Source: Alphaproteobacteria bacterium | Lineage (GTDB): Bacteria; Pseudomonadota; Alphaproteobacteria; RF32; CAG-239 | Assembly (NCBI GenBank): GCA_045643605.1 | Contig: JAZULC010000018.1 | Location: 53,700 to 117,699 of the forward strand | Length of the DNA stretch: 64,000 nt | Reading direction: 5' to 3' | Shown: positions 1 through 64,000 of the stretch, piece by piece | Layout of the letters: every line of letters begins with the position of its first letter | Position numbering within the stretch: the first letter of the stretch is position 1 | The notes under the pieces: model-generated | Database searches by the model: none | Told to the model about the DNA's origin: nothing | What the model saw: only the letters and a program-made list of their open reading frames with translations | Program-made: the position numbers and the translations under genes

Positions 1-2
1 GT

Positions 3-383
3 GAAACAGGCTCTGTTGCTTTCAATTTTGAACACATAGGTTACATTCAATATCCTCTTGATATTGCTGATGCCGATACAGTTTTTGAAAAAGCTTTAGA
101 GGCTGGTGCTAATGATGTTTCTTCTGATGAGGAACATCACGAAATTGAAACTTTAACAGATGATTTAAATTCTGTTACCGAAACACTTGAAAAAGAATTT
201 GGTACACCTTCTGCATCTAAACTCGTATGGAAACCTACAGTAAAAGCTGAAATTACCGATCTTGAAACTGCAAAGAAATTCTTGGAATTTATTGATGTTA
301 TGGAAGATGATGATGATGTTCAACAAGTGTTCCATAATGCAGAAATCTCTGATGATATTTTGGCTCAATTGAGCGAAGAATAA
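3..383 (+). CDS. yebC: YebC/PmpR (TACO1) family transcriptional regulator, C-terminal part; the 5' end lies outside the window
   Basis: Frame-3 translation from nt 3 reads ETGSVAFNFEHIGYIQYP...FIDVMEDDDDVQQVFHNAEISDDILAQLSEE*, typical of the YebC C-terminus. The TAA stop is at 381-383. It sits directly upstream of ruvC, the classical yebC-ruvC synteny. Confidence 0.8.
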   Translation, partial: ETGSVAFNFEHIGYIQYPLDIADADTVFEKALEAGANDVSSDEEHHEIETLTDDLNSVTETLEKEFGTPSASKLVWKPTVKAEITDLETAKKFLEFIDVMEDDDDVQQVFHNAEISDDILAQLSEE

Positions 384-385
384 AT

Positions 386-865
386 ATGATAATTTTAGGA
401 TTAGACCCCAGTCTTTCTTCTACGGGCTGGGGTATTATTGAACTTGAAGGTAATCATATCAAATATATTGATGATGGTTTTATACCTACGGATTCTAAAT
501 TGGCAACGACAACAAGATTAGATATGATTTATCGTGAATTATGTCGTATTATTGAGAAATACAAACCTCAAGAAGCAGCCATTGAGCAAATTTTTCTAAA
601 TACTAATCCTCAATCAACAATAAAACTCGGTATGGCAAGAGGTGTGGTCATCCTTGCTCCGGCAACTTATGCAATTCCACTTGAAGAATATGAACCAAAC
701 AAAGTAAAAAAGGCTTTAGTCGGTGTTGGCAAAGCTCAAAAAGACCAGGTTGAAACTATGGTAAAAATTTTACTTCCAGGGTGCAAACCAAAAAACAACG
801 ACTCTTCCGATGCATTAGCTATCGCAATTACACATGCACATTTAAGAAAAAGCCGTGGATATTAA
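386..865 (+). CDS. ruvC: Crossover junction endodeoxyribonuclease RuvC
   Basis: 159 aa. The N-terminus MIILGLDPSLSSTGWG and C-terminal SSDALAIAITHA are RuvC hallmarks. It follows yebC. Confidence 0.95.
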   Translation: MIILGLDPSLSSTGWGIIELEGNHIKYIDDGFIPTDSKLATTTRLDMIYRELCRIIEKYKPQEAAIEQIFLNTNPQSTIKLGMARGVVILAPATYAIPLEEYEPNKVKKALVGVGKAQKDQVETMVKILLPGCKPKNNDSSDALAIAITHAHLRKSRGY

Positions 866-867
866 TA

Positions 868-2568
868 TTATAAAGGCGCACACATTTCCTTTAACCATTC
901 TGCTTCATCTTTATCTAAAAACGGCCCTACTTTTTCAAAAACATTTTGATTATAATTATTCAAATAAGTAATCTCATCTGTACTCAATAAATACTTATTT
1001 ACAAGTCTCTTATCTATAGGTGCCAACGTTAGGGGAATGAACTTCAAAAATTTTCCACTATAAGGTTCTTCGTTTATTACAACTGTTTTATATAAATTTT
1101 CAATTCTAATTCCATAAAAACCTTCTTTATAATATCCGGGTTCAATAGATAATACCATATTTGCGTATAATGGAGCATTACCACTATCGCTTAAAGACGG
1201 AGGAGTTTCATGGACCCCTGAAAAATAACCGACACCATGTCCTGAACCATGTTTATACTCTAAACCGTATTTCCATAATTCTCTTCTGCAAATACCGTCC
1301 AAAACTTTTTCTGATACTTTATTGGGAAATATTGTTGATGCCAATGCAATATGAGCCTTCAAAACATAAGTGAATGCATTGCAAATTTCCTGGTCTGTTA
1401 CATTTCCTACAGGAATTGTTCTGGTAACATCCGTCGTCCCGTCAAAATATTGTGCTCCGGAATCCAACAGCAAAACATTCCCTTCTTTCATTACCTTATT
1501 CGTTTGTTCATCAGGAGAATAATGCACAATTGCGGCATTTGTTCCATAAGCAGCTATTGTAGAAAAACTTTCAGAATAAAAATGATGTTGTTTACTTCTA
1601 AATTGGTGTAATTTCTCACACACATCTAATTCTGTTTTATTTTTCCAATTTTTATCAAACCAATATAAAAACTTTGTCAATGCAACACCATCTCTTAAAT
1701 GCGAATTTTCAAAACCTTGTATTTCTCTATCTGATTTGATATTTTTTTCTAAAATCAAAGGATTTATTTCCGAAATAGCATTCCTTTTTAAAATATTAGT
1801 GATTTTTTGCGGAGTATAACTTGGATCAACACCAACATTATATTGGGATATATTTATAAGTTCTGTTTCTAAACATGAAAAATCATATGCTTTGATTTTT
1901 TTGATATTGTCTGCAAATATTTTATATTTACCTTTTTTATCTATTAACGCAAAGGCCCTTAATATCGGAGTATCAGGCAATAAATCAGAACGTAAATTTA
2001 ATAACCAAGAAACAGATGCCGCATCACATAAAAGGTAATAATCCAGATTTTTTTGATTCATAAAGTCTAATAAAATTTGCATTTTTTCTGTTGAAGATTT
2101 GCCACAAAATTCAGCTTTATGTTTAAAGGCAGTAGCTGTTTCATCTGTCGTTAAACTACCTAACAGATTATATTCATCAGCAACAAGGCTGCATTCCTGA
2201 AAAGTTTTTTTCAGATGATCAATAGTACTTTTTGTAAAGCACCAAGGATTGTACATCAAAGAATTTATTTGTTTATCTATATATGGCAAAATAGCAGAAG
2301 AAGTTGGATATAACTTTGTACATACTACTTCAATATTTTTATCCATAACCTCATTTTTTGCTTGAATTTCATATCTTCCGTCTACGAGTAAAATAGCTTT
2401 TTTTTGCAAAACCAACAACAATCCGTTTGACCCGCTAAATCCGGTTAATTCTAATATTTTATTTTCAGAATCCAACAAATCCTGTTTTATAAACATATTG
2501 CTGTGATTTATCAGATACGCTTCTACTTTATGTCGTTTTATTTCACGTTGTAAATCTACTAATTTCAT
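868..2568 (-). CDS. pepP: Xaa-Pro aminopeptidase (M24B family, creatinase-like N-domain)
   Basis: HGSGHGVGYFSGVHE and the EPGYY metal-ligand motifs are present. The start is moved to the internal ATG (MKLVDLQ) at 2568, which forms an ATGA overlap with the prmA stop. Confidence 0.85.
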   Translation of the reverse strand: MKLVDLQREIKRHKVEAYLINHSNMFIKQDLLDSENKILELTGFSGSNGLLLVLQKKAILLVDGRYEIQAKNEVMDKNIEVVCTKLYPTSSAILPYIDKQINSLMYNPWCFTKSTIDHLKKTFQECSLVADEYNLLGSLTTDETATAFKHKAEFCGKSSTEKMQILLDFMNQKNLDYYLLCDAASVSWLLNLRSDLLPDTPILRAFALIDKKGKYKIFADNIKKIKAYDFSCLETELINISQYNVGVDPSYTPQKITNILKRNAISEINPLILEKNIKSDREIQGFENSHLRDGVALTKFLYWFDKNWKNKTELDVCEKLHQFRSKQHHFYSESFSTIAAYGTNAAIVHYSPDEQTNKVMKEGNVLLLDSGAQYFDGTTDVTRTIPVGNVTDQEICNAFTYVLKAHIALASTIFPNKVSEKVLDGICRRELWKYGLEYKHGSGHGVGYFSGVHETPPSLSDSGNAPLYANMVLSIEPGYYKEGFYGIRIENLYKTVVINEEPYSGKFLKFIPLTLAPIDKRLVNKYLLSTDEITYLNNYNQNVFEKVGPFLDKDEAEWLKEMCAPL

Positions 2569-3446
2569 GATATTTTCTCCAAAACAACAGCTCTCCAATT
2601 TTGTAATTTCATAATTTTTATAACTTTCAAATTATATCTTTGATGTTCTTTAATTACCCACTCTAACTGTTCATCAATGAATCCGGATATAACACCGAAT
2701 CCTCCGATTTTAAGATTTTTTGACATATTTTCTGCCATAGAAATTAACGGTCGTGCAAAAATATTTGCCATAATCAAATCATAAGGAGCAGAATCTAGAA
2801 TCTCCGTTAATTGGTATCCATCACCTAAAAAACAATGGATATTATTTTCAACACAATTTTCAATCACATTATTTTTGCAAACATTTACGGCTTCTTTATC
2901 AATATCTACAGCCATAATTGTGGAATTTTTCCATAGCTTTGCTGCAGCAATTGCTAAAATTCCGGAACCCGTCCCGATATCTAAAATTCTATCACAAACT
3001 TTTTTATTATTGGCAATTTGACTGATTGCTTTAAGGCACATTCTGGTTGTTTGATGATTTGAACCAAACGCGGTAGCTGCATAAATTTTCATCGGAATTT
3101 TTTTTGTATTACATTTTTTTATATCTTGCGCATCAAAAATCAAAAAATTACCGACTTCAAACGGAGAAAACTGTATAGCATTTTCAATTAACCAATTTTT
3201 ATTTTTAAAAATTTCAACCGTATAATCTGGCAATTTTACATTAAATATTTTTGCTTGATTCTCCATATCTTCTTGCAAAAAATTATCTGTTTTATACCCT
3301 ATAATTTCTTTTATATTTTTTTCTACAACTACAGCATCAAAATATGTTTCAAAAAAATTATTTAATTCAGGAGATATTTCATTTGTAACAAAAAATCTTA
3401 CTGACCAATAATTTTCAGAAATATTTTCCATATTTTTTATCCTCAT
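2565..3446 (-). CDS. prmA: Ribosomal protein L11 methyltransferase
   Basis: 293 aa. SAM motif ILDIGTGSGILAIAAAKL and overall PrmA length and layout. The start could instead be the downstream MENISEN. Confidence 0.85.
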   Translation of the reverse strand: MRIKNMENISENYWSVRFFVTNEISPELNNFFETYFDAVVVEKNIKEIIGYKTDNFLQEDMENQAKIFNVKLPDYTVEIFKNKNWLIENAIQFSPFEVGNFLIFDAQDIKKCNTKKIPMKIYAATAFGSNHQTTRMCLKAISQIANNKKVCDRILDIGTGSGILAIAAAKLWKNSTIMAVDIDKEAVNVCKNNVIENCVENNIHCFLGDGYQLTEILDSAPYDLIMANIFARPLISMAENMSKNLKIGGFGVISGFIDEQLEWVIKEHQRYNLKVIKIMKLQNWRAVVLEKIS

Positions 3447-3519
3447 TATAAATTTATTTACTTTTATCTATTATCATTAGCACATATTACATTAAAACTT
3501 ATAAAAAGAGATTAAAAAA

Positions 3520-4269
3520 ATGAAAAAAATATTTGCTTTATTCGGTGCTGTTTTTTTATTAACAAATTGTTCTTTATTCGGCGAAGAGTATATTGAATAT
3601 GGTGAATTTATAGTATCACCTGCTAATAATGATTTTCAACTAATAAAAGAAGAAGAAATCACAGAAGAAATGATTGAGCCTGATGAAAGACATTTTGTAT
3701 CAGCTAATGAAACCGCTTATTTTTTCAAAAAATATATATTAAAAACATATGAACGGCAGGGTTTTTATGCTTCAAGTAATGGTATGGTTAAAGGTGGAGC
3801 ATATCCTATCAATTTAAAAGATGAAACTTGGTACGAAAAAATGGGTGTTATTAATATCTACGGAACCAATTACACCTTAATAAATCCAGAAGGAAAAACA
3901 TTCTTATTAATCGCTCCTGACGGAACTATCAGCCCTTATATTGCTCGTAAAGACAAGGATAATGAAGATATACTCAAAGTAAGACACACTAAATTACATT
4001 TTTACCCAGAAGACTTAAAAATTGAGATTAGAAAAGATATTAAACAAGAAAAATCAAATCCGTTTATCGGTATGGAGATTATATTTAAAGGACGCTTAAA
4101 TGGTTCTTATGCCTTTGCTTTTAAAGATTTTGACGCTTCAGGAAAAGAAGAATATAAATATGTTGATTTCAACGAAGCATACGATATCGTTGACTTTCAA
4201 AATGTAAAACTAAAAATATTATCTGTATCAGATAATCGTCTTGAATATTCTTTAATTGAAAAAGATTAA
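3520..4269 (+). CDS. Hypothetical lipoprotein
   Basis: Signal peptide MKKIFALFGAVFLLTNCS with a lipobox-like LTNC. I recognise no family. Confidence 0.6.
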   Translation: MKKIFALFGAVFLLTNCSLFGEEYIEYGEFIVSPANNDFQLIKEEEITEEMIEPDERHFVSANETAYFFKKYILKTYERQGFYASSNGMVKGGAYPINLKDETWYEKMGVINIYGTNYTLINPEGKTFLLIAPDGTISPYIARKDKDNEDILKVRHTKLHFYPEDLKIEIRKDIKQEKSNPFIGMEIIFKGRLNGSYAFAFKDFDASGKEEYKYVDFNEAYDIVDFQNVKLKILSVSDNRLEYSLIEKD

Positions 4270-4341
4270 AACTGAAGTTTAATACCTACTTTTATTCTCC
4301 TTCTCTATCACTAAATATATATATCGGAGAAGGAGGGTAAA

Positions 4342-4659
4342 ATGCAATTTATCAGACCAAAACTTTTAAATAAAGAATCTCTTATTTTAGATATTCGTAC
4401 ACAAGAAGAATACGATGAAGAGCATTTGTTGCTTCCGCATATTCATGAAGATATGAAAAATATTAATGATATAGATACATTAATCACAAAATATCACCTG
4501 ACAAACGAAAAAACCATAAATATTTTATGTTCTTCCGGAGGTGGAAGAGCTGAAAATATAGCAAACAAACTACAAAATCACGGAATATATAATATCGCCA
4601 TTATTTTAGGAGGAATGGACGGAATTAAAAACGATAATATTGAAACAACAATACATTAA
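4342..4659 (+). CDS. Rhodanese-like domain protein
   Basis: 105 aa, single-domain size. ILCSSGGGRAENIA fits the rhodanese active-site loop CxxGxR. Confidence 0.75.
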   Translation: MQFIRPKLLNKESLILDIRTQEEYDEEHLLLPHIHEDMKNINDIDTLITKYHLTNEKTINILCSSGGGRAENIANKLQNHGIYNIAIILGGMDGIKNDNIETTIH

Positions 4660-4717
4660 AATCTTGTGAAAAAAAATTTTTGTAGTACATTACAGACATA
4701 TGGAAAGGATTTTCAAT

Positions 4718-5350
4718 ATGCCTGATTTTTTATTAGAAAAAACTTGCGGAGCAAAAGTCGTTGGAATAGATGAAGCTGGACGAGGACCTTGGGCTGGTCC
4801 TGTGGTTGCCGGAGCCGTAATGTTCAAAAATTATAAGTGTACCACAAATCTTTTGGATATCCTTGATGATTCTAAAAAACTTTCTCCACACAAGAGAGAA
4901 ATCGCCTATAACTTGATCAAACAAGAAGAACAAAATGGCAATCTTATTTGTGCCATAGGTATCGCCAGTGTTGAAGAAATAGATTCCTTAAATATTTTAC
5001 AAGCTACATTTTTGGCAATGGCAAGAGCTTACAATCAATTAAACATTCATGCTGATACTGTACTTGTGGACGGGAACCTTGTTCCTAACACAATTAAAGA
5101 CCCTTGTAAAACAGTTATAAAAGGTGATGCAAAATGCTATTCTATTTCTGCCGCATCAATTTGTGCAAAAGTTTTTAGAGATAATTATATGAAAAAAATT
5201 GCACAAGAATATCCTTTTTATGGTTTTGAAAAAAATATGGGCTACGGAACTAAAGAACATATTGACGCCTTAAATAAATACGGAATATGCAAAATTCATC
5301 GTCTTTCATATAAACCGATAAAAGAAATTTTGGCTCTTAACAATAAATAA
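4718..5350 (+). CDS. rnhB: Ribonuclease HII
   Basis: GIDEAGRGPWAGPVVAGAV catalytic motif. The ATG at 4718 is preferred because AAAGGA lies 9 nt upstream; the longest ORF starts at 4700. Confidence 0.9.
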   Translation: MPDFLLEKTCGAKVVGIDEAGRGPWAGPVVAGAVMFKNYKCTTNLLDILDDSKKLSPHKREIAYNLIKQEEQNGNLICAIGIASVEEIDSLNILQATFLAMARAYNQLNIHADTVLVDGNLVPNTIKDPCKTVIKGDAKCYSISAASICAKVFRDNYMKKIAQEYPFYGFEKNMGYGTKEHIDALNKYGICKIHRLSYKPIKEILALNNK

Positions 5351-5366
5351 TAATTTATTTATTTAT

Positions 5367-6728
5367 TTATTTATTTGCTAAAGCTTCCATAATTTCTGCC
5401 TGTAAATCATCAATTTTTAATTTTAATCTGGAATTTACGTTATATTTTTCAGCATCATTTAATTGTTTTTGCGCAATTTCCGGCATATTAATTTCCAAAC
5501 TATATTGCGCCGTAGCATATTGTCGCTCTGCTTTTTTATCTAATTCGTCATATGTCTTTGCCAACAAAATCCAACCATATGCCGATGGTTGTTTTTGGAG
5601 CGCTTCGTTTAGAATCTTTTCATTATAAAGTAAGTCTTTATTATTATGTTCGCTTTCTAAAATTGCTTGAGCTACATTATATTTAAATAATGCAGAATCA
5701 GGTATAACGTTTAAAGCTTTCATAAATTCTTGTTTTGCATCTAAAGTTTTACCTTGTTCCATTAAAATTTGTCCCTTTAATTCCATAAAATGGGGGTTAT
5801 CCGGTTCCTTTTGTTGTAAAATGTTAATTTTAGACATAGCCTCTGCATAACTGAAGTTTCGTAAATCAGCAATACAGTTGGCATATAAAGCTTCAATAGA
5901 TTTATCTGTTTTCGGATATCTTTTAGCTACATACGCTGTATTATATAAGAATCCCTGCAATTTTGCCCGTACCCTTGCGTGTTTTTTATCTAAATTTGAA
6001 TATGTTGAATACTGTGAATTTTTAGTTGCATTATTCAAAAAAGATATTCTTTCTGCAGTAACCGGATGCGTGCGAAAATAAGGAAATTCTTCAATACCTT
6101 GTAAGCGATTTTGAATATTTATCTGCTTCATAAAATCAGCTAAACCTTTAGGAGATTGATGTATTTGATTTAAGAAATTTACCGCGGCTTCATCAGCGCT
6201 TCGTTCCTCTTCTACCTGATAAGCACTCATATTTGCATAAGCAGAACTTGCTCCTCCCAACATAATTGCCGTCGCGACATCTCCTCTGCCGGAAGCCATT
6301 CCTGCAGCTCCTGCTACTATCAAAGAAGCTAAACTTAATTTTTGCAATTTTTCCAATCTTATTTTCTGGCGCAAAATATGCCCACCTTTAATATGCCCTA
6401 TTTCGTGTGCTAAAACACCGGAAAGTTCATTTGAATTTTTCGCCTTTATAATAGTTCCGGTATTAATAAACATATCATTACCATCTGCAACAAATGCATT
6501 TAATGAATCGTCTTCTATAATATAAATTTTTTGGCTGTCAAAAGGTATTTTCGCCACAGAAAATATCGGTTTCAAAATAAGTGATAAGTACTGTTTTGTT
6601 TCCTCATCATCAATAATATTTTGAGAATATAAACATAAAGGAAAAAAGGATAACAAAAATATTGTTATCCTCAATATTTCTCTCACTTTTGTGGTAAAAG
6701 TTACATTTTTCCCAGCAATCTTCTCCAC
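5367..6728 (-). CDS. M48 family metalloprotease with C-terminal TPR repeats (BepA/YfgC-like)
   Basis: HEIGHIKGGH (HExxH) motif, N-terminal signal/TM segment and a TPR-like C-terminal half. Confidence 0.8.
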   Translation of the reverse strand: MEKIAGKNVTFTTKVREILRITIFLLSFFPLCLYSQNIIDDEETKQYLSLILKPIFSVAKIPFDSQKIYIIEDDSLNAFVADGNDMFINTGTIIKAKNSNELSGVLAHEIGHIKGGHILRQKIRLEKLQKLSLASLIVAGAAGMASGRGDVATAIMLGGASSAYANMSAYQVEEERSADEAAVNFLNQIHQSPKGLADFMKQINIQNRLQGIEEFPYFRTHPVTAERISFLNNATKNSQYSTYSNLDKKHARVRAKLQGFLYNTAYVAKRYPKTDKSIEALYANCIADLRNFSYAEAMSKINILQQKEPDNPHFMELKGQILMEQGKTLDAKQEFMKALNVIPDSALFKYNVAQAILESEHNNKDLLYNEKILNEALQKQPSAYGWILLAKTYDELDKKAERQYATAQYSLEINMPEIAQKQLNDAEKYNVNSRLKLKIDDLQAEIMEALANK

Positions 6729-9220
6729 CAGCCTACCTTCCCCTTTGGCTTATCTGCTGAAGTATCTTCTGCATAATTGTTTTTGTGATTTTTATTGCGC
6801 CAAAATCTACCACGATTACGATCAAAACGATGTCTGCGATCTCTCTTATAATTATTCTTTTCATAAGAAATATACTCATCATCATCTTCTTCATAATCTT
6901 GTTCAAAGTCGTCTTCATTATCAACTTTTACTTCATCTTCAACTTTTGTTTTAGTCAGTTTTATTCTTTCAATCTTATAATCCGCAATATTTTTTACAGT
7001 TTCATCAGCAGAAATTACTATTTCCATATCGTATTTTTTTTCTAAATCATATAGAGATTTCTTTTTCTGATTAAGCAGATAAATAGCAGAATCGTAAGGT
7101 ACAGATATATTCAAACGAGAAAATCTGTTTTTAATACCTTCTTCTTCTATTTCTCTTAAAATATATAATCCTGCAGATTCCAAAGTCCTAACCATACCTG
7201 TTCCATTACAGTGAGGACAAACGACATAGTTGCTCTCAATAAATGATGAGTGCAAACGTTGACGAGAAATTTCCAATAAACCGAAGCAACTCATTTTAGC
7301 AATTTGTACTTTTGCTCTATCGTTTTTCATTGCCTCTTTCATACGTTTTTCAACTGCATGATTATTTTGAGGTTCTTCCATATCAATAAAATCAACAACA
7401 ACCAAACCAGCTAAATCTCTCATTCTTAATTGACGAGCAATTTCATCAGCAGCTTCAAGATTTGTATTCAATGCTGTTTCTTCAATATCTTTTTCTTTAG
7501 TTGCGCGCCCAGAGTTGACATCTATTGAAACCAGAGCTTCTGTAGGGTTAATCACTAAATAACCACCAGATTCTAATTGTACAATCGGATTATGCAGTTT
7601 ATCTAACTGATTTTCAACCTGAAAACGTTGGAACAATGGAATATCATCAGAATGAGAGCACTTAATTTTTTTCAATTGATTCGGAGAATATATTTTTACA
7701 AACTCTTTTGCTGTTCTATAAGCTTTTTCTCCATCTATTAAAACCTCAGAAATTTCTTTGGTATACATATCACGCAATGCGCGTTTTACCAAATTACCTT
7801 CTTCATAAACCATAAGAGGAGCTTTATTTGTAAGAGCTAAATTTCTAATCTGGTTCCAAGTCCTCATTAAATAGTTATAATCACGAGTGATATCCTGTTT
7901 TGTTTTTTCTTCACCTGCTGTTCTTATAATCATAGACATATCAGAAGACAAAGGCAAAGATTTTAAAATATCTTTCAAACGTTTGCGATCATTTGCTACT
8001 GTAATCTTGCGAGAAACACCACCGCTTTTAATACGATTTGGCATCAGCACACAATATTTGCCGGCAAGCGATAAATATGTTGTCAAAGCTGCTCCTTTGT
8101 TACCTCTTTCTTCTTTCAAAACTTGAACAAGTAAAATTTGACCTTCTTTAATTACGTCTTGAATTGTACTTCCATAATACATTTTGCGCAAAATCATCAG
8201 TTTTCTTTGCGCTTCAAAATCAGACTCAAAATCATTTTCATCATCATCTATTTGTTCATTTTCTATCTCTCCTTCAGAGACATTTTCACAAATATATTCA
8301 TCTTCTGATGAACGTTGCGACATAACTTTTAATTTGTCACTTTTGGCATTTTTTCTTCTACGACCGCCTACATGAAATTTTTTTCCTTTAGCATTTTCGT
8401 CTGTATTATCTGACACTGTTTCTTCTGTTTGCTCATTTTCTGCAACAAGTTCTGTAGATTGTTCATCTTGATAATGTTCAAGTTGTTGCTCAATATTAAC
8501 ATCCTTGCCTGAATCAATCTCGTTTTCTATCACAATTTCTCCGATATCCGAAGCATTTTCTAACTTTTCTACTTGTTCAGAAAAATCGACAGTCGCAATA
8601 ATTTCATCAGTAATTTGCTTTCTACTTTTAGTCATACGGCGACGACGACCGTCTTTTTGATATTTTTTATCTGCATCAATATTTTCTTCAGATACTTGTT
8701 CTTCAGAGCTCGGCTGTTCAGATACTTCTGTTGTATTCTTTTCAACAACATCTTGATTAGATTCTGTAAAAGATTCAGAATTATTATTTTCTTCAGAGGT
8801 ATTATCAACAGCATTATCTGTTTCATTTTCTGTTGCAATTTGTTGCTGACGAGCTAATTCTTCTTCATAAGCACGTCTTGACTGTTCACGACGTTGTTCG
8901 CGCTCTCTTATTTGTTGTTTTTTAGCTTCAATTATTTCATCAACTTCTTTTTCTATATCACGTACAGTTTTTTCAGGAATATTGTAATAATCAGGATGAA
9001 TTTCACTAAAAGCTAAAAATCCATGTTTATTACCACCATAATCTACAAAAGCTGCCTGTAATGATGGCTCTATTCTTACGACTTTTGCCAGATAAATATT
9101 ACCTTTTATTTGTTTTCTGTTTTCAGATTCAAATTCAACATCTTCAAGTTTGTTGCCATCTAAAACAACAACTCTCGTTTCTTCTTGACGAGTAGCGTCA
9201 ATCAACATTCTTTTGGTCAT
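6701..9220 (-). CDS. rne: Ribonuclease E with a large acidic/Arg-rich insertion in the S1 domain
   Basis: MTKRMLIDATRQEETRVVVLDGNKLED N-terminus, KEERGNKGAALTTYLSLAG and the CPHCNGTG Zn-link motif. The start is set at the MTKRML ATG; the longest ORF starts at 9232. Confidence 0.9.
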   Translation of the reverse strand: MTKRMLIDATRQEETRVVVLDGNKLEDVEFESENRKQIKGNIYLAKVVRIEPSLQAAFVDYGGNKHGFLAFSEIHPDYYNIPEKTVRDIEKEVDEIIEAKKQQIREREQRREQSRRAYEEELARQQQIATENETDNAVDNTSEENNNSESFTESNQDVVEKNTTEVSEQPSSEEQVSEENIDADKKYQKDGRRRRMTKSRKQITDEIIATVDFSEQVEKLENASDIGEIVIENEIDSGKDVNIEQQLEHYQDEQSTELVAENEQTEETVSDNTDENAKGKKFHVGGRRRKNAKSDKLKVMSQRSSEDEYICENVSEGEIENEQIDDDENDFESDFEAQRKLMILRKMYYGSTIQDVIKEGQILLVQVLKEERGNKGAALTTYLSLAGKYCVLMPNRIKSGGVSRKITVANDRKRLKDILKSLPLSSDMSMIIRTAGEEKTKQDITRDYNYLMRTWNQIRNLALTNKAPLMVYEEGNLVKRALRDMYTKEISEVLIDGEKAYRTAKEFVKIYSPNQLKKIKCSHSDDIPLFQRFQVENQLDKLHNPIVQLESGGYLVINPTEALVSIDVNSGRATKEKDIEETALNTNLEAADEIARQLRMRDLAGLVVVDFIDMEEPQNNHAVEKRMKEAMKNDRAKVQIAKMSCFGLLEISRQRLHSSFIESNYVVCPHCNGTGMVRTLESAGLYILREIEEEGIKNRFSRLNISVPYDSAIYLLNQKKKSLYDLEKKYDMEIVISADETVKNIADYKIERIKLTKTKVEDEVKVDNEDDFEQDYEEDDDEYISYEKNNYKRDRRHRFDRNRGRFWRNKNHKNNYAEDTSADKPKGKVGWWRRLLGKM

Positions 9221-9746
9221 ATAAAACCCCACACAATAAACATCTGCAATAAATGCATTACATTATAACAACGCCGGGATTTGTTTTCAGAATAGCAAAA
9301 TAACCGCTAAAGCAGTTCCTTTTACACCAAAACTAATGCTACAAAGCAATAGTTCTTATTATAGTTGTGCATAAAACAATATTTTTCTTCTTGATTGTAG
9401 TCTTTGCACAAAAAAATAAACCCAGCAAACCCTTAAAACGAAGCACAATTTTCACCATGAAAAAAGGCGGTATCGCAACTTAAACCTCAAAAATCAAACA
9501 TTTATACCACATACAGCTTAAGCCCGATATATATTATCGTTTTAATCAACAGCAGAATATACAATTTATTTTTGAAATACAAGTATTTTTTTATTTTTTA
9601 TGCATACTTTTACAAACAAAATTATATCCAATCTAAAGATTTATTATTTTGTATCTCGGAACAATAAAAATTATTTGCTTTTTTAATAAAATGTGATAGC
9701 TTTGAGAGAAATTGTATATAAGATAAATACATTGCGGAGATATAAT

Positions 9747-12203
9747 ATGAACGGGAAAGCTAAATATGACGGTAAAGAATCTTTTACCGAATGGCAAGAA
9801 ACGTGGAAAATAGAAGAAAGATATAATTTTCATAATATCGAAAAAAAATGGCAAAAAATTTGGGATGATGAAAAAATTTATCATGTAGATATTGATGAAA
9901 ATAAAGAAAAATTTTATGCTTTAGTAGAATTTCCATATCCATCAGGTGCAGGTCTCCATGTCGGACATCCTCGTTCATATACGGCGCTTGATGTAATAGC
10001 TCGTAAAAAACGCATGCAAGGATTTAATGTTTTATATCCTATCGGTTTTGACGCCTTTGGCCTGCCTGCTGAAAATTATGCCATAAAAACAGGTATTCAT
10101 CCCGCAATTTCTACAAAAAATAATATTGATAATTTTACTCGTCAAATGAAGTCCATCGGCTTTTCTTTTGATTGGGACAGATGTATTTCAACTTGTGACC
10201 CGCAATATTATAAATGGACACAATGGATGTTCTTGCAATTATATAAAAAAGGACTTGCTTATAAGGGAAAAATGGCCATAAATTGGTGTCCTTCATGCAA
10301 GGTAGGTCTGGCTAACGAAGAAGTTGTTAATGGTTGTTGTGAACGTTGCGGTGCTCCTGTTATTCGTAAAAACAAAGAACAATGGATTATTGCTATTACA
10401 AAATATGCCGATAGACTGATTGATGATTTAGATGATTTAGATTTTATTGATAGAGTTAAATCTCAACAGGTTAATTGGATAGGACGTTCCGAAGGCGCAG
10501 AGCTGGATTTTGATTTTGCCGGAGATAAATTGACGGTATTTACTACCAGACCAGATACGGCTTTTGGCGTAACTTATATGGTACTTGCCCCGGAACATCC
10601 TTTTGTTGCTAAATATATGGATAAATTTGAAAACCAAGAAGAAATTAAAGATTATGTACGAAAAACAGCTTTAAAATCAGAACTACAAAGATCTATTTCT
10701 GAAGAAAAAACCGGAGTTGAATTAAAAGGAATTAAAGCAAAAAATCCTTTTAACAACAAGTTAATTCCTGTATTTATTTCCGATTATGTTCTTACCGGAT
10801 ATGGCACCGGTGCTATTATGGCTGTACCTGCGCATGATCAAAGAGATTATGATTTTGCAAAAGTGTTCAATCTTCCAATGATACAAGTTCTCGCCGGCGG
10901 CGATATTACAAATCAAGCATGGGAAGAAGACGGAGAGCATATTAATTCAGAATTTTTGAATGGTCTTAATAAAGAAGATGGCATACATTCAGCTATAAAA
11001 TATGCAGAAGAAAACCACTTTGGTAAAGCAAAAATAAATTTCAAATTACGTGATTGGATATTCTCTCGCCAACGTTATTGGGGAGAACCTATTCCGATGG
11101 TATATTGTGAACATTGCGGATGGCAACCTCTTAAAGAAGAAGATTTACCTTTGACTTTGCCGGATATAAAAGATTTTCTGCCGGATGATGAAGGCAATTC
11201 TCCCCTTGCAAAAGCAACAGATTGGGTGAATACCACATGTCCAAAATGTGGCAGACACGCAACAAGAGAAACCGATGTTATGCCAAACTGGGCCGGATCT
11301 TCTTGGTACTTTTTGAGATATTGCGATCCTCATAACGAACATGAATTTGCCGATAAAAAAGCGCTTGATTATTGGATGAATGTTGATTGGTATGATGGCG
11401 GAATGGAGCATACTACTTTACATTTGCTTTATTCTCGTTTTTGGCATAAATTTTTATATGATTGCGGTCTGGTAAACACAAAAGAACCATATAAAAAACG
11501 CACATCTCATGGTATGATTTTGGCCTCCAATGGCGAAAAAATGTCAAAATCTCGTGGAAATGTTATAAACCCTGATGAAATCGTAGAAAACTACGGCGCT
11601 GACACTTTTCGCCTATATGAAATGTTTATAGGTCCTTTTGAGCAAACAGCAATGTGGTCCGATGAAAGTTTGATGGGTGTTTATCGTTTTGTAAATAAGA
11701 TTTTTACACTGTTCAAAAAAGTATATAATATTGAACCAAATGAAAAAGATTTAAGAGCAATGCATAAATGCATTATAGAAGTTACGGAACGTATTGATCA
11801 AATGAAATTTAATACCGCCGTTTCATCTTTAATGACATACTCTAATTATCTCTCAAATCTGGAAAAAATACCTGCAGTATTGTACGAAAATTTCTTAAAA
11901 ATGTTATCTCCTTTTACTCCGCATTTGGCAGAAGAAATGTGGGCAAGACTGGGAAAGCAAACTTATATAGTTGCAGAATCTTGGCCTAACGGAGATAAAA
12001 ATTTAGCGAAAGATGATGTGGTAACCATTGCTGTTCAAATTTGCGGTAAAATTCGCGGCACTATTGAGATACAAGCAAATGCTGATGAAGAAACCATAAA
12101 ACAGGCAGCCATGTCTCTTGAAAATGTAAAAAAACAACTTAATGATAAAGAAATTAAAAAAATTATCATTGTACCAAATAGGATTGTAAACATTGTTGCG
12201 TAA
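9747..12203 (+). CDS. leuS: Leucine--tRNA ligase
   Basis: NFHNIEKKWQKIWDD, HVGHPRSY (HIGH) and KMSKSRGN (KMSKS) motifs. The ATG at 9747 is preceded by GGAGA 6 nt upstream; the upstream GTG at 9693 was rejected. Confidence 0.95.
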   Translation: MNGKAKYDGKESFTEWQETWKIEERYNFHNIEKKWQKIWDDEKIYHVDIDENKEKFYALVEFPYPSGAGLHVGHPRSYTALDVIARKKRMQGFNVLYPIGFDAFGLPAENYAIKTGIHPAISTKNNIDNFTRQMKSIGFSFDWDRCISTCDPQYYKWTQWMFLQLYKKGLAYKGKMAINWCPSCKVGLANEEVVNGCCERCGAPVIRKNKEQWIIAITKYADRLIDDLDDLDFIDRVKSQQVNWIGRSEGAELDFDFAGDKLTVFTTRPDTAFGVTYMVLAPEHPFVAKYMDKFENQEEIKDYVRKTALKSELQRSISEEKTGVELKGIKAKNPFNNKLIPVFISDYVLTGYGTGAIMAVPAHDQRDYDFAKVFNLPMIQVLAGGDITNQAWEEDGEHINSEFLNGLNKEDGIHSAIKYAEENHFGKAKINFKLRDWIFSRQRYWGEPIPMVYCEHCGWQPLKEEDLPLTLPDIKDFLPDDEGNSPLAKATDWVNTTCPKCGRHATRETDVMPNWAGSSWYFLRYCDPHNEHEFADKKALDYWMNVDWYDGGMEHTTLHLLYSRFWHKFLYDCGLVNTKEPYKKRTSHGMILASNGEKMSKSRGNVINPDEIVENYGADTFRLYEMFIGPFEQTAMWSDESLMGVYRFVNKIFTLFKKVYNIEPNEKDLRAMHKCIIEVTERIDQMKFNTAVSSLMTYSNYLSNLEKIPAVLYENFLKMLSPFTPHLAEEMWARLGKQTYIVAESWPNGDKNLAKDDVVTIAVQICGKIRGTIEIQANADEETIKQAAMSLENVKKQLNDKEIKKIIIVPNRIVNIVA

Positions 12204-12753
12204 AATTAAATATATAACACAAACTTTATTGATAATAACCTTGTCTGCTTGTGGGTTTCGTCCGCTATATGTTGAAAGAGAAGATGATTCTCTTTGGCAT
12301 TATGACGGCAAATTTAATACATCTATTATTCAGGAAATGGCAAAAATACGAGTTGCACCAATAGATGAACGCTTTGGGCAAATTGTCAGAAATATATTGT
12401 TAGATAGCTTAACTCCGAAAGGACAACCAGAAAATCCCGTTTATGTTTTAGAAGCAGAGCTGACAAATAAAGAAATAGTACAACAAGCAATGCGTGATGA
12501 TATTACTGCAACCAGAGAACGTGTAAAATATGTAGTACAGTATCATTTAAATAAAGACAATGAAACAATAGCCAGTGGAAATTCTATTGCTTTTGTAAGT
12601 TATGATATTTTATCCAATCCTTATTCTACAACTTTTGCTAAAAAAGAAACAGAAGAAAGTGCCGCTCAAATTATTGCTAACGATATCATTTTAAGGCTTG
12701 GTGCATACTTTAATTCTGAACTTATAAAGTCAGGTGAATATCGTGAACTTTAA
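12193..12753 (+). CDS. lptE: LPS-assembly lipoprotein LptE
   Basis: Lipobox LSACGFRPLY and conserved leuS-lptE-holA gene order. TTG start overlapping the end of leuS. Confidence 0.7.
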   Translation: MLRKIKYITQTLLIITLSACGFRPLYVEREDDSLWHYDGKFNTSIIQEMAKIRVAPIDERFGQIVRNILLDSLTPKGQPENPVYVLEAELTNKEIVQQAMRDDITATRERVKYVVQYHLNKDNETIASGNSIAFVSYDILSNPYSTTFAKKETEESAAQIIANDIILRLGAYFNSELIKSGEYREL

Positions 12754-13777
12754 ACAACAATCACAAGTAGATAATTTTTTAAGGCATCCTGATAATTCTT
12801 ACAGAGCAGTTTTAATATATGGAAATAATCTAGGTTTAATTGCGCAATATACAAAAGATTTTACCAAACTTATTTCAAGCGATATCTATGACCCTTTTCA
12901 AACATCGTATATTGAAATGTCTGCTTTGTCCTCTGATAAATCACTATTATTTGCAGAATATAACGAACAGTCGTTAATGGGAGGAAGAAAAGCTATTATT
13001 GTCAAAGATGCTGATGATAGTCTCTCTAAAGTTATCCCTCAAATTTTAGAAAGTTCCAGTGAAAATTTCTTAATCTTATATTCTACATCATTAAAGAAAA
13101 AATCATCATTAGTTATACAAGCGGAAAACGATTCTAAAATGATTTCCATACCGTGTTATGAAGATGACGATAGCTCAATATATACAACAGTGAGACAAAA
13201 ATTAATTTCAGAAGGATTCACTATCAATAAAGAGGCTTTAGAAGTTTTATGCTCAAAATTATCAAATGATCGCCGAACAAACATTGAAGAAATTGATAAA
13301 TTGATTACCTATGTCGGAACAAAAAAAGATATTTCCGTTCAAGATGTACTAAATATTGTCGGTGATATTACAAGCATTAATATGGATGATTTTATTTTTT
13401 CGGTTGCCAATGGAAATTTACCAAAATCTCTGGAATATTACGAAAAAATATTACAAAACGGAGAGGAACCTGTATCTATAGTACGCAGTTTATATTATCA
13501 TTTTTATCGTTTATTACAATGCAAAGGCTATATAGAGTCAGGAATGAGTACGGATTCTGCTATTGCTAAATTGCGTCCACCCCTATTTTATCAACGAAAA
13601 GAAGATTTCTCAAAACAATTATATAAATTTTCAGCACATAAAATTTTAAATATTATAACTATTCTATACAATACTGAAAGAGATTGTAAGACAACAAATA
13701 TGCCTGCTGATAAAATTTTAGAATACACAATTATGCGTATTTGCAAAAGTAACAACCAAATAAAGGCAAAATCATGA
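12734..13777 (+). CDS. holA: DNA polymerase III subunit delta
   Basis: 347 aa in the position after lptE, with a HolA-like layout (AVLIYGNN N-terminus). The call rests on synteny plus weak sequence recognition. Confidence 0.75.
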   Translation: MNIVNFKQQSQVDNFLRHPDNSYRAVLIYGNNLGLIAQYTKDFTKLISSDIYDPFQTSYIEMSALSSDKSLLFAEYNEQSLMGGRKAIIVKDADDSLSKVIPQILESSSENFLILYSTSLKKKSSLVIQAENDSKMISIPCYEDDDSSIYTTVRQKLISEGFTINKEALEVLCSKLSNDRRTNIEEIDKLITYVGTKKDISVQDVLNIVGDITSINMDDFIFSVANGNLPKSLEYYEKILQNGEEPVSIVRSLYYHFYRLLQCKGYIESGMSTDSAIAKLRPPLFYQRKEDFSKQLYKFSAHKILNIITILYNTERDCKTTNMPADKILEYTIMRICKSNNQIKAKS

Positions 13778-14250
13778 GATTAGCACTTTTTCAACCGGAT
13801 ATTCCTCAAAATACAGGTACATTATTACGTTTAGGTGCATGTTTGTCATTACCTTTAGATATTATTGAACCATGCGGTTTTATATTTAACGAAAAAGCCA
13901 TGAAACGTGCCGGTATGGATTATTTAAATTTTGTTTCTTACAAAAGACACAATTCTTGGGATGATTTTTTAAAATATCGGGAAAATAATCCTGAAGAATA
14001 TGGTAGAATTATTTTATTAACGACACATGCTTCTACACCTTATACCGATTTTAAATTTCAAAAAAATGATATTATTTTAATGGGAAGAGAAAGCGCCGGT
14101 GTTCCCGAAGCCGTGCATCAAATTGCAGATGCCAGATTGTTAATTCCAATGAATAAAAATGCACGTTCCATAAATGTTGCTGTATCTGCCGTTATGGTAG
14201 TCGGTGAGGCACTGCGACAGACTAATTTATTTCCATCTCAAGATTTTTAA
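13774..14250 (+). CDS. trmL: tRNA (cytidine/uridine-2'-O-)-methyltransferase TrmL (SpoU/TrmH family)
   Basis: 158 aa. MRLALFQPDIPQNTGTLLRLGA and the C-terminal RSINVAVSAVMVVGEALRQ knot motif. Confidence 0.85.
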   Translation: MRLALFQPDIPQNTGTLLRLGACLSLPLDIIEPCGFIFNEKAMKRAGMDYLNFVSYKRHNSWDDFLKYRENNPEEYGRIILLTTHASTPYTDFKFQKNDIILMGRESAGVPEAVHQIADARLLIPMNKNARSINVAVSAVMVVGEALRQTNLFPSQDF

Positions 14251-14328
14251 TTTTTTTATGGATTTTCGCAAAATTTTGTGGTACAATTATATTCCGTTCG
14301 CAAAAAAAAGTAAAAGGATAATAACATT

Positions 14329-14838
14329 ATGGTAAAGAAAAATATTGCTCCTATCACATTTAATACAGGAGAGTACGTAGTTTATCCGGCTCATGGAGTT
14401 GGAAAAGTTTCTGATATATCGAAACAACAAATTGCAGGCACAGAATTGGAACTTTTAGTAGTTAATTTTGACAGAGATAAGATGACATTAAGAATTCCAA
14501 TGGCAAAAGTATCTGAAGTCGGACTACGCAAAGTTGCTGAAGAAAAAACTATAGATGAAGCGTTATCCGTTTTAAAGGGAAAAGCTAAAGCCAGAAAAAT
14601 TATGTGGTCAAGACGGGCTACCGAATACGAAAATAAGATAAATTCAGGTAATTTGGTTGCTATTGCTGAAGTTGTTCGTGACCTATATCGTAATGAAAAT
14701 ATAGCAGAACAATCTTATAGTGAACGTCAAATTTATGAACAGGCTTTTGATAGATTAACAAATGAAATTGCCATATGTGAAAATATTTCTGAAGAATCTG
14801 CTAATAAAAAAGTTTTAGATTTTTTAGCAAATAAATAA
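14329..14838 (+). CDS. carD: CarD/CdnL family transcriptional regulator
   Basis: The GEYVVYPAHGVGKV N-terminal Tudor-like motif and 169-aa size are typical of CarD/CdnL. Confidence 0.9.
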   Translation: MVKKNIAPITFNTGEYVVYPAHGVGKVSDISKQQIAGTELELLVVNFDRDKMTLRIPMAKVSEVGLRKVAEEKTIDEALSVLKGKAKARKIMWSRRATEYENKINSGNLVAIAEVVRDLYRNENIAEQSYSERQIYEQAFDRLTNEIAICENISEESANKKVLDFLANK

Positions 14839-14863
14839 TTTTTTTACATATATACAAAAAATT

Positions 14864-14890
14864 AAGCCGAAGAAATTTCGGCTTTTTTTA
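14864..14890 (+). terminator. Rho-independent terminator after carD
   Basis: AAGCCGAA-GAAAT-TTCGGCTT hairpin followed by a T-run. Confidence 0.7.
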
Positions 14891-14956
14891 TTTCAAAATT
14901 TATCTATTTTTTAATATTTATCTTTCATAATTTCAGCAACTTAAAGAGAGATAAAT

Positions 14957-15700
14957 ATGGCACAAAAAATAAAAATTCGTTTATTTATCAACGAAAATTT
15001 AAAAGAAGGAACACAAATTACATTAAATGAGGCGCAGTCTCATTATCTTTCCGATGTCATGAAAGCAACCATTAATAGTCAAATTAAATGTTTTAATAAT
15101 AAACAAGGAGAATTTATTGCAAAAATTTGTGCCAAACAAAAAAAACAAATTATTCTGCAAATAGAACAAAAGTCCCGTGATTTTTATTTACCGCCTGATT
15201 TATGGTTATTATTTTCACCTTTAAAAAAAGACAATACAGATTTTGTAATCCAAAAAGCAACAGAGCTCGGTGTGAGAAAAATTATTCCGATAATTACAAA
15301 AAACACTATTACCGGTAAAATCAAAAAAGAACGTTTTGAGGCACAAAGCATAGAAGCTGCCGAACAATCGCACAGAGTGGATATTCCTGAAATTGATGAT
15401 ATAATTACTTTAGAAGAAGTTTTGAAAAATTGGGATCCGGCTCGTAAATTATATTTTTTAGATGAGACATTAACAGAAAATAATTTACAACAATCACTAC
15501 AAATAAATCATCAAAAAGCAGCCATCATTTGTGGACCGGAAGGAGGTTTTGATGCTTCTGAAATTGAAAAGCTGCGTTCTAAAAACTATGTTTTACCTAT
15601 AAGCTTGGGACCCAGAATATTGCGCGCAGAAACTGCCGCTATTGCGGCAATATCGTGCTGGCAGGCTTTATGCGGAGATTGGAAAAGTGGAGAAAAATAA
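14957..15700 (+). CDS. rsmE: 16S rRNA (uracil1498-N3)-methyltransferase RsmE
   Basis: 247 aa. GPEGGF and the C-terminal LGPRILRAETAAIAA motif. Confidence 0.85.
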   Translation: MAQKIKIRLFINENLKEGTQITLNEAQSHYLSDVMKATINSQIKCFNNKQGEFIAKICAKQKKQIILQIEQKSRDFYLPPDLWLLFSPLKKDNTDFVIQKATELGVRKIIPIITKNTITGKIKKERFEAQSIEAAEQSHRVDIPEIDDIITLEEVLKNWDPARKLYFLDETLTENNLQQSLQINHQKAAIICGPEGGFDASEIEKLRSKNYVLPISLGPRILRAETAAIAAISCWQALCGDWKSGEK

Positions 15701-16350
15701 TGAAAATATTAATTGCTGATGATCATGAGTTATTTTTAAAAGGCTTGGAATTTATGTTGCAAAGTAATTTTCCTAAAGCTAAAATTTGCACAGCTACAGA
15801 TTATAAAAAACTTTTCAGTATTCTTCAAAAAGAAAAAAATTTTTCGCTGATAATCACAGATTTAGCTATGCCAGGAGCTAATTCTATAGAAGGAATAAAA
15901 AAAATTCACAATTTAAATTCACAAACACCTATCTTAATTTTATCGGCAGTATTTGATAAAGGTTTAGTAAAAAACACTATTGATAGTGGTGTTAGCGGAT
16001 ATATTTTAAAAGCTTCTTCAAATACGGAAATATTAAATGCTATAAACGTTGTCTTAACAGGAGAAAAATATATTCCTTCAGAATTGGCTAACAAAGAAAG
16101 CGAAAATATGCAAATGCTGATAGATAGCAATGAAAATATTCGTAAAGAAGATTTTAGTCCCCAACAATTAAAAATACTTACAAAAATAGTAGCCGGTCTT
16201 TCTAATAAACAAATAGCCTATGAACTTAATTTATCTGAAGGTACCGTAAAATGCTATATTACCACAATAATGAAAAAGTTAAATGTTTTGAATAGAACTT
16301 CTGCCGGATTAAAAGCACTTAAAGCCGGTATAGTTTCTGAAAATAAATAA
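15700..16350 (+). CDS. NarL/LuxR-family response regulator; no kinase is adjacent
   Basis: MKILIADDHELF receiver N-terminus and a C-terminal LuxR HTH (LSNKQIAYELNLSEGTVKCYITTIMKKL). The start ATG overlaps the rsmE stop (TAATG). Confidence 0.85.
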   Translation: MKILIADDHELFLKGLEFMLQSNFPKAKICTATDYKKLFSILQKEKNFSLIITDLAMPGANSIEGIKKIHNLNSQTPILILSAVFDKGLVKNTIDSGVSGYILKASSNTEILNAINVVLTGEKYIPSELANKESENMQMLIDSNENIRKEDFSPQQLKILTKIVAGLSNKQIAYELNLSEGTVKCYITTIMKKLNVLNRTSAGLKALKAGIVSENK

Positions 16351-16408
16351 TTGCAAAATTAATATTTAAATTATACTATAAGCTATGTTTTAGAATTTGA
16401 GGTTACCT

Positions 16409-17257
16409 ATGGCTACAAAAACAGAAAAGAAAAAAAATACTGCAAAAACTAAAAGTGTAAAAATTACAAGTGCTAAAAAAAATGACTTTAGTACCATTAT
16501 TACCAGACGGAAAACAACAATCAAAGATATTGCTGAAAGTGTAATAAAATCCGCAAAGAAAAAATCTTCCTCAAAAACATCAAGAAAGATTACAAATGAT
16601 GTCCCTGCATATATAAACGAGCTTTATGCTCCGATGTACTTAAATGCAGAAATTTCTAACAACTTGGATGATAATCGCTTATGGACACTAGCTACATTTG
16701 GATACAATAATAAATTAGCCAATGCCGTTTGTGAAGAAATAAATTATCAAAGTTCTGTTTTGCAAATCGGAGCAACTTTTGGTAAACAAATAGATAAAAT
16801 AATTGAAAAAATCGGTCCTTATGGTTCTTTAGATATTTTGGATGTTACACCAACGCAAATTGATAGGTGCCAAAATAAATTTATTTATCAACATCCCAAA
16901 ATTAATTTTATTCAACAAAATGCAGCTAATCCGATAGAAAAAAAATATGATGCAGTTGTATGCTATATGTTGTTACACGAAGTTCCTCTTGCAACAAAAC
17001 ACGATATTATAAATAATATTTTAAATGCATTAAATCCAAATGGCAAAGTTATATTCATTGATTATCACAATCCTGTGAATTATCATCCATTCAGGTATTT
17101 AGCAAAAATTTTCAATCGTCTGTATCAGCCATTTGCTGAAGTTTTATGGAAAAAAGAAATCCACAGTTTTGTGGAGAATCCGGATGACTTTACATGGGAA
17201 AAAAGCCTATATTTTGGGCAATTTTATCAAAAAGTCGTAGTAAAAACAAAAAAATAA
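16409..17257 (+). CDS. Class I methyltransferase-fold protein, RquA-like (candidate rhodoquinone biosynthesis), with a Lys-rich N-terminal extension
   Basis: The motif-I position reads VLQIGATFG instead of the canonical DxGxGxG, followed by LLHEVP, FIDYHNP and FTWEK blocks that I recall as RquA-like. GAGG lies 6 nt upstream of the ATG at 16409. Confidence 0.55.
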   Translation: MATKTEKKKNTAKTKSVKITSAKKNDFSTIITRRKTTIKDIAESVIKSAKKKSSSKTSRKITNDVPAYINELYAPMYLNAEISNNLDDNRLWTLATFGYNNKLANAVCEEINYQSSVLQIGATFGKQIDKIIEKIGPYGSLDILDVTPTQIDRCQNKFIYQHPKINFIQQNAANPIEKKYDAVVCYMLLHEVPLATKHDIINNILNALNPNGKVIFIDYHNPVNYHPFRYLAKIFNRLYQPFAEVLWKKEIHSFVENPDDFTWEKSLYFGQFYQKVVVKTKK

Positions 17258-17259
17258 CC

Positions 17260-18375
17260 TTATGCCTCATAATGAGTTATCTTTAAATCATTGTTTTTAT
17301 CTTCTATTTGTAAACTTTCTATTTTTTCAATACGATGACTGATTTTTTTTGAAGAAATCACAATATCGTCAATATCTTTGTTTGCTTGATCAAAATGAGA
17401 ATTCAAACTCTGTATTCTTTTATCAAGGCGATTAATATCTTCAATCATTGTACCAACTTCTTTTTGAATAATATCCGCCTGCTCACGCATTTTTGCATCT
17501 TTTAAAATTGCTCTGACAGTATTTAATGTGGCCATTAAGGTAGTAGGTGAAACAATCCAAACTTTTTTGCGATAAGATTCTTCAACTACATCTACAAAAT
17601 GAGCATGTAACTCTGCGTATATAGATTCTGACGGTAAGAACATTAAAGCAGATTCTGCTGTTTCGCCGGCAATAATATATTTATCAGAAATATCTCTAAT
17701 ATGCTTCTGCACGGATAAACGGAAGAATTTTTCTGCCTCTTTGATATCAATTTCACTTTTTGCATTCATCAAAGCTTGATAGCTTTCAAGAGGAAATTTT
17801 GAATCTATTACTATCATTCCGGGAGGATTAGGCAAATTTAAAACACAATCTGCTCTTTTTTCGTTAGAAAGTTTAACTTGAAAACTGTATGCTGACGGCG
17901 GTAAAGTTGATGTAACTAAATCGTTTAATTGTATTTCTCCGAACGCACCTCTTGCCTGCTTATTAGATAGTACTTCCTGCAAGGATACAACTTGTTCTGA
18001 CAAATGAGAAATTTTTTGTTGAGCAACATCTATTTTCGTTAATCTCTCACATAAATCCGTCAGAGTTTTCGTATTTGATGCCGTACTTTTTTCAAGACCT
18101 TCATTAACATTTTTGGTAATCGCTAATAATTTTTCATCAAACATTTTTTGCATAGATAATTTTTGTTCGTTTAAGGCCCCTGATATTTGTATATTTTGAG
18201 ATGTGGCAGAATCAGAGAGAAGTGCAATTTTTCCACTTAATTCCGCTTGAGCTTTATTGATTTCCGAAAAATCAACTTTTTTATTTGTTCTTAAAACAAC
18301 CACAACAATCGTGATAATATTTATGCAAAATATTGCAAAAAAAATCAAATTATTAAGATTTACGTTTAGCTCCAT
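17260..18375 (-). CDS. rmuC: DNA recombination protein RmuC
   Basis: N-terminal TM helix, long coiled coil and a C-terminal RmuC nuclease-like domain (ADCVLNLP...VIDSKFPLESY). Confidence 0.85.
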   Translation of the reverse strand: MELNVNLNNLIFFAIFCINIITIVVVVLRTNKKVDFSEINKAQAELSGKIALLSDSATSQNIQISGALNEQKLSMQKMFDEKLLAITKNVNEGLEKSTASNTKTLTDLCERLTKIDVAQQKISHLSEQVVSLQEVLSNKQARGAFGEIQLNDLVTSTLPPSAYSFQVKLSNEKRADCVLNLPNPPGMIVIDSKFPLESYQALMNAKSEIDIKEAEKFFRLSVQKHIRDISDKYIIAGETAESALMFLPSESIYAELHAHFVDVVEESYRKKVWIVSPTTLMATLNTVRAILKDAKMREQADIIQKEVGTMIEDINRLDKRIQSLNSHFDQANKDIDDIVISSKKISHRIEKIESLQIEDKNNDLKITHYEA

Positions 18376-19357
18376 TTGTTTTTTCCTTTAAAGGTTTTTC
18401 TTTAATTTTACCCATTTGTAAAAATTTTTCCGTACGCATTTCTTTCAATTCTGCTGGCTTTACTGCTAATAGGTTTTTCAAATGACGGAAAATTGCTTCT
18501 TCTACATTTTTGATAGTTAAATCTATATCATGATGAGCCCCGCCCATTGGTTCTGCAACAATTTCATCAATGACTCCGAACTTATACAAATCCTGCGCTG
18601 TTAACTTAAGTGCTTCTGTTGCTTCTTTGATTTTATCTGCAGATCTCCATAAAATAGAAGCACATCCTTCAGGAGAAATCACCGAATATATAGAATTTTC
18701 AAGCATTAAAATTTTATCAGCTACAGCAATAGCTATTGCACCTCCGGAACCACCTTCTCCAATAATTACGGAAATTATCGGTGTTTTTATCTTTAAACAT
18801 TTTTCAATTGAAGATGCTATAGCTTCAGCTTGTCCTCTTGCTTCAGCATCAATTCCCGGATAAGCTCCTGCGGTATCAACCAATGTAATAATTGGCATTT
18901 TAAATTTTTCAGCCAAGTCCATTATTCTTTGTGCTTTGCGATAGCCTTCCGGTTTAGCCATTCCAAAATTATATTTCATACGGCTTTCAAGATCGTTGCC
19001 TTTTTCCTGTCCGATAACAGCAACACTGATATTACGAAATTTTCCTATTCCGGCAACTATGGCTTCATCATTTCCAAAAAGTCTATCACCGTTAAGAGGA
19101 GTAAAATCTTCAATCATGGCATTTATATAATCAAGACAATGCGGGCGATTAGGATGTCTTGCTATCTGTGCTCGCTGAAACGGAGATAATGAAGAATATG
19201 TATTCTCTTGTAAACGTTGCAACTTTTTACGTAAACGAGTTAATTCTTTTTTTGTATCAGAATTATCACTCTCGGAAAGCTCAAGATTATTTATCCGCTC
19301 TTGGGTTGTGTTAATATCTTTTTCAAAATCTAAAACTACCATTGGCATATCTGTCAT
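18353..19357 (-). CDS. accA: Acetyl-CoA carboxylase carboxyltransferase subunit alpha
   Basis: ARHPNRPH, GQEKG, LVDTAGAYPG and IGEGGSGGA motifs. Confidence 0.95.
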   Translation of the reverse strand: MTDMPMVVLDFEKDINTTQERINNLELSESDNSDTKKELTRLRKKLQRLQENTYSSLSPFQRAQIARHPNRPHCLDYINAMIEDFTPLNGDRLFGNDEAIVAGIGKFRNISVAVIGQEKGNDLESRMKYNFGMAKPEGYRKAQRIMDLAEKFKMPIITLVDTAGAYPGIDAEARGQAEAIASSIEKCLKIKTPIISVIIGEGGSGGAIAIAVADKILMLENSIYSVISPEGCASILWRSADKIKEATEALKLTAQDLYKFGVIDEIVAEPMGGAHHDIDLTIKNVEEAIFRHLKNLLAVKPAELKEMRTEKFLQMGKIKEKPLKEKTNGAKRKS

Positions 19358-19516
19358 ATTTTATTCTCCGACTAAAATCTGCTATATAAACTATCATCAC
19401 ATTTTTTGTTTTGTAAAGTTATTTTTTTGTAAAACTACCATAACTTTTATTTATCACGCAAAATATTGCCTAAAAACAATAATTTTTGTTGAATTTTAGA
19501 TGATATCGGCTACTAT

Positions 19517-20578
19517 ATGAAAAACTTAAATGAGTTATGGGGAAAATATATGCTATCTTTTGCCTTTTTTATATCAGTATTTACATCAACAACGTGGATA
19601 ATATATTCGCTAATGTACATCAATAAATTATTAGGTGAAAATGATTTTATGAGCTTAAACTTGCAAGAGATGATGGTTTATCTCGCTTTAGTTTTATTAC
19701 CTATATTGATACTATGGTTGATTTTTGGTTATATTCAACAATATTTTTCCGTTAAATCGTTAAATAAAAAATCTTTTAAACTATTGCAACAAATGCAAAA
19801 AAATCAAGACTATGCTGATTTAATGGTGCGCATTATGATAAACGCGGAACATGAGATTAAAGATGGTTTTGTAATAAATAAATTTGATGTTTTTATTTCT
19901 GATATGAACGAAATGTTAGCAGATTTGTTAATGCGATGCAATCTGGTTTCTTCAGGGCAAATGGAAACTTTATGGAACAAAGTATTACATGGCGAAAGAT
20001 GGAGTATCGCAAAAATCCTCATTGCTACTGTTCCTGTCGGACAAAGTATTGCTGATAGAATTTTTGACTATGCAAAAAGAGATTCTATTGTTGCCGGTAC
20101 ACTTATGGAATTTTGTGCGAGATACCAAATGCTTTTTTCTATTCTTGAAAAACACGACAGCGACGGTATATTTCTAAACATAATTCAAACCGGAGTTATG
20201 GGTAAAGCTTATTCTCTGTTGGCTCCTGTTTCAGAACAAGTTCAATATGGAAAAGATAATTCGACAACAAAACCTGTTATAAATTCTGCAAAAATAGTAA
20301 ATTCTGTTCTGGATGCAGAAAAAGAACAGCCTAAAAAATCTATTTTATCTTCTTTTTCGTCAATATTTCAAAAGAAGCAAGATAAAAAATCTGATGATGA
20401 CGAAGATTATTTCTTATCGTCTTTAGATGACCATGAAGACCTTCCTAAAATGGAACCTTCTTTTGATGATGAAATTGAAAAAATGCCCATTTTTGAGCAC
20501 ATAGAACCAGATGAAGACGATAAGATAGAAACAGACCAAAACGAAAAAAATGAAGTCTCATATCCTTTTGGAGAATAA
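19517..20578 (+). CDS. Hypothetical membrane protein with an acidic C-terminal tail
   Basis: 353-aa ORF with two N-terminal hydrophobic helices and a D/E-rich tail. I recognise no family. Confidence 0.55.
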   Translation: MKNLNELWGKYMLSFAFFISVFTSTTWIIYSLMYINKLLGENDFMSLNLQEMMVYLALVLLPILILWLIFGYIQQYFSVKSLNKKSFKLLQQMQKNQDYADLMVRIMINAEHEIKDGFVINKFDVFISDMNEMLADLLMRCNLVSSGQMETLWNKVLHGERWSIAKILIATVPVGQSIADRIFDYAKRDSIVAGTLMEFCARYQMLFSILEKHDSDGIFLNIIQTGVMGKAYSLLAPVSEQVQYGKDNSTTKPVINSAKIVNSVLDAEKEQPKKSILSSFSSIFQKKQDKKSDDDEDYFLSSLDDHEDLPKMEPSFDDEIEKMPIFEHIEPDEDDKIETDQNEKNEVSYPFGE

Positions 20579-20579
20579 T

Positions 20580-22397
20580 ATGAAATTTTATTTTTTATTT
20601 TTATCTTTTTTGTTTTATGCTTCTGTAGGATTGTGCAAAGTTGAGATATCACAAAATATAGCTTTATACGGACAAGCAAAATACTCAAAAAATTTTTCAC
20701 ATTTTGAATATACCAACTTACACGCTCCAAAAGGTGGAAAAATAGTTTTTCCGGAATATGGAACTTTTGATAGTTTCAATCCTTATTTATTTAAAGGAAC
20801 CGCTGCCGCTAAAGCCGTAGAACTTACTTTAGATTCTTTAGGATTTGTACCTGATGATGATTATTCAACAGTGTATCCTTTAGTTGCAGAAAGTTTTGAA
20901 ATTTCTGATGACAATTCGTTTATCGGATTTTTTATAAATAAAAAAGCACGTTTTTTTGATGATACTCCAATAACTGCTGATGACGTTATTTTTAGTTTCA
21001 ATGCTTTAATTAAAGATGGCGCTCCAATATATAAAATGTATTATGCTGATATAGAAAAAGTTGAAAAAATCAATGATTATCATGTAAGATTTTATTTCAA
21101 ACAAGGTAGTACTAATAAAGAATTACCTTTAATTGTTTCTCAATTTAAAATTTTTTCTAAAAAAAATTTTGAAAATGAAGATTTTTCAACTCCGCCTATT
21201 ACTCCAAAATTGGGTAGCGGTCCGTATAGAATAAGTAAATTTGAACTTGGAAAATATGTTGCTTTAGAAAGAAATAAAAATTATTGGGCAAAAGATTTAC
21301 CAACGACACAAGGTTTTTATAATTTTGATGAAATCAGATTTGATTATTATCAAGATACAACCGTAACTTTGCAAGCCCTTTTTTCCGGAAATATAGATTT
21401 AAGAGAAGAATATATCGCAAAGATTTGGGTAACCGGTTATGACAATGATAAAGTAAAATCAGGAAAAGTTATTAAGGAACAAATTTATCATCAAAACCCT
21501 GCCGTATTACAAAATTTTTCTTTTAATTTACGTCGCGATAAATTTAAGGATAAAAGAGTACGAAAAGCAATAAATTTAGCCTTTAATTTTGACTGGGCAA
21601 GAGAAAAATTGTTTTACAATCAATATATGCGCATAGGCAGTTATTTTGAAAATTCTGCAATGAAAGCAACCGGCCTGCCGACAGGACGTGAATTAGAAAT
21701 TTTAGAACAATACAGGGATAAATTAGATCCGGAAATTTTTACAACAGAATTTCGTAACGTTTCAAATAAAGATGATATGCAAACGCGAGATAATTTAAAA
21801 CAAGCTGTTGAATTATTAAAACAAGCCGGCTATGATTTTGTTAATGGAAAAATGACAAATTTGCAAACCGGAGAACCTTTAGAAATAGAAGTTATAAGCA
21901 GTGCTTCTAACGGAAATATTTTTATAAGAGTGATGCTCCCTTTTATTGCAAATTTGCGCAAAATCGGTATAAAAATGACATTTCGTAATTTAGAAACAAA
22001 TATATTCAAAAATCGTTTGGATACCTTTGACTATGATATTACAATAATTTCTTTTCCTGTTACTAAAATGCCGGGAAATGAACAAAGAGAATATTGGGGT
22101 TCTCAAGCAGCAGATATTAACGGCAGTTATAATTATATCGGAATTAAAGACGAAGTTATTGATGCACTGATAGAAAAGTTAATTGCTGCAAACAAAAAGG
22201 ACGAATATATTGCTACAGCAAAGGCTTTAGACAGAGTTTTATTAAACGGATATTATATGATTTTCCATTGGTATTCATCATATAATCGTGTCGCTTATCA
22301 AAATAAATTTTGTCACCCGCACAATGATTTGCATCTTGGATATTTACCTTATATTTGGTGGGCAAAATCTGCAGAGAAAAACGGAGAATGCCAATGA
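20580..22397 (+). CDS. yejA: ABC transporter substrate-binding protein, family 5 (YejA-like)
   Basis: Signal peptide MKFYFLFLSFLFYASVG and an SBP_bac_5-like body (GSGPYRISKFELGKYVALERNKNYW). GGAGA precedes the ATG at 20580. Confidence 0.85.
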   Translation: MKFYFLFLSFLFYASVGLCKVEISQNIALYGQAKYSKNFSHFEYTNLHAPKGGKIVFPEYGTFDSFNPYLFKGTAAAKAVELTLDSLGFVPDDDYSTVYPLVAESFEISDDNSFIGFFINKKARFFDDTPITADDVIFSFNALIKDGAPIYKMYYADIEKVEKINDYHVRFYFKQGSTNKELPLIVSQFKIFSKKNFENEDFSTPPITPKLGSGPYRISKFELGKYVALERNKNYWAKDLPTTQGFYNFDEIRFDYYQDTTVTLQALFSGNIDLREEYIAKIWVTGYDNDKVKSGKVIKEQIYHQNPAVLQNFSFNLRRDKFKDKRVRKAINLAFNFDWAREKLFYNQYMRIGSYFENSAMKATGLPTGRELEILEQYRDKLDPEIFTTEFRNVSNKDDMQTRDNLKQAVELLKQAGYDFVNGKMTNLQTGEPLEIEVISSASNGNIFIRVMLPFIANLRKIGIKMTFRNLETNIFKNRLDTFDYDITIISFPVTKMPGNEQREYWGSQAADINGSYNYIGIKDEVIDALIEKLIAANKKDEYIATAKALDRVLLNGYYMIFHWYSSYNRVAYQNKFCHPHNDLHLGYLPYIWWAKSAEKNGECQ

Positions 22398-23482
22398 AAA
22401 ATTATATAATAAAACGTTTAATGTTAATACCCTTAACATTATTGGGAATATTGAGCATAAATTTCTGTATTATCCAGTTTGCACCAGGAGGTCCTGTTGA
22501 TTATATGATTTCAAAATACAGAGGAATGAATGTCGATTCAAAATCACAATTTTCTTCTACTGCAGAAATGAATATGTCTACACAAATGAATGTTACACAA
22601 AGCAAATATCAAGGGGCTCGCGGTGTGCCTGAAGAAATGATTAAAGAACTTGAAAAACAGTTTGGATTTGATAAACCGGTACATATACGATATTTTAAAA
22701 TGATAAAAGACTATGCTATGTTTGATTTTGGCAAAAGTTATTACCATGACAAAACCGTAATATCGTTAATTTTAGAAAGAATGCCGGTTTCCGTTTCTTT
22801 AGGATTGTGGTCAACCCTGATAATTTATTTAATTTCAATTCCTTTAGGAATAAAAAAAGCCGTAAAAGACGGCACTGAATTTGATGTGGCAACTTCTTTT
22901 TTAATTTTTGTAGGTTCTGCCATTCCTGTATTTTTGTTTGCTGTCTTTTTAATTGTATTTTTTGCAGGAGGAACATATTTACAATGGTTTCCGTTAAGAG
23001 GTTTATCTTCTGACAATTGGGAACAACTATCATTTTTAGGTAAAATTGCTGATTATTTTTGGCATATTACCTTGCCTGTTCTATCAATCGTAATAGGTGG
23101 TTTTGCCAGTTTGACAATGCTTACAAAAAATTCGTTTATAGAAGAAATAAACAAGCAATATGTAATTACGGCAAAAGCAAAAGGATTAAGTGAAAATAAA
23201 ATACTATACGGACATATATTCAGAAATGCTATGTTAATAGTTATTGCGGGATTTCCTACATTATTGATTAAAATGATGTTTACGGGATCATTATTGATTG
23301 AAGTAATTTTTTCATTATCCGGGCTTGGTCTGTTAGGATACGAAGCCATTATGACCAGAGATTATCCTATCATATTTGGAACATTATATATCTTTGCTCT
23401 GTTAGGATTAATTTTAAAATTAATCAGTGATTTGGTTTACTCTATCGTGGATCCTCGTATTAATTTTAATAAAATTTCATAG
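22394..23482 (+). CDS. yejB: ABC transporter permease (YejB-like, BPD_transp_1)
   Basis: MKNYIIKRLMLIPLTLLGI N-terminus typical of DppB/YejB and an EAA-like loop (ITAKAKGLSENKILYGHIFRNA). ATGA overlap with the yejA stop. Confidence 0.85.
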   Translation: MKNYIIKRLMLIPLTLLGILSINFCIIQFAPGGPVDYMISKYRGMNVDSKSQFSSTAEMNMSTQMNVTQSKYQGARGVPEEMIKELEKQFGFDKPVHIRYFKMIKDYAMFDFGKSYYHDKTVISLILERMPVSVSLGLWSTLIIYLISIPLGIKKAVKDGTEFDVATSFLIFVGSAIPVFLFAVFLIVFFAGGTYLQWFPLRGLSSDNWEQLSFLGKIADYFWHITLPVLSIVIGGFASLTMLTKNSFIEEINKQYVITAKAKGLSENKILYGHIFRNAMLIVIAGFPTLLIKMMFTGSLLIEVIFSLSGLGLLGYEAIMTRDYPIIFGTLYIFALLGLILKLISDLVYSIVDPRINFNKIS

Positions 23483-23546
23483 AATTTACATAAATTTAAT
23501 ATTTATAAAGTATAACTTTCCATATTATACGTATAAAACTGTAAAT

Positions 23547-26500
23547 ATGGGATTTCTCATGAAAAAATTTATTGCTGTAATTACGGCTTTTTCATTTCTT
23601 TTTGCACATAGGGTCTATGCCTATGGATTGGCACCTGAAGACTTCAATAAAATGTATAGTCTTGCTCACGCAGGAAAGGTCTATTCTTTAAGAGAAGCCG
23701 TGCATCGTGGTTTAAACATTGATGCTGTTAATGCTAACGGCAATACCGGATTATGCGTCGCAATTTATCGTGGAGATCAACGCGCTTATAATACTTTTAG
23801 AGCAGCAGGAGCAAATCCATACCATCGCTGTACAAATGTAATTCCTACGGAACAATATGAAAACTTTATGTCTTCTTCACGTGTTATTGGAGTAAAAGAA
23901 ACTCCTCGTTTAGCGTATAATGTCATTCATACAGGATATTTATGGAGTCCGAAATTTTGGACATTAGCTTCTTTAGGAGCTGTTGGAATCGGTGTCGCTG
24001 CATTTTCTGGTGGCGGCGGTGGTGGAAGTTCTTCTCCGGCACCTGCTCCGGAAATTTATAATAGTTTAGGTACAAAAATCGGTACAATGGAATATATTCC
24101 TGCTGAAGATTCCGAAGGATCTGCTTCTACGACTAAAAATTTAATTTTTGCAATATATTCAGGACTAAAACAAAAAGAAGGAGAGGTAGAAGAAATACCA
24201 AACGTATTATGGGTAAGTGAAGATTATGATCCAACTGCAGTTGTAAACTCTTATAAGGCTATATCAAAACCATTATCTTATGCAGATAGAATTATGGTTG
24301 CTTATAAAATGACAGACGGCCTTAGCGCTAATGCACAAACCAACGGCAATTCATTATCTAACGGGCAAGCTGCTTATGTTGTATCCGGTTGGAAAACAGT
24401 CAAAACCAAAACCGAAGAATCTTCAGAACCCGAATTTTTAACAACATATTCAACATTGAGACATACTGGTGCTATCTCAATGCAAAGCGTATCTAATGCT
24501 GTTTATGGCATTATTGCCAGTAATTTAGCTACAGCTTACAACGGAGATGAAGGATCCTCTAATGGAACAATCAGTATGAGTGTACTTCCTGAAGAATACA
24601 CTTCAAACACCGTTATCGGAATGTATGCAGACACAGGAGCAAGTATTATCAATGGAAAGCAAGGAAAAATAAAAGCTTCTTTAGATACACAATCTTCTTC
24701 AGCTTCTGGCAATGATATTGTTGCAGAAAATTCTGTTGCCGGTATGGTTGTAGGTATAATTGGACCACATTTAACAGATTTACCTGAGGGATATTCAACA
24801 GAAGAGGAACCTCGCGAAGTAATAAATATTGCTAAAAACCTTGGAACAATTAATTTTGAATTAAAAGACAGCGCTATTACCAGATGCTTAATGAACATGA
24901 TTGGTATGGGCTCGTATTTATCTACCAGTGCCAGTGCATATTATTTACAAACAGATAAAACAGAATTAACTAATAGTGGTTTAATCAGCTTGCTATACTA
25001 CTATGTTGAAGATGATGATAGTACTTTACTATTAAGTTCCGGAAGTATATTAACAAGTAACGGGTTACAAGGAACAATCGGTATGAGGGCCGATACCAAT
25101 ACCACCGCTACTAATACAAAAAGTGGTATTATATCAATAAACGGTATAAAAGACCAATCTGCCGGCATGTTAGCGGTTAATGGTGGAACTCTTATCAATG
25201 AGGGAGAAATAAAAGTTACACCTGACCCTGATGATAAAAATAAATATTTAGCTTATGGTTATGGACTTGTTTCATTACAAGGCACAAGAACCGGTGGAAG
25301 TGAAATCATAAATAACGGCACAGTAACAGTATCACAAAATGCAATTTATTCCGATACAGATGTAACAATTACTAATGGTAGCAATGGAAAGCTCACATCA
25401 ATAGGTGCGGAAGCTATACGCATTACTGATGGTGCTATTGAAACAACTATTACAAACAAAGGAACAATAGAGGCTACTGCAGCTAAACAATATGGCATTT
25501 ATTCTGAAGCAGTAGAAACAACAAATATTGACAATAGCGGAACAATTTCTTCTCTTAGAGGAAGCACTGATAATTATACGATATATTCTTCATCTGAAAA
25601 TGTTGATCTTATAAATTCCGGCACCATTATCGGCCCTGCAGGCATAAAAACTGATGGTTCTAGAACAGTAAATGTAGTAAATACCGGCACAATAGAATCA
25701 ACTTCAACCATAAGTTCAGGTGCCAATGATGGTATAGCCATAAATGGAAGCAAAAATGTAACTATTCAAAATGAAGGCACCATAACAGGCAGATGTCCAA
25801 TTTGGATTCAGGATGTACTAAATGATGGTATCACCAATATTTATAACACAGGCGAAATAAAGGTGACAGACGCATATACAGCCTTAACTGTAAACAATAA
25901 AAAAGATAATATTATCAAAGAAATTAATATTTATAATGGAGCTACGCTTATAAATGATGAATTACAAGAATGTACCGATTGTGCACCTACTATATCTGAT
26001 GGACAAACTTCCGCAATCAGCTTAGATGGTACAATTCTTGCTGCTACAATAAATAATTATGCAAAAGCAACACTATCAGGTGGAAGTGGTATAATTTCTA
26101 GCGCAAAAACAAATACCATAAACAATTCAGGAATTATTAAGAGCACTTCTGGACGGGGAATAAATTTAACATCATCTGCCGAAGATTCTTATGCAGAAAT
26201 CACAAACAATGGTGGTGCCACAATCTCCAGTAGCGGAAGTAGTATCTATTCTAGCGCTAAGACAACTGATATTAAAAATTTAGGGACTATTAAGAGTACT
26301 AATGATAATGGAATTTATTTGTATTCTTATCCCAGTTCACCTATTAGTTTTACTATTATAAATGGTGATGACGGCAAATATGCCGAAGTATCTGGTTTAG
26401 CCAATGGTATTTATTCTGTAGCGATATCAAATACTATTAGAAATTATGGTAAAATTACAGGTACTAATGGTACTAATAGTACAGGTATTAGTTTAGGCAA

Positions 26501-29500
26501 TTCCATTACAGGTTCTACTGTAGAAATTATAAACTATGCCAATGCCACAATCTCCGGTGGTAAAAATGGTATTTATTCTTATACTATAACAAATACTATT
26601 GAAAATTCAGGAATTATTACTGGTTCTAATAGCTCTGGAATATATGTAGAGACATCTAAAGAAGGTTCTGATGCAACTATTACCAATAATACCGGTGCCA
26701 CAGTCTCCGGTGGTGATTATGGTATTAAATCTAATGCAATCACCAATACTATTAAAAATTCAGGAGCTGTTACTGGTTCTAATAGCTCTGGAATAAATTT
26801 AACATCATATGTAAACACAGCAACTATTGAAAATTATGACGGCGCTACAATTTTCAGCGGAACTAAAGGTATTGATTCTAGCGCAGTAACAACTACTATA
26901 TATAATTATGGGACCATTACCGGAGATGATGAAATTGGAATCAATTTAACATCAAAGGTTTCCAAAGCAGAAATCAACAACGGCGATAAGGATAATCATA
27001 ACGCCACAATCTCAGGTTTAAGTTATGGTATTTCTTCTAGCGCAATCACAAATACTATTACAAATTTTGGAACTATTGAAGGAACGGGAACTAGCGCCCA
27101 TGGAATACAGTTAATGTCATCTGTTGCAGATTCTAACGCAACAATCACGAATAATACCGGTGCCACAATCTCCGGTGGTGATTATGGTATTTCTTCTAAC
27201 GCATTCATAAATACTATTAAAAATTTTGGAACAATTAAGAGTACTTCAGTAGGTGCTGGTAGTAGTGGTCAATTATCTGGAATATATTTAAAATCGTCTG
27301 TTGCAGGTTCTGCAGAAAACATAAATACTATTACAAATAATATCAATGCTATAATCTTTGGTAGTAAATATGGTATTTATTATGATGCAAAAATAAAAGC
27401 ACTAATAAATAATTACGGAAATATTGGAAAATATAATTATGCAAATATTTCTTATGAAAACGGAATACATTTAACATCAAATGTTTCTGAAGCAACTGTC
27501 AATAATGGCGATGAAAATAATCATAATGCCACAATCTCCGGTGGAACTTATGGTATTTATTCTCAAGCAGAAAATACCACTATAGATAATTACGGAACTA
27601 TTAATGGCGATAATGACGGAATACATTTAATATCATCTGCTGAAGATTCCAGCGCAACTATTACAAATTCAGGAACAATTTCCGGTAATGATGATGGTAT
27701 TTATTCTAACGCACTCAAAAATACTATTACTAATTCAGGAACAATTGAAGGCTATTATAATAATGGAATACATTTAACATCATCTGAACAAGGTTCCAAA
27801 GCAGAAATTACAAACAATGCCGGCGCCACAATCTCCGGTGGGACTTATGGTATTTATTCGCGAGCAGAAAATACTACTGTAGATAATTATGGTATTATTA
27901 CCGGTGATAATAATGGAATTTTATTATCTTCCGATAATCCAGCAACTGTTACAAATTATTACGGAGGCAAAATCTCTGGTGAAAACGGCATTGCTTTTTC
28001 TACAGATACTGCTTTAGCATATAACTATGGAACTATTTCTGCCACTAACAACGGTATTACTTCTCAATCATATGATACCACTATAAATAATTACGGAACC
28101 ATTGAAAGTGATACCATTGGTATAAATTTAGACGAGGGAATTGATGCAACCATCAATAATGGTGATGAAGATTATGCCGATGCTACAATCTCCGGTGATT
28201 ATGGTATTGTTTCTGGAGCAATTACAAATACTATTGAAAATTATGGAACTATTACAGGTTCTGGCGAAGACGGAATACATTTAATATCATCTGCTGAAGA
28301 TTCCAGCGCAACTATTACAAATTCAGGAACAATTTCCGGTAATGATGATGGTATAGAATTAGAAGAGATAACTACTGCAACTATCACAAATAATACCAAT
28401 GCTACAATCTCCGGCGATTATGGTATATATTCTAAAATAGTAACAAACGAACTCTCTGTGAATAATTATGGAAATGTTACCGGAGGTATTGAAGGAATAT
28501 ATTTATTATCTTCTGTAAATAATGCAAACATTACAAACTATGCCGGTGCGACAATTTTGGGTGATAATTACGGTATTGATTCTAATGCAAAATATATCGC
28601 TGTAAATAATTTCGGAAATATTGAGCATAAGGACATTAGTGATAATGTTGTTAACAATTATGGAATATATTTAACATCAGATACAAATGCTGCAACCATT
28701 AACAATGGCAATGAATATAATCATACCGCCACAATTTCCGGTAAAGATTATGCTATTTATTCTCGCGCTGCAAATACTACTGTAAATAATTACGGGATTA
28801 TTAATGGTGAAATTAACATAGGTATGGGACAAGTTACTAATGAAGCCTCAGGCGTTATTACTATTAGTAAAAGTGGGTCCTATGGCATATACGTAACAGA
28901 TGGAAAATCAATATTAAATAAAGCCGAAGCAACCAATAAAGGTACAATTAATGTTAATGGTGACAATTCCTATGGAATGTACGCCGGAGGTTATTCTCAA
29001 GCAACCAATAAAGGTACAATTAATGTTAATGGTGACAATTCCTATGGAATGTATGCAGACAAAGCATTTGCAACAATATATAATCATGGCTCTATTTATG
29101 TTACCGGTAATAATTCTTATGGCATGTCTGTATCGGGTTCTGCTGTAGCAACTAATTACGGAACAATATATTACTCCCCAGGTAGCTATTGTAAAAATGG
29201 ATCTGTTAGTAGTATGGGTGGAAGTTGTGTAGAATATACTCCTTCTGCTGCTGCACCAAGATTGTTGACATTAAATATGATGTCTTTAGCCGCTCCAATG
29301 ACAGAAGACTCTTTAGCTTCTGAACAGGAATCTGAATCTTCCGACAATCCTATGCCAAAGGCGAAAAGTTATGCTCTAATGGTTGACAATAGCGGTATAT
29401 TGCAAAACAATGGATCAGTATATTTAGGTACAAATCCTGATGATGCGTCATATATAGGTTCAAATGCAAAGATAATTAATAATGGTTTGATGGCCGCTGA

Positions 29501-30824
29501 CGAATCTGCTACATTGAATGTAGATAACTGGAAGAAATCTGATGATGCTGTTGTTGAGGCTACTAAAAATTCTGTTTTCAAAGCCGGTAGTATCGCCGGA
29601 ACAATTCAAGCCGGAGCCGATATTGTTGTTGATGATCATAACGATACAACTTATGCCACAACTGATACCTTTGATGGAAATATTGATAATTTAAATCTGA
29701 CTTCATCTTTATATTTATTTAAAGCTTCAAAAGGTACTAATAATATATTGATGACTATGGTTGATGGCGGCTTTAAAGATGTAGAACAAGGTCAAAATGT
29801 CGGTGCATTTTTGAACAACAATTATAATGATAAAGATGATCGTCGTAGTGCTATGTTTAATAGAATTAAAGTTGCGGAAGATAAAAATAATTACGCAAAA
29901 ATTGTCAATTCTGAACTGGGATTAAGCTTTATTCCATCAATTACAAGACAGAATCTGGAATTTGCTCGTAATACTGCCGCTCAAGTAACAGATGCTATAT
30001 ATAGTAATGCAAAAGATAAACAAGCAAACTTTGTTGTCGGTGCCGATTATTATCACAATCGTAATTCTTCTACAGATACACAAATGGGATACGATTCTGA
30101 TGGTATAAATATTTACGGTGTTTATAACGAAAACTTAAATCCTTCTGTAAATTTAGGTCTGGGAGTATCTGTAGGCACAAATTACTCTGATTTTGATAAT
30201 GATTCAAATTCAAAACAAAATGTCGCTCAATTCTATATTCCTGTCACATTATCTACAGAAGAATTGTCATGGTTATTTATGCCGAGATTTGGTGTCGGAG
30301 ACGGAGAATATAAGAGATATGTTAAAGATGATAAAGCATATAAAGCTGACTTTACAACATATTATTACGGACTTTCAAATCAACTCCGCAAAGAATTTGA
30401 TTTAGGTTATATAACTATTGAACCTGTTGCTGAATTAAATATGTTGTCTATGTACACAAGCAAAATTAAAGAAAACAACAATCTTTATGTAAAATCACAA
30501 GATTCTGTTTCTATTGAGGGTGGTCTTGGACTTTATTTCACCAAAAAAGTTGATTTTACCAATGCATCAAAGTTACAGTTGCGCTTTGGTGGAACATATT
30601 ATAGGGAAATGGCTGATCCATATAGTTCTGTAACTGCCGGATTTGTGGATACTGATGGAACATATAAGATTCGCGGATATAAAAATGGCAGAGATAGAGG
30701 TGTTCTTTCTATGCAAGCAAATTATAATATAGACCAGTTTGATATATATGTAAAAGCTTCTCAATACATAGAAAAGAACAGCAATCTATTATTGCAAGCA
30801 GGTATGAAATATAATATTCAATAA
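23547..30824 (+). CDS. Giant autotransporter-type surface protein (~2,425 aa): signal peptide, ankyrin-like repeat, Gly/Pro linker, long degenerate-repeat passenger, C-terminal beta-barrel
   Basis: - Signal peptide M(GFL)MKKFIAVITAFSFLFAHRVYA.
- NANGNTGLCVAIYRGDQRAYNTFRAAGANP fits the ANK consensus.
- Dozens of ~40-45-aa units of the form ITNxGTIxG...GIxLxSS...ATIxNNxGATISGGxYGIxS.
- The last ~280 aa have alternating beta-strand patterns typical of an autotransporter barrel.
- The ORF-track start at 23427 overlaps yejB and was rejected. Confidence 0.85.
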   Translation: MGFLMKKFIAVITAFSFLFAHRVYAYGLAPEDFNKMYSLAHAGKVYSLREAVHRGLNIDAVNANGNTGLCVAIYRGDQRAYNTFRAAGANPYHRCTNVIPTEQYENFMSSSRVIGVKETPRLAYNVIHTGYLWSPKFWTLASLGAVGIGVAAFSGGGGGGSSSPAPAPEIYNSLGTKIGTMEYIPAEDSEGSASTTKNLIFAIYSGLKQKEGEVEEIPNVLWVSEDYDPTAVVNSYKAISKPLSYADRIMVAYKMTDGLSANAQTNGNSLSNGQAAYVVSGWKTVKTKTEESSEPEFLTTYSTLRHTGAISMQSVSNAVYGIIASNLATAYNGDEGSSNGTISMSVLPEEYTSNTVIGMYADTGASIINGKQGKIKASLDTQSSSASGNDIVAENSVAGMVVGIIGPHLTDLPEGYSTEEEPREVINIAKNLGTINFELKDSAITRCLMNMIGMGSYLSTSASAYYLQTDKTELTNSGLISLLYYYVEDDDSTLLLSSGSILTSNGLQGTIGMRADTNTTATNTKSGIISINGIKDQSAGMLAVNGGTLINEGEIKVTPDPDDKNKYLAYGYGLVSLQGTRTGGSEIINNGTVTVSQNAIYSDTDVTITNGSNGKLTSIGAEAIRITDGAIETTITNKGTIEATAAKQYGIYSEAVETTNIDNSGTISSLRGSTDNYTIYSSSENVDLINSGTIIGPAGIKTDGSRTVNVVNTGTIESTSTISSGANDGIAINGSKNVTIQNEGTITGRCPIWIQDVLNDGITNIYNTGEIKVTDAYTALTVNNKKDNIIKEINIYNGATLINDELQECTDCAPTISDGQTSAISLDGTILAATINNYAKATLSGGSGIISSAKTNTINNSGIIKSTSGRGINLTSSAEDSYAEITNNGGATISSSGSSIYSSAKTTDIKNLGTIKSTNDNGIYLYSYPSSPISFTIINGDDGKYAEVSGLANGIYSVAISNTIRNYGKITGTNGTNSTGISLGNSITGSTVEIINYANATISGGKNGIYSYTITNTIENSGIITGSNSSGIYVETSKEGSDATITNNTGATVSGGDYGIKSNAITNTIKNSGAVTGSNSSGINLTSYVNTATIENYDGATIFSGTKGIDSSAVTTTIYNYGTITGDDEIGINLTSKVSKAEINNGDKDNHNATISGLSYGISSSAITNTITNFGTIEGTGTSAHGIQLMSSVADSNATITNNTGATISGGDYGISSNAFINTIKNFGTIKSTSVGAGSSGQLSGIYLKSSVAGSAENINTITNNINAIIFGSKYGIYYDAKIKALINNYGNIGKYNYANISYENGIHLTSNVSEATVNNGDENNHNATISGGTYGIYSQAENTTIDNYGTINGDNDGIHLISSAEDSSATITNSGTISGNDDGIYSNALKNTITNSGTIEGYYNNGIHLTSSEQGSKAEITNNAGATISGGTYGIYSRAENTTVDNYGIITGDNNGILLSSDNPATVTNYYGGKISGENGIAFSTDTALAYNYGTISATNNGITSQSYDTTINNYGTIESDTIGINLDEGIDATINNGDEDYADATISGDYGIVSGAITNTIENYGTITGSGEDGIHLISSAEDSSATITNSGTISGNDDGIELEEITTATITNNTNATISGDYGIYSKIVTNELSVNNYGNVTGGIEGIYLLSSVNNANITNYAGATILGDNYGIDSNAKYIAVNNFGNIEHKDISDNVVNNYGIYLTSDTNAATINNGNEYNHTATISGKDYAIYSRAANTTVNNYGIINGEINIGMGQVTNEASGVITISKSGSYGIYVTDGKSILNKAEATNKGTINVNGDNSYGMYAGGYSQATNKGTINVNGDNSYGMYADKAFATIYNHGSIYVTGNNSYGMSVSGSAVATNYGTIYYSPGSYCKNGSVSSMGGSCVEYTPSAAAPRLLTLNMMSLAAPMTEDSLASEQESESSDNPMPKAKSYALMVDNSGILQNNGSVYLGTNPDDASYIGSNAKIINNGLMAADESATLNVDNWKKSDDAVVEATKNSVFKAGSIAGTIQAGADIVVDDHNDTTYATTDTFDGNIDNLNLTSSLYLFKASKGTNNILMTMVDGGFKDVEQGQNVGAFLNNNYNDKDDRRSAMFNRIKVAEDKNNYAKIVNSELGLSFIPSITRQNLEFARNTAAQVTDAIYSNAKDKQANFVVGADYYHNRNSSTDTQMGYDSDGINIYGVYNENLNPSVNLGLGVSVGTNYSDFDNDSNSKQNVAQFYIPVTLSTEELSWLFMPRFGVGDGEYKRYVKDDKAYKADFTTYYYGLSNQLRKEFDLGYITIEPVAELNMLSMYTSKIKENNNLYVKSQDSVSIEGGLGLYFTKKVDFTNASKLQLRFGGTYYREMADPYSSVTAGFVDTDGTYKIRGYKNGRDRGVLSMQANYNIDQFDIYVKASQYIEKNSNLLLQAGMKYNIQ
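27615..27700 (+). repeat. Intragenic exact repeat, copy 1 (86 bp)
   Basis: GACGGAATACATTTAATATCATCTGCTGAAGATTCCAGCGCAACTATTACAAATTCAGGAACAATTTCCGGTAATGATGATGGTAT is identical to 28269-28354. The offset is 654 bp and in frame. Confidence 0.9.
28269..28354 (+). repeat. Intragenic exact repeat, copy 2 (86 bp)
   Basis: Identical to 27615-27700 by direct reading. Confidence 0.9.
28929..29053 (+). repeat. In-frame tandem duplication (72-bp period, 53-bp identical cores)
   Basis: GCAACCAATAAAGGTACAATTAATGTTAATGGTGACAATTCCTATGGAATGTA occurs at 28929-28981 and again at 29001-29053, encoding ATNKGTINVNGDNSYGMY twice. Confidence 0.9.
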
Positions 30825-30882
30825 CTTGTAAATATAATATCCTGTGTGCTTTATATTTTTCAAAAACATTAATAGTAAAAGA

Positions 30883-30918
30883 ATTGCCCCGAATTTATGT
30901 TCGGGGCAATTTGTTGTT
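30883..30918 (+). terminator. Rho-independent terminator after the autotransporter gene
   Basis: ATTGCCCCGAA-TTTATG-TTCGGGGCAAT hairpin (11-bp stem) followed by a T-rich stretch. Confidence 0.6.
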
Positions 30919-31002
30919 ATTAATATAGTTATTGTATTCACTAAAACTACTTTAATATCATTATTTTATTTGATAAAATACTCGCTTGTAAAAGTAATAC
31001 AT

Positions 31003-31033
31003 AAAAAATCCCTCATACTCTGGGTATGAAGGA
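31003..31033 (-). terminator. Possible terminator for the minus-strand lipoprotein gene
   Basis: The minus strand reads CCTTCATAC-CCAGA-GTATGAGGG (one mismatch) followed by ATTTTTT. Confidence 0.4.
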
Positions 31034-31059
31034 TTTCTTTTCTAAAAAATATTTTCTAT

Positions 31060-32010
31060 TTATTTCTTATCAGTAGTTTCTGTTTCCGGAGTTTCAGTAG
31101 CTATTTCTTCCACTGGTTTAACCGGTTTCTTTTTATAAATAGGGAAAATCTCTACCTTTGAAGAAGAAATTTCTGAAACTTGATTATTTCCACCCGCAAC
31201 CATTTTTGCTATAGGTTTCCCGGCAATATTTCTCGGTGCTCTACTTGACATATCTTGAGTAGCCTTAACCATTACTTCTTTTTCTTCAGTAGTATATTGT
31301 GTCTGCAATATCGGTGTAAGAGGATAAGCATTAGATTGTAATCTCATTAACATATATCCGGCACCACCGCCATTCGCAGGACCAGAAACACCGATGGAAT
31401 AATACCCCCCGATATATCCATAATCTAAATCTATATAATCAATGGCAAATACGGTTTTAACAGAAGAATTTCCGATAGATGTCATCTTGCAATTATATCC
31501 TGCATCTTCCATCATAATGCTATCAGCACTTTCTACAAAAGCCGTAGTTTTTGCCGGATGACAATCTGGCATTTGACCGTTATATGTAACATTGTAATGC
31601 AAAACTAAATCTAACATAGAGCTACCTTTTTTGACTTTTGCATCAGTAATTTTTACATCATCAATATACATAACTGCCGGAGTAATACCAACAGTTAAAG
31701 GCATCTGCAAATATTCTTCAATACAAATATGACTTGCTGGATCTGCAGAACAAAGTAAAGCTTTTGAACCTTTATTATTTTGTAAAAGTTGTAATAAGCT
31801 ATTGTAGATATACTCTGTAGACATAGACAAACGAGCAGGAGCACATTGCTTCTCTCTGCAAACAACAACAGATGTAGGATTTTTTACCAATGGTTGTACT
31901 ATTTGCTTAGTATGTGTTGATGTATAGTTTTTATAAAATTCTGGCAAAGAACAACTGCATAAAAGAAGAGTTGTAAATGCATAAATACTTCTATCAAAAT
32001 GTTTTTTCAC
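31060..32010 (-). CDS. Hypothetical lipoprotein/secreted protein with a Pro/Glu/Thr-rich C-terminus
   Basis: N-terminus MKKHFDRSIYAFTTLLLCSCS (signal peptide with Cys). I recognise no family. Confidence 0.55.
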   Translation of the reverse strand: MKKHFDRSIYAFTTLLLCSCSLPEFYKNYTSTHTKQIVQPLVKNPTSVVVCREKQCAPARLSMSTEYIYNSLLQLLQNNKGSKALLCSADPASHICIEEYLQMPLTVGITPAVMYIDDVKITDAKVKKGSSMLDLVLHYNVTYNGQMPDCHPAKTTAFVESADSIMMEDAGYNCKMTSIGNSSVKTVFAIDYIDLDYGYIGGYYSIGVSGPANGGGAGYMLMRLQSNAYPLTPILQTQYTTEEKEVMVKATQDMSSRAPRNIAGKPIAKMVAGGNNQVSEISSSKVEIFPIYKKKPVKPVEEIATETPETETTDKK

Positions 32011-32093
32011 GGTCTAAACTTTCATTAAAAAGTTGATTTATTTACAAGTTTGTGTAAAAGTTATCACAATAATATGAAAGAATCGTAAATAAA

Positions 32094-32597
32094 ATGAAGA
32101 AAATTATCAATATATTAATCAAAAATCTTTGTTATATAGCATTTTCTCTGATTATATTTGCATATTATAAACCATTATATGCTAAACCTCAACTGCATAT
32201 TTTAGACGGCGATTCGTTTGAATTTGGTGATAAATCTATACGCTTGCTGTATATAGATGCCCCTGAATTGAAACAAACATGCCACGATAAAAATGGTAAA
32301 ATCTATAATTGTGGTATAGAAGCCCAAAAATTCTTAACTCAATTGAGTAATACTCCCAATTTCTATTGTACAAACAAAGGTAATGATATTTATGGACGAG
32401 AATTAAGCGTCTGCTATGCCAATGGAAAAAATGTTAATGAAGAAATTATAAAAGCCGGTTGGGCAATTGCCTATCGTGCGGATTCCTCATATATACTAAA
32501 GTTACAAGAAGAAGCAAAAGCAAAAAAACTCGGAATTCATCAAGGAAAATTCATATCTCCTGAACTTTATCGCCAATTAAATAAGCGAAAAAAATAA
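32094..32597 (+). CDS. Secreted thermonuclease (staphylococcal nuclease/SNase family)
   Basis: Signal peptide, then ILDGDSFEFGDKSIRLLYIDAPE ... DIYGRELSVCY ... EEIIKAGWA, which are SNase family blocks. Confidence 0.8.
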   Translation: MKKIINILIKNLCYIAFSLIIFAYYKPLYAKPQLHILDGDSFEFGDKSIRLLYIDAPELKQTCHDKNGKIYNCGIEAQKFLTQLSNTPNFYCTNKGNDIYGRELSVCYANGKNVNEEIIKAGWAIAYRADSSYILKLQEEAKAKKLGIHQGKFISPELYRQLNKRKK

Positions 32598-32688
32598 AAA
32601 ATCTTGAAATTCTTATTGACACAACAAAAAAGTTATGTATATTGCAAGCAACGATTTATGTTTAAATTTTGCAAATTAGGTGAATAAA

Positions 32689-32991
32689 ATGTATGCAGTA
32701 ATTAAAACTGGCGGAAAACAATATAAAGTTTCAACAGGTGAAGTTTTAAAAGTTGAAAAATTGGCCGCCGAAGAAGGTAAAGAAGTTATTTTTAATGAAG
32801 TTTTGGCTTTAGATGAAAAGGTTGGAACTCCAGTTATTGCCGGCGCTTGCGTTAAAGGCATTGTTTTGAAACAGGCTAAAGATACGAAAGTTATTGTTTT
32901 CAAAAAGAAAAGAAGACAAAATTATCGCCGTAAAAATGGCCACAGACAACAGTTGACATGGGTAAAAATTACCGATGTTTGTAATAAATAA
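32689..32991 (+). CDS. rplU: 50S ribosomal protein L21
   Basis: MYAVIKTGGKQYKV N-terminus. The start is set at the ATG at 32689. Confidence 0.95.
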   Translation: MYAVIKTGGKQYKVSTGEVLKVEKLAAEEGKEVIFNEVLALDEKVGTPVIAGACVKGIVLKQAKDTKVIVFKKKRRQNYRRKNGHRQQLTWVKITDVCNK

Positions 32992-33012
32992 TTAGAATTA
33001 GGAGTGTAGATT

Positions 33013-33267
33013 ATGGCACATAAGAAGTCAGGCGGTAGTTCTAATAACGGACGCGATTCGGAAGGTCGTCGTTTGGGTGTTAAAAAATTCGGTGGTGAAA
33101 GTGTAATCCCTGGAAATATCATCATTCGTCAACGCGGAACAAAATATCATCCGGGTAACAATGTTGGTTTGGGAACAGATCATACAATTTTTGCTACTGC
33201 TGAAGGTAAGGTTTCTTTTAGAGCTAAAAAAGATGGCAGAACTTATGTTTCTGTTGATGCTGAATAG
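33013..33267 (+). CDS. rpmA: 50S ribosomal protein L27
   Basis: [25 protein letters not shown]-terminus. Confidence 0.95.
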
Positions 33268-33282
33268 CTTCTAAATATATAA

Positions 33283-34413
<1,131 letters not shown>

Positions 34414-34423
34414 GAGAGTATTT

Positions 34424-34771
34424 ATGGCAAAAAAGAAAATAGTCAATGAAAATGAAATTTTAGAAATCATAAAAAAAACTTTAGATGATGGAAAAGCAGA
34501 AGACGTTGTTGTTATTGATTTAGCGGGAAAAACATCTATTGCTAACAATATGGTTGTAGCAAGCGGAACTTCTCAAAGACATGTATCATCTTTGGCTCAA
34601 AAAATACAAGAAAATTTAAAAGCTGCCGGATATAAAACTACCATTGAAGGTGAAGATAAAGCTGATTGGGTATTGATAGACGCTTTTGATGTAATTGTCC
34701 ATATTTTTAAGCCTGAAGTTCGTGAGTTCTATAGTTTAGAAAAAATGTGGAACGCTATTAAAACTCGTTAA
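34424..34771 (+). CDS. rsfS: Ribosome silencing factor RsfS
   Basis: 115 aa. DWVLIDAFDVIVHIFKPEVREFYSLEKMW C-terminal motif. Confidence 0.9.
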   Translation: MAKKKIVNENEILEIIKKTLDDGKAEDVVVIDLAGKTSIANNMVVASGTSQRHVSSLAQKIQENLKAAGYKTTIEGEDKADWVLIDAFDVIVHIFKPEVREFYSLEKMWNAIKTR

Positions 34772-34774
34772 ATC

Positions 34775-36073
34775 TTGTTATTTATCCACGAGAAAAAAAT
34801 GATATCAAGCAGAGCGGTTGCTATTGATTTTTTATATGAAATTTTAGAAAAAAAAGTATTTTTTTCGGATTTAAAAGACAATAGTATTACGGATTTTCAA
34901 AAAATTGAAAAATTTGTAACTATGTTAGTTTTTACATCTTTGCGAAAAAAAATATTCATTGAAAATATTCTAAAATCTTTTCTCCGTAAGCCTATTGCCC
35001 ATAAGGATATTTTTGTTCATTATGCTTTATTATGTGCCTCTACAGAACTTTTATTTATGAACACTCCCGATTATGCAATCGTAAATGAATATGTAAAGAT
35101 TGTTAAACAAAAAAAAGGCCAATTCTTATCATCAATGGTAAATGCAGTTTTGCATAAAATTGCAAATGATAAAAACAATCTTTTAAAACTTGATACCTGT
35201 TGTGACTTCCCAAAAGAATTCAAAGAAAATTTAATTGCTGATTATGGTTCTGATATCGCTGATAAAATTGAAAAAGTATATGCAAATAAAGCTTCTATTG
35301 ATTTAACTTTAATGTCCCCGATAGAAGATTTTTCTACTAAAACCGGAGCTATAAAAAATGATGATACATCTTATAGCCTGTCAGATTGCGACGATATAAA
35401 AAATGTATTCGGATTTTCTGCCGGAAAATTTATTGTACAAGATTATGCTGCTTCTTTACCCGTAAAATTATTTGATAATTTACTTGGAAAACATGTTCTT
35501 GACTTATGTGCTGCTCCCGGTGGGAAAACAGCACAACTTTTATCTGTAGGAGCAACAGTTACGGCTGTTGACATATCAGAAGCACGGCTCAAAAAATTGA
35601 AAGAAAATATAAAAAGGATCAACTTTTCTAAACTCAATATTGTTTGCGAAGACGCTTTCACCTTTTTACAAAACTCAAAAGACAAATTTGATGCAATTTT
35701 GTTAGATGCGCCCTGCTCTGCAACCGGAACGTTTCGTAAACATCCTGAAGTACCCCATTTAAAAAATATAAAAGACATCAGGAAAATGGCCGCCATTCAA
35801 AAACAAATGCTATCGGAAGCCGTGAATTGCTTATCAGATAATGGAGAATTAGTTTATTGCGTATGCTCAATTTTTAAATCTGAAGGCGAAGAAATTATAG
35901 CTGATTTTTTGCAAAACAACAAAAATTATATGATTGTTTCAAAGTCATTGCCACAAATAATTGACAATCAAATAATCACTAAAGATGGGTATATTCGCAC
36001 TTTGCCATTTTATGGTCATGAAATGGACGGCTTTTTTGCAGCAAAAATTATTAAAAAAACTCATAATTCATAA
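34775..36073 (+). CDS. rsmB: 16S rRNA (cytosine967-C5)-methyltransferase RsmB/Sun-like
   Basis: NusB-like N-domain, then the DLCAAPGGKT and LDAPCSATGTFRKHPE motifs and a second Cys (YCVCS). The start may be the downstream ATG at 34799. Confidence 0.85.
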   Translation: MLFIHEKKMISSRAVAIDFLYEILEKKVFFSDLKDNSITDFQKIEKFVTMLVFTSLRKKIFIENILKSFLRKPIAHKDIFVHYALLCASTELLFMNTPDYAIVNEYVKIVKQKKGQFLSSMVNAVLHKIANDKNNLLKLDTCCDFPKEFKENLIADYGSDIADKIEKVYANKASIDLTLMSPIEDFSTKTGAIKNDDTSYSLSDCDDIKNVFGFSAGKFIVQDYAASLPVKLFDNLLGKHVLDLCAAPGGKTAQLLSVGATVTAVDISEARLKKLKENIKRINFSKLNIVCEDAFTFLQNSKDKFDAILLDAPCSATGTFRKHPEVPHLKNIKDIRKMAAIQKQMLSEAVNCLSDNGELVYCVCSIFKSEGEEIIADFLQNNKNYMIVSKSLPQIIDNQIITKDGYIRTLPFYGHEMDGFFAAKIIKKTHNS

Positions 36074-36156
36074 ACACAAATACTGCATTTCTTGATTTTT
36101 TTATTGAAAAATATAATATTTAGCATATCCTGAAAAGACAATTTGAGGAGTATTTT

Positions 36157-37176
36157 ATGGTATATTTGGCTTTTTTTCTCATAGCTATTTGCACATTCTT
36201 AATAATGTTCCCTATTTTTGGAAATTCTTTTATTGTTGCAAATTCATTTTTGAAAAAGAAATCTGCCGAAGAAATATTTTTCTTACCGATTAATATCGTT
36301 TTACTATTAGAATTTATTGCCATAAAATATTTTACAGCTAATTTTCAAGATAATCTATTTCCGATTTCTTATACATTTTTGGTGATAGTATTTTCGTGTG
36401 CGCTTTTAATCGGATTATGTGGTATTTTTAAAACAACTAAAAATCTTTCAATTATATTTTTAGCATTATCTTGTTCTACAGGCGCATTTCTATTACCTGA
36501 TAATTTTTTACTTGTAGGCATTACCCTATCATCTTGGCAACAAAAATTATGCATTGCTTTATGGTGGTTTATTTTTGTAATAGGACTTCGCCAATTGAAT
36601 AAAGTATATGGTCTTTTTCCTACCTATGGACTTATGTTACTTATATCATTTTTTGCATTTTTCTTATCATCAGGAATAGCCACTGTATATTTTCTTTTCT
36701 CTGCCGGAATTATAGGAATATTGCTTACGTATTTGCTATTAAATTGGTATCCTGCACAAATTAATTTTTCTGAAGCAACTTGCTATTCTCTCGGATTTTT
36801 AATAGGTTTTGTATTACTTTGTGGCAGTGGAGAATTTATGTGGTTACCTATACAAATTTTGCAAACATTTCTTTGGACTACAATAATAATTACATTTTAC
36901 GATAAATTTTATAATCATCACAAACAAAAGAAAATAGCTCCTCAAACATTATGTATAGAATGCTTTGAAATTATGTTTTTGATTAATTTTCTTGCAATTA
37001 TACAAGTGCATATTGCTCAATCAATGGCTTTAATAATTTTTGCTGTATTGCTTATTTTATGGGTAAAACACCGACTTGGATTTGATGAAAATGCTCCGGC
37101 AACTCTCAGAGAAATCGGCATAGACTTAAAACAAGTATTTAAAAAAAATTTCAAAAATATTCAGGATAAAAAGTAA
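36157..37176 (+). CDS. Polytopic inner-membrane protein, possibly a degenerate GT4 (WecA/MraY-like) homolog
   Basis: About 10 hydrophobic segments. NWYPAQINFSEATCYSLGF resembles the GT4 block NFxPAKIFMGDxGSxxLGF but with the GD and GS residues replaced. Confidence 0.6.
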   Translation: MVYLAFFLIAICTFLIMFPIFGNSFIVANSFLKKKSAEEIFFLPINIVLLLEFIAIKYFTANFQDNLFPISYTFLVIVFSCALLIGLCGIFKTTKNLSIIFLALSCSTGAFLLPDNFLLVGITLSSWQQKLCIALWWFIFVIGLRQLNKVYGLFPTYGLMLLISFFAFFLSSGIATVYFLFSAGIIGILLTYLLLNWYPAQINFSEATCYSLGFLIGFVLLCGSGEFMWLPIQILQTFLWTTIIITFYDKFYNHHKQKKIAPQTLCIECFEIMFLINFLAIIQVHIAQSMALIIFAVLLILWVKHRLGFDENAPATLREIGIDLKQVFKKNFKNIQDKK

Positions 37177-38525
37177 TGTCGTTATTAAAAAAAATATTTG
37201 GAATACAACAAAAAACACCTGATGAACAACAAAATATTGTTGAAAAGCATATGCGAGTCGTTGTTACGGCTTTTGCTGATACAATGAAATCTAACAGTGG
37301 AAAATTACTCTCTGATATTTTACAGAAAAAATCCCCATTTGATGTTGCTTATTATGCAAATAGTTTACCAAAAGATTCTATGATTATCAACAGCAAGAAT
37401 TTATTGGAAATTTTTGATTTTTGCATAAAAATTTTTCATAAAATATCTGCCGATGTAATAATTTTAGGGTATCAATCACAAGAAAAAATGTGTTTATATT
37501 TTGCAACTTATGGCGAATATGAATCTCTCGGAGAAAAAAGTTGGAGAATTTTTGAACCGTTATATTTACCGGCGAGTGCATTTGAACAAGAATCCACTCT
37601 GACCGATGACATTATTAATCTTATTACCGGGGCCGTTTTGCTCTGTAAAAATAATATTTCAGGAAAAGACAAACTATTTCAAAAAAATCAGCTTAAAGAA
37701 CTAATTTCATTTTTAAAAACAAGCACTCCGAATGTCCCTGATTTTTGTATTCCTTATATTACAAATTTATTAGCAGCTATGTATTTTGAATATCATAAAG
37801 ACAATATGGATAAACAAGCGTTTGAAAGCATAAAATATATGCTTGAACAAGCATTGAAGAACAAAGATACATTTTTTGAAAAAATTCATATAGCACCACT
37901 ATATATACATGTAGGAAATCTCTTTTATTGCGCCGCAAAACATTTAAACACAAATTCTATTACTTATTTTAATAAAGCCACACAAGCTTATTCTTTGGCT
38001 CAAGAATATTTTGCAAAAAATGAATATCCTTATGATTATGCTCAACTTGCTTATAATAAGGCGCAAATATACTTCGGACAATGGTTATATACAAAAAATT
38101 TAGAATATCTACACAAAGCCATTTCTGACTTGAGAGAAGTTGAAAAAATTTATACAACTAAAATGTTTCCGGCTACATGGGCAAAGCTTCAGCATGAGAT
38201 AGGTTATTATCTTTCTTTGTTGGGTAATTGTTCGGGTTCCGTAGAAATCTTACAAATGGCTATCCAGAGTATGAGCAATGCTCAAAAAATTTTTTATGCC
38301 GGGAAATATCCCTTTATTTGGCTTGATATTCAAGCAGATATCGGCAGAATCAACTATTTTATCGGCAAAAAATATAAAGATTTAGAATATTTAAAAAAAT
38401 CTGAAAAATGTTTTAGAGAAGCGCTTATTATTTGTGATTTGAAAAATGCCGACAATGAAAAACGTAAAATAGAAAGCGATATTTCAAAAACAGTAGAATT
38501 GATTTATACTTTGCAACAAAAATAA
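37176..38525 (+). CDS. Hypothetical protein with a TPR-like helical repeat C-terminal half
   Basis: 449-aa ORF whose start overlaps the stop of the preceding membrane-protein gene (TAATG). Repeated Y/A/L-rich helical units. I recognise no family. Confidence 0.55.
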   Translation: MSLLKKIFGIQQKTPDEQQNIVEKHMRVVVTAFADTMKSNSGKLLSDILQKKSPFDVAYYANSLPKDSMIINSKNLLEIFDFCIKIFHKISADVIILGYQSQEKMCLYFATYGEYESLGEKSWRIFEPLYLPASAFEQESTLTDDIINLITGAVLLCKNNISGKDKLFQKNQLKELISFLKTSTPNVPDFCIPYITNLLAAMYFEYHKDNMDKQAFESIKYMLEQALKNKDTFFEKIHIAPLYIHVGNLFYCAAKHLNTNSITYFNKATQAYSLAQEYFAKNEYPYDYAQLAYNKAQIYFGQWLYTKNLEYLHKAISDLREVEKIYTTKMFPATWAKLQHEIGYYLSLLGNCSGSVEILQMAIQSMSNAQKIFYAGKYPFIWLDIQADIGRINYFIGKKYKDLEYLKKSEKCFREALIICDLKNADNEKRKIESDISKTVELIYTLQQK

Positions 38526-38613
38526 ATGTGGATATATTTTGCGGTTTTATTTTCTTAAAAGGAAAAATCATATATACTTTAGAAAATTTTAATTTGAATA
38601 AGGATATTTTATA

Positions 38614-39090
38614 ATGGCTGGTAGCATAAATAAAGTTATTTTATTGGGTAATCTTGGTGCAGATCCTAAAGTAAGCAACACCCAAAACGGAACAAAAATC
38701 GTCAATTTAACCATCGCAACTTCGGATTCTTGGAAAGATAGAGCCACAGGTGAAAGAAAAGAACGTACAGAATGGCATCGTGTTGTGGTTTTTAATCCGC
38801 AATTAGCTGATATTGCCGAAAGATATCTTCGTAAAGGTTCAAAAGTCTATGTTGAAGGACAATTGCAGACCCGTAAATGGGAAGATAATACCGGAGCAGA
38901 AAGATACACAACCGAGATTGTATTGCAAAACTATGCCGGAAATATTGTATTATTAGATGGTCGTGGTGATGGCACCGGATTATCTGCTCCTGATGATGTA
39001 TTCAGTGGCTCATCTTCTGCTTCTTGGGATAATACAGATGGTATGGATACAAATACTAACACAGATTTGGATGATGACATTCCATTTTAA
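38614..39090 (+). CDS. ssb: Single-stranded DNA-binding protein
   Basis: [18 protein letters not shown], the [11 protein letters not shown]-fold blocks and the acidic tip DDDIPF. Confidence 0.95.
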
Positions 39091-39116
39091 TTTTATAACT
39101 ATTTCATAACAATTTT

Positions 39117-39145
39117 AACGGGAGAAAACATCTCCCGTTTTTTTG
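39117..39145 (+). terminator. Rho-independent terminator after ssb
   Basis: AACGGGAGA-AAACA-TCTCCCGTT hairpin followed by a T-run. Confidence 0.75.
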
Positions 39146-39239
39146 CAACTACATATTAGTTTTTTGTCACATTTTTTTGTTGACATCACACAATAAATAA
39201 TATAGTATTATCTACAGTAACTAAATTATTTATATATAT

Positions 39240-39848
39240 ATGAAGAAAATTTTTATTTTAACCGCCTTCGTGGCTATTAGCGCTCTTTGTGCTCACGCAA
39301 ACAACAATTCTCCTATTGACAATTCCTCTACAGAGGTTGTTGCAGTTAGCGATGTTACAGACAATCCAAGTGTTCAACCAATTGCAGAGGATTCCGCGCC
39401 ATTGGATGTGAGCGTCTGTGATGAGCGACTCGGTTTATGGTATGTACAACCAAAATTTGGTTATACTGTATCTCCTATACATGGAGCTATCGCCGGAGTA
39501 TCTGTAGGTTATGTTTGGAATTGCGGTGTTGGTATGGAACTTTATGGAAATTTCCGTATGCTACACACATCTCCGTATTATCACACAGGTTTGGACATTG
39601 CGTACGAATTTTCATTTCTGAACAAAGTGCGCCCATTTATAGGTGTCGGTCCGGGTTTGATAGTAGGAAGCGACAGATATGTTCTTCCGTCTGCGGATAT
39701 TCATACCGGATGTAGCTTTGTTTTGAAGCCGAAGGTTGTGGAACTTAATTTAGAATATCGTTGTGATTTTCTAATTTTTCCACAAGAATATGTCCACGGA
39801 GCATTGCGAGTACATTCTTTAGACGTAAGCTGTAGAGTTTATCTCTAA
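39240..39848 (+). CDS. Small outer-membrane beta-barrel protein (8-strand OmpW/Ail/opacity-like class)
   Basis: Signal peptide MKKIFILTAFVAISALCAHA followed by alternating aromatic/hydrophobic strands (GLWYVQPKFGYTV, AGVSVGYVW, MELYGNFRM, GLDIAYEFSF, VELNLEYRCDF). The gene is flanked by terminators on both sides. Confidence 0.6.
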   Translation: MKKIFILTAFVAISALCAHANNNSPIDNSSTEVVAVSDVTDNPSVQPIAEDSAPLDVSVCDERLGLWYVQPKFGYTVSPIHGAIAGVSVGYVWNCGVGMELYGNFRMLHTSPYYHTGLDIAYEFSFLNKVRPFIGVGPGLIVGSDRYVLPSADIHTGCSFVLKPKVVELNLEYRCDFLIFPQEYVHGALRVHSLDVSCRVYL

Positions 39849-39861
39849 AAGTAATTTTTAA

Positions 39862-39891
39862 AAGACAAGTTTCTAAACTTGTCTTTTTTTT
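39862..39891 (+). terminator. Rho-independent terminator after the OMP gene
   Basis: AAGACAAGTT-TCTA-AACTTGTCTT hairpin followed by T8. Confidence 0.75.
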
Positions 39892-40008
39892 ATTACAAAT
39901 AATTATCCACATAATTCACAGGGTGAAGAAATTTTTATAAATTAAAATTTTGCCTTTTAAATTTATATAGCTTATAAAAGAATAAATTGATTCTTTTGGG
40001 ATATAAAC

Positions 40009-41475
40009 ATGGATAAATCAGAACTAAAAAATTTACCACAAAACATAGAAGCAGAACAGGCATTATTGGGTGCTATTTTAGTAAACAACAAAGCTTTTGA
40101 AAAAGTTTCAGAAATTTTGAAACCGGAACATTTTGCCGAAAGCACACATAAAAAGATTTTTGAAGTAATGTCTACATTGTTGCAACGAGGACATGTTGCC
40201 GATGTTATTACCTTAAAAAATTATTTTGAGCAAAATGGCACATTAGACGAAGTCGGAGGCTATCAATATCTGATAAAACTGGCAGAAGCCGCTTCTCCTT
40301 TAACAAATGCAGAATATTACGCACAATTTATTTATGATAAATATTTGCGCCGTGAGCTTATCAACACAGGCTATGATATTGTTAATGAAGCTATGAAAGA
40401 AGATATTGATACCAACGCAAATGAACAAATAGAAATTGCCGAAAGGAAATTATACGATTTATCTTTTCAAAAAGAAGCCCAGGGAGGATTTGTAAATTTT
40501 GAAGAAGCTCTAACATCTTCTCTAGGTTATATTTCAAAAGCTTATGAAAAAGATGGCAAAATTTCAGGTCTTTCAACAGGATTAGATTTGCTTGACAGTC
40601 AAATCGGAGGTTTGAACGATTCGGATTTAATTATTATTGCCGGCCGTCCCGGAATGGGAAAAACAGCATTAGCAACAAATATTGCATATAATGTGGCTGA
40701 TTATATGTTACACGAAAAAGATATTGATAAAAAATCCAAAGGAGTTGCCTTTTTTTCTTTAGAGATGTCCGCCGATCAGTTAGCTTCAAGAATTTTATCT
40801 ACAATTACTCACACTGCCGGCCATAAAATGCGTACCGGCGATTTAGATAAAGCAGAATTTACCAGAATTGTCGCAGCTGTTCGTGAGCTTGAGGGGATTC
40901 CTCTTTATATTGATGACACCCCAGGACTAACAATCAATAATATTCGTACAAGAGCTCGCAGATTAAAAGGAAGCAAAGGACTCGGTCTAATTGTTATTGA
41001 TTACATCCAACTAATTACAGGTACAAAGAAAAATGATGCCAATCGTGTACAGGAATTATCTGAAATTTCCCGAGGATTAAAAATTTTAGCAAAAGAATTA
41101 AAAGTACCTGTTATTGCTCTTTCTCAATTAAATCGTGGTGTAGAACAAAGAGATGATAAAAAACCACTTATGTCAGATTTAAGAGAATCTGGATCTATTG
41201 AACAAGATGCAGATATTGTAATGTTTGTTTACAGGGAAAATTATTATATTGAAAGAGAAGAACCTAAACAAAAGGCTTCTGAAACTCCTGAACACTTACA
41301 AAAACGCATAGAAGATTGGGAAAAGCGCAAACGTGAAACTGCTAATATTGCAGAAGTTATTGTCGGCAAACAACGTCATGGTCCTACAGGTAGTATTCAA
41401 CTGTTTTGGAATGGTGAATATGCACAATTCGGCAATTTAGCCAAAGAAGAATATATTCCTGAACAAAACGGATAA
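40009..41475 (+). CDS. dnaB: Replicative DNA helicase DnaB
   Basis: LPQNIEAEQALLGAIL N-terminus, GRPGMGKTALA Walker A, IVIDYIQLI and SQLNRGVEQR motifs. Confidence 0.95.
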   Translation: MDKSELKNLPQNIEAEQALLGAILVNNKAFEKVSEILKPEHFAESTHKKIFEVMSTLLQRGHVADVITLKNYFEQNGTLDEVGGYQYLIKLAEAASPLTNAEYYAQFIYDKYLRRELINTGYDIVNEAMKEDIDTNANEQIEIAERKLYDLSFQKEAQGGFVNFEEALTSSLGYISKAYEKDGKISGLSTGLDLLDSQIGGLNDSDLIIIAGRPGMGKTALATNIAYNVADYMLHEKDIDKKSKGVAFFSLEMSADQLASRILSTITHTAGHKMRTGDLDKAEFTRIVAAVRELEGIPLYIDDTPGLTINNIRTRARRLKGSKGLGLIVIDYIQLITGTKKNDANRVQELSEISRGLKILAKELKVPVIALSQLNRGVEQRDDKKPLMSDLRESGSIEQDADIVMFVYRENYYIEREEPKQKASETPEHLQKRIEDWEKRKRETANIAEVIVGKQRHGPTGSIQLFWNGEYAQFGNLAKEEYIPEQNG

Positions 41476-41489
41476 GTATATACAAAAAT

Positions 41490-42197
41490 ATGAAAATTAC
41501 ATTGCTTACAGGTACGGTTTATAATTTACAAGAACAATTTGATTTTCCTATTGAAATTAAAAAATCAATAAGAGCTGTTAAATTGACGCTGAAAATTGAT
41601 GCAAAAAAAAGAATTCCTGTTTTGGTGATGCCAAGATTTTGTTCTGAAAAACGAGCCGTACAATTTGTAAAAGATCACGAAGTATGGATTCAAAATTCAC
41701 TGCTCAAAATTCCGGAAATCAGGCAATTTCAAGATAAAGAAAAAATTTCTCTGTTTGGAAAAGAAATAGAACTTCGTCATACAGAAGATATAAAATCCGT
41801 TAAATTAAACGGAGATATACTTTTTGTCGGTGGTGATTTGGAATTTTTTCATAGACGAGTAAAGGATTTTATTAAAAATCAGGCAAAAAAAATATTTTTT
41901 ACGCAATCTAAAGAATTGGCAAAAAAAATTAATTGTGAACTAAAAAGCGTGTGTATCAAAGACACAAAATCGCGTTGGGGAAGTTGCTCTTCTTTACACA
42001 ACATAAATTATAATTGGAGAATAGCATTAGCACCTGATTTTGTTATAAATTATTTATTAGCTCATGAAGTTTCTCATCTTAAACACCCTGACCACTCTGC
42101 TGATTTTTGGAAATGTGTAAAAAATTTGTGTCCGGATATGGAGCACGGCAATAAATGGCTAAAAAATTTTGGTAATAAATTAAATATGTACCAATAA
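41490..42197 (+). CDS. YgjP-like metal-dependent hydrolase (DUF45/M48-related)
   Basis: SRWGSCS block and the HEVSHLKHPDHSADFW (HExxH) motif, characteristic of the YgjP family. Confidence 0.8.
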   Translation: MKITLLTGTVYNLQEQFDFPIEIKKSIRAVKLTLKIDAKKRIPVLVMPRFCSEKRAVQFVKDHEVWIQNSLLKIPEIRQFQDKEKISLFGKEIELRHTEDIKSVKLNGDILFVGGDLEFFHRRVKDFIKNQAKKIFFTQSKELAKKINCELKSVCIKDTKSRWGSCSSLHNINYNWRIALAPDFVINYLLAHEVSHLKHPDHSADFWKCVKNLCPDMEHGNKWLKNFGNKLNMYQ

Positions 42198-42261
42198 AAT
42201 TATCAATTTATAAAGATTTATCTGTTAGTTTATCCTTATATGATTATATCAGGAGAATAAA

Positions 42262-43257
42262 ATGAAAAAGATTGCGGTTGTCGGTGCAACAGAAACTGTC
42301 GGCAGAGAATTTTTAAGTTTGTTAGAAGAAAACGGCTGGAATGCCAAAGATGTTTTTGCCGTTGAAAATCAATCACCATTAGGAACAACAATTTCATTTG
42401 GAGAGGACGAAGAAATTGATGTGTACAATTTAGCTGATTTTGATTTTTCTAAAGTAGATTGCGCAATTTTTACATTAAGCGATGAATTATCTAAACGATA
42501 TCTGCCTAAAGCAATAAACAAGAAAATTAAAGTTATAGACTGCAGTTTAGCTACTTTTGCAGATTCTGATGTTCCAATGATTATTGCTGACATTAACCCT
42601 GAAAAAATAATCGGACATAACGTTGTATCTGTACCATCATTTTTTGTTACACAAATGTTGCTACCTTTACAAAATATTGCTAATAAACTACATATAACTC
42701 GTATTGTTGCATCAACATATACATCAGCTTCAATATATGGTAAAGAAGCCATGGACGAACTTTTCACTCAAACCAGAAAAATTTTTATGAATGAACCCAT
42801 AGCAAATAATGAATTAGTATTTCATAAGCAAATAGCTTTTAATGTAATTCCGCAAGCCGGTGAATTTATGGGTGAAGAAACATCTTTTGAATGGACAATA
42901 AATGCACAAAGCAAAAAAATATTAGGAACAGATATTAAAATCCACGCTAATTGCGCTATAATTCCTACATTTGTCGGATCCGGAGCATTTGTAAATGTTG
43001 AATGCGATGATGAAGTTGATGCTGATGAAATTAAAAAATTGATGCAAAACTCAAAAGATGTCATCGTTTTTGATAAAAATACTGATGGCGGATATGTGAC
43101 TATCATTGATGTACAAGGTGAAGATAATATATATGTCAGCAGAATACGACAAGATGCGTCCGTAGAAAACGGATTTAGTTTTTGGTGTGTTGCTGATAAT
43201 GTTAGGGCAGGAATCGTTGTTAATGCTTTTAAGGTTATGAAATTGCTTTTAAAATAA
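42262..43257 (+). CDS. Aspartate-semialdehyde dehydrogenase family protein lacking canonical catalytic residues (Asd-like/USG-1-like)
   Basis: Asd length and blocks are present (KIAVVGATETVG, STYTSAS, VADNVRAG). By manual alignment the NPNC active-site motif reads VPSF, and the RVPVxxGHS motif reads IIPTFVGSG. Confidence 0.8.
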   Translation: MKKIAVVGATETVGREFLSLLEENGWNAKDVFAVENQSPLGTTISFGEDEEIDVYNLADFDFSKVDCAIFTLSDELSKRYLPKAINKKIKVIDCSLATFADSDVPMIIADINPEKIIGHNVVSVPSFFVTQMLLPLQNIANKLHITRIVASTYTSASIYGKEAMDELFTQTRKIFMNEPIANNELVFHKQIAFNVIPQAGEFMGEETSFEWTINAQSKKILGTDIKIHANCAIIPTFVGSGAFVNVECDDEVDADEIKKLMQNSKDVIVFDKNTDGGYVTIIDVQGEDNIYVSRIRQDASVENGFSFWCVADNVRAGIVVNAFKVMKLLLK

Positions 43258-43276
43258 AACTTTTTAGGAAATAAAC

Positions 43277-45661
43277 ATGAAGAAAATAAATATTTTTACT
43301 CTTTTACTTTTTACAATAATAAGTTTTTCAAATTTCGCAAAATGTCAAGTGGAAGATGTTGATGCCGTAACCGGTTTAATTGAAGATGTTTATAAAGAGA
43401 AAGTTGATTTAACAGATTTAAGCAAAAAATTACAAGATATAGAAAATTCTATCAAAAATCAGCAAATTCTTAATGACAGTATTGATTTAACATCTTTTTT
43501 TGCAGATAATGAAACTCTTTTATTAAACTTAAAAAAACAATTTGAAAGAGAAGAAAGTTTTATTCAAAAGAAAATAGATGCCTTGGGAGAAGAACCAAAA
43601 GACAACGGAGAAGAGTTAGAAATCATCACACAACGGCGAAAAGAATTTGCGCAAGAAATGGCTTTGCAAAAAGCAAAAATTGCCGAGGTTAATATTCTAT
43701 TAGCAAAAATATCTGAAGTAGGAATATTAGTTGTTAATGAGCATAATCGCATTCTAATCGGTAACTTAATGACTAAAATGCCATCTTTGTTAAATCCTCA
43801 AAACTTTTATAAATCTTTTCAATTAGCTTCAGATTTTATACTTAATATTGCAAAATCACCGGCTCAATGGATAATAAAAGGCAACCATCAAAATATAACA
43901 AAAGACATATATTTATCTCTTGTTATAATTGCTTGTATTGTTTTTTTGGGCTTTATTTTACGTCAATATATCTTGAAAAATTTCGGGTATAAAACAAATT
44001 TGGAACAAGCACCTAATTACGAAGAAAAACTTAAAACAGCAATATGTGTAGCGGCTGCCAGAGGGCTGATTCCTTCTTTATTTTTAGCGGGAATGTTATT
44101 GTGGTTTTTAATAATAAAATCATCAGAAAAATTGTTTTTTGATATCGTTATAATCAATATTTTGCACTATTCTTTGTATATAGTAATAGGAATGGCATTA
44201 AGCAGAGTAATTTTTGCCCCAAAATATCCGCAATGGCGATTAGCAAATATCTCCGATAAAAAAGCCAAAAAATTTAATCATGCTGTTTATCTTAGTATCT
44301 TTTTGGTAAGTTTTTGCTTATGTATGGAAAATATTGCAACACAAGCGAATTATCAAATAAATTTATTATACCTCTTAAGTCTATTATCAACAAGTGCAAA
44401 ATGTTTAAGTTTAATAATGATTGTAAATGCAACTTTTTGGCAAGAAGATACTAAAGATGATGATAACGCTGACGATACATCTGATGATGCCACTTTTTCA
44501 ATTAATTGGAAGATAAATTTCTTTGCCATCTTACTTTCATTAACTTTATTCGGGTTAGCTGTATTCGGTTATTTTAAATTGCCTGAATTTATCTTAAATC
44601 GCATGATACTTTCTATTATTCTGGTATTTTCATTTTCTACCGTCAAAAATATCTTATTTGACCTTTCAAAGCATGCTATTGCCGTCTTAATGGCTCATTC
44701 CAGAAAAAAATTACGGAATAAAGTTCTTGAAAATATTGATATTTTTATATCTATATTTTTAACACCTGTTTTGTGGGTAATAATGGGTGTATTCTTACTA
44801 AATTTATGGGGAATTCCGTCAGATTGGCTAATTCAAGCCATAAAAAAATTATTTTTCGGCTTTCATGTCGGTAATTTAAGAATTTCTCTTATTTCTATTT
44901 TGTTAGGAATAGCCTCATTTTTCTTAATTTTATACCTATTTAAGTTATTATCTTCAAAATTAAAACAAAATTTATTATCAAAAATAAATATTGAAGACGG
45001 TATAAGAAATTCTTTGCTGACAACTCTGCATTTTTTTGGCAGCATAATTGCCGCATTGATTGCCATCGTTATTATGGGAATTGATTTAACAAACCTCGCA
45101 TTAATTGCCGGAGCTTTATCTATCGGTATCGGTTTCGGATTACAAAATATCATAAATAATCTTGTTTCAGGATTAATTATTTTATTTGAGCGTCCATTTA
45201 ATGTAGGAGATTGGGTTATGATAAACGGCGAAGAAGGCAGAATAAAACAAGTCAACATTCGTTCAACGGTTGTAGAAACTTTTAATAAGTCAAATATCAT
45301 TATTCCGAATGCTAATTTATTATCGTCTTCTGTTACAAATTTAACTCATGATAATAATTCTGCACGTTATGGTATAAAAGTCGGTGTAGCTTATGGTTCT
45401 GACATTCAAAAAGTAAAAGACATTTTGTTAGAATGTGCCAAGACAAATAAATATGTTGTAAAAAATCCGGCTCCGTACGTCATTTTTCAAGATTTTGGAA
45501 ACAGCAGTTTAGATTTTGAATTAAGATTTTATGTAAATGACATTTGGGAAGGATGGGTTGCTCCGAGCGATATACGATTTGAAATAAATAAAAGGTTTCA
45601 AGAAGAAAATATAGAAATTCCTTTCCCTCAAATTGTAGTGCATAATAAAAAAGAGCAATAA
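43277..45661 (+). CDS. Large mechanosensitive channel of the MscS superfamily (MscK/KefA-like)
   Basis: Signal peptide, periplasmic coiled coil, about 10 TM segments and the MscS core GALSIGIGFGLQNIINNLVSGLIILFERPFNVGDWV. Confidence 0.85.
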   Translation: MKKINIFTLLLFTIISFSNFAKCQVEDVDAVTGLIEDVYKEKVDLTDLSKKLQDIENSIKNQQILNDSIDLTSFFADNETLLLNLKKQFEREESFIQKKIDALGEEPKDNGEELEIITQRRKEFAQEMALQKAKIAEVNILLAKISEVGILVVNEHNRILIGNLMTKMPSLLNPQNFYKSFQLASDFILNIAKSPAQWIIKGNHQNITKDIYLSLVIIACIVFLGFILRQYILKNFGYKTNLEQAPNYEEKLKTAICVAAARGLIPSLFLAGMLLWFLIIKSSEKLFFDIVIINILHYSLYIVIGMALSRVIFAPKYPQWRLANISDKKAKKFNHAVYLSIFLVSFCLCMENIATQANYQINLLYLLSLLSTSAKCLSLIMIVNATFWQEDTKDDDNADDTSDDATFSINWKINFFAILLSLTLFGLAVFGYFKLPEFILNRMILSIILVFSFSTVKNILFDLSKHAIAVLMAHSRKKLRNKVLENIDIFISIFLTPVLWVIMGVFLLNLWGIPSDWLIQAIKKLFFGFHVGNLRISLISILLGIASFFLILYLFKLLSSKLKQNLLSKINIEDGIRNSLLTTLHFFGSIIAALIAIVIMGIDLTNLALIAGALSIGIGFGLQNIINNLVSGLIILFERPFNVGDWVMINGEEGRIKQVNIRSTVVETFNKSNIIIPNANLLSSSVTNLTHDNNSARYGIKVGVAYGSDIQKVKDILLECAKTNKYVVKNPAPYVIFQDFGNSSLDFELRFYVNDIWEGWVAPSDIRFEINKRFQEENIEIPFPQIVVHNKKEQ

Positions 45662-45706
45662 ACTTATACTTGCAAAATAATATTTATATGCTAAAAGATT
45701 TTTGTT

Positions 45707-45804
<98 letters not shown>

Positions 45805-45824
45805 ATTTGACAATTTAGGATTAG

Positions 45825-45854
45825 AATTTTATCCCAGAATTGTCCCAAGATTTT
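45825..45854 (+). repeat. Island-internal 30-bp repeat, left copy (candidate integrase arm-type site)
   Basis: AATTTTATCCCAGAATTGTCCCAAGATTTT matches AATTTTATCCCAAGTCTGTCCCAAGATTTT at 63615-63644 at 26/30 positions. It contains two TCCCA half-sites 10 bp apart. Confidence 0.5.
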
Positions 45855-46184
45855 TCAAAACCCTCTACTTTTTACCTCTAATCAAAATCTATCTTTTATA
45901 TGTTTAAATGTTCTTCTGTTGAATTTTTATTCATCAGTATGATTAATTATATTGAAAATTAACATTAAAGTCAATATACGCTTAATATTTCATTGTAAAA
46001 AGGCATATTTATGCCTCAATTCTTATTTAATTATTAAAAAGCGCTTTACACGTTAGAGATGGTATGACTTTTTTAAATCCACTATAGATATAAGTAAATT
46101 TTTTTATTTTTTATCACATTCTACTCAAAATATTACAAAACCAATAGTTCTATTCATCAGAAGAAACATCTGAATGAGTGAACA

Positions 46185-47102
46185 ATGATGAAATCGGAAA
46201 AATCACAAAAACCTATTGTCAAAGAGAAAAGCAAAAGAGCCTTCAGCGCCTTCATAAATAATGTTTCTTGGTGGTGGAACGTAATAAATTTTGAGTTGGA
46301 TAATAGTTATATATATAAAAGAATTAAAACTGTTACGTATAAAAATGGGAAAACATCACAAATAATCACTCTTCCTAACGTACCCAGATGGAAAGATGTT
46401 ACCAGAGTACAAAAAGGTGCATATTTTGCCAAATTTTTAGCTGAAAGCAAAGAATTTTTGACCTTAAAACCATTTTCTTTGGATTTTACATATACATTAC
46501 ACGATAGATACTGTACAAACAAATTATCAGTGATACGGGATGAGTTCAGTAAAAAAATATATAATAATTTACGCCAGCATGGCAAACAACATATCGAGAT
46601 GGCGTATTGTATTGAAGGAAGAAGTAAAAGATTACACTGTCATGGTTTTATAGATAAAGAAAATTTGGGCGATTTTACGAATCTCTTGAAACAATCTGCT
46701 TGCTCCACTAGAAATGAATATAAAGAGATTAATTACAATAATATGCTTAAATTTTCTGAGTATTCTTATCAAAAAAGCGGTGGAAGTTATGGGTGGTACT
46801 GCTACATCCACAAAGGATCACACTCTGAAAATGCATTTCACCTTTCACATTCTTTATTGATTAGGATCCGAGATGAGTATGAAAAGCTTTATGAACAATA
46901 TATTGTAAGAATTAAACAACTGGAAGCAGAAGGTTTTAAAATACGTTACAAAGACGCTAAACAAAAAGAATATCATAAACGATTTAACATTTGGAAAGAC
47001 ATAGCAAGATTATATAAACAAACAAATACAATATTTAAATCATATATATCAAACACAAGTATTTATCATACGTATTTAATCAAACCACCACCGCTTATTT
47101 AA
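46185..47102 (+). CDS. Hypothetical protein, possible HUH-type Rep/relaxase (Inovirus Gp2/YfjJ-like?)
   Basis: 305-aa ORF. MAYCIEGRSKRLHCHGFI contains an H-C-H (HUH-like) motif, and a downstream WYCYIHK fits YxxK. The assignment is tentative. Confidence 0.45.
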   Translation: MMKSEKSQKPIVKEKSKRAFSAFINNVSWWWNVINFELDNSYIYKRIKTVTYKNGKTSQIITLPNVPRWKDVTRVQKGAYFAKFLAESKEFLTLKPFSLDFTYTLHDRYCTNKLSVIRDEFSKKIYNNLRQHGKQHIEMAYCIEGRSKRLHCHGFIDKENLGDFTNLLKQSACSTRNEYKEINYNNMLKFSEYSYQKSGGSYGWYCYIHKGSHSENAFHLSHSLLIRIRDEYEKLYEQYIVRIKQLEAEGFKIRYKDAKQKEYHKRFNIWKDIARLYKQTNTIFKSYISNTSIYHTYLIKPPPLI

Positions 47103-47210
47103 TATCTTATTATTGATAGTAAGCTATATTTTAGTTATTGCATATATCATTTTTGCAATTAAAATACAGACACGTAGTTACAATTAATATTATTTATGTC
47201 GAATAAATTA

Positions 47211-47519
47211 TTACGATTTTGATGCGAAAAAATTCAGAAGAATAGCATCATATCGTTTATTTTGGTTTCTTATTCTGGAGCTTAAAAAAGTAATCTGTGG
47301 TGTATGAGTTAAAACAAATTGAAATAGTTTGCATGAAGTACTCATTGATACAAGAACAGTTGTTTCATGTCCATAATACATAAACTGTTCATATGCTTTC
47401 TTTATGATTTCTTCTTTTCTTTTTTTTGAAACACCAAGTAGATTGATACAAGGACAAGAGGTTGAACTGTTAGAAGAATCTGTTGAAAATGAGTGAATAT
47501 ATGAATCAACCTCTTGCAT
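47211..47519 (-). CDS. Hypothetical 102-aa ORF of doubtful coding status
   Basis: It is the only ORF of at least 60 aa in an otherwise ORF-free ~970-bp stretch. No recognisable motifs or RBS were checked. Confidence 0.3.
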   Translation of the reverse strand: MQEVDSYIHSFSTDSSNSSTSCPCINLLGVSKKRKEEIIKKAYEQFMYYGHETTVLVSMSTSCKLFQFVLTHTPQITFLSSRIRNQNKRYDAILLNFFASKS

Positions 47520-48070
47520 TGTGGTTAAACCTATTAAAAAAATTGCCCTTGTACCTATATATAGAACTTAATTATTTTAGTGATTGTACCATTTATAAAA
47601 TTGGTACCAAGCAAATGTTTTTTATCTTCAAACTAAAATTTCGATGTTAGAAACAGACATCATTATAGAATCGTTTATTAAGGCTCACTGAGATAGTACT
47701 TCGATTTTTCATCATAAGTTAGATTTAGAATAATTTACCAGTGCACGCCCGATAGAACTGATAACCTCTGTGATATCCATATCTTAAAAATCCATAACAT
47801 ATAAGCAAAAGAAGTTTGTGTTATGTTATAGAACTTAATTTGATAAGTATCTTTCCCCATCCATCAACTTGCTACCAACATAAATGGTTTTAATCTATAG
47901 ATGGTTAAAGCTGAATGGATTGTATAAATAAGAGCTGAATAGCTTTTTGAAAGCCGCTGAGAGCATATTTTATTTTTTTGTATTGAGTACTACAAGAAAG
48001 AAAATAATCATCTATAGGAGCTTAAAAATACCGATGCTGATCTAAATATATCTAGAGCGAATGTATTTTA

Positions 48071-51000
48071 TCATTCTAGTGCTATTAGTTTCTTAATGAA
48101 ATCCTCATCATCTTGGAAAAATACATTATGATCTTCAAAATCTTCTTTATTCCAATCACCACGCCAATTAACTTGTCTAATGTTGGTATTGGAAATTATG
48201 GCTGAATTCAAAATCACGTTGTCATCATTCAAATCACGTTCTAATATTTTGATTCGCTTATGGAAAGTTATTTTGGTGTCGTTTTGACCATCCAAATTGC
48301 GAATACCCTTTGGATCAATAAAGGTTATATACTGTTTATTGTCTTTTACATGCCATAGAATAAAGTCTGGATAAAAATTTCCTTCCTCAAAGAAACCTAT
48401 ACCATTACCTCTACTACGATTTCTTAAGAGATAGAATTCATCATTGGCATATTTTTGTTTGTTTTTATTGTAATATTCCCTCAGCTGTTCCACAAACTTT
48501 GTTTCCCCATCATTCAGTGCCACAGGTTTAACTTCTATAACTTCATTGTTGTTCAATGACAATATCGGATTATATAAATGTGTTTGGAAGTACATTGACT
48601 TACCAAATGGAAAATCAAAATCTTTTAGTTGTCCTGACTTTATCAGATCAATAAGCTGACTGATCTTATGAATTACATCCATTGCGCTTTCTTGAATATA
48701 CACTCTGTACTCATCAATAAAGTTAGAATCTTCTGGCGTTAGCTCCTGATATACAAGTTTATCTTTTTCCCAATCTGATTTCTTGTAAAAATAAAATCTT
48801 TCACAGTATTTTTTCAATAAAGACACTATGATATCGTATGTTCTATCAAAGACGGAGAAGCTACTGAGATATAAATCTTCTCTTGGAATATACAAAGTGT
48901 ACCAATCATTGTGCTGGAATATTTCTTTTATCTCATCCACGCTCAAATTCAAGTTATACCAAGATTTCTCAGCCTTAAAATCTTGCATTTCCAGATATAT
49001 TTTATTCCAATCAATAAATGCTAAGTTATCGGCAGGAATTACATTTTCTTCTTTTTGATGTATAACGCCATCGGCAACACCTTTTGCTTTGATTGCTTGA
49101 ATCTTCGGATACCAATCAAGTACAACCTTGTTACGTGTTAAATATTCAAGATATTCCAGATTTGGTTTATCACCTTGTTTTTTGAAATCTAATCCTTCTT
49201 TTAATTTGATTACTTTGAGTTTTGTTTTCTTTGGCAAGTCACTCTTCAAAACAGGTATAATGTACTCTTCCTTTACATTACTACCAGATGGAAGACCTTC
49301 ATTTTCCAGATATTCCCTGAACTGACGCATATAATCTGCTCTAACACCGAATATATTAAGTGTTTCAAGATGTCGGATGATTCTGGCTTTATCATTTGAA
49401 AGATTCAGCGATTGAAGTGCAGATGTTCTTTTCAAACTGTTTTCATATCCTTTTAAGCGAACACCGCGTCCAAACAATTGAATAATTTCTGATCCTTCTG
49501 ATTTACCAATATTCATAAGTCCCATTGTGCTAACTCTAAAGCAATCCCAACCTTCGGTAAATTTTTTAGAACCAATCAAAACATTAACTGGAGAAGAGTT
49601 AGAAGTAATGCTGTCAAATACCGAACCGCTGAAATTCTTATCTGAAATAATCAATTCTTCGTGAGTTTTGCATAATTTAATCAATTCGGCACTATCACCA
49701 ACATTTATCAGACCAAATGCTTCATTCGTTCCAATTCTTAGTGAAATCTCTCCACTTGCACCACTGAGGTTTTCAACGTGTAATGAAGCTGCCGACTTTG
49801 CGTGGAATACCTTTTGCAGTATTTCATCATATAACTGCTTTCCAAACAACTCACCGACAAACGAAAAAGAATTGGAAAATATATCTTTTCCAGTGTTATC
49901 AAGCAATCCTGTCTTTCCTGACACTAAGATGTTTAATAATTCTATGCTTTGTCGTTCATCACGTACAAATTCTTCCAAAAACAGCAAAATATCTAAAACA
50001 TCGGATACAGCTCTTTTATTTTCCGTCCTAACTGCTGTAACCGTGCCACCGACAAATATCCATAACGGTTTTTCTATATTAAATGCTGCAATCTGTGACT
50101 TATTTTCTTCCCATACCTTGAGCTGCTGGAAATATGACAACAAACACCCAGTTAAATACTTCTTCCTGGTTAATTCAATGCTGTCGTCTGCTAGATTGAG
50201 GATTTTATAGTCTTTTCCATACCCATCACCATAAAACCACTTATACGAATAATCAAAAATTGTTGCTTTAGCATATTCGTTTTCTATATTTTCTTTGTTG
50301 GCTGCTTTGACCGCTTGTCCTAATGTGGCTGAATATTCAAAAGCAAAACCTTCGGTGGAAAGTCTATCTCTCTTTTCTTTCCATTCGTTACCCTGAGTAC
50401 CCTTATGTACTTCATCAATCAGCACCAAATTGTTGTTTTCAAAAGAATCTACGGATACGGTTTTTTCCTTACCTTCTTCTTTTAACTTAGAAATTTCAAT
50501 AATCTCAACGGTGTTAGCAGAAAACAACTGTCCAGCTTTTTTATCAAAGATCTCAGCACCAATTCTGGAAATATTAAAGTTTGCCAAATGTTGTTTAGAC
50601 AACCCTTCGTTCGGCGTAATAAGTAAGATTTTGTTCAAAGATCCTGTTTTCTTGTACTTCTCCATATAAAATCTGTATTGCAAGATGTTCATATGCATCA
50701 GCAGCGTCTTGCCAGAACCTGTGGCATTCCAAATAGCTATTTTGGATAAATCGGCTAATGTGTAATCTGGTATATCTATAAAATTGAGTGAACCTGACTT
50801 GAACTGATTTAATTCAGCAAGAAAACCTTCTTTATCATTGAAAAACTTATCTAGATATATTTCAACAAATAGCAAACAAAGATACTGGAAATACTTCCAT
50901 TTAATTACATCTTTGCGTTTTCCTTGCATTGCTTTGGTATGTTTGGTGATATTCATATCATAAGCAAGCAGAATGTCTTTATTTAATTTAGTAGACGTTT

Positions 51001-51190
51001 CAAATTGTTCGGTATCAACCAATCTTTTGTAGAAATAGCTGATTTGATTTTCATTCCACCCTTCTTTAACATCGGATAAAACTTTTGCAACAGATTCAAA
51101 ATCTTTGAAACCGATCTGATCAAGCATATAAGCATTGAGCATCAGCTTTTGTGCAAAAGGAATTTCCGTCTTTTTAATCTTCTTTGCCAT
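48071..51190 (-). CDS. ResIII-type SF2 helicase fused to a C-terminal PD-(D/E)xK nuclease (Type III Res-like restriction subunit)
   Basis: NATGSGKT Walker A, LIDEVHKG (DEVH box), QLFGRGVRL motif VI, and the C-terminal YPDFILWHVKDNKQYITFIDPKG (PD...DxK) at nt 48302-48373. The start ATG overlaps the upstream stop (TAATG). Confidence 0.85.
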   Translation of the reverse strand: MAKKIKKTEIPFAQKLMLNAYMLDQIGFKDFESVAKVLSDVKEGWNENQISYFYKRLVDTEQFETSTKLNKDILLAYDMNITKHTKAMQGKRKDVIKWKYFQYLCLLFVEIYLDKFFNDKEGFLAELNQFKSGSLNFIDIPDYTLADLSKIAIWNATGSGKTLLMHMNILQYRFYMEKYKKTGSLNKILLITPNEGLSKQHLANFNISRIGAEIFDKKAGQLFSANTVEIIEISKLKEEGKEKTVSVDSFENNNLVLIDEVHKGTQGNEWKEKRDRLSTEGFAFEYSATLGQAVKAANKENIENEYAKATIFDYSYKWFYGDGYGKDYKILNLADDSIELTRKKYLTGCLLSYFQQLKVWEENKSQIAAFNIEKPLWIFVGGTVTAVRTENKRAVSDVLDILLFLEEFVRDERQSIELLNILVSGKTGLLDNTGKDIFSNSFSFVGELFGKQLYDEILQKVFHAKSAASLHVENLSGASGEISLRIGTNEAFGLINVGDSAELIKLCKTHEELIISDKNFSGSVFDSITSNSSPVNVLIGSKKFTEGWDCFRVSTMGLMNIGKSEGSEIIQLFGRGVRLKGYENSLKRTSALQSLNLSNDKARIIRHLETLNIFGVRADYMRQFREYLENEGLPSGSNVKEEYIIPVLKSDLPKKTKLKVIKLKEGLDFKKQGDKPNLEYLEYLTRNKVVLDWYPKIQAIKAKGVADGVIHQKEENVIPADNLAFIDWNKIYLEMQDFKAEKSWYNLNLSVDEIKEIFQHNDWYTLYIPREDLYLSSFSVFDRTYDIIVSLLKKYCERFYFYKKSDWEKDKLVYQELTPEDSNFIDEYRVYIQESAMDVIHKISQLIDLIKSGQLKDFDFPFGKSMYFQTHLYNPILSLNNNEVIEVKPVALNDGETKFVEQLREYYNKNKQKYANDEFYLLRNRSRGNGIGFFEEGNFYPDFILWHVKDNKQYITFIDPKGIRNLDGQNDTKITFHKRIKILERDLNDDNVILNSAIISNTNIRQVNWRGDWNKEDFEDHNVFFQDDEDFIKKLIALE

Positions 51191-51981
51191 TATTCTGTCA
51201 CCGTTCCATCTTTAATATGATATTTTATCTTTTTCTTTTTACAAAAGCTTATTACTTGTTCGCTTAGTAAATTGTAAAATTCTTTATGTTGTTTATATTT
51301 TGATACTTCGGCATTATAATTGGTTCTTCCGAAAATTATTTTATCAACAAAAGATATTTTATCCAAGATCTGTTCTATATTTTGATCTATTAGGTTAGGT
51401 GTTGGATAAGGTTCCATACTTACCCACGTTTTACAGCCTTTAAGGTGTAAATTATAAAGAGCATTTAATCTTTCTTCATATCTTGCTGATCCTGGTTCAA
51501 ATTGCTCTCTATATTTCTCATCCAATGAAACCAAGGTAACACCGTACTCATTCTTCTTAGAATATTTGGATAATTCAATTGGTAACACACCTTTTGTTAG
51601 AACAGTACATTTAATATTTGCATTATTAAGTTTTTGTATAATTTTTAAGCTCATATCTTGAACTTCGTTGAATCCATACATAAAAGGATCTGATGAAAAA
51701 CAGAGATGTACTGATTTGATTTTATCCTTATACTTGGGAATTTCTTTATCAAGTAAATCCAAAGCATTTACAACTAATTTCGGTTCAAGCCATTCTTCAT
51801 AACTTTTAACTTTTCCAAACCTTTTAGCCATTAAAAAAGCATAGCAAGGATATTTACAACCATGTGCACAGCCTTGGATATGATTTATTGTATAATCACC
51901 ATACTCTACACCAGTTTTGTAAAGTAATGTTTTACGTTCAATATATCGAGTAACTTTTTTATCTATCATCTGACTAACCAT
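51190..51981 (-). CDS. Three-Cys-motif, radical-SAM-like protein (SplB/DUF5131-like TIM-barrel class), partner of TcmP
   Basis: YTINHIQGCAHGCKYPCYAF: the Cys residues at nt 51870-51844 are spaced CX3CX3C, one residue longer than the canonical CX3CX2C. 263 aa, with an 8-nt overlap with the TcmP-like gene. Confidence 0.7.
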   Translation of the reverse strand: MVSQMIDKKVTRYIERKTLLYKTGVEYGDYTINHIQGCAHGCKYPCYAFLMAKRFGKVKSYEEWLEPKLVVNALDLLDKEIPKYKDKIKSVHLCFSSDPFMYGFNEVQDMSLKIIQKLNNANIKCTVLTKGVLPIELSKYSKKNEYGVTLVSLDEKYREQFEPGSARYEERLNALYNLHLKGCKTWVSMEPYPTPNLIDQNIEQILDKISFVDKIIFGRTNYNAEVSKYKQHKEFYNLLSEQVISFCKKKKIKYHIKDGTVTE

Positions 51982-52810
51982 TCAATATATAATCAGCTAC
52001 CTTTTGTGCTAATCCCCAGGCTTTTTTTGATGGATTTGATACAGCAAAGCATAAAAGAAATAGAGGAGATTTTCTGGAATTATATAGTATTCTGTTTTTA
52101 TTTGATACAAATGGGAATTCTTGTTTTAATTTTTTCTGGATATATTGCACTAATTTATCTGTACTTTCCTTCACAACGTCCAATTCTCCGAACAAATTGC
52201 CTTGTGGACTTTCGCTGTACATTTCTTTTTCCCAGGAATCATCTCCAAACACCTGATTCAATTTATTTTTCCAACTCTCATCTATCTTTCCATCTCTTTT
52301 AAGCAATCTTGTTGTTGCAGAAAGAGGGAACAAATACCACAAATCTATGCTTTGTGTATTTTTTATCGCAGTTAAGACATCCCAGGAAACTTGCATAGCA
52401 CAAGGATCTAGAAACAATAAAGCTCGTGAAGCTTTCCAATCTATTTGAGAACATAATCTTTTGACCTCTGTTCCAGCATCTCCTTGAATTATATCAACCT
52501 TACTTGCTCTATCTGGATATTTAGTGGCAACAATCTTTCTCAGTTCTTGGCATTTATTTGGATCTAATTCTATAAAATAATAGTGATCAAATTCTTCTTT
52601 AGCACTCAAAGCTATTTGTACAGAGCCTTCTATATCAAAAGTTTCCCATTGATCTCCAATATCAATACTTCCTGTGCCAGCAAAAGCGTCTATATAAATT
52701 TTCTTAAACCGTTGCTTTTTTAGTGCCTGAACGTAAAAATTCAAATAATCTGAAAATATGTTTAACTTTTCAATTGTCCAACGCCCACCAAATTGTTGTA
52801 ATTGCGCCAT
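51974..52810 (-). CDS. tcmP: Three-Cys-motif partner protein TcmP-like (methyltransferase-fold-like motifs)
   Basis: FGGRWTIEKLNIFSDYLNFY...IYIDAFAGTGS...GSVQIAL...YYFIELD...LLFLDPC...DLWYLFP matches my recollection of the TIGRFAM TcmP family layout. It lies adjacent to a three-Cys protein, as that family is defined. Confidence 0.7.
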   Translation of the reverse strand: MAQLQQFGGRWTIEKLNIFSDYLNFYVQALKKQRFKKIYIDAFAGTGSIDIGDQWETFDIEGSVQIALSAKEEFDHYYFIELDPNKCQELRKIVATKYPDRASKVDIIQGDAGTEVKRLCSQIDWKASRALLFLDPCAMQVSWDVLTAIKNTQSIDLWYLFPLSATTRLLKRDGKIDESWKNKLNQVFGDDSWEKEMYSESPQGNLFGELDVVKESTDKLVQYIQKKLKQEFPFVSNKNRILYNSRKSPLFLLCFAVSNPSKKAWGLAQKVADYILNG

Positions 52811-52812
52811 CT

Positions 52813-55800
52813 CTACACATCCTTTACATCAAACATTCTTTTGAGAAATTCGGCTTCGGTTAGACGAACTTTCCACGTTTCATCACCTTTACGAAGGTTT
52901 TCAAGGTTGTTGTTGCCATTCACATAAATTGTATCAAATTCCATATCCAGTGTAGAATAGTTTTGTTTTTCAAACCAATTATCCAGAGTTTGATTATCTA
53001 CCACACTGGTATCACGCCACAAGACAAGAGTCTTTTCTCCAGCACGTGTTCTGCCCTCAATAGCAACAATTTCTTTGGATTTACGAATGCTTTCCACATT
53101 CAGACCAATTAAATAGTTAAATGTTTCTACCAAATCCACTTTGACAGTTTTTGTTTCTCCATCACGAGTGATTTTCATTTCATAATCAAACGGATGCTCA
53201 AAGTCAGAAACGTTTAATAAAGAACCTTGTGTTTCCAAATCCATCATATAGTTCAAGATGTATTCTTCTTTGATTTCTTTATTCTGTGGTTTGCTCAACA
53301 AGTCGCTTTGCTGTGCACTGCGTTCCACTTTCAAGTTATCTAAGGCATCTTCATATGATTCCAAACGGATGTATTTGAAACAATGGCTTGAACCCTTACG
53401 AGAAACAGGCTTACCGTCTTTCCAGTCTTCAGAATAAATGACTTTTTCAATACGAGGTTTAGTAACTAAATCAAAGTAGTTACCCATTTCAACCATAATG
53501 TATTTTCTTTTTCCATCATCTTGACGATTTGAGTTAATAACTGCGTGACCAGTCGTTCCAGAACCCGCAAAGTAATCCAGAATATATTCTGATGGCTGCA
53601 AGTTAATAAAATCTGCCACAGTATAAACACTTTTTACAGTATTTAAAGAAATGTCATAATTTACAAAATTTTTCATCATTTCTTTAACAAATTCTGTTCC
53701 ATACTCAGGATTGGCGTAAAGAGGTGAAACCCAAGTGGTTTTTGGTATTTCTCTTTCATAGGCAGGAGTATATATGGCATTATTTTTTGCAATATAAGTA
53801 TTACATTCGTTGGATACTCTAGGATATTCTCTTTGCCATACCAATTTTGTGCCATCATCCATTTTTGGTAGAACAAACACAAATCCTAAACGTGTATATT
53901 TTTCTTCTAATTGTTTAACATATAAATCATCAAATATTCCTGTTTCTTTTGAATATATCTTTTGGTATTCGTCTTTTTCAATTGTAAAAACGCTATTATT
54001 CTTAATTAACATAGGGTAATATCTATATGGACGTTCTTCTCTTCTGGAATTCGTGCCTGTCCTTTTCAAGGGTACCATTGAAGATTTTTTATCACGCTTT
54101 TCTACCCTTAATTCTCCTATACTTTCTTTATTTTTTGCGTAAATCACGTGGAAATCTGATATTTTATTGTTTTTATCCGCAACTCTTCCTTGAGGATTAC
54201 AAATTACAGTGATTATTGATATATAATTATCTTTTGAAAAAACATTGTTATTTATATAGCATAAGTTATTAAGTTCTATATCGTCAATTGCTTGATAGAT
54301 TAAACCATCATCAGACATCAACTTCTTTGCAATAGTCAATCTATTTTCATAAAGAGAATTCCAAGAACTGTCTTTATAATCGTTTTTATATATAATTGGA
54401 GATGATGCTGTATTATACGGGGGATCAATGTATATGCACTTTACCCGTTCTTTGTACTTTTCTTGCAACAAATTCAATGCTTGGAAGTTTTCACTATGAA
54501 TCAACAAACCATCACATTGCTTGTCAAAATCATCAATAGATGCCAACAACTTGTATTTGAATTCGGTATCAAAAAATGCCGTGTCTAACACCAAAAACGG
54601 ATTATTTTTCAAGAAATCTATGGTCAATTTACCTGAATATTCTTTGATTTCATCAATAGCAAACAGTTTGATCCATTCTTCTTTTTGTTTTTCATTAGCC
54701 ACAATTGCTGGATACAGCTCTTCTGGCACTCTATCAAGGGTAATGCAGTAGTTCGTTTCCAAAACAAATTTCTTTTTGAGCCATATTTTCTTTTGAAAGT
54801 TCTCCAATGATGATAAAAATTGAATAATCTTACGAGCAACACGGCGTAAAACCTTAATTTTACCAAGATATTGTTCAACTTTAGCTTCTGTTTCGCTGTC
54901 AATATCATCCAAGTGCATAATTTCGTTTTTGATGTAAAAATCAAGCTCTCGGTTCAAGAACTTGCCCAAATCCTTATGAATAAAGTAATCAAACGTGCTT
55001 TTGGCAGTGAAATTATTGATGTGCTTTAACAAAACAGTCATTCTGTTCTTTTCGGAGCCTGTTAATTTACTTAATTCACCGAAAATAGGCATTAAAACAG
55101 CATTTTTAAGCAATACGTCTACAGATTGTTTGTTTAATTCTTCTTGTTTAGGAGCTCCTTCCTCAGGCAAATAACTAAATAAAATAATAAATTCACCATT
55201 CTCTAATCTTACAGGATGTTCTTCTAATAGTTTGAAGCGTCTGTTTTTATCATCTTTGTTATTATTTTGTTCTGTTGTTGCAGAAACCACCTCAAAACGA
55301 ACTTTGTAATTACCTGCTTTAAATGTATAATTTGTTAGTGTCTCTCCTGATTTTATATAATATTGGTCTGCATTTGCCCAATGGAGCTTAACTTCTTCAC
55401 CCTCATACGGAAGAGCATACACACCTTCTTTGTAACGGCGAAGAGACATAAAGTCACCTTCGGAATAATAACGTTTAAAAAAGTTATAAAGGTCAGAATA
55501 AATCCCGTTCTCAACTTTTTCGGCATCAAACACAGAGGTTAATTTTGCCTTAAGCTCTTTTACTTTTGGCATAGTATCTGGATCAACACCCAGATCTTTT
55601 GCTGCTTTTATGGATTTATCTAAATCTTCTTGAATGGACTTATTATCACTGGATACGTATTTTGCCAATCCTTCTTTGACTTGTGGAAGCAAATCATTAT
55701 CAATGAATTGCGTTACTTCCTGTGACTTTAGATTCATAATCCGATACAAACCAAAATCCAGATCATTACGATCAAGCTGAAAAATTTCTCTTAATTTTCC

Positions 55801-55824
55801 TTGTAATTCTTCAAAAGCAGACAT
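52813..55824 (-). CDS. Site-specific DNA methyltransferase, beta-class N6A/N4C (Type III Mod-like), with a ~440-aa uncharacterised N-terminal region
   Basis: Motif IV IYIDPPYNT (DPPY at nt 54415-54426) precedes motif I DYFAGSGTTGHAV (nt 53557-53571), with ~280 aa (a putative TRD) between them. AAGAGG RBS upstream. Confidence 0.9.
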   Translation of the reverse strand: MSAFEELQGKLREIFQLDRNDLDFGLYRIMNLKSQEVTQFIDNDLLPQVKEGLAKYVSSDNKSIQEDLDKSIKAAKDLGVDPDTMPKVKELKAKLTSVFDAEKVENGIYSDLYNFFKRYYSEGDFMSLRRYKEGVYALPYEGEEVKLHWANADQYYIKSGETLTNYTFKAGNYKVRFEVVSATTEQNNNKDDKNRRFKLLEEHPVRLENGEFIILFSYLPEEGAPKQEELNKQSVDVLLKNAVLMPIFGELSKLTGSEKNRMTVLLKHINNFTAKSTFDYFIHKDLGKFLNRELDFYIKNEIMHLDDIDSETEAKVEQYLGKIKVLRRVARKIIQFLSSLENFQKKIWLKKKFVLETNYCITLDRVPEELYPAIVANEKQKEEWIKLFAIDEIKEYSGKLTIDFLKNNPFLVLDTAFFDTEFKYKLLASIDDFDKQCDGLLIHSENFQALNLLQEKYKERVKCIYIDPPYNTASSPIIYKNDYKDSSWNSLYENRLTIAKKLMSDDGLIYQAIDDIELNNLCYINNNVFSKDNYISIITVICNPQGRVADKNNKISDFHVIYAKNKESIGELRVEKRDKKSSMVPLKRTGTNSRREERPYRYYPMLIKNNSVFTIEKDEYQKIYSKETGIFDDLYVKQLEEKYTRLGFVFVLPKMDDGTKLVWQREYPRVSNECNTYIAKNNAIYTPAYEREIPKTTWVSPLYANPEYGTEFVKEMMKNFVNYDISLNTVKSVYTVADFINLQPSEYILDYFAGSGTTGHAVINSNRQDDGKRKYIMVEMGNYFDLVTKPRIEKVIYSEDWKDGKPVSRKGSSHCFKYIRLESYEDALDNLKVERSAQQSDLLSKPQNKEIKEEYILNYMMDLETQGSLLNVSDFEHPFDYEMKITRDGETKTVKVDLVETFNYLIGLNVESIRKSKEIVAIEGRTRAGEKTLVLWRDTSVVDNQTLDNWFEKQNYSTLDMEFDTIYVNGNNNLENLRKGDETWKVRLTEAEFLKRMFDVKDV

Positions 55825-55833
55825 TTCAACCTC

Positions 55834-58641
55834 TTAAATTAGCTTCCATCTAAATGTAAATAATTGTTCTTGCGTTATTTTAGCGTTCATATGTTGACGC
55901 AGATTCTCAATGAGTTCTTTACGTTCCAACTCAATTTCATCTTCAACATCAAAGATATTCTGCCTTAAGCGCCTTTGTTTGCGCTCCAAAGCCGCAATCT
56001 CTTCTTCTAACACAACTTTTCTTTCTATATTTTCTACAGCCCGAACTTCTCTTTGTAAAGACTTAATTTTACTTTTTGTATCTCTTAATTCCTTCTCGGC
56101 TGCATATAACTTATCGTCGGTATAACGATCGATTTTATCACTTTCTTCTTGGAAAAATGCATTATTTCTGTTTTCGGAAAGCCGTTTTGTCTTCTCAATG
56201 TTGTCGTTTTGAACTTTGGTCAGGTTCTTTTCTTCAATATCAAGAAGATCACGTTCTTTTGAAACGCTGGCAACATCCAATTTGATCATTTCTTCTAACG
56301 TTTCGGAATCAACATTGTTCTGGAAATTATCAATACCAGACAGAACCAAATACTCCTCCTCTTCAAAGCTCTTAATCTTGAGTAAATGGCACGTACACCA
56401 ACCAGTTATACGCTCATCACACATTTTTTGAAGATAACTGTGTTTCCGTGGACTATTTGTTACATTGAAAACAAGCTCATCCAAATTGCTTGTATCGCTG
56501 TTTTTAGCCGTTGATAATATTTTTTCTCCAAGCGGATGGGACAATCTCAGGATTACATCATTACTTAAATCAATATGTTTATCAGTTTGGGTTATAAAAT
56601 AGTACTTCTGGCACATTCCTAATTGTTTGTTTTTCAAGGTAAATGACAACTCATAATCATCAAAATCACCGTCATCCTTGAGAATCGTCTTAGCCAAACG
56701 CCAAAACATTTCCTGCCGTTCGCTAAGCTGTATTTTTGTTTCTTCCAAACTGACTTTTAATCTTTGATGAACCGATGCGTCAAATTCATTCAACAGTTTC
56801 TGCTTTGTCTGGCGCATTTTCTTATCAATGCTTTCTTCCATTTCTTTTTGTAAAGCATCAAAAGCAGCTTCTATCTCTTTGTTAGTTCGGCAGGTTTGAT
56901 AGATATTGAGGATCTTCTTTTCAAAGTCGACACCATCTTCTATACTTCCAAGAATTTCGTCTGAAGCTCCAAAAACACCTTCAAACAGTTTGAATTTTTC
57001 GCTTAATAACTCAAAGACTCGCCGATCTGCTGGGTTTTTCTTGTTTACAAAGTTGATTACCACAACATCAAACTTTTGTCCGTAACGATGACATCTTCCA
57101 ATTCTTTGTTCAACACGCTGAGGATTCCACGGTAAATCATAGTTTATAAGCAAAGAACAGAACTGCATATTAAGACCTTCTGCACCAGCTTCAGTGGCAA
57201 TCATAATCTCAGCTTTGTTTTTGAACTCATCCATAAGATCATTACGTTTTAATTTGTTGCCACCGTAGAATTGTACAATCTTACCGTTATAGCCGTGAGC
57301 ACTTAAGTATTCGAAGAGGTACTTCTGTGTACGTCGGCTTTCTGTAAATATTAACGCTTTTCTAGGAGCTCCCATCTTTTCCATTTCAGCAAAACCAATT
57401 TCAATGGCTTTTAATAATTCAACTGTTTTGTTATCATATTTGATCGTACTTGCTAATTTTAAATAACCTTCAATCTGTTCAATTTCGTGATCCAATTGCT
57501 CCATATCTATTGATGAATCTTCTTTTTCAACAGTTTCTTCAATTTCTTCTGGAGATTGTTCATCATCAAGATCAGCTTCAGCAATCAAATCCTCAAGTAT
57601 TTCATCTTCTTGTTCAGTTTGTTGACCTGCTTTTAACTTCTTTAATCTTTCCAACATGGTAGAAAACGTACCGTATATGGCATTTGATGAAGAAGCCAGC
57701 AATTTATACAGAATCAGTGATATTAAATGTCTTTGTCTTGGTGGTATAGCATACAAATTTTCATTTTTTAGAAATTGAGCAACCTCTTCATATAGCTTTT
57801 GTTCGTCCTGTGAAGGTACAAATGGAAACGTAATCGGTTTTCTTTGTGTGTATCTAATATATTCCAGCACATTGGAACGTAGCGTTCTTCTGCAGAAACA
57901 TTGCAATCTTTTCTTTAAGGATTCATAACCAACAGCAGACGTAACATATTGCATTCTAAATGATCTGTCATCACCGAATATATTATCATCAATCAAACTG
58001 CTTAAACCATATAATTCCATTAAAGAGTTTTGCAAAGGTGTAGCTGTCAATAGAAGTTTTTTACGATCTTTCAATGCACGAGATATCACTTGTCCAGTTT
58101 TATTGCTTTCTTTATATACGTTACGTAGCTTATGCGCTTCATCAAAAACCACCAGATCCCAAGCTACGGTTATTAAATCCTGTTCAATTTTTGCAGCCAT
58201 ATTATAGGATATTATAATCACTTTATCCGTTAAGGACAACAATTTGGGAATATAATTCTTTCTTTCCAGAATAACGGCATCCAAACTAAACTTCTCTTCT
58301 AATTCAGTTTTCCATTGCTCTCTGAGTGACGCTGGACATATTACCAGTAGATGACGTTTCCTTTCTGCCCAGTACTGACATAAGACAATACCAGCTTCAA
58401 TAGTTTTTCCGAGACCAACTTCATCAGCCAAAATTGATCCTTTAGAAAGTGGTGATTGCAAAGCAAAGGAAGCAGCTTCAATCTGATGAGGATTCAAATC
58501 GACTTGTGCGTCCATCAAAGCCTGAGAAAGACGTCCTAAATTATTATCCTTGTTAAGCCGTGTCAATTCATAAGCAAAATATTTAGCTTGTTGTTTAGTT
58601 AAAATATCTTTATGTAACAGATTTTGAACCATAGTAATCAT
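55834..58641 (-). CDS. SNF2-family helicase with a ~390-aa C-terminal extension whose last ~150 aa look coiled-coil-rich (DISARM DrmD-like)
   Basis: ADEVGLGKTIEAG Walker A, VVFDEAHKLRN, LLLTATPLQNSL and DLPWNPQRVEQRIGRCHRYGQ motifs. The longest ORF starts at a TTG at 58677; ATGs at 58641 and 58632 are more plausible. Confidence 0.9.
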   Translation of the reverse strand: MITMVQNLLHKDILTKQQAKYFAYELTRLNKDNNLGRLSQALMDAQVDLNPHQIEAASFALQSPLSKGSILADEVGLGKTIEAGIVLCQYWAERKRHLLVICPASLREQWKTELEEKFSLDAVILERKNYIPKLLSLTDKVIIISYNMAAKIEQDLITVAWDLVVFDEAHKLRNVYKESNKTGQVISRALKDRKKLLLTATPLQNSLMELYGLSSLIDDNIFGDDRSFRMQYVTSAVGYESLKKRLQCFCRRTLRSNVLEYIRYTQRKPITFPFVPSQDEQKLYEEVAQFLKNENLYAIPPRQRHLISLILYKLLASSSNAIYGTFSTMLERLKKLKAGQQTEQEDEILEDLIAEADLDDEQSPEEIEETVEKEDSSIDMEQLDHEIEQIEGYLKLASTIKYDNKTVELLKAIEIGFAEMEKMGAPRKALIFTESRRTQKYLFEYLSAHGYNGKIVQFYGGNKLKRNDLMDEFKNKAEIMIATEAGAEGLNMQFCSLLINYDLPWNPQRVEQRIGRCHRYGQKFDVVVINFVNKKNPADRRVFELLSEKFKLFEGVFGASDEILGSIEDGVDFEKKILNIYQTCRTNKEIEAAFDALQKEMEESIDKKMRQTKQKLLNEFDASVHQRLKVSLEETKIQLSERQEMFWRLAKTILKDDGDFDDYELSFTLKNKQLGMCQKYYFITQTDKHIDLSNDVILRLSHPLGEKILSTAKNSDTSNLDELVFNVTNSPRKHSYLQKMCDERITGWCTCHLLKIKSFEEEEYLVLSGIDNFQNNVDSETLEEMIKLDVASVSKERDLLDIEEKNLTKVQNDNIEKTKRLSENRNNAFFQEESDKIDRYTDDKLYAAEKELRDTKSKIKSLQREVRAVENIERKVVLEEEIAALERKQRRLRQNIFDVEDEIELERKELIENLRQHMNAKITQEQLFTFRWKLI

Positions 58642-58732
58642 CTTTTTGTTAAACCTGTTAAATAGTATAAAAGACAATCTTCTAAAACATTATTAATATT
58701 TGCCATAGAAATGTATTTTTGTAATTAATAGC

Positions 58733-58760
58733 TTGACAATTATCAACGTTTGTTTATCAT
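58733..58760 (+). promoter_or_regulatory. Candidate sigma70 promoter for the divergent 159-aa ORF
   Basis: TTGACA (58733-58738), 16-nt spacer, TATCAT (58755-58760). A TAGGAGA RBS lies upstream of the ATG at 58826. Confidence 0.35.
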
Positions 58761-58825
58761 AAGCCCTGTAAGTGAATTTAACCAAACTTGTCCCACTTCA
58801 AGCGGACTAAATAGGAGATTTTAAT

Positions 58826-59305
58826 ATGACTATACATTTTTTCGCTAAGCCTGATGAGCCTTGCACTCAAGATTTAGAAACATTTTTCAAAAATTTTGAC
58901 TTAATTCAACAGCATAAACAGCTAATTTTAGATACACCAGAATACTACAACATTCGCATTTCGGGATGTGGCGTTTTTGCTCTTTATATGCCATCGATAA
59001 GGCTTTCTATTGGTGAATTATTAAAGCTATGGAATGACACGGTATGGAAACAAGATGATAAATATTTTTATTGCATCACAGGCTCGCCTTTAAGCGGTGG
59101 TAATTCTTCAAAATACTGGTCACCTAAAACAGGATTTAAGAGTATGGAAACGCATACATTCAGCACACAAATTCGCAATGCATTGTGGTTACTTCAAACG
59201 GGTTCAACTGAAATTCAAAGCCGATGTACCGCAATTGATATCCCGAATCGAGATATCTCAAAACTTACGATAAATGATTTAATTGATGGTCTTAAAAAGC
59301 CGTAA
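58826..59305 (+). CDS. Hypothetical protein, divergent from the SNF2-MTase operon
   Basis: 159-aa ORF with a good RBS (AGGAGA) and a downstream hairpin terminator. I recognise no family. Confidence 0.5.
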   Translation: MTIHFFAKPDEPCTQDLETFFKNFDLIQQHKQLILDTPEYYNIRISGCGVFALYMPSIRLSIGELLKLWNDTVWKQDDKYFYCITGSPLSGGNSSKYWSPKTGFKSMETHTFSTQIRNALWLLQTGSTEIQSRCTAIDIPNRDISKLTINDLIDGLKKP

Positions 59306-59333
59306 CCATTAATTTTAATTTCAATATACAATC

Positions 59334-59370
59334 AAAAATGAATAAGAAGTGTTAAACTTATTCATTTTTT
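59334..59370. terminator. Bidirectional hairpin terminator between convergent genes
   Basis: AAAAATGAATAAG-(10 nt)-CTTATTCATTTTT: a 13-bp stem flanked by A and T runs. Confidence 0.65.
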
Positions 59371-59410
59371 TGATAACTTATTGAAAAATCAAGAGTTTTA
59401 TATTAGTTTT

Positions 59411-60397
59411 TTATTTCTTCTCTATTTTCTTTTCAATCGTTTTGAGCGATTCTAAATAATCTTTTTCAGCAGCACTCAAGGTTTTGGCTTGATATTTTTG
59501 ATATTCCTCTTTGGCTTTGTTGACGGCTTTTTGGTGAGATACAGAACCTGCACCTTGCAACAAATCTTCTCCTGTTGCTGTTAAAATCTTGTCTAAATGC
59601 TCAGCCCAATCTTTCATCGTCATTGCCTGATGGCGTTCCGCTTGGCGTTCAGCAAAATCTAAATACCCTGAAACAATTTGTCCCATCGTGCGCAGTTCTT
59701 TTTCATCTAAATAATTTTTAGCAATGACAGCATCTGATAAATGTGGTTCTTGCCCCTTAAAAGTTGTTAATCCCATAAATTCTTTTTGTGCATCAGCACG
59801 ACTGTAAATAATTTCAGCAGCCGTTTGGTGACTAACCGCATAATGGATCTTGTTTTGAACTTTTTTGAAGAACTCAACAGAGGTATCAGCATTCGGATCA
59901 TAATCTATACTGGTCGCATATATATCTAAAACCTGACGATAAAAAACCTTTTCGGATGCTCTAATATCCCGAATACGTTCCAAAAGTTCGTGCCAATATC
60001 CACCACCTCCGAGATTCTTCAAACGATCATCATCCATCGCAAAGCCTTTAATCATATATTCTTTTAAGATTTGCGTTGCCCAAATACGAAATTGCGTTCC
60101 ACGTAAAGATTTAACACGATAGCCAACGGAAATAATCACATCCAGATTGTAATATTTTACATTATAATCTTTGCCGTCAGAGGCAGTTGTCAAGAAATCC
60201 TTTACAACTGAATCTTCAACTAATTCCTGCTCTTTGAAGATATTTTGGATGTGAGAACTGATATTTTGTTTGGTTGTCTGCAGCAATTCGGCAATCTGTG
60301 CCTGATTGAGCCAAACCGTATCATTATCAATTTTGACATCAATTTTAGTTTTGCCATCTTGAGTTTGATAAATGATAATATTGTTTTCTTCAGTCAT
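59411..60397 (-). CDS. rhuM: RhuM-family (virulence/Fic-DOC-associated) protein
   Basis: The N-terminus IIIYQTQDGKTKIDVKIDNDTVWLNQAQIAELLQTTKQNISSHIQNIFKEQEL is the characteristic RhuM HTH region. 328 aa. Confidence 0.85.
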   Translation of the reverse strand: MTEENNIIIYQTQDGKTKIDVKIDNDTVWLNQAQIAELLQTTKQNISSHIQNIFKEQELVEDSVVKDFLTTASDGKDYNVKYYNLDVIISVGYRVKSLRGTQFRIWATQILKEYMIKGFAMDDDRLKNLGGGGYWHELLERIRDIRASEKVFYRQVLDIYATSIDYDPNADTSVEFFKKVQNKIHYAVSHQTAAEIIYSRADAQKEFMGLTTFKGQEPHLSDAVIAKNYLDEKELRTMGQIVSGYLDFAERQAERHQAMTMKDWAEHLDKILTATGEDLLQGAGSVSHQKAVNKAKEEYQKYQAKTLSAAEKDYLESLKTIEKKIEKK

Positions 60398-60407
60398 ATA
60401 CGTTCTC

Positions 60408-60854
60408 CTAATCTTTCAAACCCAATTCTTTACGGATTTGTTCTTTGAAATCCAGAATTTTTTTGCGGTTTTTATCTGATGTTTTTTCCCAATGCTTTTT
60501 ATAACTTTTTGCGCTTTCCATAATATCTTCAAACAATGTATAAAACTGCTCTCTAATCTTTACTGTTGCCCAAATTGTTTTAGGTTCTAATGCATTATAA
60601 AAATCTCTAGTATCTTCACTGATATACTTGTTACTTTTATATGTCCGAGCATCTTTTTCATAACGCATTATAAAATCATACATTTGTTCATAAATTTCTT
60701 CACGTTTATCGCGTATATGAACACTATCAGCGCGTTTATTGGTGAAGTAACTTTGGCATAAATTCAACAACCATCCTATAACAACACCAAGCAAGGTGAA
60801 TGTACCACCAATTATTACCGTATGATTTTCCTGATAAAATGTATTCCAATTCAT
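60408..60854 (-). CDS. Small single-TM protein, paralog 3 of a tandem triplet
   Basis: 148 aa. N-terminal TM helix (VIIGGTFTLLGVVIGWLL), IRDKREEIYEQ block and C-terminal IRKELGLKD. Confidence 0.6.
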   Translation of the reverse strand: MNWNTFYQENHTVIIGGTFTLLGVVIGWLLNLCQSYFTNKRADSVHIRDKREEIYEQMYDFIMRYEKDARTYKSNKYISEDTRDFYNALEPKTIWATVKIREQFYTLFEDIMESAKSYKKHWEKTSDKNRKKILDFKEQIRKELGLKD

Positions 60855-60884
60855 ATTCTAATCCCTTATACCAAGTTCTTTACG
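60843..60884. repeat. Conserved 42-bp gene-junction repeat, copy A
   Basis: ATTCCAATTCATATTCTAATCCCTTATACCAAGTTCTTTACG matches 61242-61283 at 41/42 positions, with a 399-bp period. It spans one paralog's stop and the next paralog's start. Confidence 0.9.
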
Positions 60885-61253
60885 CATTTGTTTCTTTAAT
60901 TTTTTTATTACATCAATGGTTTCAGAAGAAATTTCCCAGTGAGTTAAAGGTAAATCATTAAATATCCATAAAATTTTTTGCGATCCGTACATATTCAATA
61001 AAATTTCTATATGTTCAATATCGAATGGCTTTTTTTGAAATTTTTTATCAATTTTAGACAAGATCCACGAATTATATATTGGCATAAGGATAGTCAATAA
61101 TTGTTCGTAGACTTCTTCTCGTTTGTCCCGTATATGTTTTCTATCTTCTATAATAGATTTACGCCATTCAATAAACCACGTAAAACCAGCAGTAAGAAAA
61201 GCACCAAGAATAATACCAAAAGTTTGAGAAGATAAAAATTCATTCCAAGTCAT
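60858..61253 (-). CDS. Small single-TM protein, paralog 2 of a tandem triplet
   Basis: 131 aa. TM helix (FGIILGAFLTAGFTWFI), IRDKREEVYEQ block and C-terminal MRKELGIRD. Confidence 0.6.
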   Translation of the reverse strand: MTWNEFLSSQTFGIILGAFLTAGFTWFIEWRKSIIEDRKHIRDKREEVYEQLLTILMPIYNSWILSKIDKKFQKKPFDIEHIEILLNMYGSQKILWIFNDLPLTHWEISSETIDVIKKLKKQMRKELGIRD

Positions 61254-61283
61254 ATTCTAATCCCTTATACCAAGTTCTTTACG
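61242..61283. repeat. Conserved 42-bp gene-junction repeat, copy B
   Basis: See copy A. The single difference is G versus T at position 8. Confidence 0.9.
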
Positions 61284-61649
61284 AATAGCTTCAATTAATA
61301 CATCTTCGTGATTTCCTGTTTTATGTACAATATCATTATATATGTCTTTAATATTTTGAGTAGCATAAACATTCACATAGGGATACAAATCAGCGACCCA
61401 CGTATCCAAATCTGTTTGATATGTTGGGAAAGATTTTGATTTATTTAATTCAAAATAAGTACGAAGAATCCTACAATATGTTTCTTCTCTTTTTCTTTTA
61501 AGATATAACTCATCATCTCTTGTTTGTTTTTTAAGTTCTTGTTCTTTAATCATTTCAAATTGTGTAACCATTGTCTTATAGCTAGCAAAACTACCGATAG
61601 CTGCACCTATCAATCCAGAAGTTGCCGAAATAACGATTTCTATAAACAT
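61257..61649 (-). CDS. Small single-TM protein, paralog 1 of a tandem triplet
   Basis: 130 aa. TM helix (IVISATSGLIGAAIGSFA), KRKREETY block and C-terminal IRKELGIRD. Confidence 0.6.
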   Translation of the reverse strand: MFIEIVISATSGLIGAAIGSFASYKTMVTQFEMIKEQELKKQTRDDELYLKRKREETYCRILRTYFELNKSKSFPTYQTDLDTWVADLYPYVNVYATQNIKDIYNDIVHKTGNHEDVLIEAIRKELGIRD

Positions 61650-61967
61650 TACAATACCCTTTTTGTCCGTTATACATTCGTAGATTAAAGATCTTTTATA
61701 TTCCGAGAATTTTTACTAATCCCATAATCCCTAAATCCTGTTAAAATTTCTCAACTTGAAAGATAATACAGCTATATTATTATTTTTCTACTAAAAAACA
61801 CTAAATTCACCATTTACTTCAAAAGATTTGCCATATTTTGACGCTAATTTTGTTTTTATGATTAATAAATCTGATTTTTAGGAATTTTATATTACTGTTG
61901 TTTTTCGTGATTATTAAACAAAATAAAAATTTTTTTATTTTCCTAAATTTTCTGAGTTCTAAAATAT

Positions 61968-61993
61968 ATGCATATCACTAAACAGATGTGCAT
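61968..61993. promoter_or_regulatory. Imperfect inverted repeat upstream of the Xis-like ORF (candidate operator)
   Basis: ATGCATATC-(8 nt)-GATGTGCAT, 8/9 complementary, ending 37 bp before the ATG at 62031 in the divergent promoter region. Confidence 0.3.
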
Positions 61994-62030
61994 AAATCAA
62001 TGAAAACATTAAATTAAAGGAATTTATAAA

Positions 62031-62309
62031 ATGAAAAAAAGCAAAATTGATGAAATGCGTGAATTTCTCACTGAAACGTTACCTCCAATTATTGCCAGAT
62101 CAGAAGTCGAAAAATTAACGGGCGGACTTGTTAAACGTTCAACATTATCGTCATATGACAGCAAAGGACAAGGTGTATCAAATCCTATTAAATTTGCTTC
62201 GGTTGATGGTGTTCGTGGCAAAGTAGCTTACAGACGGGATGATTTAGTCAATTGGATTATAGATCGTATGGTTGTTGATGATACACCACCGCAACCTGCA
62301 ATCGCTTAA
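62031..62309 (+). CDS. Small DNA-binding protein, Xis/AlpA-like (candidate excisionase or regulator)
   Basis: 92-aa ORF convergent with and adjacent to the integrase. The IIARSEVEKLTGGLVKRSTLSSYDSKGQG segment resembles an HTH. The assignment rests on position and size. Confidence 0.5.
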   Translation: MKKSKIDEMREFLTETLPPIIARSEVEKLTGGLVKRSTLSSYDSKGQGVSNPIKFASVDGVRGKVAYRRDDLVNWIIDRMVVDDTPPQPAIA

Positions 62310-62312
62310 AAC

Positions 62313-62352
62313 AAAAAAAAGTCCAGAAACATCAAAATTTCTGGACTTTTTT
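62313..62352. terminator. Bidirectional terminator between the Xis-like gene and int
   Basis: A8-GTCCAGAAA-(8 nt)-TTTCTGGAC-T6. Confidence 0.7.
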
Positions 62353-62364
62353 ATATCAGACTAT

Positions 62365-63585
62365 TTAGGCAGCAATGTTGTTTATATTATCATTATCACC
62401 CAAATTTTTACTCATAACACTAATTGAAATATCAGCATCACTCATTTTATTCAATACAATTGCAGCACTCGATAAATTCTCTGGAGCCAGATGAGCATAA
62501 CGTTCTGTCATTCGAATACTTTTGTGTCCCATCAGTCTTTGTACAACATATAAAGCCACACCTTCTTGGACTAACCAACTAGCATATGTATGGCGAAGTG
62601 TATGGAAAACAACACGGTTTTTATCGTCTTTAATACCGTTATTCAATCCAAGATAATCGACTGCTCTGGCAAACGAATCTGATACCTCTTCAATTTTAGT
62701 ACCTTTTGTTGATTTAAATACATATTCACCATTTTGTAATGATTTTGCATTCAAAATACGACATACTTCATCCGTCATATTGGCAAAACGGTCTGAACCA
62801 TTTTTGGGATTACGTATTGCTATTTGTTTGGTTTCCATATTAACATCTTCACCCATTATATTAAAGATTTCACCAGCACGAAGCCCCATATGAAGTGAAA
62901 AGAGAGAGATTTCATACAACTGTTCACTACGTCTCCGTAATTCACTTAAAAGTTTTTTGGCTTCAACTGGTGTCAAAAAGCGTAATCTGTCATTGTTTAA
63001 CGTATATAATGTGAAATCGTCATACGGGTTAGTTCCAACAAATACTCCAGATTTTTTTGCACAATTAAAAATATAAGAAACAGTTACTATTGTTTTGTTT
63101 ATAGTTGCATTTGCTAATCCATCTTTCAGCATAGCTACGTTTACCTTTTTTAAATCACCAGATATAACGTCTTTTAGAGGTTTTTTACCAAATAATTTAT
63201 CATAGTATGTGTTGAAGTCGTGATTTTCCTGATTCTTTTTCTTTTCTTTCTTTTCATAAAGATAATTTTCCGTGTAACCTCCCAAAAACCATTCCCGAAA
63301 AGTCATAGATTCATTTCTTTTCTTGGTTTCCAATTCACGCTTTTCTCTTAATGATGTAGGATTTCCGTTTGCAAGTCTGATATTGCTTTTGATTTCGCAA
63401 AGAGTTTCCATCGCCTTAAGTTTAGTCATACCTTCTGAAGCCCAGCCTAAACCTTCTTCGATTCCTTTTTTATCTTTTTGATACCTGATTATATAATATC
63501 TATCTTTTGAAACGCCGTTTTTTCTTGTTTCGTGTTCTCTATAATAAACACCTTTATAATTTTTTGATTTAATGCGTTTTGGCAT
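62365..63585 (-). CDS. int: Tyrosine recombinase/phage-type integrase
   Basis: C-terminal catalytic blocks LRAGEI, HTLRHTYASWLV and GHKSIRMTERYAHL (R, HxxR, H, Y). 406 aa, located 183 bp from attR. Confidence 0.95.
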   Translation of the reverse strand: MPKRIKSKNYKGVYYREHETRKNGVSKDRYYIIRYQKDKKGIEEGLGWASEGMTKLKAMETLCEIKSNIRLANGNPTSLREKRELETKKRNESMTFREWFLGGYTENYLYEKKEKKKNQENHDFNTYYDKLFGKKPLKDVISGDLKKVNVAMLKDGLANATINKTIVTVSYIFNCAKKSGVFVGTNPYDDFTLYTLNNDRLRFLTPVEAKKLLSELRRRSEQLYEISLFSLHMGLRAGEIFNIMGEDVNMETKQIAIRNPKNGSDRFANMTDEVCRILNAKSLQNGEYVFKSTKGTKIEEVSDSFARAVDYLGLNNGIKDDKNRVVFHTLRHTYASWLVQEGVALYVVQRLMGHKSIRMTERYAHLAPENLSSAAIVLNKMSDADISISVMSKNLGDNDNINNIAA

Positions 63586-63614
63586 TGTTTTGATTCCTTT
63601 GTATTGTATGGAAC

Positions 63615-63644
63615 AATTTTATCCCAAGTCTGTCCCAAGATTTT
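63615..63644 (+). repeat. Island-internal 30-bp repeat, right copy (candidate integrase arm-type site, in the int upstream region)
   Basis: AATTTTATCCCAAGTCTGTCCCAAGATTTT. See the left copy at 45825-45854. Confidence 0.5.
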
Positions 63645-63768
63645 GGTTAAAACATATCAACGTAAATCATCACAAGTGCTCTTTTAAGGGATAATAACAA
63701 ATTGAGATGTCTACATTATTTAGAACATCTTTCAACACACAAAATCACAAATTTTTTTAATAAATCTT

Positions 63769-63839
63769 CGCATTCGTAATGCGTGGGTCAGGTGTTCAAA
63801 TCACCTAATCGGCACCAGATTTTTCAAGGGTTTTGAGAG
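63769..63839 (+). repeat. attR-type direct repeat (displaced tRNA-Thr 3' fragment)
   Basis: A 71-bp copy of 45734-45804 with an A at 63800. It lacks the tRNA 5' half, so it is not a functional tRNA. Confidence 0.9.
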
Positions 63840-64000
63840 TTTTCCAGAATCCTTTTATTTTGCTCGGATACTTTTACTTATATTTTCCTCAAATATTAAT
63901 GGCTTGACATGAGCTATATTGTAGCAAAATATAATTTTTATAAAAAAATATTGCAAACTTTGTTTAGTAGAATAAAATCTACAACAAATAAGCAAGTGAG

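Follow-up and report, generated by a model that had tools for sequence, protein, structure and literature searches.

The described systems closest to the locus analysed here are the Type III restriction-modification (RM) systems of the EcoP15I type, class 1 DISARM, and the cassettes found by guilt-by-embedding, that is, by their location within the operons of known defence systems. One candidate nominated in this way, PDC-M41 of PADLOC, consists of a TcmP protein and a DUF5131 protein. No paper was found that assigns a function to TcmP, in agreement with the initial annotation of this DNA, which had held the pair of TcmP and its three-Cys neighbour to be devoid of an experimentally assigned function. 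Here we describe an operon in which such a pair is placed between the Mod and Res genes of a Type III-like system. In our reading, the locus probably consists of a widespread three-gene RM core (SNF2, Mod and Res) and a separable two-gene cassette (TcmP and a radical SAM protein) in a variable Mod-Res slot, carried on a tRNA-Thr island.

Results

Gene Order and Island Context

The five genes are co-directional on the minus strand and occupy positions 48071-58677 of the window, that is, of the whole stretch of 64,000 nucleotides that was analysed. The first core gene encodes the SNF2 protein (55834-58677, 947 aa from the listed TTG start); an ATG located 12 codons downstream, at 58641, is probably at least as likely to be the true start. 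It is followed by the Mod gene (52813-55824, 1003 aa), the two genes of the embedded cassette, TcmP (51974-52810) and radical SAM (51190-51981, 263 aa), and the last core gene, Res (48071-51190, 1039 aa). As read from the sequence, a 9-nt gap with GAGG inside separates SNF2 from Mod and a 2-nt gap separates Mod from TcmP, while TcmP and the radical SAM gene overlap by 8 nt (ATGGTTAG) and the radical SAM gene and Res by 1 nt (TAATG); the orientation of the genes and the sizes of the gaps and overlaps are all as given in the initial annotation. All five genes are translationally coupled, and the cassette is co-transcribed with the core. The cassette is approximately 1.6 kb long, and its GC3 is 0.20-0.24 vs 0.28-0.31 in the core genes.

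The operon indeed lies inside a tRNA-integrated island, as was noticed earlier. This island of 18 kb is integrated at a tRNA-Thr (CGT) gene on the plus strand (45707-45782, ARAGORN and Rfam), is bounded by 97% identical copies of a 75-nt direct repeat (left copy 45734-45808, right copy 63769-63843), and encodes a tyrosine integrase on the minus strand (62365-63585; Pfam Phage_integrase, 100 bits; NCBIfam recombinase families). The gene directly upstream of the operon, on the minus strand at 59411-60397, belongs to the RhuM family (Pfam Virulence_RhuM, 372 bits; PADLOC PDC-S05, 578 bits) and is a separate single-gene defence candidate, PDC-S05, a representative of which gave protection to E. 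coli B in a published study. In one related locus, L121, a RhuM gene is the cargo of the Mod-Res slot.

Predicted Proteins of the Core

PADLOC models cover all five proteins, as separate entities: DrmD (PDLC02619, 637 bits) is the top match of the SNF2 protein, Mod matches MTase_III (PDLC03646, 747 bits), TcmP matches PDC-M41A (PDLC04635, 303 bits), Res matches REase_III (PDLC03654, 646 bits), and the radical SAM protein has a weak match to PDC-M41B (25.8 bits vs 401 bits for a true DUF5131 partner). These matches speak against the earlier suggestion of a single undescribed system.

The SNF2 protein matches Pfam SNF2-rel_dom and Helicase_C and contains the motifs GLGKT (residue 88), DEAH (179) and QRIGRCHRYGQ (524). 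It scores 642 against NCBIfam DISARM_DrmD_b, hence under the cut-off of 950, and its weaker PADLOC matches to BrxHI/BrxHII and DpdE are at the level of the SNF2 family only. The ATPase appears to be most like DrmD.

Mod matches Pfam N6_N4_Mtase and has the motif order of the beta class, with DPPY at 467 ahead of FAGSG at 752; its sequence relatives in the PDB are Mbo45V, Mod subunit (6k0w), and EcoP15I Mod. It is predicted to be a Type III-like beta-class N6-adenine (or N4-cytosine) DNA methyltransferase. The target-recognition domain (approximately residues 480-750; 53575-54387, minus strand) emerged from comparison of the window with L167, a locus where the five-gene block is intact in a different flanking context. 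The SNF2, TcmP and Res proteins of these loci are 98%, 97% and 94% identical, and most of the remaining Mod is 88-100% identical, vs 20-28% in the target-recognition domain. This domain has been swapped between otherwise 93-98% identical loci, as in specificity-diversifying restriction systems.

Res matches Pfam ResIII, and its motifs GSGKT (158), DEVH (259) and PD...DPK (941-961) are invariant across 19 homologues, the homologues found numbering more than 6,400. It is a predicted Type III-like SF2 ATPase with a C-terminal PD-DxK nuclease, and its sequence matches no solved structure, not even that of EcoP15I Res. The initial assignment of Mod and Res to a Type III-like pair is well supported by the strong MTase_III and REase_III matches and by the expected motifs.

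Predicted Proteins of the Cassette

TcmP scores 192 bits against TIGR04474 (cut-off 53) and belongs to a family of approximately 5,300 clusters at 50% identity, with the invariant motifs DAFAGxG, FIE and LDP. The best PDB matches of its AlphaFold model (pLDDT 86.7) are RlmJ, the 23S rRNA m6A2030 methyltransferase, and DUF519 (E 5e-9 to 9e-9, TM approximately 0.45-0.5), and it is predicted to have an RlmJ-like class I SAM-methyltransferase fold.

The second cassette protein passes the Pfam Radical_SAM cut-off (44.6 bits, cut-off 29.5), falls under that of DUF5131 (24.6, cut-off 28.9), and weakly matches the PA0069 and Rv2578c families and rSAM_mob_pairB (NCBIfam). Three cysteines, C38, C42 and C46, are invariant in 25 sequences and form a CX3CX3C motif (GCxHGCKYPC; CAHGCKYPC in the window) instead of the canonical CX3CX2C cluster motif. 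These cysteines and the Pfam match bear out the earlier description of the protein as a three-Cys radical-SAM-like one. The best PDB match of its model (pLDDT 87.9) in Foldseek is spore photoproduct lyase (4fhc, E 1e-7, TMq 0.66), the other top matches being radical SAM enzymes, and the modelled protein probably resembles this lyase, with a partial TIM-barrel fold. More than 7,700 homologues exist; beyond the two near-identical relatives of the window protein, the 118 listed are 66-74% identical.

The Core and Its Variable Slot in Related Loci

A scan with the Res profile yielded 80 metagenome loci (the best 80 of the scan), whose genes were called by a simple ORF caller and assigned by phmmer thresholds. 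SNF2 lies upstream of Mod in 31 of the 37 loci having at least 3.2 kb of upstream sequence, and SNF2-Mod-Res is, judging from these neighbourhoods, a recurring unit and a common three-gene restriction system. In 40 of 62 loci Mod and Res follow each other tightly, and the other 22 contain more than 400 bp of co-directional genes between them: Fic with HTH (6 loci), Schlafen AlbA_2 with HATPase_c_4, DUF3800, an AAA_21/AAA_15 ATPase, PLD-like, UvrD, and RhuM. The junction is thus, so far as gene content indicates, a variable slot for differing co-directional accessory genes. We found no description in the literature of a Mod-Res (less often SNF2-Mod) slot in this SNF2-associated Type III-like family.

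TcmP and the radical SAM protein occupy only one of the 62 junctions, that of L086, apart from loci closely related to the window, L167 among them. The core genes of L086 are 67-70% identical to those of the window, and its TcmP has diverged to 50%; by comparison, the window TcmP is 55% identical to one encoded in a DISARM locus and 53% identical to one of a stand-alone pair. In L166, where Res and SNF2 are 71% and 72% identical to the window proteins, SNF2-Mod-Res is tight and has no pair. These observations speak against the initial interpretation of the five genes as one undescribed system; moreover, the expected co-variation of the pair with SNF2, Mod and Res was not borne out by neighbourhood comparison, in which the pair behaves as an independent insertion.

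Distribution of the TcmP/Radical SAM Pair

The pair itself was surveyed through TcmP in 80 genomes with 85 loci (the best 80 loci per scan, with the same type of ORF caller and thresholds). TcmP is followed by a protein of the radical SAM type in approximately 41 of the 85 loci and of the DUF5131 type in 33, a three-Cys partner being adjacent in approximately 74. Most of the 85 loci have no accompanying Mod, Res or SNF2 gene, around most pairs a methyltransferase is lacking, both within the predicted operon and among the two genes on each side, and many stand-alone pairs sit among housekeeping genes. At the same time, in 18 of the 80 genomes the pair is the direct neighbour of a Type III Mod gene; these Mod genes belong to at least four PADLOC subfamilies, and the orders include Mod-pair-Res, pair-Mod-Res and SNF2-pair-Mod. 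In the lineage L019-L028 the pair and its Mod and Res-like neighbours have diverged in parallel, to approximately 72% identity. This adjacency exceeds the expectation from generic co-location on islands and might reflect a functional connection with Type III-like systems. Other pairs are found beside a Type I REase, LmuB, a GmrSD-like protein or a TIR protein, one copy adjoins BREX-1 on a Nostoc plasmid, and one is embedded in a true DISARM locus (L001, with DrmD, DrmA at 1078 bits and a DUF1998/MZB protein). The cassette of the window is, by sequence comparison, a variant of the defence candidate PDC-M41.

Discussion

A Modular Reading of the Locus and Its Alternatives

Gene content, architecture, distribution and fold similarities are the observed part of the picture, from which we distinguish the enzymatic activities and the defence role, all of them inferred. 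In the proposed mechanism, Mod would methylate host DNA, with its exchangeable target-recognition domain determining the sites, and Res would cut DNA that lacks the methyl mark. The SNF2 ATPase would be the usual, though not obligatory, third partner, with a possible role in DNA translocation or in aiding sensing or loading. Being co-transcribed and translationally coupled with the core, the cassette would share its regulation and mobility, and the core could exist without the cassette. Since both cassette proteins are predicted to use SAM and resemble nucleic-acid-acting enzymes, the likeliest activity of the pair would be SAM-dependent radical chemistry on DNA or RNA, providing an independent second layer of defence.

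The initial annotation had instead suggested one integrated five-gene system, where TcmP and the radical SAM protein would add or process a second DNA mark of a non-methyl kind, Res would restrict DNA without the marks, and the SNF2 protein would act as a sensor or translocase. Such integration would agree with the tight translational coupling, the preservation of the block at 93-98% identity in the other context of L167, the repeated location next to Type III Mod genes from several subfamilies, the stable co-inheritance of the pair in the L019-L028 lineage, and the folds suggestive of nucleic-acid chemistry (RlmJ-like and spore-photoproduct-lyase-like). However, the pair is missing from 61 of the 62 Mod-Res junctions of the same Res family; 40 of these junctions are tight, an indication that the core is functional by itself, L166 has no pair either, the slot holds unrelated cargo in other loci, and the pair in turn mostly occurs without Mod, Res and SNF2, in some cases beside unrelated defence genes. 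We therefore consider a single five-gene machine distinctly unlikely. A functional link of the pair to Type III-like systems may nevertheless exist, because it recurs beside Mod genes of several subfamilies. In one form of this link, the two proteins would be nucleic-acid-directed radical enzymes with new chemistry, either a non-methyl base modification or a radical effector acting on DNA or RNA, functionally tied to the Type III-like Mod. This is unlikely, but it would explain both the recruitment of the pair beside at least four Mod subfamilies and its co-divergence with one, and, if true, restriction-modification would gain a second layer, epigenetic or effector in nature.

Two further possibilities concern the pair rather than the core. 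It might be an accessory of SAM-dependent methylation systems, such as Type III RM and DISARM, and not a stand-alone effector, guarding against SAM depletion or Mod inhibition by phages or tuning Mod and Res. The strong enrichment at Mod genes in varied orders, the predicted binding of SAM by both proteins and the copy beside BREX-1 are consistent with this proposal, which is otherwise purely inferential and very unlikely: no sensing domain is indicated in the sequences, and a methyltransferase is lacking around most of the surveyed pairs. Alternatively, the pair might have no defence role, being a mobile module of DNA/RNA repair or housekeeping modification, or a selfish cassette that settles in permissive operon junctions. 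Among solved folds, that of a DNA repair enzyme is nearest to the radical SAM partner and that of an rRNA methyltransferase nearest to TcmP, many stand-alone pairs have housekeeping neighbours, and COG1533 genes are among those horizontally shared in gut microbiota. Nonetheless, the repeated location of the pair within or beside RM, DISARM, BREX, Lamassu, GmrSD-like and TIR genes makes this highly improbable, the same pattern of embedding having led to the validation of seven other cassettes as defences.

Overall, the locus is best regarded not as a new five-gene machine but as a stack of modules, in which a Type III-like restriction system associated with SNF2 has a cargo slot between Mod and Res. 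It offers two leads. One is the widespread SNF2-Mod-Res triad and the role of its SNF2 partner; the other is the abundant and highly conserved TcmP/radical SAM pair, both folds of which are of a nucleic-acid-acting kind. Compact and found both alone and embedded, the cassette is an easy target for cloning and nucleoside mass spectrometry.

Comparison with Known Systems

The initial annotation had likened the head of the operon to class 1 DISARM. This may hold for the SNF2 protein, whose best PADLOC and NCBIfam matches are DrmD and which is followed by an adenine-type methyltransferase, but not for Mod, all 21 PADLOC matches of which are MTase_III, MTase_II or orphan-methyltransferase models, with no DrmMI among them. 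The SNF2 protein itself stays under the DrmD_b cut-off. The lack of DrmB (DUF1998) and DrmC (PLD) that was noted at the outset is confirmed by PADLOC and Pfam searches of the island and extends to DrmA, and neither DrmA nor DrmB is found within 10 kb in any of the 80 related loci. The poor fit to BREX, Dnd/Ssp and Dpd was likewise recognized correctly: PADLOC detects none of their signature genes (PglZ and BrxC; DndA-E/SspA-D; DpdA-C) among the five genes or their island neighbours.

TcmP shares with its best structural match, the RlmJ/DUF519 N6-adenine rRNA methyltransferases, the SAM-binding DAFAGxG, an acidic residue after strand 2 and D111. In contrast, the structural similarity is limited to the TM values given above, sequence identity is 11-14%, and DP(Y/C)A (DPCA in the window) stands in place of the catalytic DPPY. 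Methyl transfer by TcmP is putative. The radical SAM protein has in common with spore photoproduct lyase, PA0069, Rv2578c and DUF5131 the partial TIM-barrel radical SAM fold and the weak PA0069/Rv2578c HMM matches; spore photoproduct lyase and DUF5131 are neighbouring subgroups at RadicalSAM.org. It is, however, shorter than the lyase (263 vs 340 aa), its cluster motif is one residue longer, and its type is always paired with TcmP. As compared with PDC-M41 and PDC-M30 (TcmP-like and DUF5131 three-Cys proteins), the cassette has a TcmP matching PDC-M41A and is a two-gene unit embedded co-directionally in a known defence system, which is the defining criterion of such candidates. The differences are that the partner is not a DUF5131 protein (21% identity to one), that it has CX3CX3C where the DUF5131 partner has CX6CX2C, and that the host system is Type III-like.

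The likeness to Type III RM of the EcoP15I type includes a beta-class Mod with a central target-recognition domain and with EcoP15I Mod and Mbo45V as relatives, a Res with SF2 ATPase motifs and a C-terminal PD-DxK nuclease, the location of mod upstream of res, and the swapping of the target-recognition domain among close relatives. Type III RM systems in general cleave in an ATP-dependent manner, require for this two unmethylated sites in inverse orientation, and methylate a single strand. On the other hand, Mod here has an N-terminal extension of approximately 430 aa, SNF2 accompanies Mod and Res as a third gene in 31 of 37 relatives, and two unrelated genes separate mod and res, which share a strand and an operon and are adjacent in 40 of 62 relatives. 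Finally, like the guilt-by-embedding operons of RM, BREX and Hma (PrrC in Type I RM, BrxU in BREX), the family contains a variable slot within a multi-gene system, with cargo that varies among relatives and overlaps known or candidate defences (Fic, RhuM/PDC-S05, AAA_21); what sets it apart is the position of the slot, between Mod and Res or, less often, between SNF2 and Mod, in a Type III-like family associated with SNF2.

Organisation of the operon and its island

The operon at 48071-58677 on the minus strand of the window probably has a composite architecture, in which a core of SNF2 (55834-58677), Mod (52813-55824) and Res (48071-51190) is combined with a separable pair, TcmP (51974-52810) and a three-cysteine radical SAM protein (51190-51981), lying between Mod and Res. 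The tight co-directional packing described in the initial annotation is borne out by the listed ORFs and by reading of the junctions, which are, in order, spacers of 9 nt (containing a GAGG ribosome-binding site) and 2 nt, then overlaps of 8 nt and, at TAATG, of 1 nt. SNF2 is listed with a TTG start; initiation at the ATG found 12 codons further downstream is also plausible. A scan of 47500-59400 for promoters and terminators gave counts no higher than in shuffled sequences, and a tRNA was the sole match in an Rfam scan of the window.

The proposed location of the operon in a tRNA-integrated island is confirmed by a tRNA-Thr gene (45707-45782), a 75-nt direct repeat that bounds the island (45734-45808 and 63769-63843; 97% identical), and a tyrosine integrase gene (62365-63585). 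A second repeat of 30 nt (87% identical) is found near both island ends, at 45825-45854 and 63615-63644, and its two copies lie on opposite sides of the 75-nt att repeat; it could serve as an arm site for the recombinase or be left over from tandem integration. Just upstream of SNF2 lies a RhuM-family gene (59411-60397, minus strand) that matches the PADLOC phage defence candidate PDC-S05 with 578 bits; a RhuM gene fills the Mod-Res junction in a related locus, L121. Three small paralogs of 148, 131 and 130 aa, encoded in tandem (60408-61649, minus strand), have 26-29% mutual identity and the common C-terminus RKELG(I/L)(R/K)D, and a 65-nt repeat occurs at two of their junctions (60836-60900 and 61235-61299). 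Neither these paralogs nor the island ORFs of 305, 102 and 159 aa (46185-47519 and 58826-59305) have a match in Pfam, NCBIfam or PADLOC; the 159-aa gene diverges from the SNF2 operon and has its upstream region in common with it. The chromosomal part of the window contains a giant ORF of 2465 aa (23427-30824, plus strand), for which NCBIfam gave no match.

The SNF2-Mod-Res core

Every motif quoted in the initial annotation for the core proteins was found in their sequences, which contain GLGKT, DEAH and QRIGRCHRYGQ in SNF2, DPPY at 467 preceding FAGSG at 752 in Mod, and GSGKT, DEVH and PD...DPK in Res, the last three being invariant in 19 homologs with 48-71% identity. SNF2 matches PADLOC DrmD (637 bits) and NCBIfam DISARM_DrmD_b (642 bits, under the cut-off of 950), Mod matches PADLOC MTase_III (747 bits), and Res matches REase_III (646 bits). 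A sequence search of the PDB identified the Type III Mod subunits Mbo45V, 6k0w and EcoP15I as relatives of Mod, and gave no sequence-level relative of Res.

Res belongs to a very large family (over 6,400 matches). In the best 80 metagenome loci retrieved with the Res profile, Res is 43-70% identical to that of the window over the best tblastn segment, and all but one of these loci fall at 43-52%. This survey and that of TcmP were each confined to the best 80 loci, with mechanical ORF calling and homology assigned from phmmer and BLAST under fixed cut-offs, and several contigs are short. The recurring unit is SNF2-Mod-Res: among the 37 loci whose upstream sequence extends to at least 3.2 kb, 31 have SNF2 upstream of Mod, and no homolog of DrmA or DrmB occurs within 10 kb in any of the 80. 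Mod and Res adjoin tightly in 40 of 62 loci; in the other 22 their junction carries co-directional cargo longer than 400 bp, and cargo was seen at the SNF2-Mod junction in 7/34. This cargo (loci L087-L165) is varied and includes Fic with HTH (six loci), Schlafen AlbA_2 with HATPase_c_4, DUF3800, AAA_21/AAA_15 ATPase, PLD-like, UvrD and RhuM genes, and an uncharacterised protein of 937 aa (L160:4486-7299). The SNF2-Mod-Res family has a hotspot for cargo at its Mod-Res junction.

A close relative of the operon, L167, has the same five-gene block with other flanks, and its SNF2, TcmP, radical SAM protein and Res are 98%, 97%, 93% and 94% identical to those of the window. Mod is 74% identical overall, its divergence being confined to residues ~480-750 (20-28% identity), and most of the remaining protein is 88-100% identical. 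The divergent stretch is bounded precisely by motifs IV and I, the position of the target-recognition domain in beta-class methyltransferases. The replacement of this domain (window 53575-54387, minus strand; L167:5397-8378) in loci that are otherwise 93-98% identical points to a recent change of specificity. Domain exchange on a conserved scaffold is typical for restriction systems selected for new specificities, and, judged by its sequence, the core appears to behave like such a system.

Distribution of the TcmP and radical SAM pair

Among the Res-survey loci, TcmP with the radical SAM protein fills the slot only in L086, whose core genes are 67-70% identical to those of the window. Locus L166, with Res, SNF2 and Mod at 71%, 72% and 65%, lacks the pair and has 14 nt between its Mod and Res. 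When recurrence of the operon was searched from both TcmP and Res, SNF2-Mod-Res was the unit that recurred, and the full five-gene order was seen in L167 and L086. In L086 the radical SAM partner is among the closest to that of the window (74.5% identity), and TcmP is just 50% identical, below the TcmPs of a DISARM locus (55%) and of a stand-alone pair (53%). Since the L086 TcmP is more distant than those, the presence of the pair is scattered and probably reflects more than one acquisition or a cassette swap; given the close radical SAM partner, a swap, two separate gains and one gain followed by loss are all conceivable. A single ancestral insertion of the pair in this Res clade is disfavoured by the greater distance of the L086 TcmP than of TcmPs from unrelated contexts. 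In L086 the Mod coding sequence falls into two ORFs that overlap, one of 730 and one of 288 aa (L086:2970-5977), a split that could be due to frameshift, phase variation, decay or assembly error.

The TcmP profile was also searched against species-representative genomes, and five encoding contigs were added to the best 80 loci before ORFs were called and the genes around TcmP clustered. The closest TcmP in the 80 is at most 53% identical to that of the window. In nearly all of the 85 loci the gene after TcmP belongs to either of two partner families distant from each other, encoding a radical SAM-type protein (~41 loci; roughly 63-75% identical to that of the window) or a true DUF5131 protein (33 loci; Pfam 326 bits, PDC-M41B 401 bits). 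These two are 21% identical and differ in their cysteine motifs, CX3CX3C in the former and CX6CX2C in the latter.

In the majority of TcmP loci the pair has no accompanying Mod, Res or SNF2. It directly adjoins a Type III-class Mod in 18/80 genomes, with differing gene orders and PADLOC subfamilies: Mod, TcmP, DUF5131, Res (PDLC03647) in L071; TcmP, radical SAM, Mod (PDLC03632) and a Res-like gene in L008 and L011; and, in L019-L028, a small gene, a TcmP-like gene (379 aa, PDC-M30A), TcmP, radical SAM, Mod (PDLC03645), ResIII (960 aa) and AIPR/AbiU, the last gene ending the cluster in three of nine loci. The L019-L028 cluster (e.g., L020:8527-18470) recurs in Clostridia and Muribaculaceae, the loci being 72-97% identical. 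Here the pair has co-diverged with its neighbors, with mutual identities of 75-97% for the radical SAM proteins and 72-96% for the Res-like proteins, and it looks like a stable part of a Type III-like module. Outside the 80, one system sampled three times (L001-L003) has the order C5 methyltransferase, DrmD, TcmP, radical SAM, N6 methyltransferase, Res, DrmA (1078 bits) and a DUF1998 protein, and is a true class 1 DISARM.

Where a Type III neighbor is absent, the flanks are a mixture of housekeeping and defence genes, the latter including SoFic, PDC-S04, PDC-S09, AbiE, Type II RM, a GmrSD-like protein, a TIR protein, LmuB, Type I REase and PDC-S41; a copy of the pair on a Nostoc plasmid adjoins BREX-1. 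A phage or plasmid origin of the pair is unsupported, with TcmP tblastn matches in 5 of 50,697 phage and 13 of 72,556 plasmid records. In S. meliloti a TcmP homolog, SMa2243 (L170; pSymA, NC_003037.1 ~1256384-1257223), is encoded next to SMa2245, the validated defence helicase Hna, and was upregulated together with Hna in a nolR+ strain.

Proteins of the pair

TcmP matches PADLOC PDC-M41A (303 bits) and TIGR04474 (192 bits; cut-off 53). Its confident structure model (pLDDT 86.7) has a class I SAM-methyltransferase fold, nearest to RlmJ and DUF519 (E 5e-9 to 9e-9, TM ~0.45-0.5), RlmJ being the 23S rRNA m6A2030 methyltransferase. The SAM-binding DAFAGxG, FIE and residue D111 are retained, and DP(Y/C)A stands in TcmP at the position of DPPY in amino-methyltransferases.

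The description of its partner as a three-cysteine radical SAM-like protein holds, with a Pfam Radical_SAM match that passes (44.6 bits) and a CX3CX3C motif differing from the canonical CX3CX2C; DUF5131 (24.6 bits) is under its cut-off. The confident model (pLDDT 87.9) is nearest to spore photoproduct lyase (E 1e-7, TMq 0.66), a radical SAM enzyme acting on DNA. This fold is consistent with weak matches to the PA0069 and Rv2578c radical SAM families and with the placement of DUF5131 beside spore photoproduct lyase in RadicalSAM.org. A PDB sequence search with the profile gave no match, and Foldseek against viral structures found just generic phage radical SAM proteins. GC3 of the pair (0.20-0.24) is lower than that of the core genes (0.28-0.31).

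One system or two

The initial annotation had taken all five genes for a single undescribed defence system, which is not sustained by the scattered occurrence of the pair, its rarity in the slot and its absence from L166. An integrated system, in which core and pair would together handle two marks, is the main alternative to a core with a separable pair; we consider it unlikely, and it keeps some weight because the pair has been repeatedly, and strikingly, recruited beside Type III Mod genes.

For a core with a separable pair, we infer from established Type III restriction-modification biology that Mod would methylate one strand of an asymmetric site and that a Mod-Res complex would find and cut unmethylated DNA using ATP; by analogy, SNF2 might add DNA translocation or remodelling. 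The pair is predicted to bind SAM and to perform radical chemistry on a nucleic-acid substrate, and may form an independent, co-regulated layer. Confidence in any specific chemistry of the pair is low.

Comparison with known systems

PADLOC and NCBIfam searches agree with the earlier impression that the operon fits none of DISARM, BREX, Dnd/Ssp or Dpd. DISARM is ruled out by the lack of DrmA, DrmB and DrmC, a Mod without a DrmMI match and DrmD_b under its cut-off, and BREX, Dnd, Ssp and Dpd by the absence of their signature genes. Existing models match all five proteins, but piecemeal, as DrmD, MTase_III, PDC-M41A/B and REase_III, with the radical SAM protein weak on PDC-M41B (25.8 bits).

The pair was said to have no assigned function, and we found no paper giving one to TcmP, DUF5131 or the partner's radical SAM family, no functional study of PDC-M41 or of Type III plus radical SAM phage defence, and no description of the Mod-Res slot in the SNF2-associated family. 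The PADLOC candidates originate from Payne et al. 2024 (bioRxiv 10.1101/2024.01.29.577857), where seven Hma-embedded candidates were validated and another 145 had yet to be tested; TcmP is not discussed in its text, and its screen did not extend to Type III-like hosts. Some candidates were validated in a later study, including the RhuM-domain PDC-S05, a representative of which was protective in E. coli B; PDC-M41 was not among them. Embedding as a phenomenon is already known, and the pair is already on the candidate list; what this earlier work appears not to cover is the radical SAM-type partner, barely detected by PDC-M41B, together with the Type III-like hosts and the Mod-Res slot of the SNF2-associated family.

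Follow-up and report, generated by a model that had tools for sequence, protein, structure and literature searches.

A TcmP and radical SAM-superfamily gene pair carried within a type III-like restriction-modification operon of an alphaproteobacterium

Described relatives and layout of the locus

The closest described relatives of the locus presented here are the TcmP/three-Cys pairs (TIGR04474 with PF07505/DUF5131, formerly Gp37/Gp68), whose components, TcmP and its Cys-motif partner, entered the catalogues with TIGRFAMs and whose relatives are listed by PADLOC as the candidate systems PDC-M41 and PDC-M30; a search of the literature on both partners returned incidental table entries only and no function. 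Two enzymes of known substrate serve for comparison: spore photoproduct lyase (SPL, SplB), which acts on DNA, and RlmJ (former DUF519), the 23S rRNA A2030 N6-methyltransferase, which acts on RNA and has DPSY as its motif IV. Regarding accessory genes in defence loci, PrrC is embedded in the EcoprrI hsd locus and PARIS acts against Ocr, both being back-up responses when a phage disables restriction, and the SoFic and PARIS-like families act on proteins or tRNA.

The window, a stretch of 64,000 nucleotides analysed as a whole, contains a TcmP gene followed, as in the described pairs, by a gene for a Cys-motif protein of ~250 aa with the ending CYA, and it shares with PDC-M41/PDC-M30 the defence-island and embedded contexts. 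Its features are:

55834-58677, minus strand: SNF2-family, DrmD-like helicase of 947 aa, with which the SNF2-Mod-Res core begins (PF00176 and PF00271)
52813-55824, minus strand: type III-like Mod DNA methyltransferase, 1003 aa, in the host operon and outside the pair (PF01555, PADLOC MTase_III)
51974-52810, minus strand: TcmP, 278 aa (TIGR04474, PADLOC PDC-M41A, AF2/Foldseek match to RlmJ 6QE5)
51190-51981, minus strand: radical-SAM-superfamily protein (rSAM), 263 aa, CX3CX3C (PF04055, AF2/Foldseek match to 4FHC)
48071-51190, minus strand: type III-like Res helicase-nuclease of the host operon, 1039 aa (PF04851 ResIII, PADLOC REase_III)
45707-45808, plus strand: one end of the ~18-kb island, with tRNA-Thr at 45707-45782 (ARAGORN)
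45734-45808, plus strand: proximal copy of a direct repeat of ~75 nt, at the same island end as tRNA-Thr (repeat search, alignments)
63769-63843, plus strand: distal copy of the repeat, with 2 mismatches, at the other island end (repeat search, alignment)
62365-63585, minus strand: tyrosine integrase of the island, 406 aa (PF00589, 100 bits)

The two open reading frames of 278 and 263 aa, with all three motifs, are present as an earlier reading of the sequence had described them, and in the ORF list of the window they overlap by 8 nt on the minus strand, placing TcmP directly beside a three-Cys (CX3CX3C) protein. TcmP starts 2 nt from the Mod stop, and the stop of the 263-aa frame has one base in common with the Res start. 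The whole SNF2-Mod-TcmP-rSAM-Res operon lies inside the ~18-kb tRNA-Thr island, and promoter and terminator scans of the operon gave nothing beyond shuffle expectation.

Mod and Res stand in one operon, as in type III restriction-modification (R-M), and match the PADLOC type III models strongly: Mod, with homologues at 80 loci, scores 69.5 bits against PF01555 and 747 bits against MTase_III, and Res, a PF04851 ResIII protein, 646 bits against REase_III. Classical type III R-M is without a conserved SNF2 gene, whereas the host operon has one, located upstream of Mod in 66 of the 80 homologous loci; SNF2-Mod-Res is a widespread three-gene core, usually found without the pair. The SNF2 helicase resembles DrmD of class 1 DISARM most closely, but its 642 bits against NF038318 (DrmD_b) fall under the cutoff of 950, and neither DrmA, DrmB (DUF1998) nor DrmC is among the operon genes, so a DISARM identity was rejected. 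The same applies to MANTIS/Gao_RL, whose gene set (AAA+ ATPase, co-regulator, methyltransferase, helicase-nuclease) differs.

The two proteins of the pair

The assignment of the 278-aa protein to TcmP, proposed earlier from its layout, is confirmed by TIGR04474 (192.2 bits, cutoff 53, profile positions 1-253 of 263), of which it is a full member, and by PADLOC PDC-M41A (303 bits, E 8e-91). The methyltransferase-like motifs pointed out before, IDAFAGTGS and LFLDPC, are both found, and motifs I and IV proved invariant in the TcmP alignment, the conserved positions being D41-A-F-A-G45-x-G47 (SAM motif I), E81, D111 and D135-P136 (motif IV). The AF2 model (pLDDT 87.6) has RlmJ 6QE5 as its top Foldseek match (E 1.8e-8, TM ~0.5, 12% identity), and the predicted fold is that of a class I methyltransferase, nearest to RlmJ. 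The position after DP is tyrosine or phenylalanine in most sequences and cysteine in the window protein and a minority; with Cys at this aromatic position of motif IV, methyl transfer by the window TcmP is uncertain.

RlmJ (6QE5, 4BLV) shares with the predicted TcmP structure the Rossmann methyltransferase core, motif I, a motif IV resembling the D-P-x-aromatic type and the N-terminal helix, but it has DPSY where TcmP has DP[Y/F/C]; it is also a housekeeping enzyme, whereas TcmP is an accessory gene whose long versions add a C-terminal extension of ~110 aa. The Pfam scan of these extensions gave one borderline GMT-wHTH match, which was counted toward a nucleic-acid substrate, and six extensions without a credible match. 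Pfam RlmJ did not match TcmP in the Pfam scan, and the sequence search of TcmP and its family profile against all PDB chains gave no meaningful match, the fold comparison alone being informative.

The 263-aa protein carries the GCAHGCKYPCYA motif, and its radical-SAM-like nature, proposed earlier together with PF04055 and PF07505 as profiles to be searched, agrees with the first of these (44.6 bits over residues 32-208, gathering score 29.5). PF07505/DUF5131 gave 24.6 bits, below the gathering score of 28.9, over the N-terminal 110 residues only; a DUF5131 identity was ruled out on this score, a true member (locus L102) reaching 337 bits. PADLOC PDC-M41B likewise matched the N-terminal part only (25.8 bits, E 1.4e-6). 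In the AF2 model (pLDDT 89.2, pTM 0.87), the top Foldseek match is spore photoproduct lyase 4FHC (E 3.6e-8, TM 0.67), and all 40 PDB fold matches at E<=0.001 are radical SAM enzymes; as modelled, the protein has the partial TIM-barrel fold of solved radical SAM enzymes. The sequence search of the protein and its family profile against all PDB chains, SPL included, gave no meaningful match, and the BFVD fold search returned generic viral radical SAM proteins only.

The signature GC[AS]HGC.[YF]PCYA, with CX3CX3C spacing, occurs in 185 of 186 full-length rSAM relatives, so the spacing is no sequencing quirk. Its cysteines are C38, C42 and C46, and the inserted proline is P45. The alignment of 48 sequences shows C38, H40, G41, C42, P45, C46, Y47 and A48 as invariant, as well as DPF 98-100, LTK 128-130 and SxEP 188-191, of which D98, LTK, S188, E190 and P191 are common to PA0069-type and DUF5131 proteins. 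Aligned with a divergent relative (ACAHSCRY-CYQ), the PA0069-type protein (GCSHNCKY-CYA) and DUF5131 (GCTKISPGCMN-CYA), the proline proves to be a single residue inserted in the canonical CX3CX2C, as the sequence-only reading had seen against the SplB-type signature. The 263-aa protein therefore departs from the CX3CX2C motif of the radical SAM superfamily, which its sister clades keep: among representatives at 50% identity, CX3CX3C is found in 84 and CX3CX2C in 21 more distant ones (36-51% identity). The DUF5131 example of the known pairs has CX6CX2C, in contrast to the window partner. Binding of a cluster and SAM by the CX3CX3C loop is putative.

The rSAM protein forms a separate and very tightly conserved family nearer to the COG1533 (PA0069/Rv2578c) group, and this second class of TcmP partners derives from canonical radical SAM enzymes by the invariant proline insertion in the cluster loop. 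It scores below the cutoffs of the curated COG1533-type families (NF033668, 51 vs 360 bits; NF038135, 48 vs 430; TIGR04470, 43 vs 410). The signature context GCxHxCxY-CYA is common to rSAM and the PA0069-type protein, and the radical-SAM partial TIM barrel to rSAM and SplB (4FHC), at 15% identity and with SplB ~80 residues longer; rSAM differs from SplB, PA0069 and Rv2578c by the proline and by its obligate TcmP partner, and its sporadic presence on mobile elements stands against their sporulation or housekeeping role. Clustering of the class at 90% identity gives more than 7,700 clusters, and no curated family captures it; relatives carry the JGI label 'DNA repair photolyase'. Members are ~55-74% identical across Bacillota, Actinomycetota, Nitrospirota, Patescibacteria, Spirochaetota and Alphaproteobacteria, a conservation across phyla that would fit an invariant substrate.

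Coupling of the pair and its genomic contexts

A TcmP-superfamily gene (cluster 1) stands just before rSAM on the same strand at 63 of 73 genome loci, and the eight upstream partners scanned with TIGR04474 all scored 89-236 bits (cutoff 53). Single-chain TcmP-rSAM fusions also occur (P0265, 634 aa; P0273, 592 aa); in a further fusion protein, P0264, hhalign of the 748-aa N-terminus against the TcmP profile was negative. The order of TcmP then rSAM is strict, the two genes are translationally coupled, and together they are a self-contained, horizontally mobile and widespread two-gene module. No rSAM homologue was found among 72,556 plasmids (PLSDB) at E 1e-20, and phage genomes yielded two close rSAM matches, both unannotated metagenomic fragments, and a few distant TcmP matches; a mainly phage-encoded role was set aside, the pair being rare in phage genomes.

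Elsewhere, the pair neighbours type I hsdMSR, type III Mod/Res, type ISP/Eco57I-like, AlwI (IIS) and BrxL/BREX genes, in addition to PLD-SNF2 and UvrD-PD(D/E)XK. Genes of these kinds lie within ~8 kb of the pair, mostly on the same strand, in at least 16 of the 46 non-redundant loci, and in the other 30 a limited seed set showed no R-M neighbour. The pair attaches promiscuously to methylation-based defence systems and is enriched beside R-M and BREX genes; it also occurs alone, in ordinary chromosomal or ICE-like surroundings. At one ICE-like locus, the pair is accompanied by SSB and pilin genes and by two kinds of orphan methylase, Dcm and N6_N4. In a few loci the pair adjoins genes for a Y-family polymerase and UvrD, and in one a nucleoside hydrolase gene.

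The Mod-Res junction was surveyed at 66 metagenomic loci with homologues of both proteins. Mod abuts Res with nothing between at 39 loci, and a gap above 500 nt is present at 27, a single one of which (L165) holds TcmP and rSAM. The inserts examined were AAA_21+DUF4276 (HEC-01/PARIS-like), SoFic, NsnA/DUF262, PLD-like, DUF3800 and HTH-peptidase genes, and a DUF1016 gene sits at the neighbouring SNF2-Mod junction. The junction is therefore an insertion hotspot, a cargo slot for unrelated defence genes, and the pair is optional embedded cargo and no integral part of the R-M system of the window. Only close relatives, whose rSAM is 74-91% identical, and L165 preserve the five-gene arrangement. 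In the same R-M family, L102 carries a long TcmP with a true DUF5131 partner downstream of Res in the homologous SNF2-Mod-Res operon, and L012 has the pair on the upstream side of a Mod with 45% identity.

Because the junction is a cargo slot, the position of the pair says nothing on its substrate, and the earlier argument from this position to a DNA substrate does not hold. Other parts of that interpretation, namely the TcmP and radical-SAM-like assignments, the predicted folds, the proline insertion and an R-M/BREX association, seen here as enrichment, were upheld.

Proposed action, alternatives and meaning

The pair is tentatively regarded as an autonomous, SAM-dependent, nucleic-acid-modifying accessory module, an account given a little less than an even chance. 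A nucleic-acid substrate is suggested by the predicted folds only, not by position, the nearest being those of a lyase for DNA lesions and of a methyltransferase for rRNA bases; the likeness is modest (TM ~0.5 to RlmJ and 0.67 to SPL, 12-15% identity), so the folds do not fix the substrate. In this proposal, TcmP and rSAM would act jointly on nucleic acid, most probably DNA. TcmP would bind and present the target base, possibly also N-methylating it. The partner, a compact enzyme of the COG1533/spore-photoproduct-lyase lineage whose cluster motif has turned into CX3CX3C, would hold a [4Fe-4S] cluster via C38, C42 and C46 and cleave SAM to a 5'-deoxyadenosyl radical, which would abstract hydrogen from the presented nucleotide and lead to a covalent change. 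This change could be either a mark on self-DNA or damage to foreign DNA, and the pair, co-expressed with R-M genes, would be an extra defence or epigenetic layer. Counted against this explanation are the several contexts of the pair that look like ordinary chromosome, the 30 of 46 loci at which the limited seed set showed no R-M neighbour, and the rarity of the pair in phage genomes together with its absence from PLSDB at E 1e-20.

SoFic and PARIS-like cargo in the same slot means that guilt by position fits a non-DNA effector equally well, and an unlikely alternative is that the pair is a back-up effector of the guard or abortive-infection kind, silent while R-M works and striking RNA of host or phage (rRNA/tRNA) or another essential target once a phage has disabled restriction. 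It shares with PrrC, PARIS and the PADLOC-DB 'HEC' units a small, self-contained and co-oriented form between methylation-system genes; the Mod-Res slot of homologous operons carries AAA_21+DUF4276 (HEC-01/AriA-like), SoFic, NsnA, PLD and DUF3800 genes, the closest solved relative of TcmP is an rRNA methyltransferase, and the pair joins many unrelated methylation-based systems. Those units are, however, based on ATPase/nuclease, Fic or anticodon-nuclease proteins, and none has a methyltransferase-like and radical SAM pair. Moreover, neither a sensor nor a regulatory domain is recognisable in TcmP or rSAM, nothing like a toxin-antitoxin signature was seen, and the fully conserved catalytic motifs and frequent stand-alone pairs suit a constitutive enzyme pair equally.

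It is rather improbable that the pair is a minimal R-M-like radical system, in which TcmP would recognise DNA and mark self, and rSAM would damage or covalently alter unmarked foreign DNA by means of a 5'-deoxyadenosyl radical; if true, this would give type I, type III, ISP and BREX systems an add-on immune effector of a new chemical class.

Two further explanations are improbable to a still greater and equal degree. The first, that of the sequence-only reading, takes the pair as an integral component adding or removing a DNA modification on which self/non-self discrimination by Mod and Res would depend. The tight operon with overlapping genes and the five-gene order kept in close relatives and L165 would suit it, but the insert-free majority of Mod+Res loci, the 26 of 27 inserts without the pair, the placement at L012 and the association with type I, ISP, IIS and BREX systems or none argue otherwise. 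The second is repair or reversal, where an SPL-like lyase directed by TcmP would reverse a DNA lesion or strip phage hypermodification and so enable restriction. SPL being the top structural match, the JGI label and the occasional Y-family polymerase and UvrD neighbours are in its favour; on the other side, rSAM is only 15% identical to SPL and ~80 residues shorter, falls under the threshold of every curated COG1533-type family and is sporadic on mobile elements, and the obligate methyltransferase-like partner would be left unexplained.

A benefit to the mobile element itself, with DNA modification shielding the DNA of the island or ICE against the restriction it meets in a new host, is very unlikely: the integrase-bounded islands and the ICE-like locus with its methylases, SSB and pilin would fit, but the pair is rare in phage genomes, had 0 matches in PLSDB and often sits inside restriction operons, on the host-defence side. 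Least probable of all is a small-molecule route, where rSAM would make a viperin-like modified nucleotide or nucleoside, either as a substrate for methylation by TcmP or as a block to phage replication, since the precedent of radical SAM enzymes in defence contexts, a viperin-like enzyme among the weaker fold matches and the one nucleoside hydrolase neighbour are set against a TM of 0.47 compared to 0.67 for SPL, kinase or nucleotidyl-transferase partners not being seen, and a borderline wHTH match that suits a polymer substrate better.

Returning to the preferred account of an autonomous modifying module, the window reveals that TcmP has a second and very large class of partners beside those already catalogued. 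It is added here that the pair is autonomous, sometimes a single fused protein, and repeatedly captured by methylation-based defence operons, and that its place inside an R-M operon is no evidence of DNA chemistry. The pair is an interesting experimental target, for which the compact, conserved five-gene cassette offers a clean test bed, with versus without the pair. Should radical chemistry by the pair prove to modify or damage DNA or RNA, this would be new enzymology for bacterial immunity or epigenetics, and the CX3CX3C loop would in that case represent a new variant of cluster binding among radical SAM enzymes.

The pair, its operon and its island

In the window, the TcmP protein and the radical-SAM-superfamily protein (short rSAM) are encoded by the two ORFs at which the sequence-only reading had placed them, and every string it quoted (GCAHGCKYPCYA, IDAFAGTGS and LFLDPC) is present. 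Both genes lie between Mod and Res, in an operon (48071-58677) carried whole by an approximately 18-kb island integrated at a tRNA-Thr.

Features of the operon and its island in the window
Operon gene 1, minus strand: SNF2 helicase, 947 aa, DrmD-like, below cutoff
Operon gene 2, minus strand: Mod, type III-like, 1003 aa
Operon gene 3, 51974-52810, minus strand: TcmP, 278 aa
Operon gene 4, 51190-51981, minus strand: rSAM, 263 aa
Operon gene 5, minus strand: Res, type III-like, 1039 aa
45707-45782: tRNA-Thr, island boundary
45734-45808 and 63769-63843: direct repeat of about 75 nt bounding the island, 2 mismatches
59411-60397: RhuM gene of the island
62365-63585: tyrosine integrase of the island

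The TcmP start is located 2 nt from the Mod stop, the TcmP and rSAM ORFs overlap by 8 nt, and the rSAM stop has one base in common with the Res start (TAATG). The island also contains several small ORFs without Pfam matches, and neither the island nor the pair is distinct in GC content from the remaining window. Just within the island, adjoining the tRNA, there is a 305-aa ORF with no Pfam match (46185-47102, plus strand), and an ORF as long as 2465 aa (23427-30824, plus strand) lies outside the island.

Regarding the coupling of both genes, 63 of the 73 genome loci have a TcmP-superfamily gene directly 5' of rSAM on the same strand, the remainder being mostly contig ends or disrupted ORFs, and TcmP and rSAM are naturally fused into a single chain in P0265 (634 aa) and P0273 (592 aa). 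A further protein, P0264 (1002 aa), has a C-terminal rSAM domain; no similarity to the TcmP profile could be detected in the 748 aa of its N-terminal region. At L019, L022, L025, L026, L028, L029 and L031, tandem TcmP paralogues of 379 and then 289 aa precede rSAM (e.g., L019:7938-9970), followed, where the contig continues, by Mod (709-814 aa) and Res (~960 aa), while L025 stops at rSAM. The upstream paralogue of these loci bears a degenerate SAM motif I (DCMCNSG), suggesting that it may be non-catalytic.

Both protein families

The 278-aa protein is a member of TIGR04474, as the sequence-only reading had proposed from its layout (192 bits vs. a cutoff of 53 in the profile search), with no Pfam match. 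The twelve best PDB matches of its AF2 model (pLDDT 87.6) are to RlmJ, an rRNA m6A methyltransferase, and to the DUF519 relative of RlmJ (E about 2e-8, TM about 0.5, 12-14% identity). The invariant residues comprise SAM motif I (D41-A-F-A-G-x-G47), the acidic E81 and D111, and D135-P136; directly after DP, most members have an aromatic residue (Tyr or Phe), and the window copy, like a minority, has Cys. The earlier methyltransferase reading seems to hold for the RlmJ-like fold and for SAM motif I with D135-P136, so that TcmP would be a methyltransferase at these two levels, with the aromatic residue missing in the window copy. The TcmP partners of rSAM are either short (~289 aa) or long (370-420 aa), two forms with only faint similarity to each other by a home-made HMM. 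All seven long proteins scanned are genuine TIGR04474 members (89-236 bits) with a C-terminal extension of ~110 aa, one of which gave a borderline match to GMT-wHTH. TcmP diverges far faster than rSAM, as the two forms are barely alignable and their rSAM partners are more than 55% identical.

For the 263-aa protein, two families had been named for searching, of which PF04055 stands (44.6 vs. 29.5 bits) and PF07505 (DUF5131, the other TcmP-partner family) is rejected (24.6 vs. 28.9 bits); the PA0069, Rv2578c and 'mobile pair B' radical SAM families were also discarded, with scores far under their cutoffs. A word-indexed search returned 7,778 matches at E<=0.001, the best 120 of which are 66-99% identical. 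The 75 genome loci, most of them 54-70% identical to the window rSAM, belong to Bacillota, Coriobacteriia, Nitrospirota, Patescibacteria, Spirochaetota, Cloacimonadota, Planctomycetota and Desulfovibrionaceae, and clustering at 50% reduces the family to 163 representatives at E<=1e-30. The family is tight and has been widely transferred.

In a 48-sequence alignment, C38, H40, G41, C42, P45, C46, Y47 and A48 are invariant, and the CX3CX3C pattern is present in 185 of 186 close full-length members. Direct alignment of four proteins identifies P45 as a single-residue insertion.

Cysteine motif region in the direct alignment
Window rSAM: GCAH---GCKYPCYA
Divergent relative L061: ACAH---SCRY-CYQ
Phage PA0069-type protein: GCSH---NCKY-CYA
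True DUF5131: GCTKISPGCMN-CYA

Of the representatives at 50% identity, 84 show CX3CX3C, and CX3CX2C is retained in 21 that are more distant, which makes the proline insertion a derived character of a single large clade. AF2 models the protein with confidence (pLDDT 89, pTM 0.87), and the nearest solved structure to the model is spore photoproduct lyase (SPL; E 3.6e-8, TM 0.67, 15% identity), followed by other radical SAM enzymes; by sequence, no match was detectable among PDB chains. The window rSAM belongs to a distinct family outside every curated model, with a derived CX3CX3C motif.

The core operon and other contexts of the pair

To define the core, 80 metagenomic loci with homologues of the window Mod (41-68% identity) were searched for the other four genes. 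SNF2 is found upstream of Mod in 66 loci, and SNF2-Mod-Res is complete in 58. Mod and Res are on the same contig in 66, abutting in 39 and separated by more than 500 nt in 27, and the SNF2-Mod junction has an insert in 11 loci. The inserts examined include AAA_21 with DUF4276 (PADLOC HEC-01A/B, AriA-like; HEC-01/PARIS-like), SoFic, NsnA/DUF262, PLD-like genes, DUF3800 and an HTH-M78 peptidase, as well as DUF1016/PDC-S02, placed at the SNF2-Mod junction; TcmP with rSAM was seen at L165 only. Together, SNF2(DrmD-like), Mod and Res make up a conserved three-gene system that is widespread and complete as a core, and for which no name as a system was found; its Mod-Res and SNF2-Mod junctions are cargo slots and hotspots of defence-gene insertion, where TcmP-rSAM is a passenger with many alternatives. 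The five-gene order of the window is limited to close relatives, with rSAM 74-91% identical and the flanks differing. In addition, Res of a homologous operon is directly followed, at L102:16245-18172, by a TcmP of the long form (397 aa) and a DUF5131 of the classical kind (241 aa, CX6CX2C), indicating that both classes of TcmP partner were captured by the same restriction-modification (R-M) family.

This company in the junction slot would fit a back-up effector in the style of PrrC or PARIS, which we consider unlikely but the first of the alternatives. That the pair is an integral part of the window R-M system is improbable, given the 39 empty Mod-Res junctions. For the same reason, and as the other inserts are unrelated, the DNA substrate that the sequence-only reading had derived from the position between Mod and Res loses its support.

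Neighbours within two or three genes were surveyed at 46 non-redundant pair loci. They include ResIII and N6_N4 methylases; type I HsdR, HsdM and HsdS; Eco57I-like and type ISP fusions; AlwI; BrxL and BrxA; a PLD-SNF2 helicase; and a UvrD-PD(D/E)XK helicase-nuclease. A limited set of seeds placed one of these genes within about 8 kb of the pair in at least 16 of the 46 loci, in most cases directly next to it and in the same orientation. One pair lies 3' of Mod-Res inside a GmrSD/AbiEii/reverse-transcriptase island, another stands alone in an integrase island, and others are found next to UvrD, next to a SocA/Panacea gene, in an ICE-like element with orphan methylases, or 3' of an AEP-TOTE helicase and a DUF1016 gene. 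Phage genomes rarely carry the pair, and PLSDB plasmids lack it at E 1e-20.

A conserved block of Collinsella/Coriobacteriaceae (L049-L059, L071, L073) consists of hsdM, hsdS, a 187-aa Cys-rich protein, hsdR, a long TcmP (408 aa) and rSAM, with a 487-aa protein bearing a Gly/Ala-rich segment upstream. Several ankyrin-repeat proteins are found in the flanks (L079:15535-17360, L080:11827-16368) of the closest five-gene cassettes, together with DUF3768, GmrSD and Fic genes at L079 and a second small radical SAM gene adjoining an AAA ATPase at L080. These flanks and the GC content of ~32% hint at a host-associated or intracellular bacterial lineage.

Proposed role and novelty

By sequence and model, the pair is a mobile unit of two genes, in some cases fused, that joins an RlmJ-like SAM-binding protein to a radical SAM enzyme of SPL lineage; conservation is high for rSAM, and the unit has repeatedly been taken up into defence operons based on methylation. 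As a tentative reading, quite possible if short of probable, TcmP and rSAM would work jointly on nucleic acid, most probably DNA. TcmP would present a base, perhaps methylating it, and rSAM would abstract a hydrogen via the 5'-deoxyadenosyl radical, producing a covalent change that adds a defence or epigenetic layer. This change may be either self-marking or damage to the invader, and RNA may be the target instead of DNA.

An SPL-like repair or de-modification by the pair has little probability, a modification protecting the mobile element slightly less, and viperin-like synthesis of a small molecule is the most doubtful.

The TcmP half belongs to a named, uncharacterised family, and PADLOC already lists this type of pair under the candidate systems PDC-M41 and PDC-M30. 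These seem to be based on DUF5131 partners, as component B matches the window rSAM only weakly; the window partner differs from these as a distinct rSAM family with the derived CX3CX3C motif. No paper on the function of the pair was found in the literature. What is new is the rSAM-type partner, the kind itself being known but functionally uncharacterised, and radical chemistry on nucleic acid by the pair is worth testing.

Follow-up and report, generated by a model that had tools for sequence, protein, structure and literature searches.

A family of small, predicted membrane-anchored proteins with relatives in bacterial defence operons, represented by three diverged genes beside rhuM

Results

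Three small genes and rhuM form one co-oriented cassette

We analysed a 64,000-nt stretch of an Alphaproteobacteria bacterium contig (JAZULC010000018.1; hereafter the window), in which three small genes, here called A, B and C, precede an intact rhuM gene in the same orientation (Table 1). The gaps A-B, B-C and C-rhuM measure 3, 3 and 10 nt, and the ORF list agrees with a first-pass annotation of this DNA on the number, lengths and spacing of the small ORFs. That annotation had also described a repeat shared by the two stop/start junctions, which we recomputed with the same result, including its period of 399 nt. The B/C copy encodes the protein end ...KELGIRD*, a 3-nt spacer and the start MxWN... 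of the next protein, and carries an embedded AAGGGA Shine-Dalgarno-like site.

Upstream of A, a segment aligns by blastn with 75-76% identity over 127 nt to positions 4392-4516 of the L012 island, where hsdM starts at 4513, and to the L049 island; a weak -35/-10 match lies within it (61790-61763, minus strand). At the other end, the AT-rich hairpin beyond rhuM has a predicted folding energy of -11.5 kcal/mol (z = -3.3 vs shuffles) and is probably a bidirectional terminator closing the cassette.

Table 1. Coordinates of the cassette features, as positions in the window
Feature	Position	Strand	Basis
Upstream/promoter region of cassette	61722..61845	-	blastn homology to DNA just 5' of hsdM in sister islands
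Paralog A, 130 aa	61257..61649	-	ORF list, alignment, hydropathy
Stop/start junction A/B, second 42-nt repeat copy	61242..61283	.	41/42 identical to 60843-60884
Paralog B, 131 aa	60858..61253	-	ORF list, alignment
Stop/start junction B/C, one 42-nt repeat copy	60843..60884	.	41/42 identical to 61242-61283
Paralog C, 148 aa	60408..60854	-	ORF list, alignment
rhuM, 328 aa, last gene of cassette	59411..60397	-	PF13310 and PDC-S05 matches
AT-rich hairpin with A-run and T-run flanks, between rhuM and convergent 159-aa gene	59337..59366	.	

The small genes belong to one uncatalogued family

Purifying selection, together with homologues for each of them, marks A, B and C as genuine genes. Against orthologous modules their dN/dS values span 0.03-0.19, compared with 0.05-0.07 for rhuM: A gives 0.09 with its nearest whole-gene relative (L055, 66% amino acid identity), B gives 0.19 over residues 36-131, and C gives 0.03-0.10. 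A profile search of representative proteins retrieved 327 with E<=1e-3, of which 72 reach E<=1e-10. In an hmmsearch with a family profile built from 15 sequences, A, B and C each matched end to end with both conserved motifs present (E 1e-35, the value for A, to 2e-63). A, B and C are three diverged alleles of one uncatalogued protein family, with members of about 130-150 aa.

The remote-homology check that the first-pass annotation had proposed was run by profile and by fold, and no known family was matched. Scans of A, B and C against Pfam, NCBIfam and PHROGs, holins and exclusion proteins included, gave nothing above the curated cut-offs, and PADLOC-DB v2.0.0, with its 145 PDC candidates, returned only spurious Cas8-model matches (E 0.003-0.025). 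The 87 family members scanned against Pfam had no family in common. A sequence-profile search of the PDB yielded nothing below E 0.1, and Foldseek comparison of both AlphaFold2 (AF2) models with the PDB found only generic helical bundles (E >= 0.7). The best BFVD fold match, to an uncharacterised siphovirus protein, was borderline (TM-score 0.63-0.66, E 0.07). No relatives were detected by tblastn in 72,556 plasmids and 50,697 phage records, or by pattern scans of IMG/VR with two family members. Neither the sequence nor the fold searches revealed any likeness of A, B or C to tested defence proteins or membrane effectors, and literature searches on rlo genes, on Bflower and on small TM genes within loci for type I restriction-modification (R-M) brought up nothing specific.

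A single TM helix leads into a predicted cytoplasmic bundle

Alignment bears out the shared layout seen at first pass, in which a TM helix at the N-terminus is followed by a KREE-x-Y block and the protein ends in RKELG(I/L)(R/K)D; K-R-E-E-x-Y and R-K-E-L-G-x-x-D are invariant across the three proteins. Residues 1-30 contain hydrophobic 19-mers with Kyte-Doolittle scores of 1.5-2.1; basic residues follow these segments, a positive-inside pattern that fits an N-out/C-in topology. Protein A combines a TM helix of the 'IVISATSGLIGAAIG' type with a C-module of the 'ILRTYFELNKS' type, B combines the N-module 'MTWNEFLSSQTFGIILG' with the C-module 'LLTILMPIYNSWIL', and C combines 'MNWNTFYQENHTVIIGG' with 'MYDFIMRYEKDARTYKS'. 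The AF2 model of C (pLDDT 95.9, pTM 0.77) has helices at residues 3-72, 80-95, 98-118 and 122-143; the model of B has a pLDDT of 79.6. As modelled, the single TM helix, rich in small-xxx-small motifs, runs unbroken into a cytoplasmic four-helix bundle, with KREE-x-Y at the start of the bundle and RKELG(I/L)K(D) at its end. Many roles could be served by a lone TM helix that leads into a generic four-helix bundle.

Members of the family differ in how many TM helices they have, from one in the short form to three in a 215-aa subfamily, and the cytoplasmic motifs are kept. The idea that the C-terminus is conserved merely as an embedded ribosome-binding site was rejected, as the motif also occurs in single-copy genes and is internal in the 215-aa subfamily.

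N- and C-modules re-assort at the conserved motifs

Outside the junction repeat, A, B and C are 20-31% identical in both halves. The first-pass annotation had attributed the repeat to recent tandem duplication or to gene conversion: the former must be rejected for whole genes, given this low identity between the paralogs, whereas the near-identity of the junctions against such divergence elsewhere points to exchange at a conserved boundary, either by recombination or by gene conversion. Comparison with other islands extends this picture to the halves of single proteins. The C-module of B is 91% identical to that of L012 gene 1, but its N-module only 24%; for C, the best agreement is split between islands, with 92% identity of the N-module to L012 gene 2 and 94% identity of the C-module to L049. 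Among 34 sequences, 27 pairs have the N-module alone in common, 12 the C-module alone, and 4 both. In blastn comparison with the L012 island, the crossover points fall in KREE- and RKELG-coding DNA. The N- and C-modules thus re-assort by recombination at the DNA coding for the conserved motifs, and since the tandem copies repeat in direct orientation, the exchange, whether between loci or between copies, is by ordinary homologous recombination.

Relatives are passengers of defence operons

At 12 of the 23 other loci examined, hsdS lies upstream and hsdR downstream of the family gene, although these type I R-M contexts are not fully independent, since a single bacterial family, whose hsd genes are closely related, supplies most of them. 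Within species genomes of the same family as the window, 7 of 13 loci are embedded in type I R-M operons. Embedded and co-oriented copies occur in L004, L006, L010, L012, L016, L026, L047-L049 and L052-L055, and the arrangements seen are hsdS-[X]-hsdR, hsdS-[X]-GmrSD-hsdR, hsdS-[X]-RhuM-hsdR and hsdS-[X][X]-RhuM-hsdR, where X is the family gene. In related genomes the gene overlaps or abuts hsdS and stands just 5' of hsdR, sometimes with RhuM or GmrSD in between, and a distant 215-aa member from Clostridia lies between hsdM and hsdS.

Other copies follow a CBASS cyclase-NucC pair (L058), a DRT UG13b reverse transcriptase (L057) or Fic; copies also stand alone near HipA, and the L061 copy sits at the edge of an integrative element with an adjacent integrase, as in the window. 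Of the 283 species genomes of the order, 15 have the family, spread over 7 of 24 genera; a sample of 400 other genomes from the phylum contained it once. It is a passenger of defence operons with a patchy, mobile distribution. As a counterpoint, distant members at L023/L024 (beside PPDK and an ABC transporter) and at L063 lie outside defence surroundings.

RhuM and the small genes mostly occur apart

The 328-aa protein matches positions 1-248 of the 252-position PF13310 profile (E 2.1e-111; score 371.6 bits, curated cut-off 33.7) and the PADLOC model PDC-S05 (E 1.1e-174). We surveyed rhuM across the 283 species genomes of the order, which hold about 39 full-length rhuM genes. A family member adjoins rhuM in the window only, and lies within 2 kb of it in two more genomes (G127 and G034), so that only about 3 of the 39 have one nearby; the recurrent neighbours of the family genes are hsdS and hsdR. 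Two further types of island (L010/L011 and L012-L015) do have family genes directly upstream of rhuM, as emerged from the neighbourhood survey suggested by the first-pass annotation.

The window cassette resembles the accessory part of a type I R-M operon

The small genes have an integrase gene, a 92-aa gene, rhuM and the 159-aa gene as neighbours, together with a type III-like R-M operon. Neither hsdM, hsdS nor hsdR lies beside the cassette, which is therefore not placed between core hsd genes, and no HSDR_N or Methylase_S match was found in the assembled genome, which is 73% complete. Blastn ties the window to the L012 island: besides the att ends, matches cover the integrase with the 92-aa gene (87%), the DNA upstream of hsdM (76%), the stretch that starts with B's C-module and ends with C's N-module (89%), and rhuM (86%, with a dN/dS of 0.07 between the two rhuM genes). 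The upstream homology to L012 and L049 and the 86-89% identity to L012 argue for descent of the cassette from a type I R-M operon. Judged from homology to this sister island, the whole unit, from the hsdM-type upstream region through the TM genes and rhuM to the terminator, would be the accessory part of such an operon, carried on a tRNA-Thr integrative island from which the hsd genes appear to have gone and where the type III-like R-M operon now adjoins it.

Discussion

The three small genes probably represent new anti-phage genes rather than partners dedicated to RhuM. A defence role is supported by the placement of their relatives inside type I R-M operons or behind CBASS and DRT genes, and the first-pass view of them as membrane-anchored proteins in a defence setting has held up, with a TM helix predicted and relatives found within defence operons. 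Genes that lie nested within type I R-M, BREX or DISARM operons often turn out to serve defence, and more than half of them still lack an assigned role (Payne et al. 2024, bioRxiv 10.1101/2024.01.29.577857). Like other genes recognized by such embedding, RhuM (PDC-S05) included, the family homologues are small, co-oriented and translationally coupled inserts between hsdS and hsdR, and they share operons with the known passengers RhuM, GmrSD and PIN_12. They differ from that class in having no model in PADLOC-DB v2.0.0, Pfam, PHROG or NCBIfam, and the window cassette differs in lacking the surrounding hsd genes. Bflower (PF21784) is also a small membrane protein of the hsdS-hsdR slot and even shares an operon with a distant member (L026), but it is a different family, and the window proteins have no Pfam match at all.

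Our tentative preference, which we hold at somewhat less than even chances, is that each TM protein acts as a stand-alone anti-phage factor at the inner membrane, where recognition of a cue would lead to membrane compromise and abortive infection. The variable part of the bundle would recognise a phage-derived cue. If the bundle is of the up-down type, as deduced from helix order, the two conserved motifs would lie at its membrane-proximal base and could couple recognition to the TM helix, which would self-associate and compromise the membrane. The differing N- and C-modules of the triplet would then broaden the range of recognised cues.

Several known systems share features with this arrangement. 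PrrC is a cytoplasmic ABC-ATPase/HEPN anticodon nuclease that is kept in check by its R-M complex. In the E. coli prr locus (EcoprrI, hsdM-hsdS-prrC-hsdR; described in part in PMC3710099), prrC occupies the same hsdS-hsdR slot as our family, and by analogy this position suggests a second-line function linked to type I R-M. Gene position is all that the two have in common, as the Pfam scan and AF2 model showed no ABC-ATPase or HEPN domain in A, B or C; the family consists of membrane proteins of about 140 aa with neither nuclease nor ATPase domain, and here persists without hsd genes. An orphan cassette of this kind argues against a strict, PrrC-like dependence on the Hsd complex; it would be unexpected if the proteins were toxic effectors checked by Hsd proteins as PrrC is. 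The TM effectors of CBASS, Pycsar and retron systems are likewise small membrane-anchored proteins at the 3' end of a defence operon, the position of the copies in L058 and L057. In contrast to those effectors, however, the family matches no PADLOC effector model, most copies have no signal-generating partner, and the CBASS operon with a family copy already carries its own effector, NucC.

Among the alternatives, a block to phage DNA injection is unlikely, yet it deserves the most attention. On this account, the anchored bundle would hinder DNA entry at the cytoplasmic face without killing the cell, as in superinfection exclusion, and different modules would fit different phage ejection proteins. 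T4 Imm and the lactococcal Sie proteins, encoded by phages and prophages, are small exclusion proteins that span the membrane once. The family resembles them in size, N-terminal anchor, diversity of discrete allelic module types and the occasional proximity to an integrase at the edge of an integrative element (the window and L061), and the top viral-library fold match is the siphovirus protein mentioned above. However, neither sequence nor fold links the family to exclusion proteins, the PHROG exclusion families included; tblastn of the phage records and pattern scans of IMG/VR did not find it, and the majority of copies reside in R-M operons, not in prophage immunity regions.

Somewhat less probable is a role as a membrane adaptor, in which the KREE-x-Y/RKELG surface would bind HsdR (or RhuM, GmrSD or others) and tether or regulate it at the site of phage DNA entry, the inner membrane, without the TM protein having any defence activity of its own. 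The gene almost always stands directly 5' of hsdR or of the gene preceding it, its overlap or abutment with hsdS suggests coupled translation, and a variable TM number (1 vs 3 in the 215-aa subfamily) with constant cytoplasmic motifs is what one expects of an anchor. Nonetheless, because one C-module type (MYDF.MRYEKDARTYKS) precedes RhuM, GmrSD or HsdR at different loci, there is no sign of partner specificity, and copies behind CBASS and DRT genes or alone near HipA, as well as three intact window copies without any hsd gene, fit an adaptor poorly.

We give little credence to the proposal of the first-pass annotation that a RhuM-based toxin or abortive-infection module has the small proteins as its effectors or immunity-like partners, which we take to mean that they work solely in combination with RhuM. 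RhuM has indeed been proposed as a toxin domain (PMC3710099), the placement directly 5' of rhuM recurs in two other island types, and rhuM lies within 2 kb of a family gene in G127 and G034. Yet most family members have no rhuM nearby, about 36 of the 39 full-length rhuM genes in the order have no family member nearby, and a RhuM gene of the PDC-S05 type on its own reportedly protects E. coli B against T7, T5 and T4, with roughly 1000-fold protection (PMC12881386). Because of this rare co-occurrence and the reported activity of RhuM alone, the partnership is not supported; RhuM is an independent defence gene, a co-passenger and not an obligate partner of the TM genes, and the tempting idea that it requires small membrane partners is removed.

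A non-defence function, such as addiction or stabilisation, a role in the mobile cassette itself, or a housekeeping or niche membrane role hitch-hiking in variable islands, appears equally doubtful. Certain distant members do lie in non-defence neighbourhoods, and recombination points at gene ends and in motif-coding DNA could serve the cassette's own spread; nevertheless, in defence operons of four different kinds the genes have a consistent, co-oriented place, either internal or terminal, and the proteins carry no recombinase, toxin or antitoxin signatures. A holin or a remnant of a prophage lysis cassette, suggested by small size and a single TM helix only, is effectively refuted by the lack of any holin match in Pfam and PHROGs, by the absence of endolysin and phage structural genes from the island, and by a large conserved cytoplasmic helical bundle that is atypical of holins in the AF2 model.

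The re-assortment of modules invites a further reading, speculative and rather improbable as it stands, in which the family comprises re-assortable membrane-anchored phage sensors, with the KREE-x-Y/RKELG DNA as built-in crossover sites and tandem arrays as reservoirs. Such arrays would yield new pairings of an N-module, the membrane part, with a C-module, the recognition bundle. The target-recognition domains of HsdS shuffle at conserved repeats. Programmed variation of hsdS (PMC9881135) offers a parallel in the same operons, where variable modules are likewise split by short conserved crossover DNA. HsdS is, however, unrelated to our family as a protein, and neither inverted copies nor an invertase was seen at the window locus. 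If the sensor reading were true, defence islands would contain a second, protein-level system of specificity shuffling beside HsdS.

In summary, our analysis defines one family of embedded genes by its motifs, confident fold, distribution, contexts and mode of diversification. The family is tied to neither of its flanking genes and can outlive the restriction genes that usually surround it. If its members protect against phages, they would represent a very small, single-gene defence acting at the membrane, whose modular build would make swaps of specificity easy to test.

A tandem cassette of small membrane-protein genes and rhuM

Three small ORFs, A, B and C, lie in the same orientation as rhuM with intergenic gaps of 3, 3 and 10 nt (A/B, B/C and C/rhuM), and the ORF listing confirmed this arrangement as described in the first-pass annotation. 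The product of rhuM matches PF13310 at E 2e-111 and the PADLOC candidate model PDC-S05 at E 1e-174. Alignment and hydropathy also bore out the common layout of the small proteins: K-R-E-E-x-Y and R-K-E-L-G-x-x-D are invariant, and each protein carries an N-terminal hydrophobic 19-mer (Kyte-Doolittle 1.5-2.1) rich in Gly, Ala, Ser and Thr. Since this segment is followed by basic residues, the sequences point to an N-out/C-in, single-pass topology. Downstream of rhuM lies an AT-rich hairpin with a flanking A-run and T-run (z = -3.3), which suggests that the four genes form one unit.

Positions of the window cassette and of related features at other loci
Feature	Locus	Coordinates	Strand	Description
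A	window	61649-61257	minus	130-aa ORF
B	window	61253-60858	minus	131-aa ORF
C	window	60854-60408	minus	148-aa ORF
rhuM	window	60397-59411	minus	328-aa ORF; complete RhuM by PF13310 and PADLOC PDC-S05
Island	window	45734-63839		att repeats 70/71 identical
hsdM-upstream-like stretch	window	61845-61722		124 nt
159-aa gene	window	58826-59305	plus	no family match
159-aa gene	L012	3781-4260		no family match
159-aa gene	L049	12737-13255		no family match
159-aa gene	L052	2829-3311		no family match
Type I R-M operon	L047	4702-7998		303-aa protein; 370-aa PIN_12 protein
Type I R-M operon	L048	8544-11819		303-aa protein; 370-aa PIN_12 protein
CBASS operon	L058	7992-11121	minus	with family member
DRT UG13b-type RT	L057	8503-9899	minus	two ORFs, 123 aa and 342 aa
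Stand-alone member	L050	1098-1535
Stand-alone member	L051/L017	1124-1561
Type I R-M operon	L026	4820-9310		half-size HsdS, 196 aa

An uncatalogued family with a mosaic build

A, B and C match no Pfam, PHROG, NCBIfam or PADLOC model. A profile built from 15 clusters, all that a word-indexed search yielded, was run on 1.84 billion representative proteins. It matched 327 of them at E<=1e-3 (72 at E<=1e-10); almost all are 110-150 aa long and aligned end to end. The remote-homology check proposed earlier therefore produced relatives but no described family: a Pfam scan of 87 members gave no common family, the profile had no match in the PDB, no public source names a member, and we found no paper on the family, which is absent from every library searched. 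More remote members of about 215 aa, chiefly clostridial, form a subfamily that has two additional N-terminal TM helices and retains KREE-x-Y and R-K-D-L-G-L-K. Orthologous modules of A, B and C have dN/dS of 0.03-0.19 at dS 0.35-2.5, in the range of rhuM (0.05-0.07); these are real genes whose modules are under strong purifying selection.

In the AlphaFold2 model of C (81-sequence alignment; pLDDT 95.9, pTM 0.77), a single helix at residues 3-72 takes in the TM segment and the KREE-x-Y block and is followed by helices at 80-95, 98-118 and 122-143, so that the TM helix would continue into a four-helix bundle. A shallower alignment gave a concordant model of B, and the family protein is predicted with high confidence to be a membrane-anchored four-helix bundle. 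From the PDB, Foldseek returned nothing but generic bundles; the sole fold match of note, borderline and from BFVD, is an uncharacterised 124-aa protein of Siphoviridae sp. ctGyV19 (A0A8S5MVL7; TM-score 0.63-0.66, Foldseek probability 1.0, E 0.07, 15% identity), which may be a phage-borne relative.

The 42-nt repeat at the gene junctions (41/42 identical, period 399 nt, both confirmed) had been taken as a sign of recent tandem duplication or gene conversion. It comprises the end codons of the upstream gene (…KELGIRD), the stop, the 3-nt spacer and the start of the next gene (MxWN…), with an AAGGGA Shine-Dalgarno-like site inside. Recent duplication is excluded, because the three copies are just 20-31% identical to one another in both halves; exchange at the junctions fits. 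Each protein splits at KREE-x-Y into an N-module and a C-module ending in RKELG, and these modules re-assort: both halves have near relatives at other loci, joined there to other partners. Against the two family genes of L012, a contig with the sister island type, B is 91% identical to gene 1 in the C-module and 24% in the N-module, whereas C is 92% identical to gene 2 in the N-module and 16% in the C-module. The C-module type of C (MYDF.MRYEKDARTYKS…) is paired with three different N-module types and can precede RhuM, GmrSD or HsdR. Pairwise comparison of 34 sequences (561 pairs) gave 27 pairs with just the N-module in common, 12 with just the C-module and four with both. An 89%-identity DNA block common with L012 starts shortly ahead of the KREE codons of B, runs across the B/C junction and ends shortly past those of C, and the following shared block begins in the RKELG codons of C. 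Crossovers thus fall in the DNA for the conserved motifs. The near-identical junctions are a further instance of this.

Origin of the window cassette

The window's island has a sister in L012-L015. The two have in common the integrase with a 92-aa gene (DNA identity 87%), the 159-aa gene (74%), rhuM (86%) and the att ends on both sides, and L012 carries hsdM-hsdS-X-X-rhuM-hsdR as cargo, X being a family gene. A window stretch with about 75% match to the region directly upstream of hsdM in L012 and L049 ends 73 nt before the A/B/C triplet, and the terminator after rhuM stands where L012 has hsdR. HSDR_N and Methylase_S had no match in the 842-kb assembly (73% complete). Together, these features suggest that a type I R-M operon lost or exchanged its hsd genes here and that the cassette is its accessory part. 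It retains three intact, selected family genes.

The two islands are versions of one tRNA-Thr integrative island with different main cargo. L012 has a type I R-M operon; the window has, next to the cassette and behind the divergent 159-aa gene, a type III-like operon (SNF2/DrmD-like, MTase_III, PDC-M41A/B, REase_III). The 159-aa protein is 47-79% identical across sister islands and may regulate at the level of the island; in the window, L012 and L049 its gene is divergent from the main defence operon, type I R-M or type III-like.

Genomic contexts and possible function

On metagenomic contigs, the family occurs as hsdM-hsdS-X-hsdR (L004), hsdS-X-GmrSD-hsdR (L006-L009), hsdS-X-RhuM-hsdR (L010/L011), hsdS-X-X-RhuM-hsdR (L012-L015) and hsdS-X-hsdR (L016), and in every one of these the hsdS stop is overlapped or directly adjoined by the family gene. 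Within the window's order it is present in 15 of 283 species genomes and seven of 24 genera; organism titles of related MAGs are gut or rumen Alphaproteobacteria. Outside the order, it was found in one of 400 genomes sampled from the phylum.

Seven of the 13 loci in the order's species genomes, the window's own left out, are embedded in type I R-M operons; two of these (three genomes) are tandem pairs, and two have a PIN_12 gene in front. The L047 and L048 operons hold a 303-aa protein without known family between hsdM and hsdS, with their PIN_12 protein placed after hsdS and ahead of the family member.

The remaining six loci are single cases. In L058, the member lies downstream of a CBASS cyclase-NucC pair; an HTH (capH/RmrA-like) gene and the pair are upstream on the same strand, and the only short gap (31 nt) separates NucC from the member; this CBASS operon carries a small membrane gene in addition. 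In L057, the member is preceded by RhuM and by a DRT UG13b reverse transcriptase; the two ORFs of the latter, between rhuM and the member, match consecutive stretches of a single PADLOC model; the break could be a frameshift or a genuine split. Elsewhere the family gene stands behind that of a 459-aa protein weakly similar to DruC/LmuB (L056), at a distance of two genes from rhuM (L029), ahead of a cytosine methylase-like gene (L030) or near a putative hipA (L050/L051). R-M genes were not seen near the stand-alone members of L050 and L051/L017; a roughly 400-aa opposite-strand ORF, with the member upstream by about 1.2 kb (L050) or 0.8 kb (L051/L017), is read as HipA-like from sequence alone.

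In the clostridial L026, a member lies between hsdM and hsdS of an operon that also contains Bflower. That member has 215 aa and three TM segments; the half-size HsdS precedes hsdM, and the small membrane protein Bflower (PF21784) sits between hsdS and hsdR. Of the other members, one is beside an integrase at the border of an element (L061) and one beside Fic (L062).

The family is placed in defence operons and tied to no single neighbour. The reading we favour, tentatively and as a whole a little short of probable, is that each protein acts against phages on its own. Its variable bundle would recognise a phage cue, and the KREE-x-Y and RKELG motifs, which should meet at the membrane-proximal base of an up-down bundle, would link recognition to membrane damage by way of the small-xxx-small TM helix associating with itself; three copies would broaden the range of cues. 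That the membrane-anchored protein instead blocks injection is unlikely, and that it serves the neighbouring enzymes as a membrane adaptor somewhat more so.

The first-pass annotation had proposed a RhuM-based module with small TM partners. Such genes do recur beside RhuM in L010-L015, but most rhuM genes are without one: 62 of the 283 genomes match the RhuM family at all, and among about 39 full-length rhuM genes a family member is adjacent to the window's only, with members within 2 kb in G127 and G034 and on separate contigs in G269, G142 and G267. Furthermore, in E. coli B a PDC-S05 (RhuM-domain) gene cloned alone is reported to reduce the plating of T7 and T5 by about 1000-fold and that of T4 by about 10-fold (PMC12881386). 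Anantharaman et al. had proposed RhuM as a toxin domain in the slot of DOC in R-M operons (PMC3710099). Rare adjacency and protection by RhuM alone suggest independent passengers, best read as co-occurring because both favour the same operon slot; an obligate partnership is improbable. Some members lie in non-defence surroundings (L023/L024, L063), and a role other than defence is equally improbable. The family was not found in plasmid or phage collections (tblastn; IMG/VR pattern scans). A holin is very unlikely indeed.

The family belongs to a known kind, genes carried inside operons of type I R-M or other defence systems, exemplified by PrrC of the prr locus and by guilt-by-embedding candidates (Payne et al. 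2024, bioRxiv 10.1101/2024.01.29.577857). What sets it apart is that it is built as a mosaic and persists here as an apparent orphan cassette.
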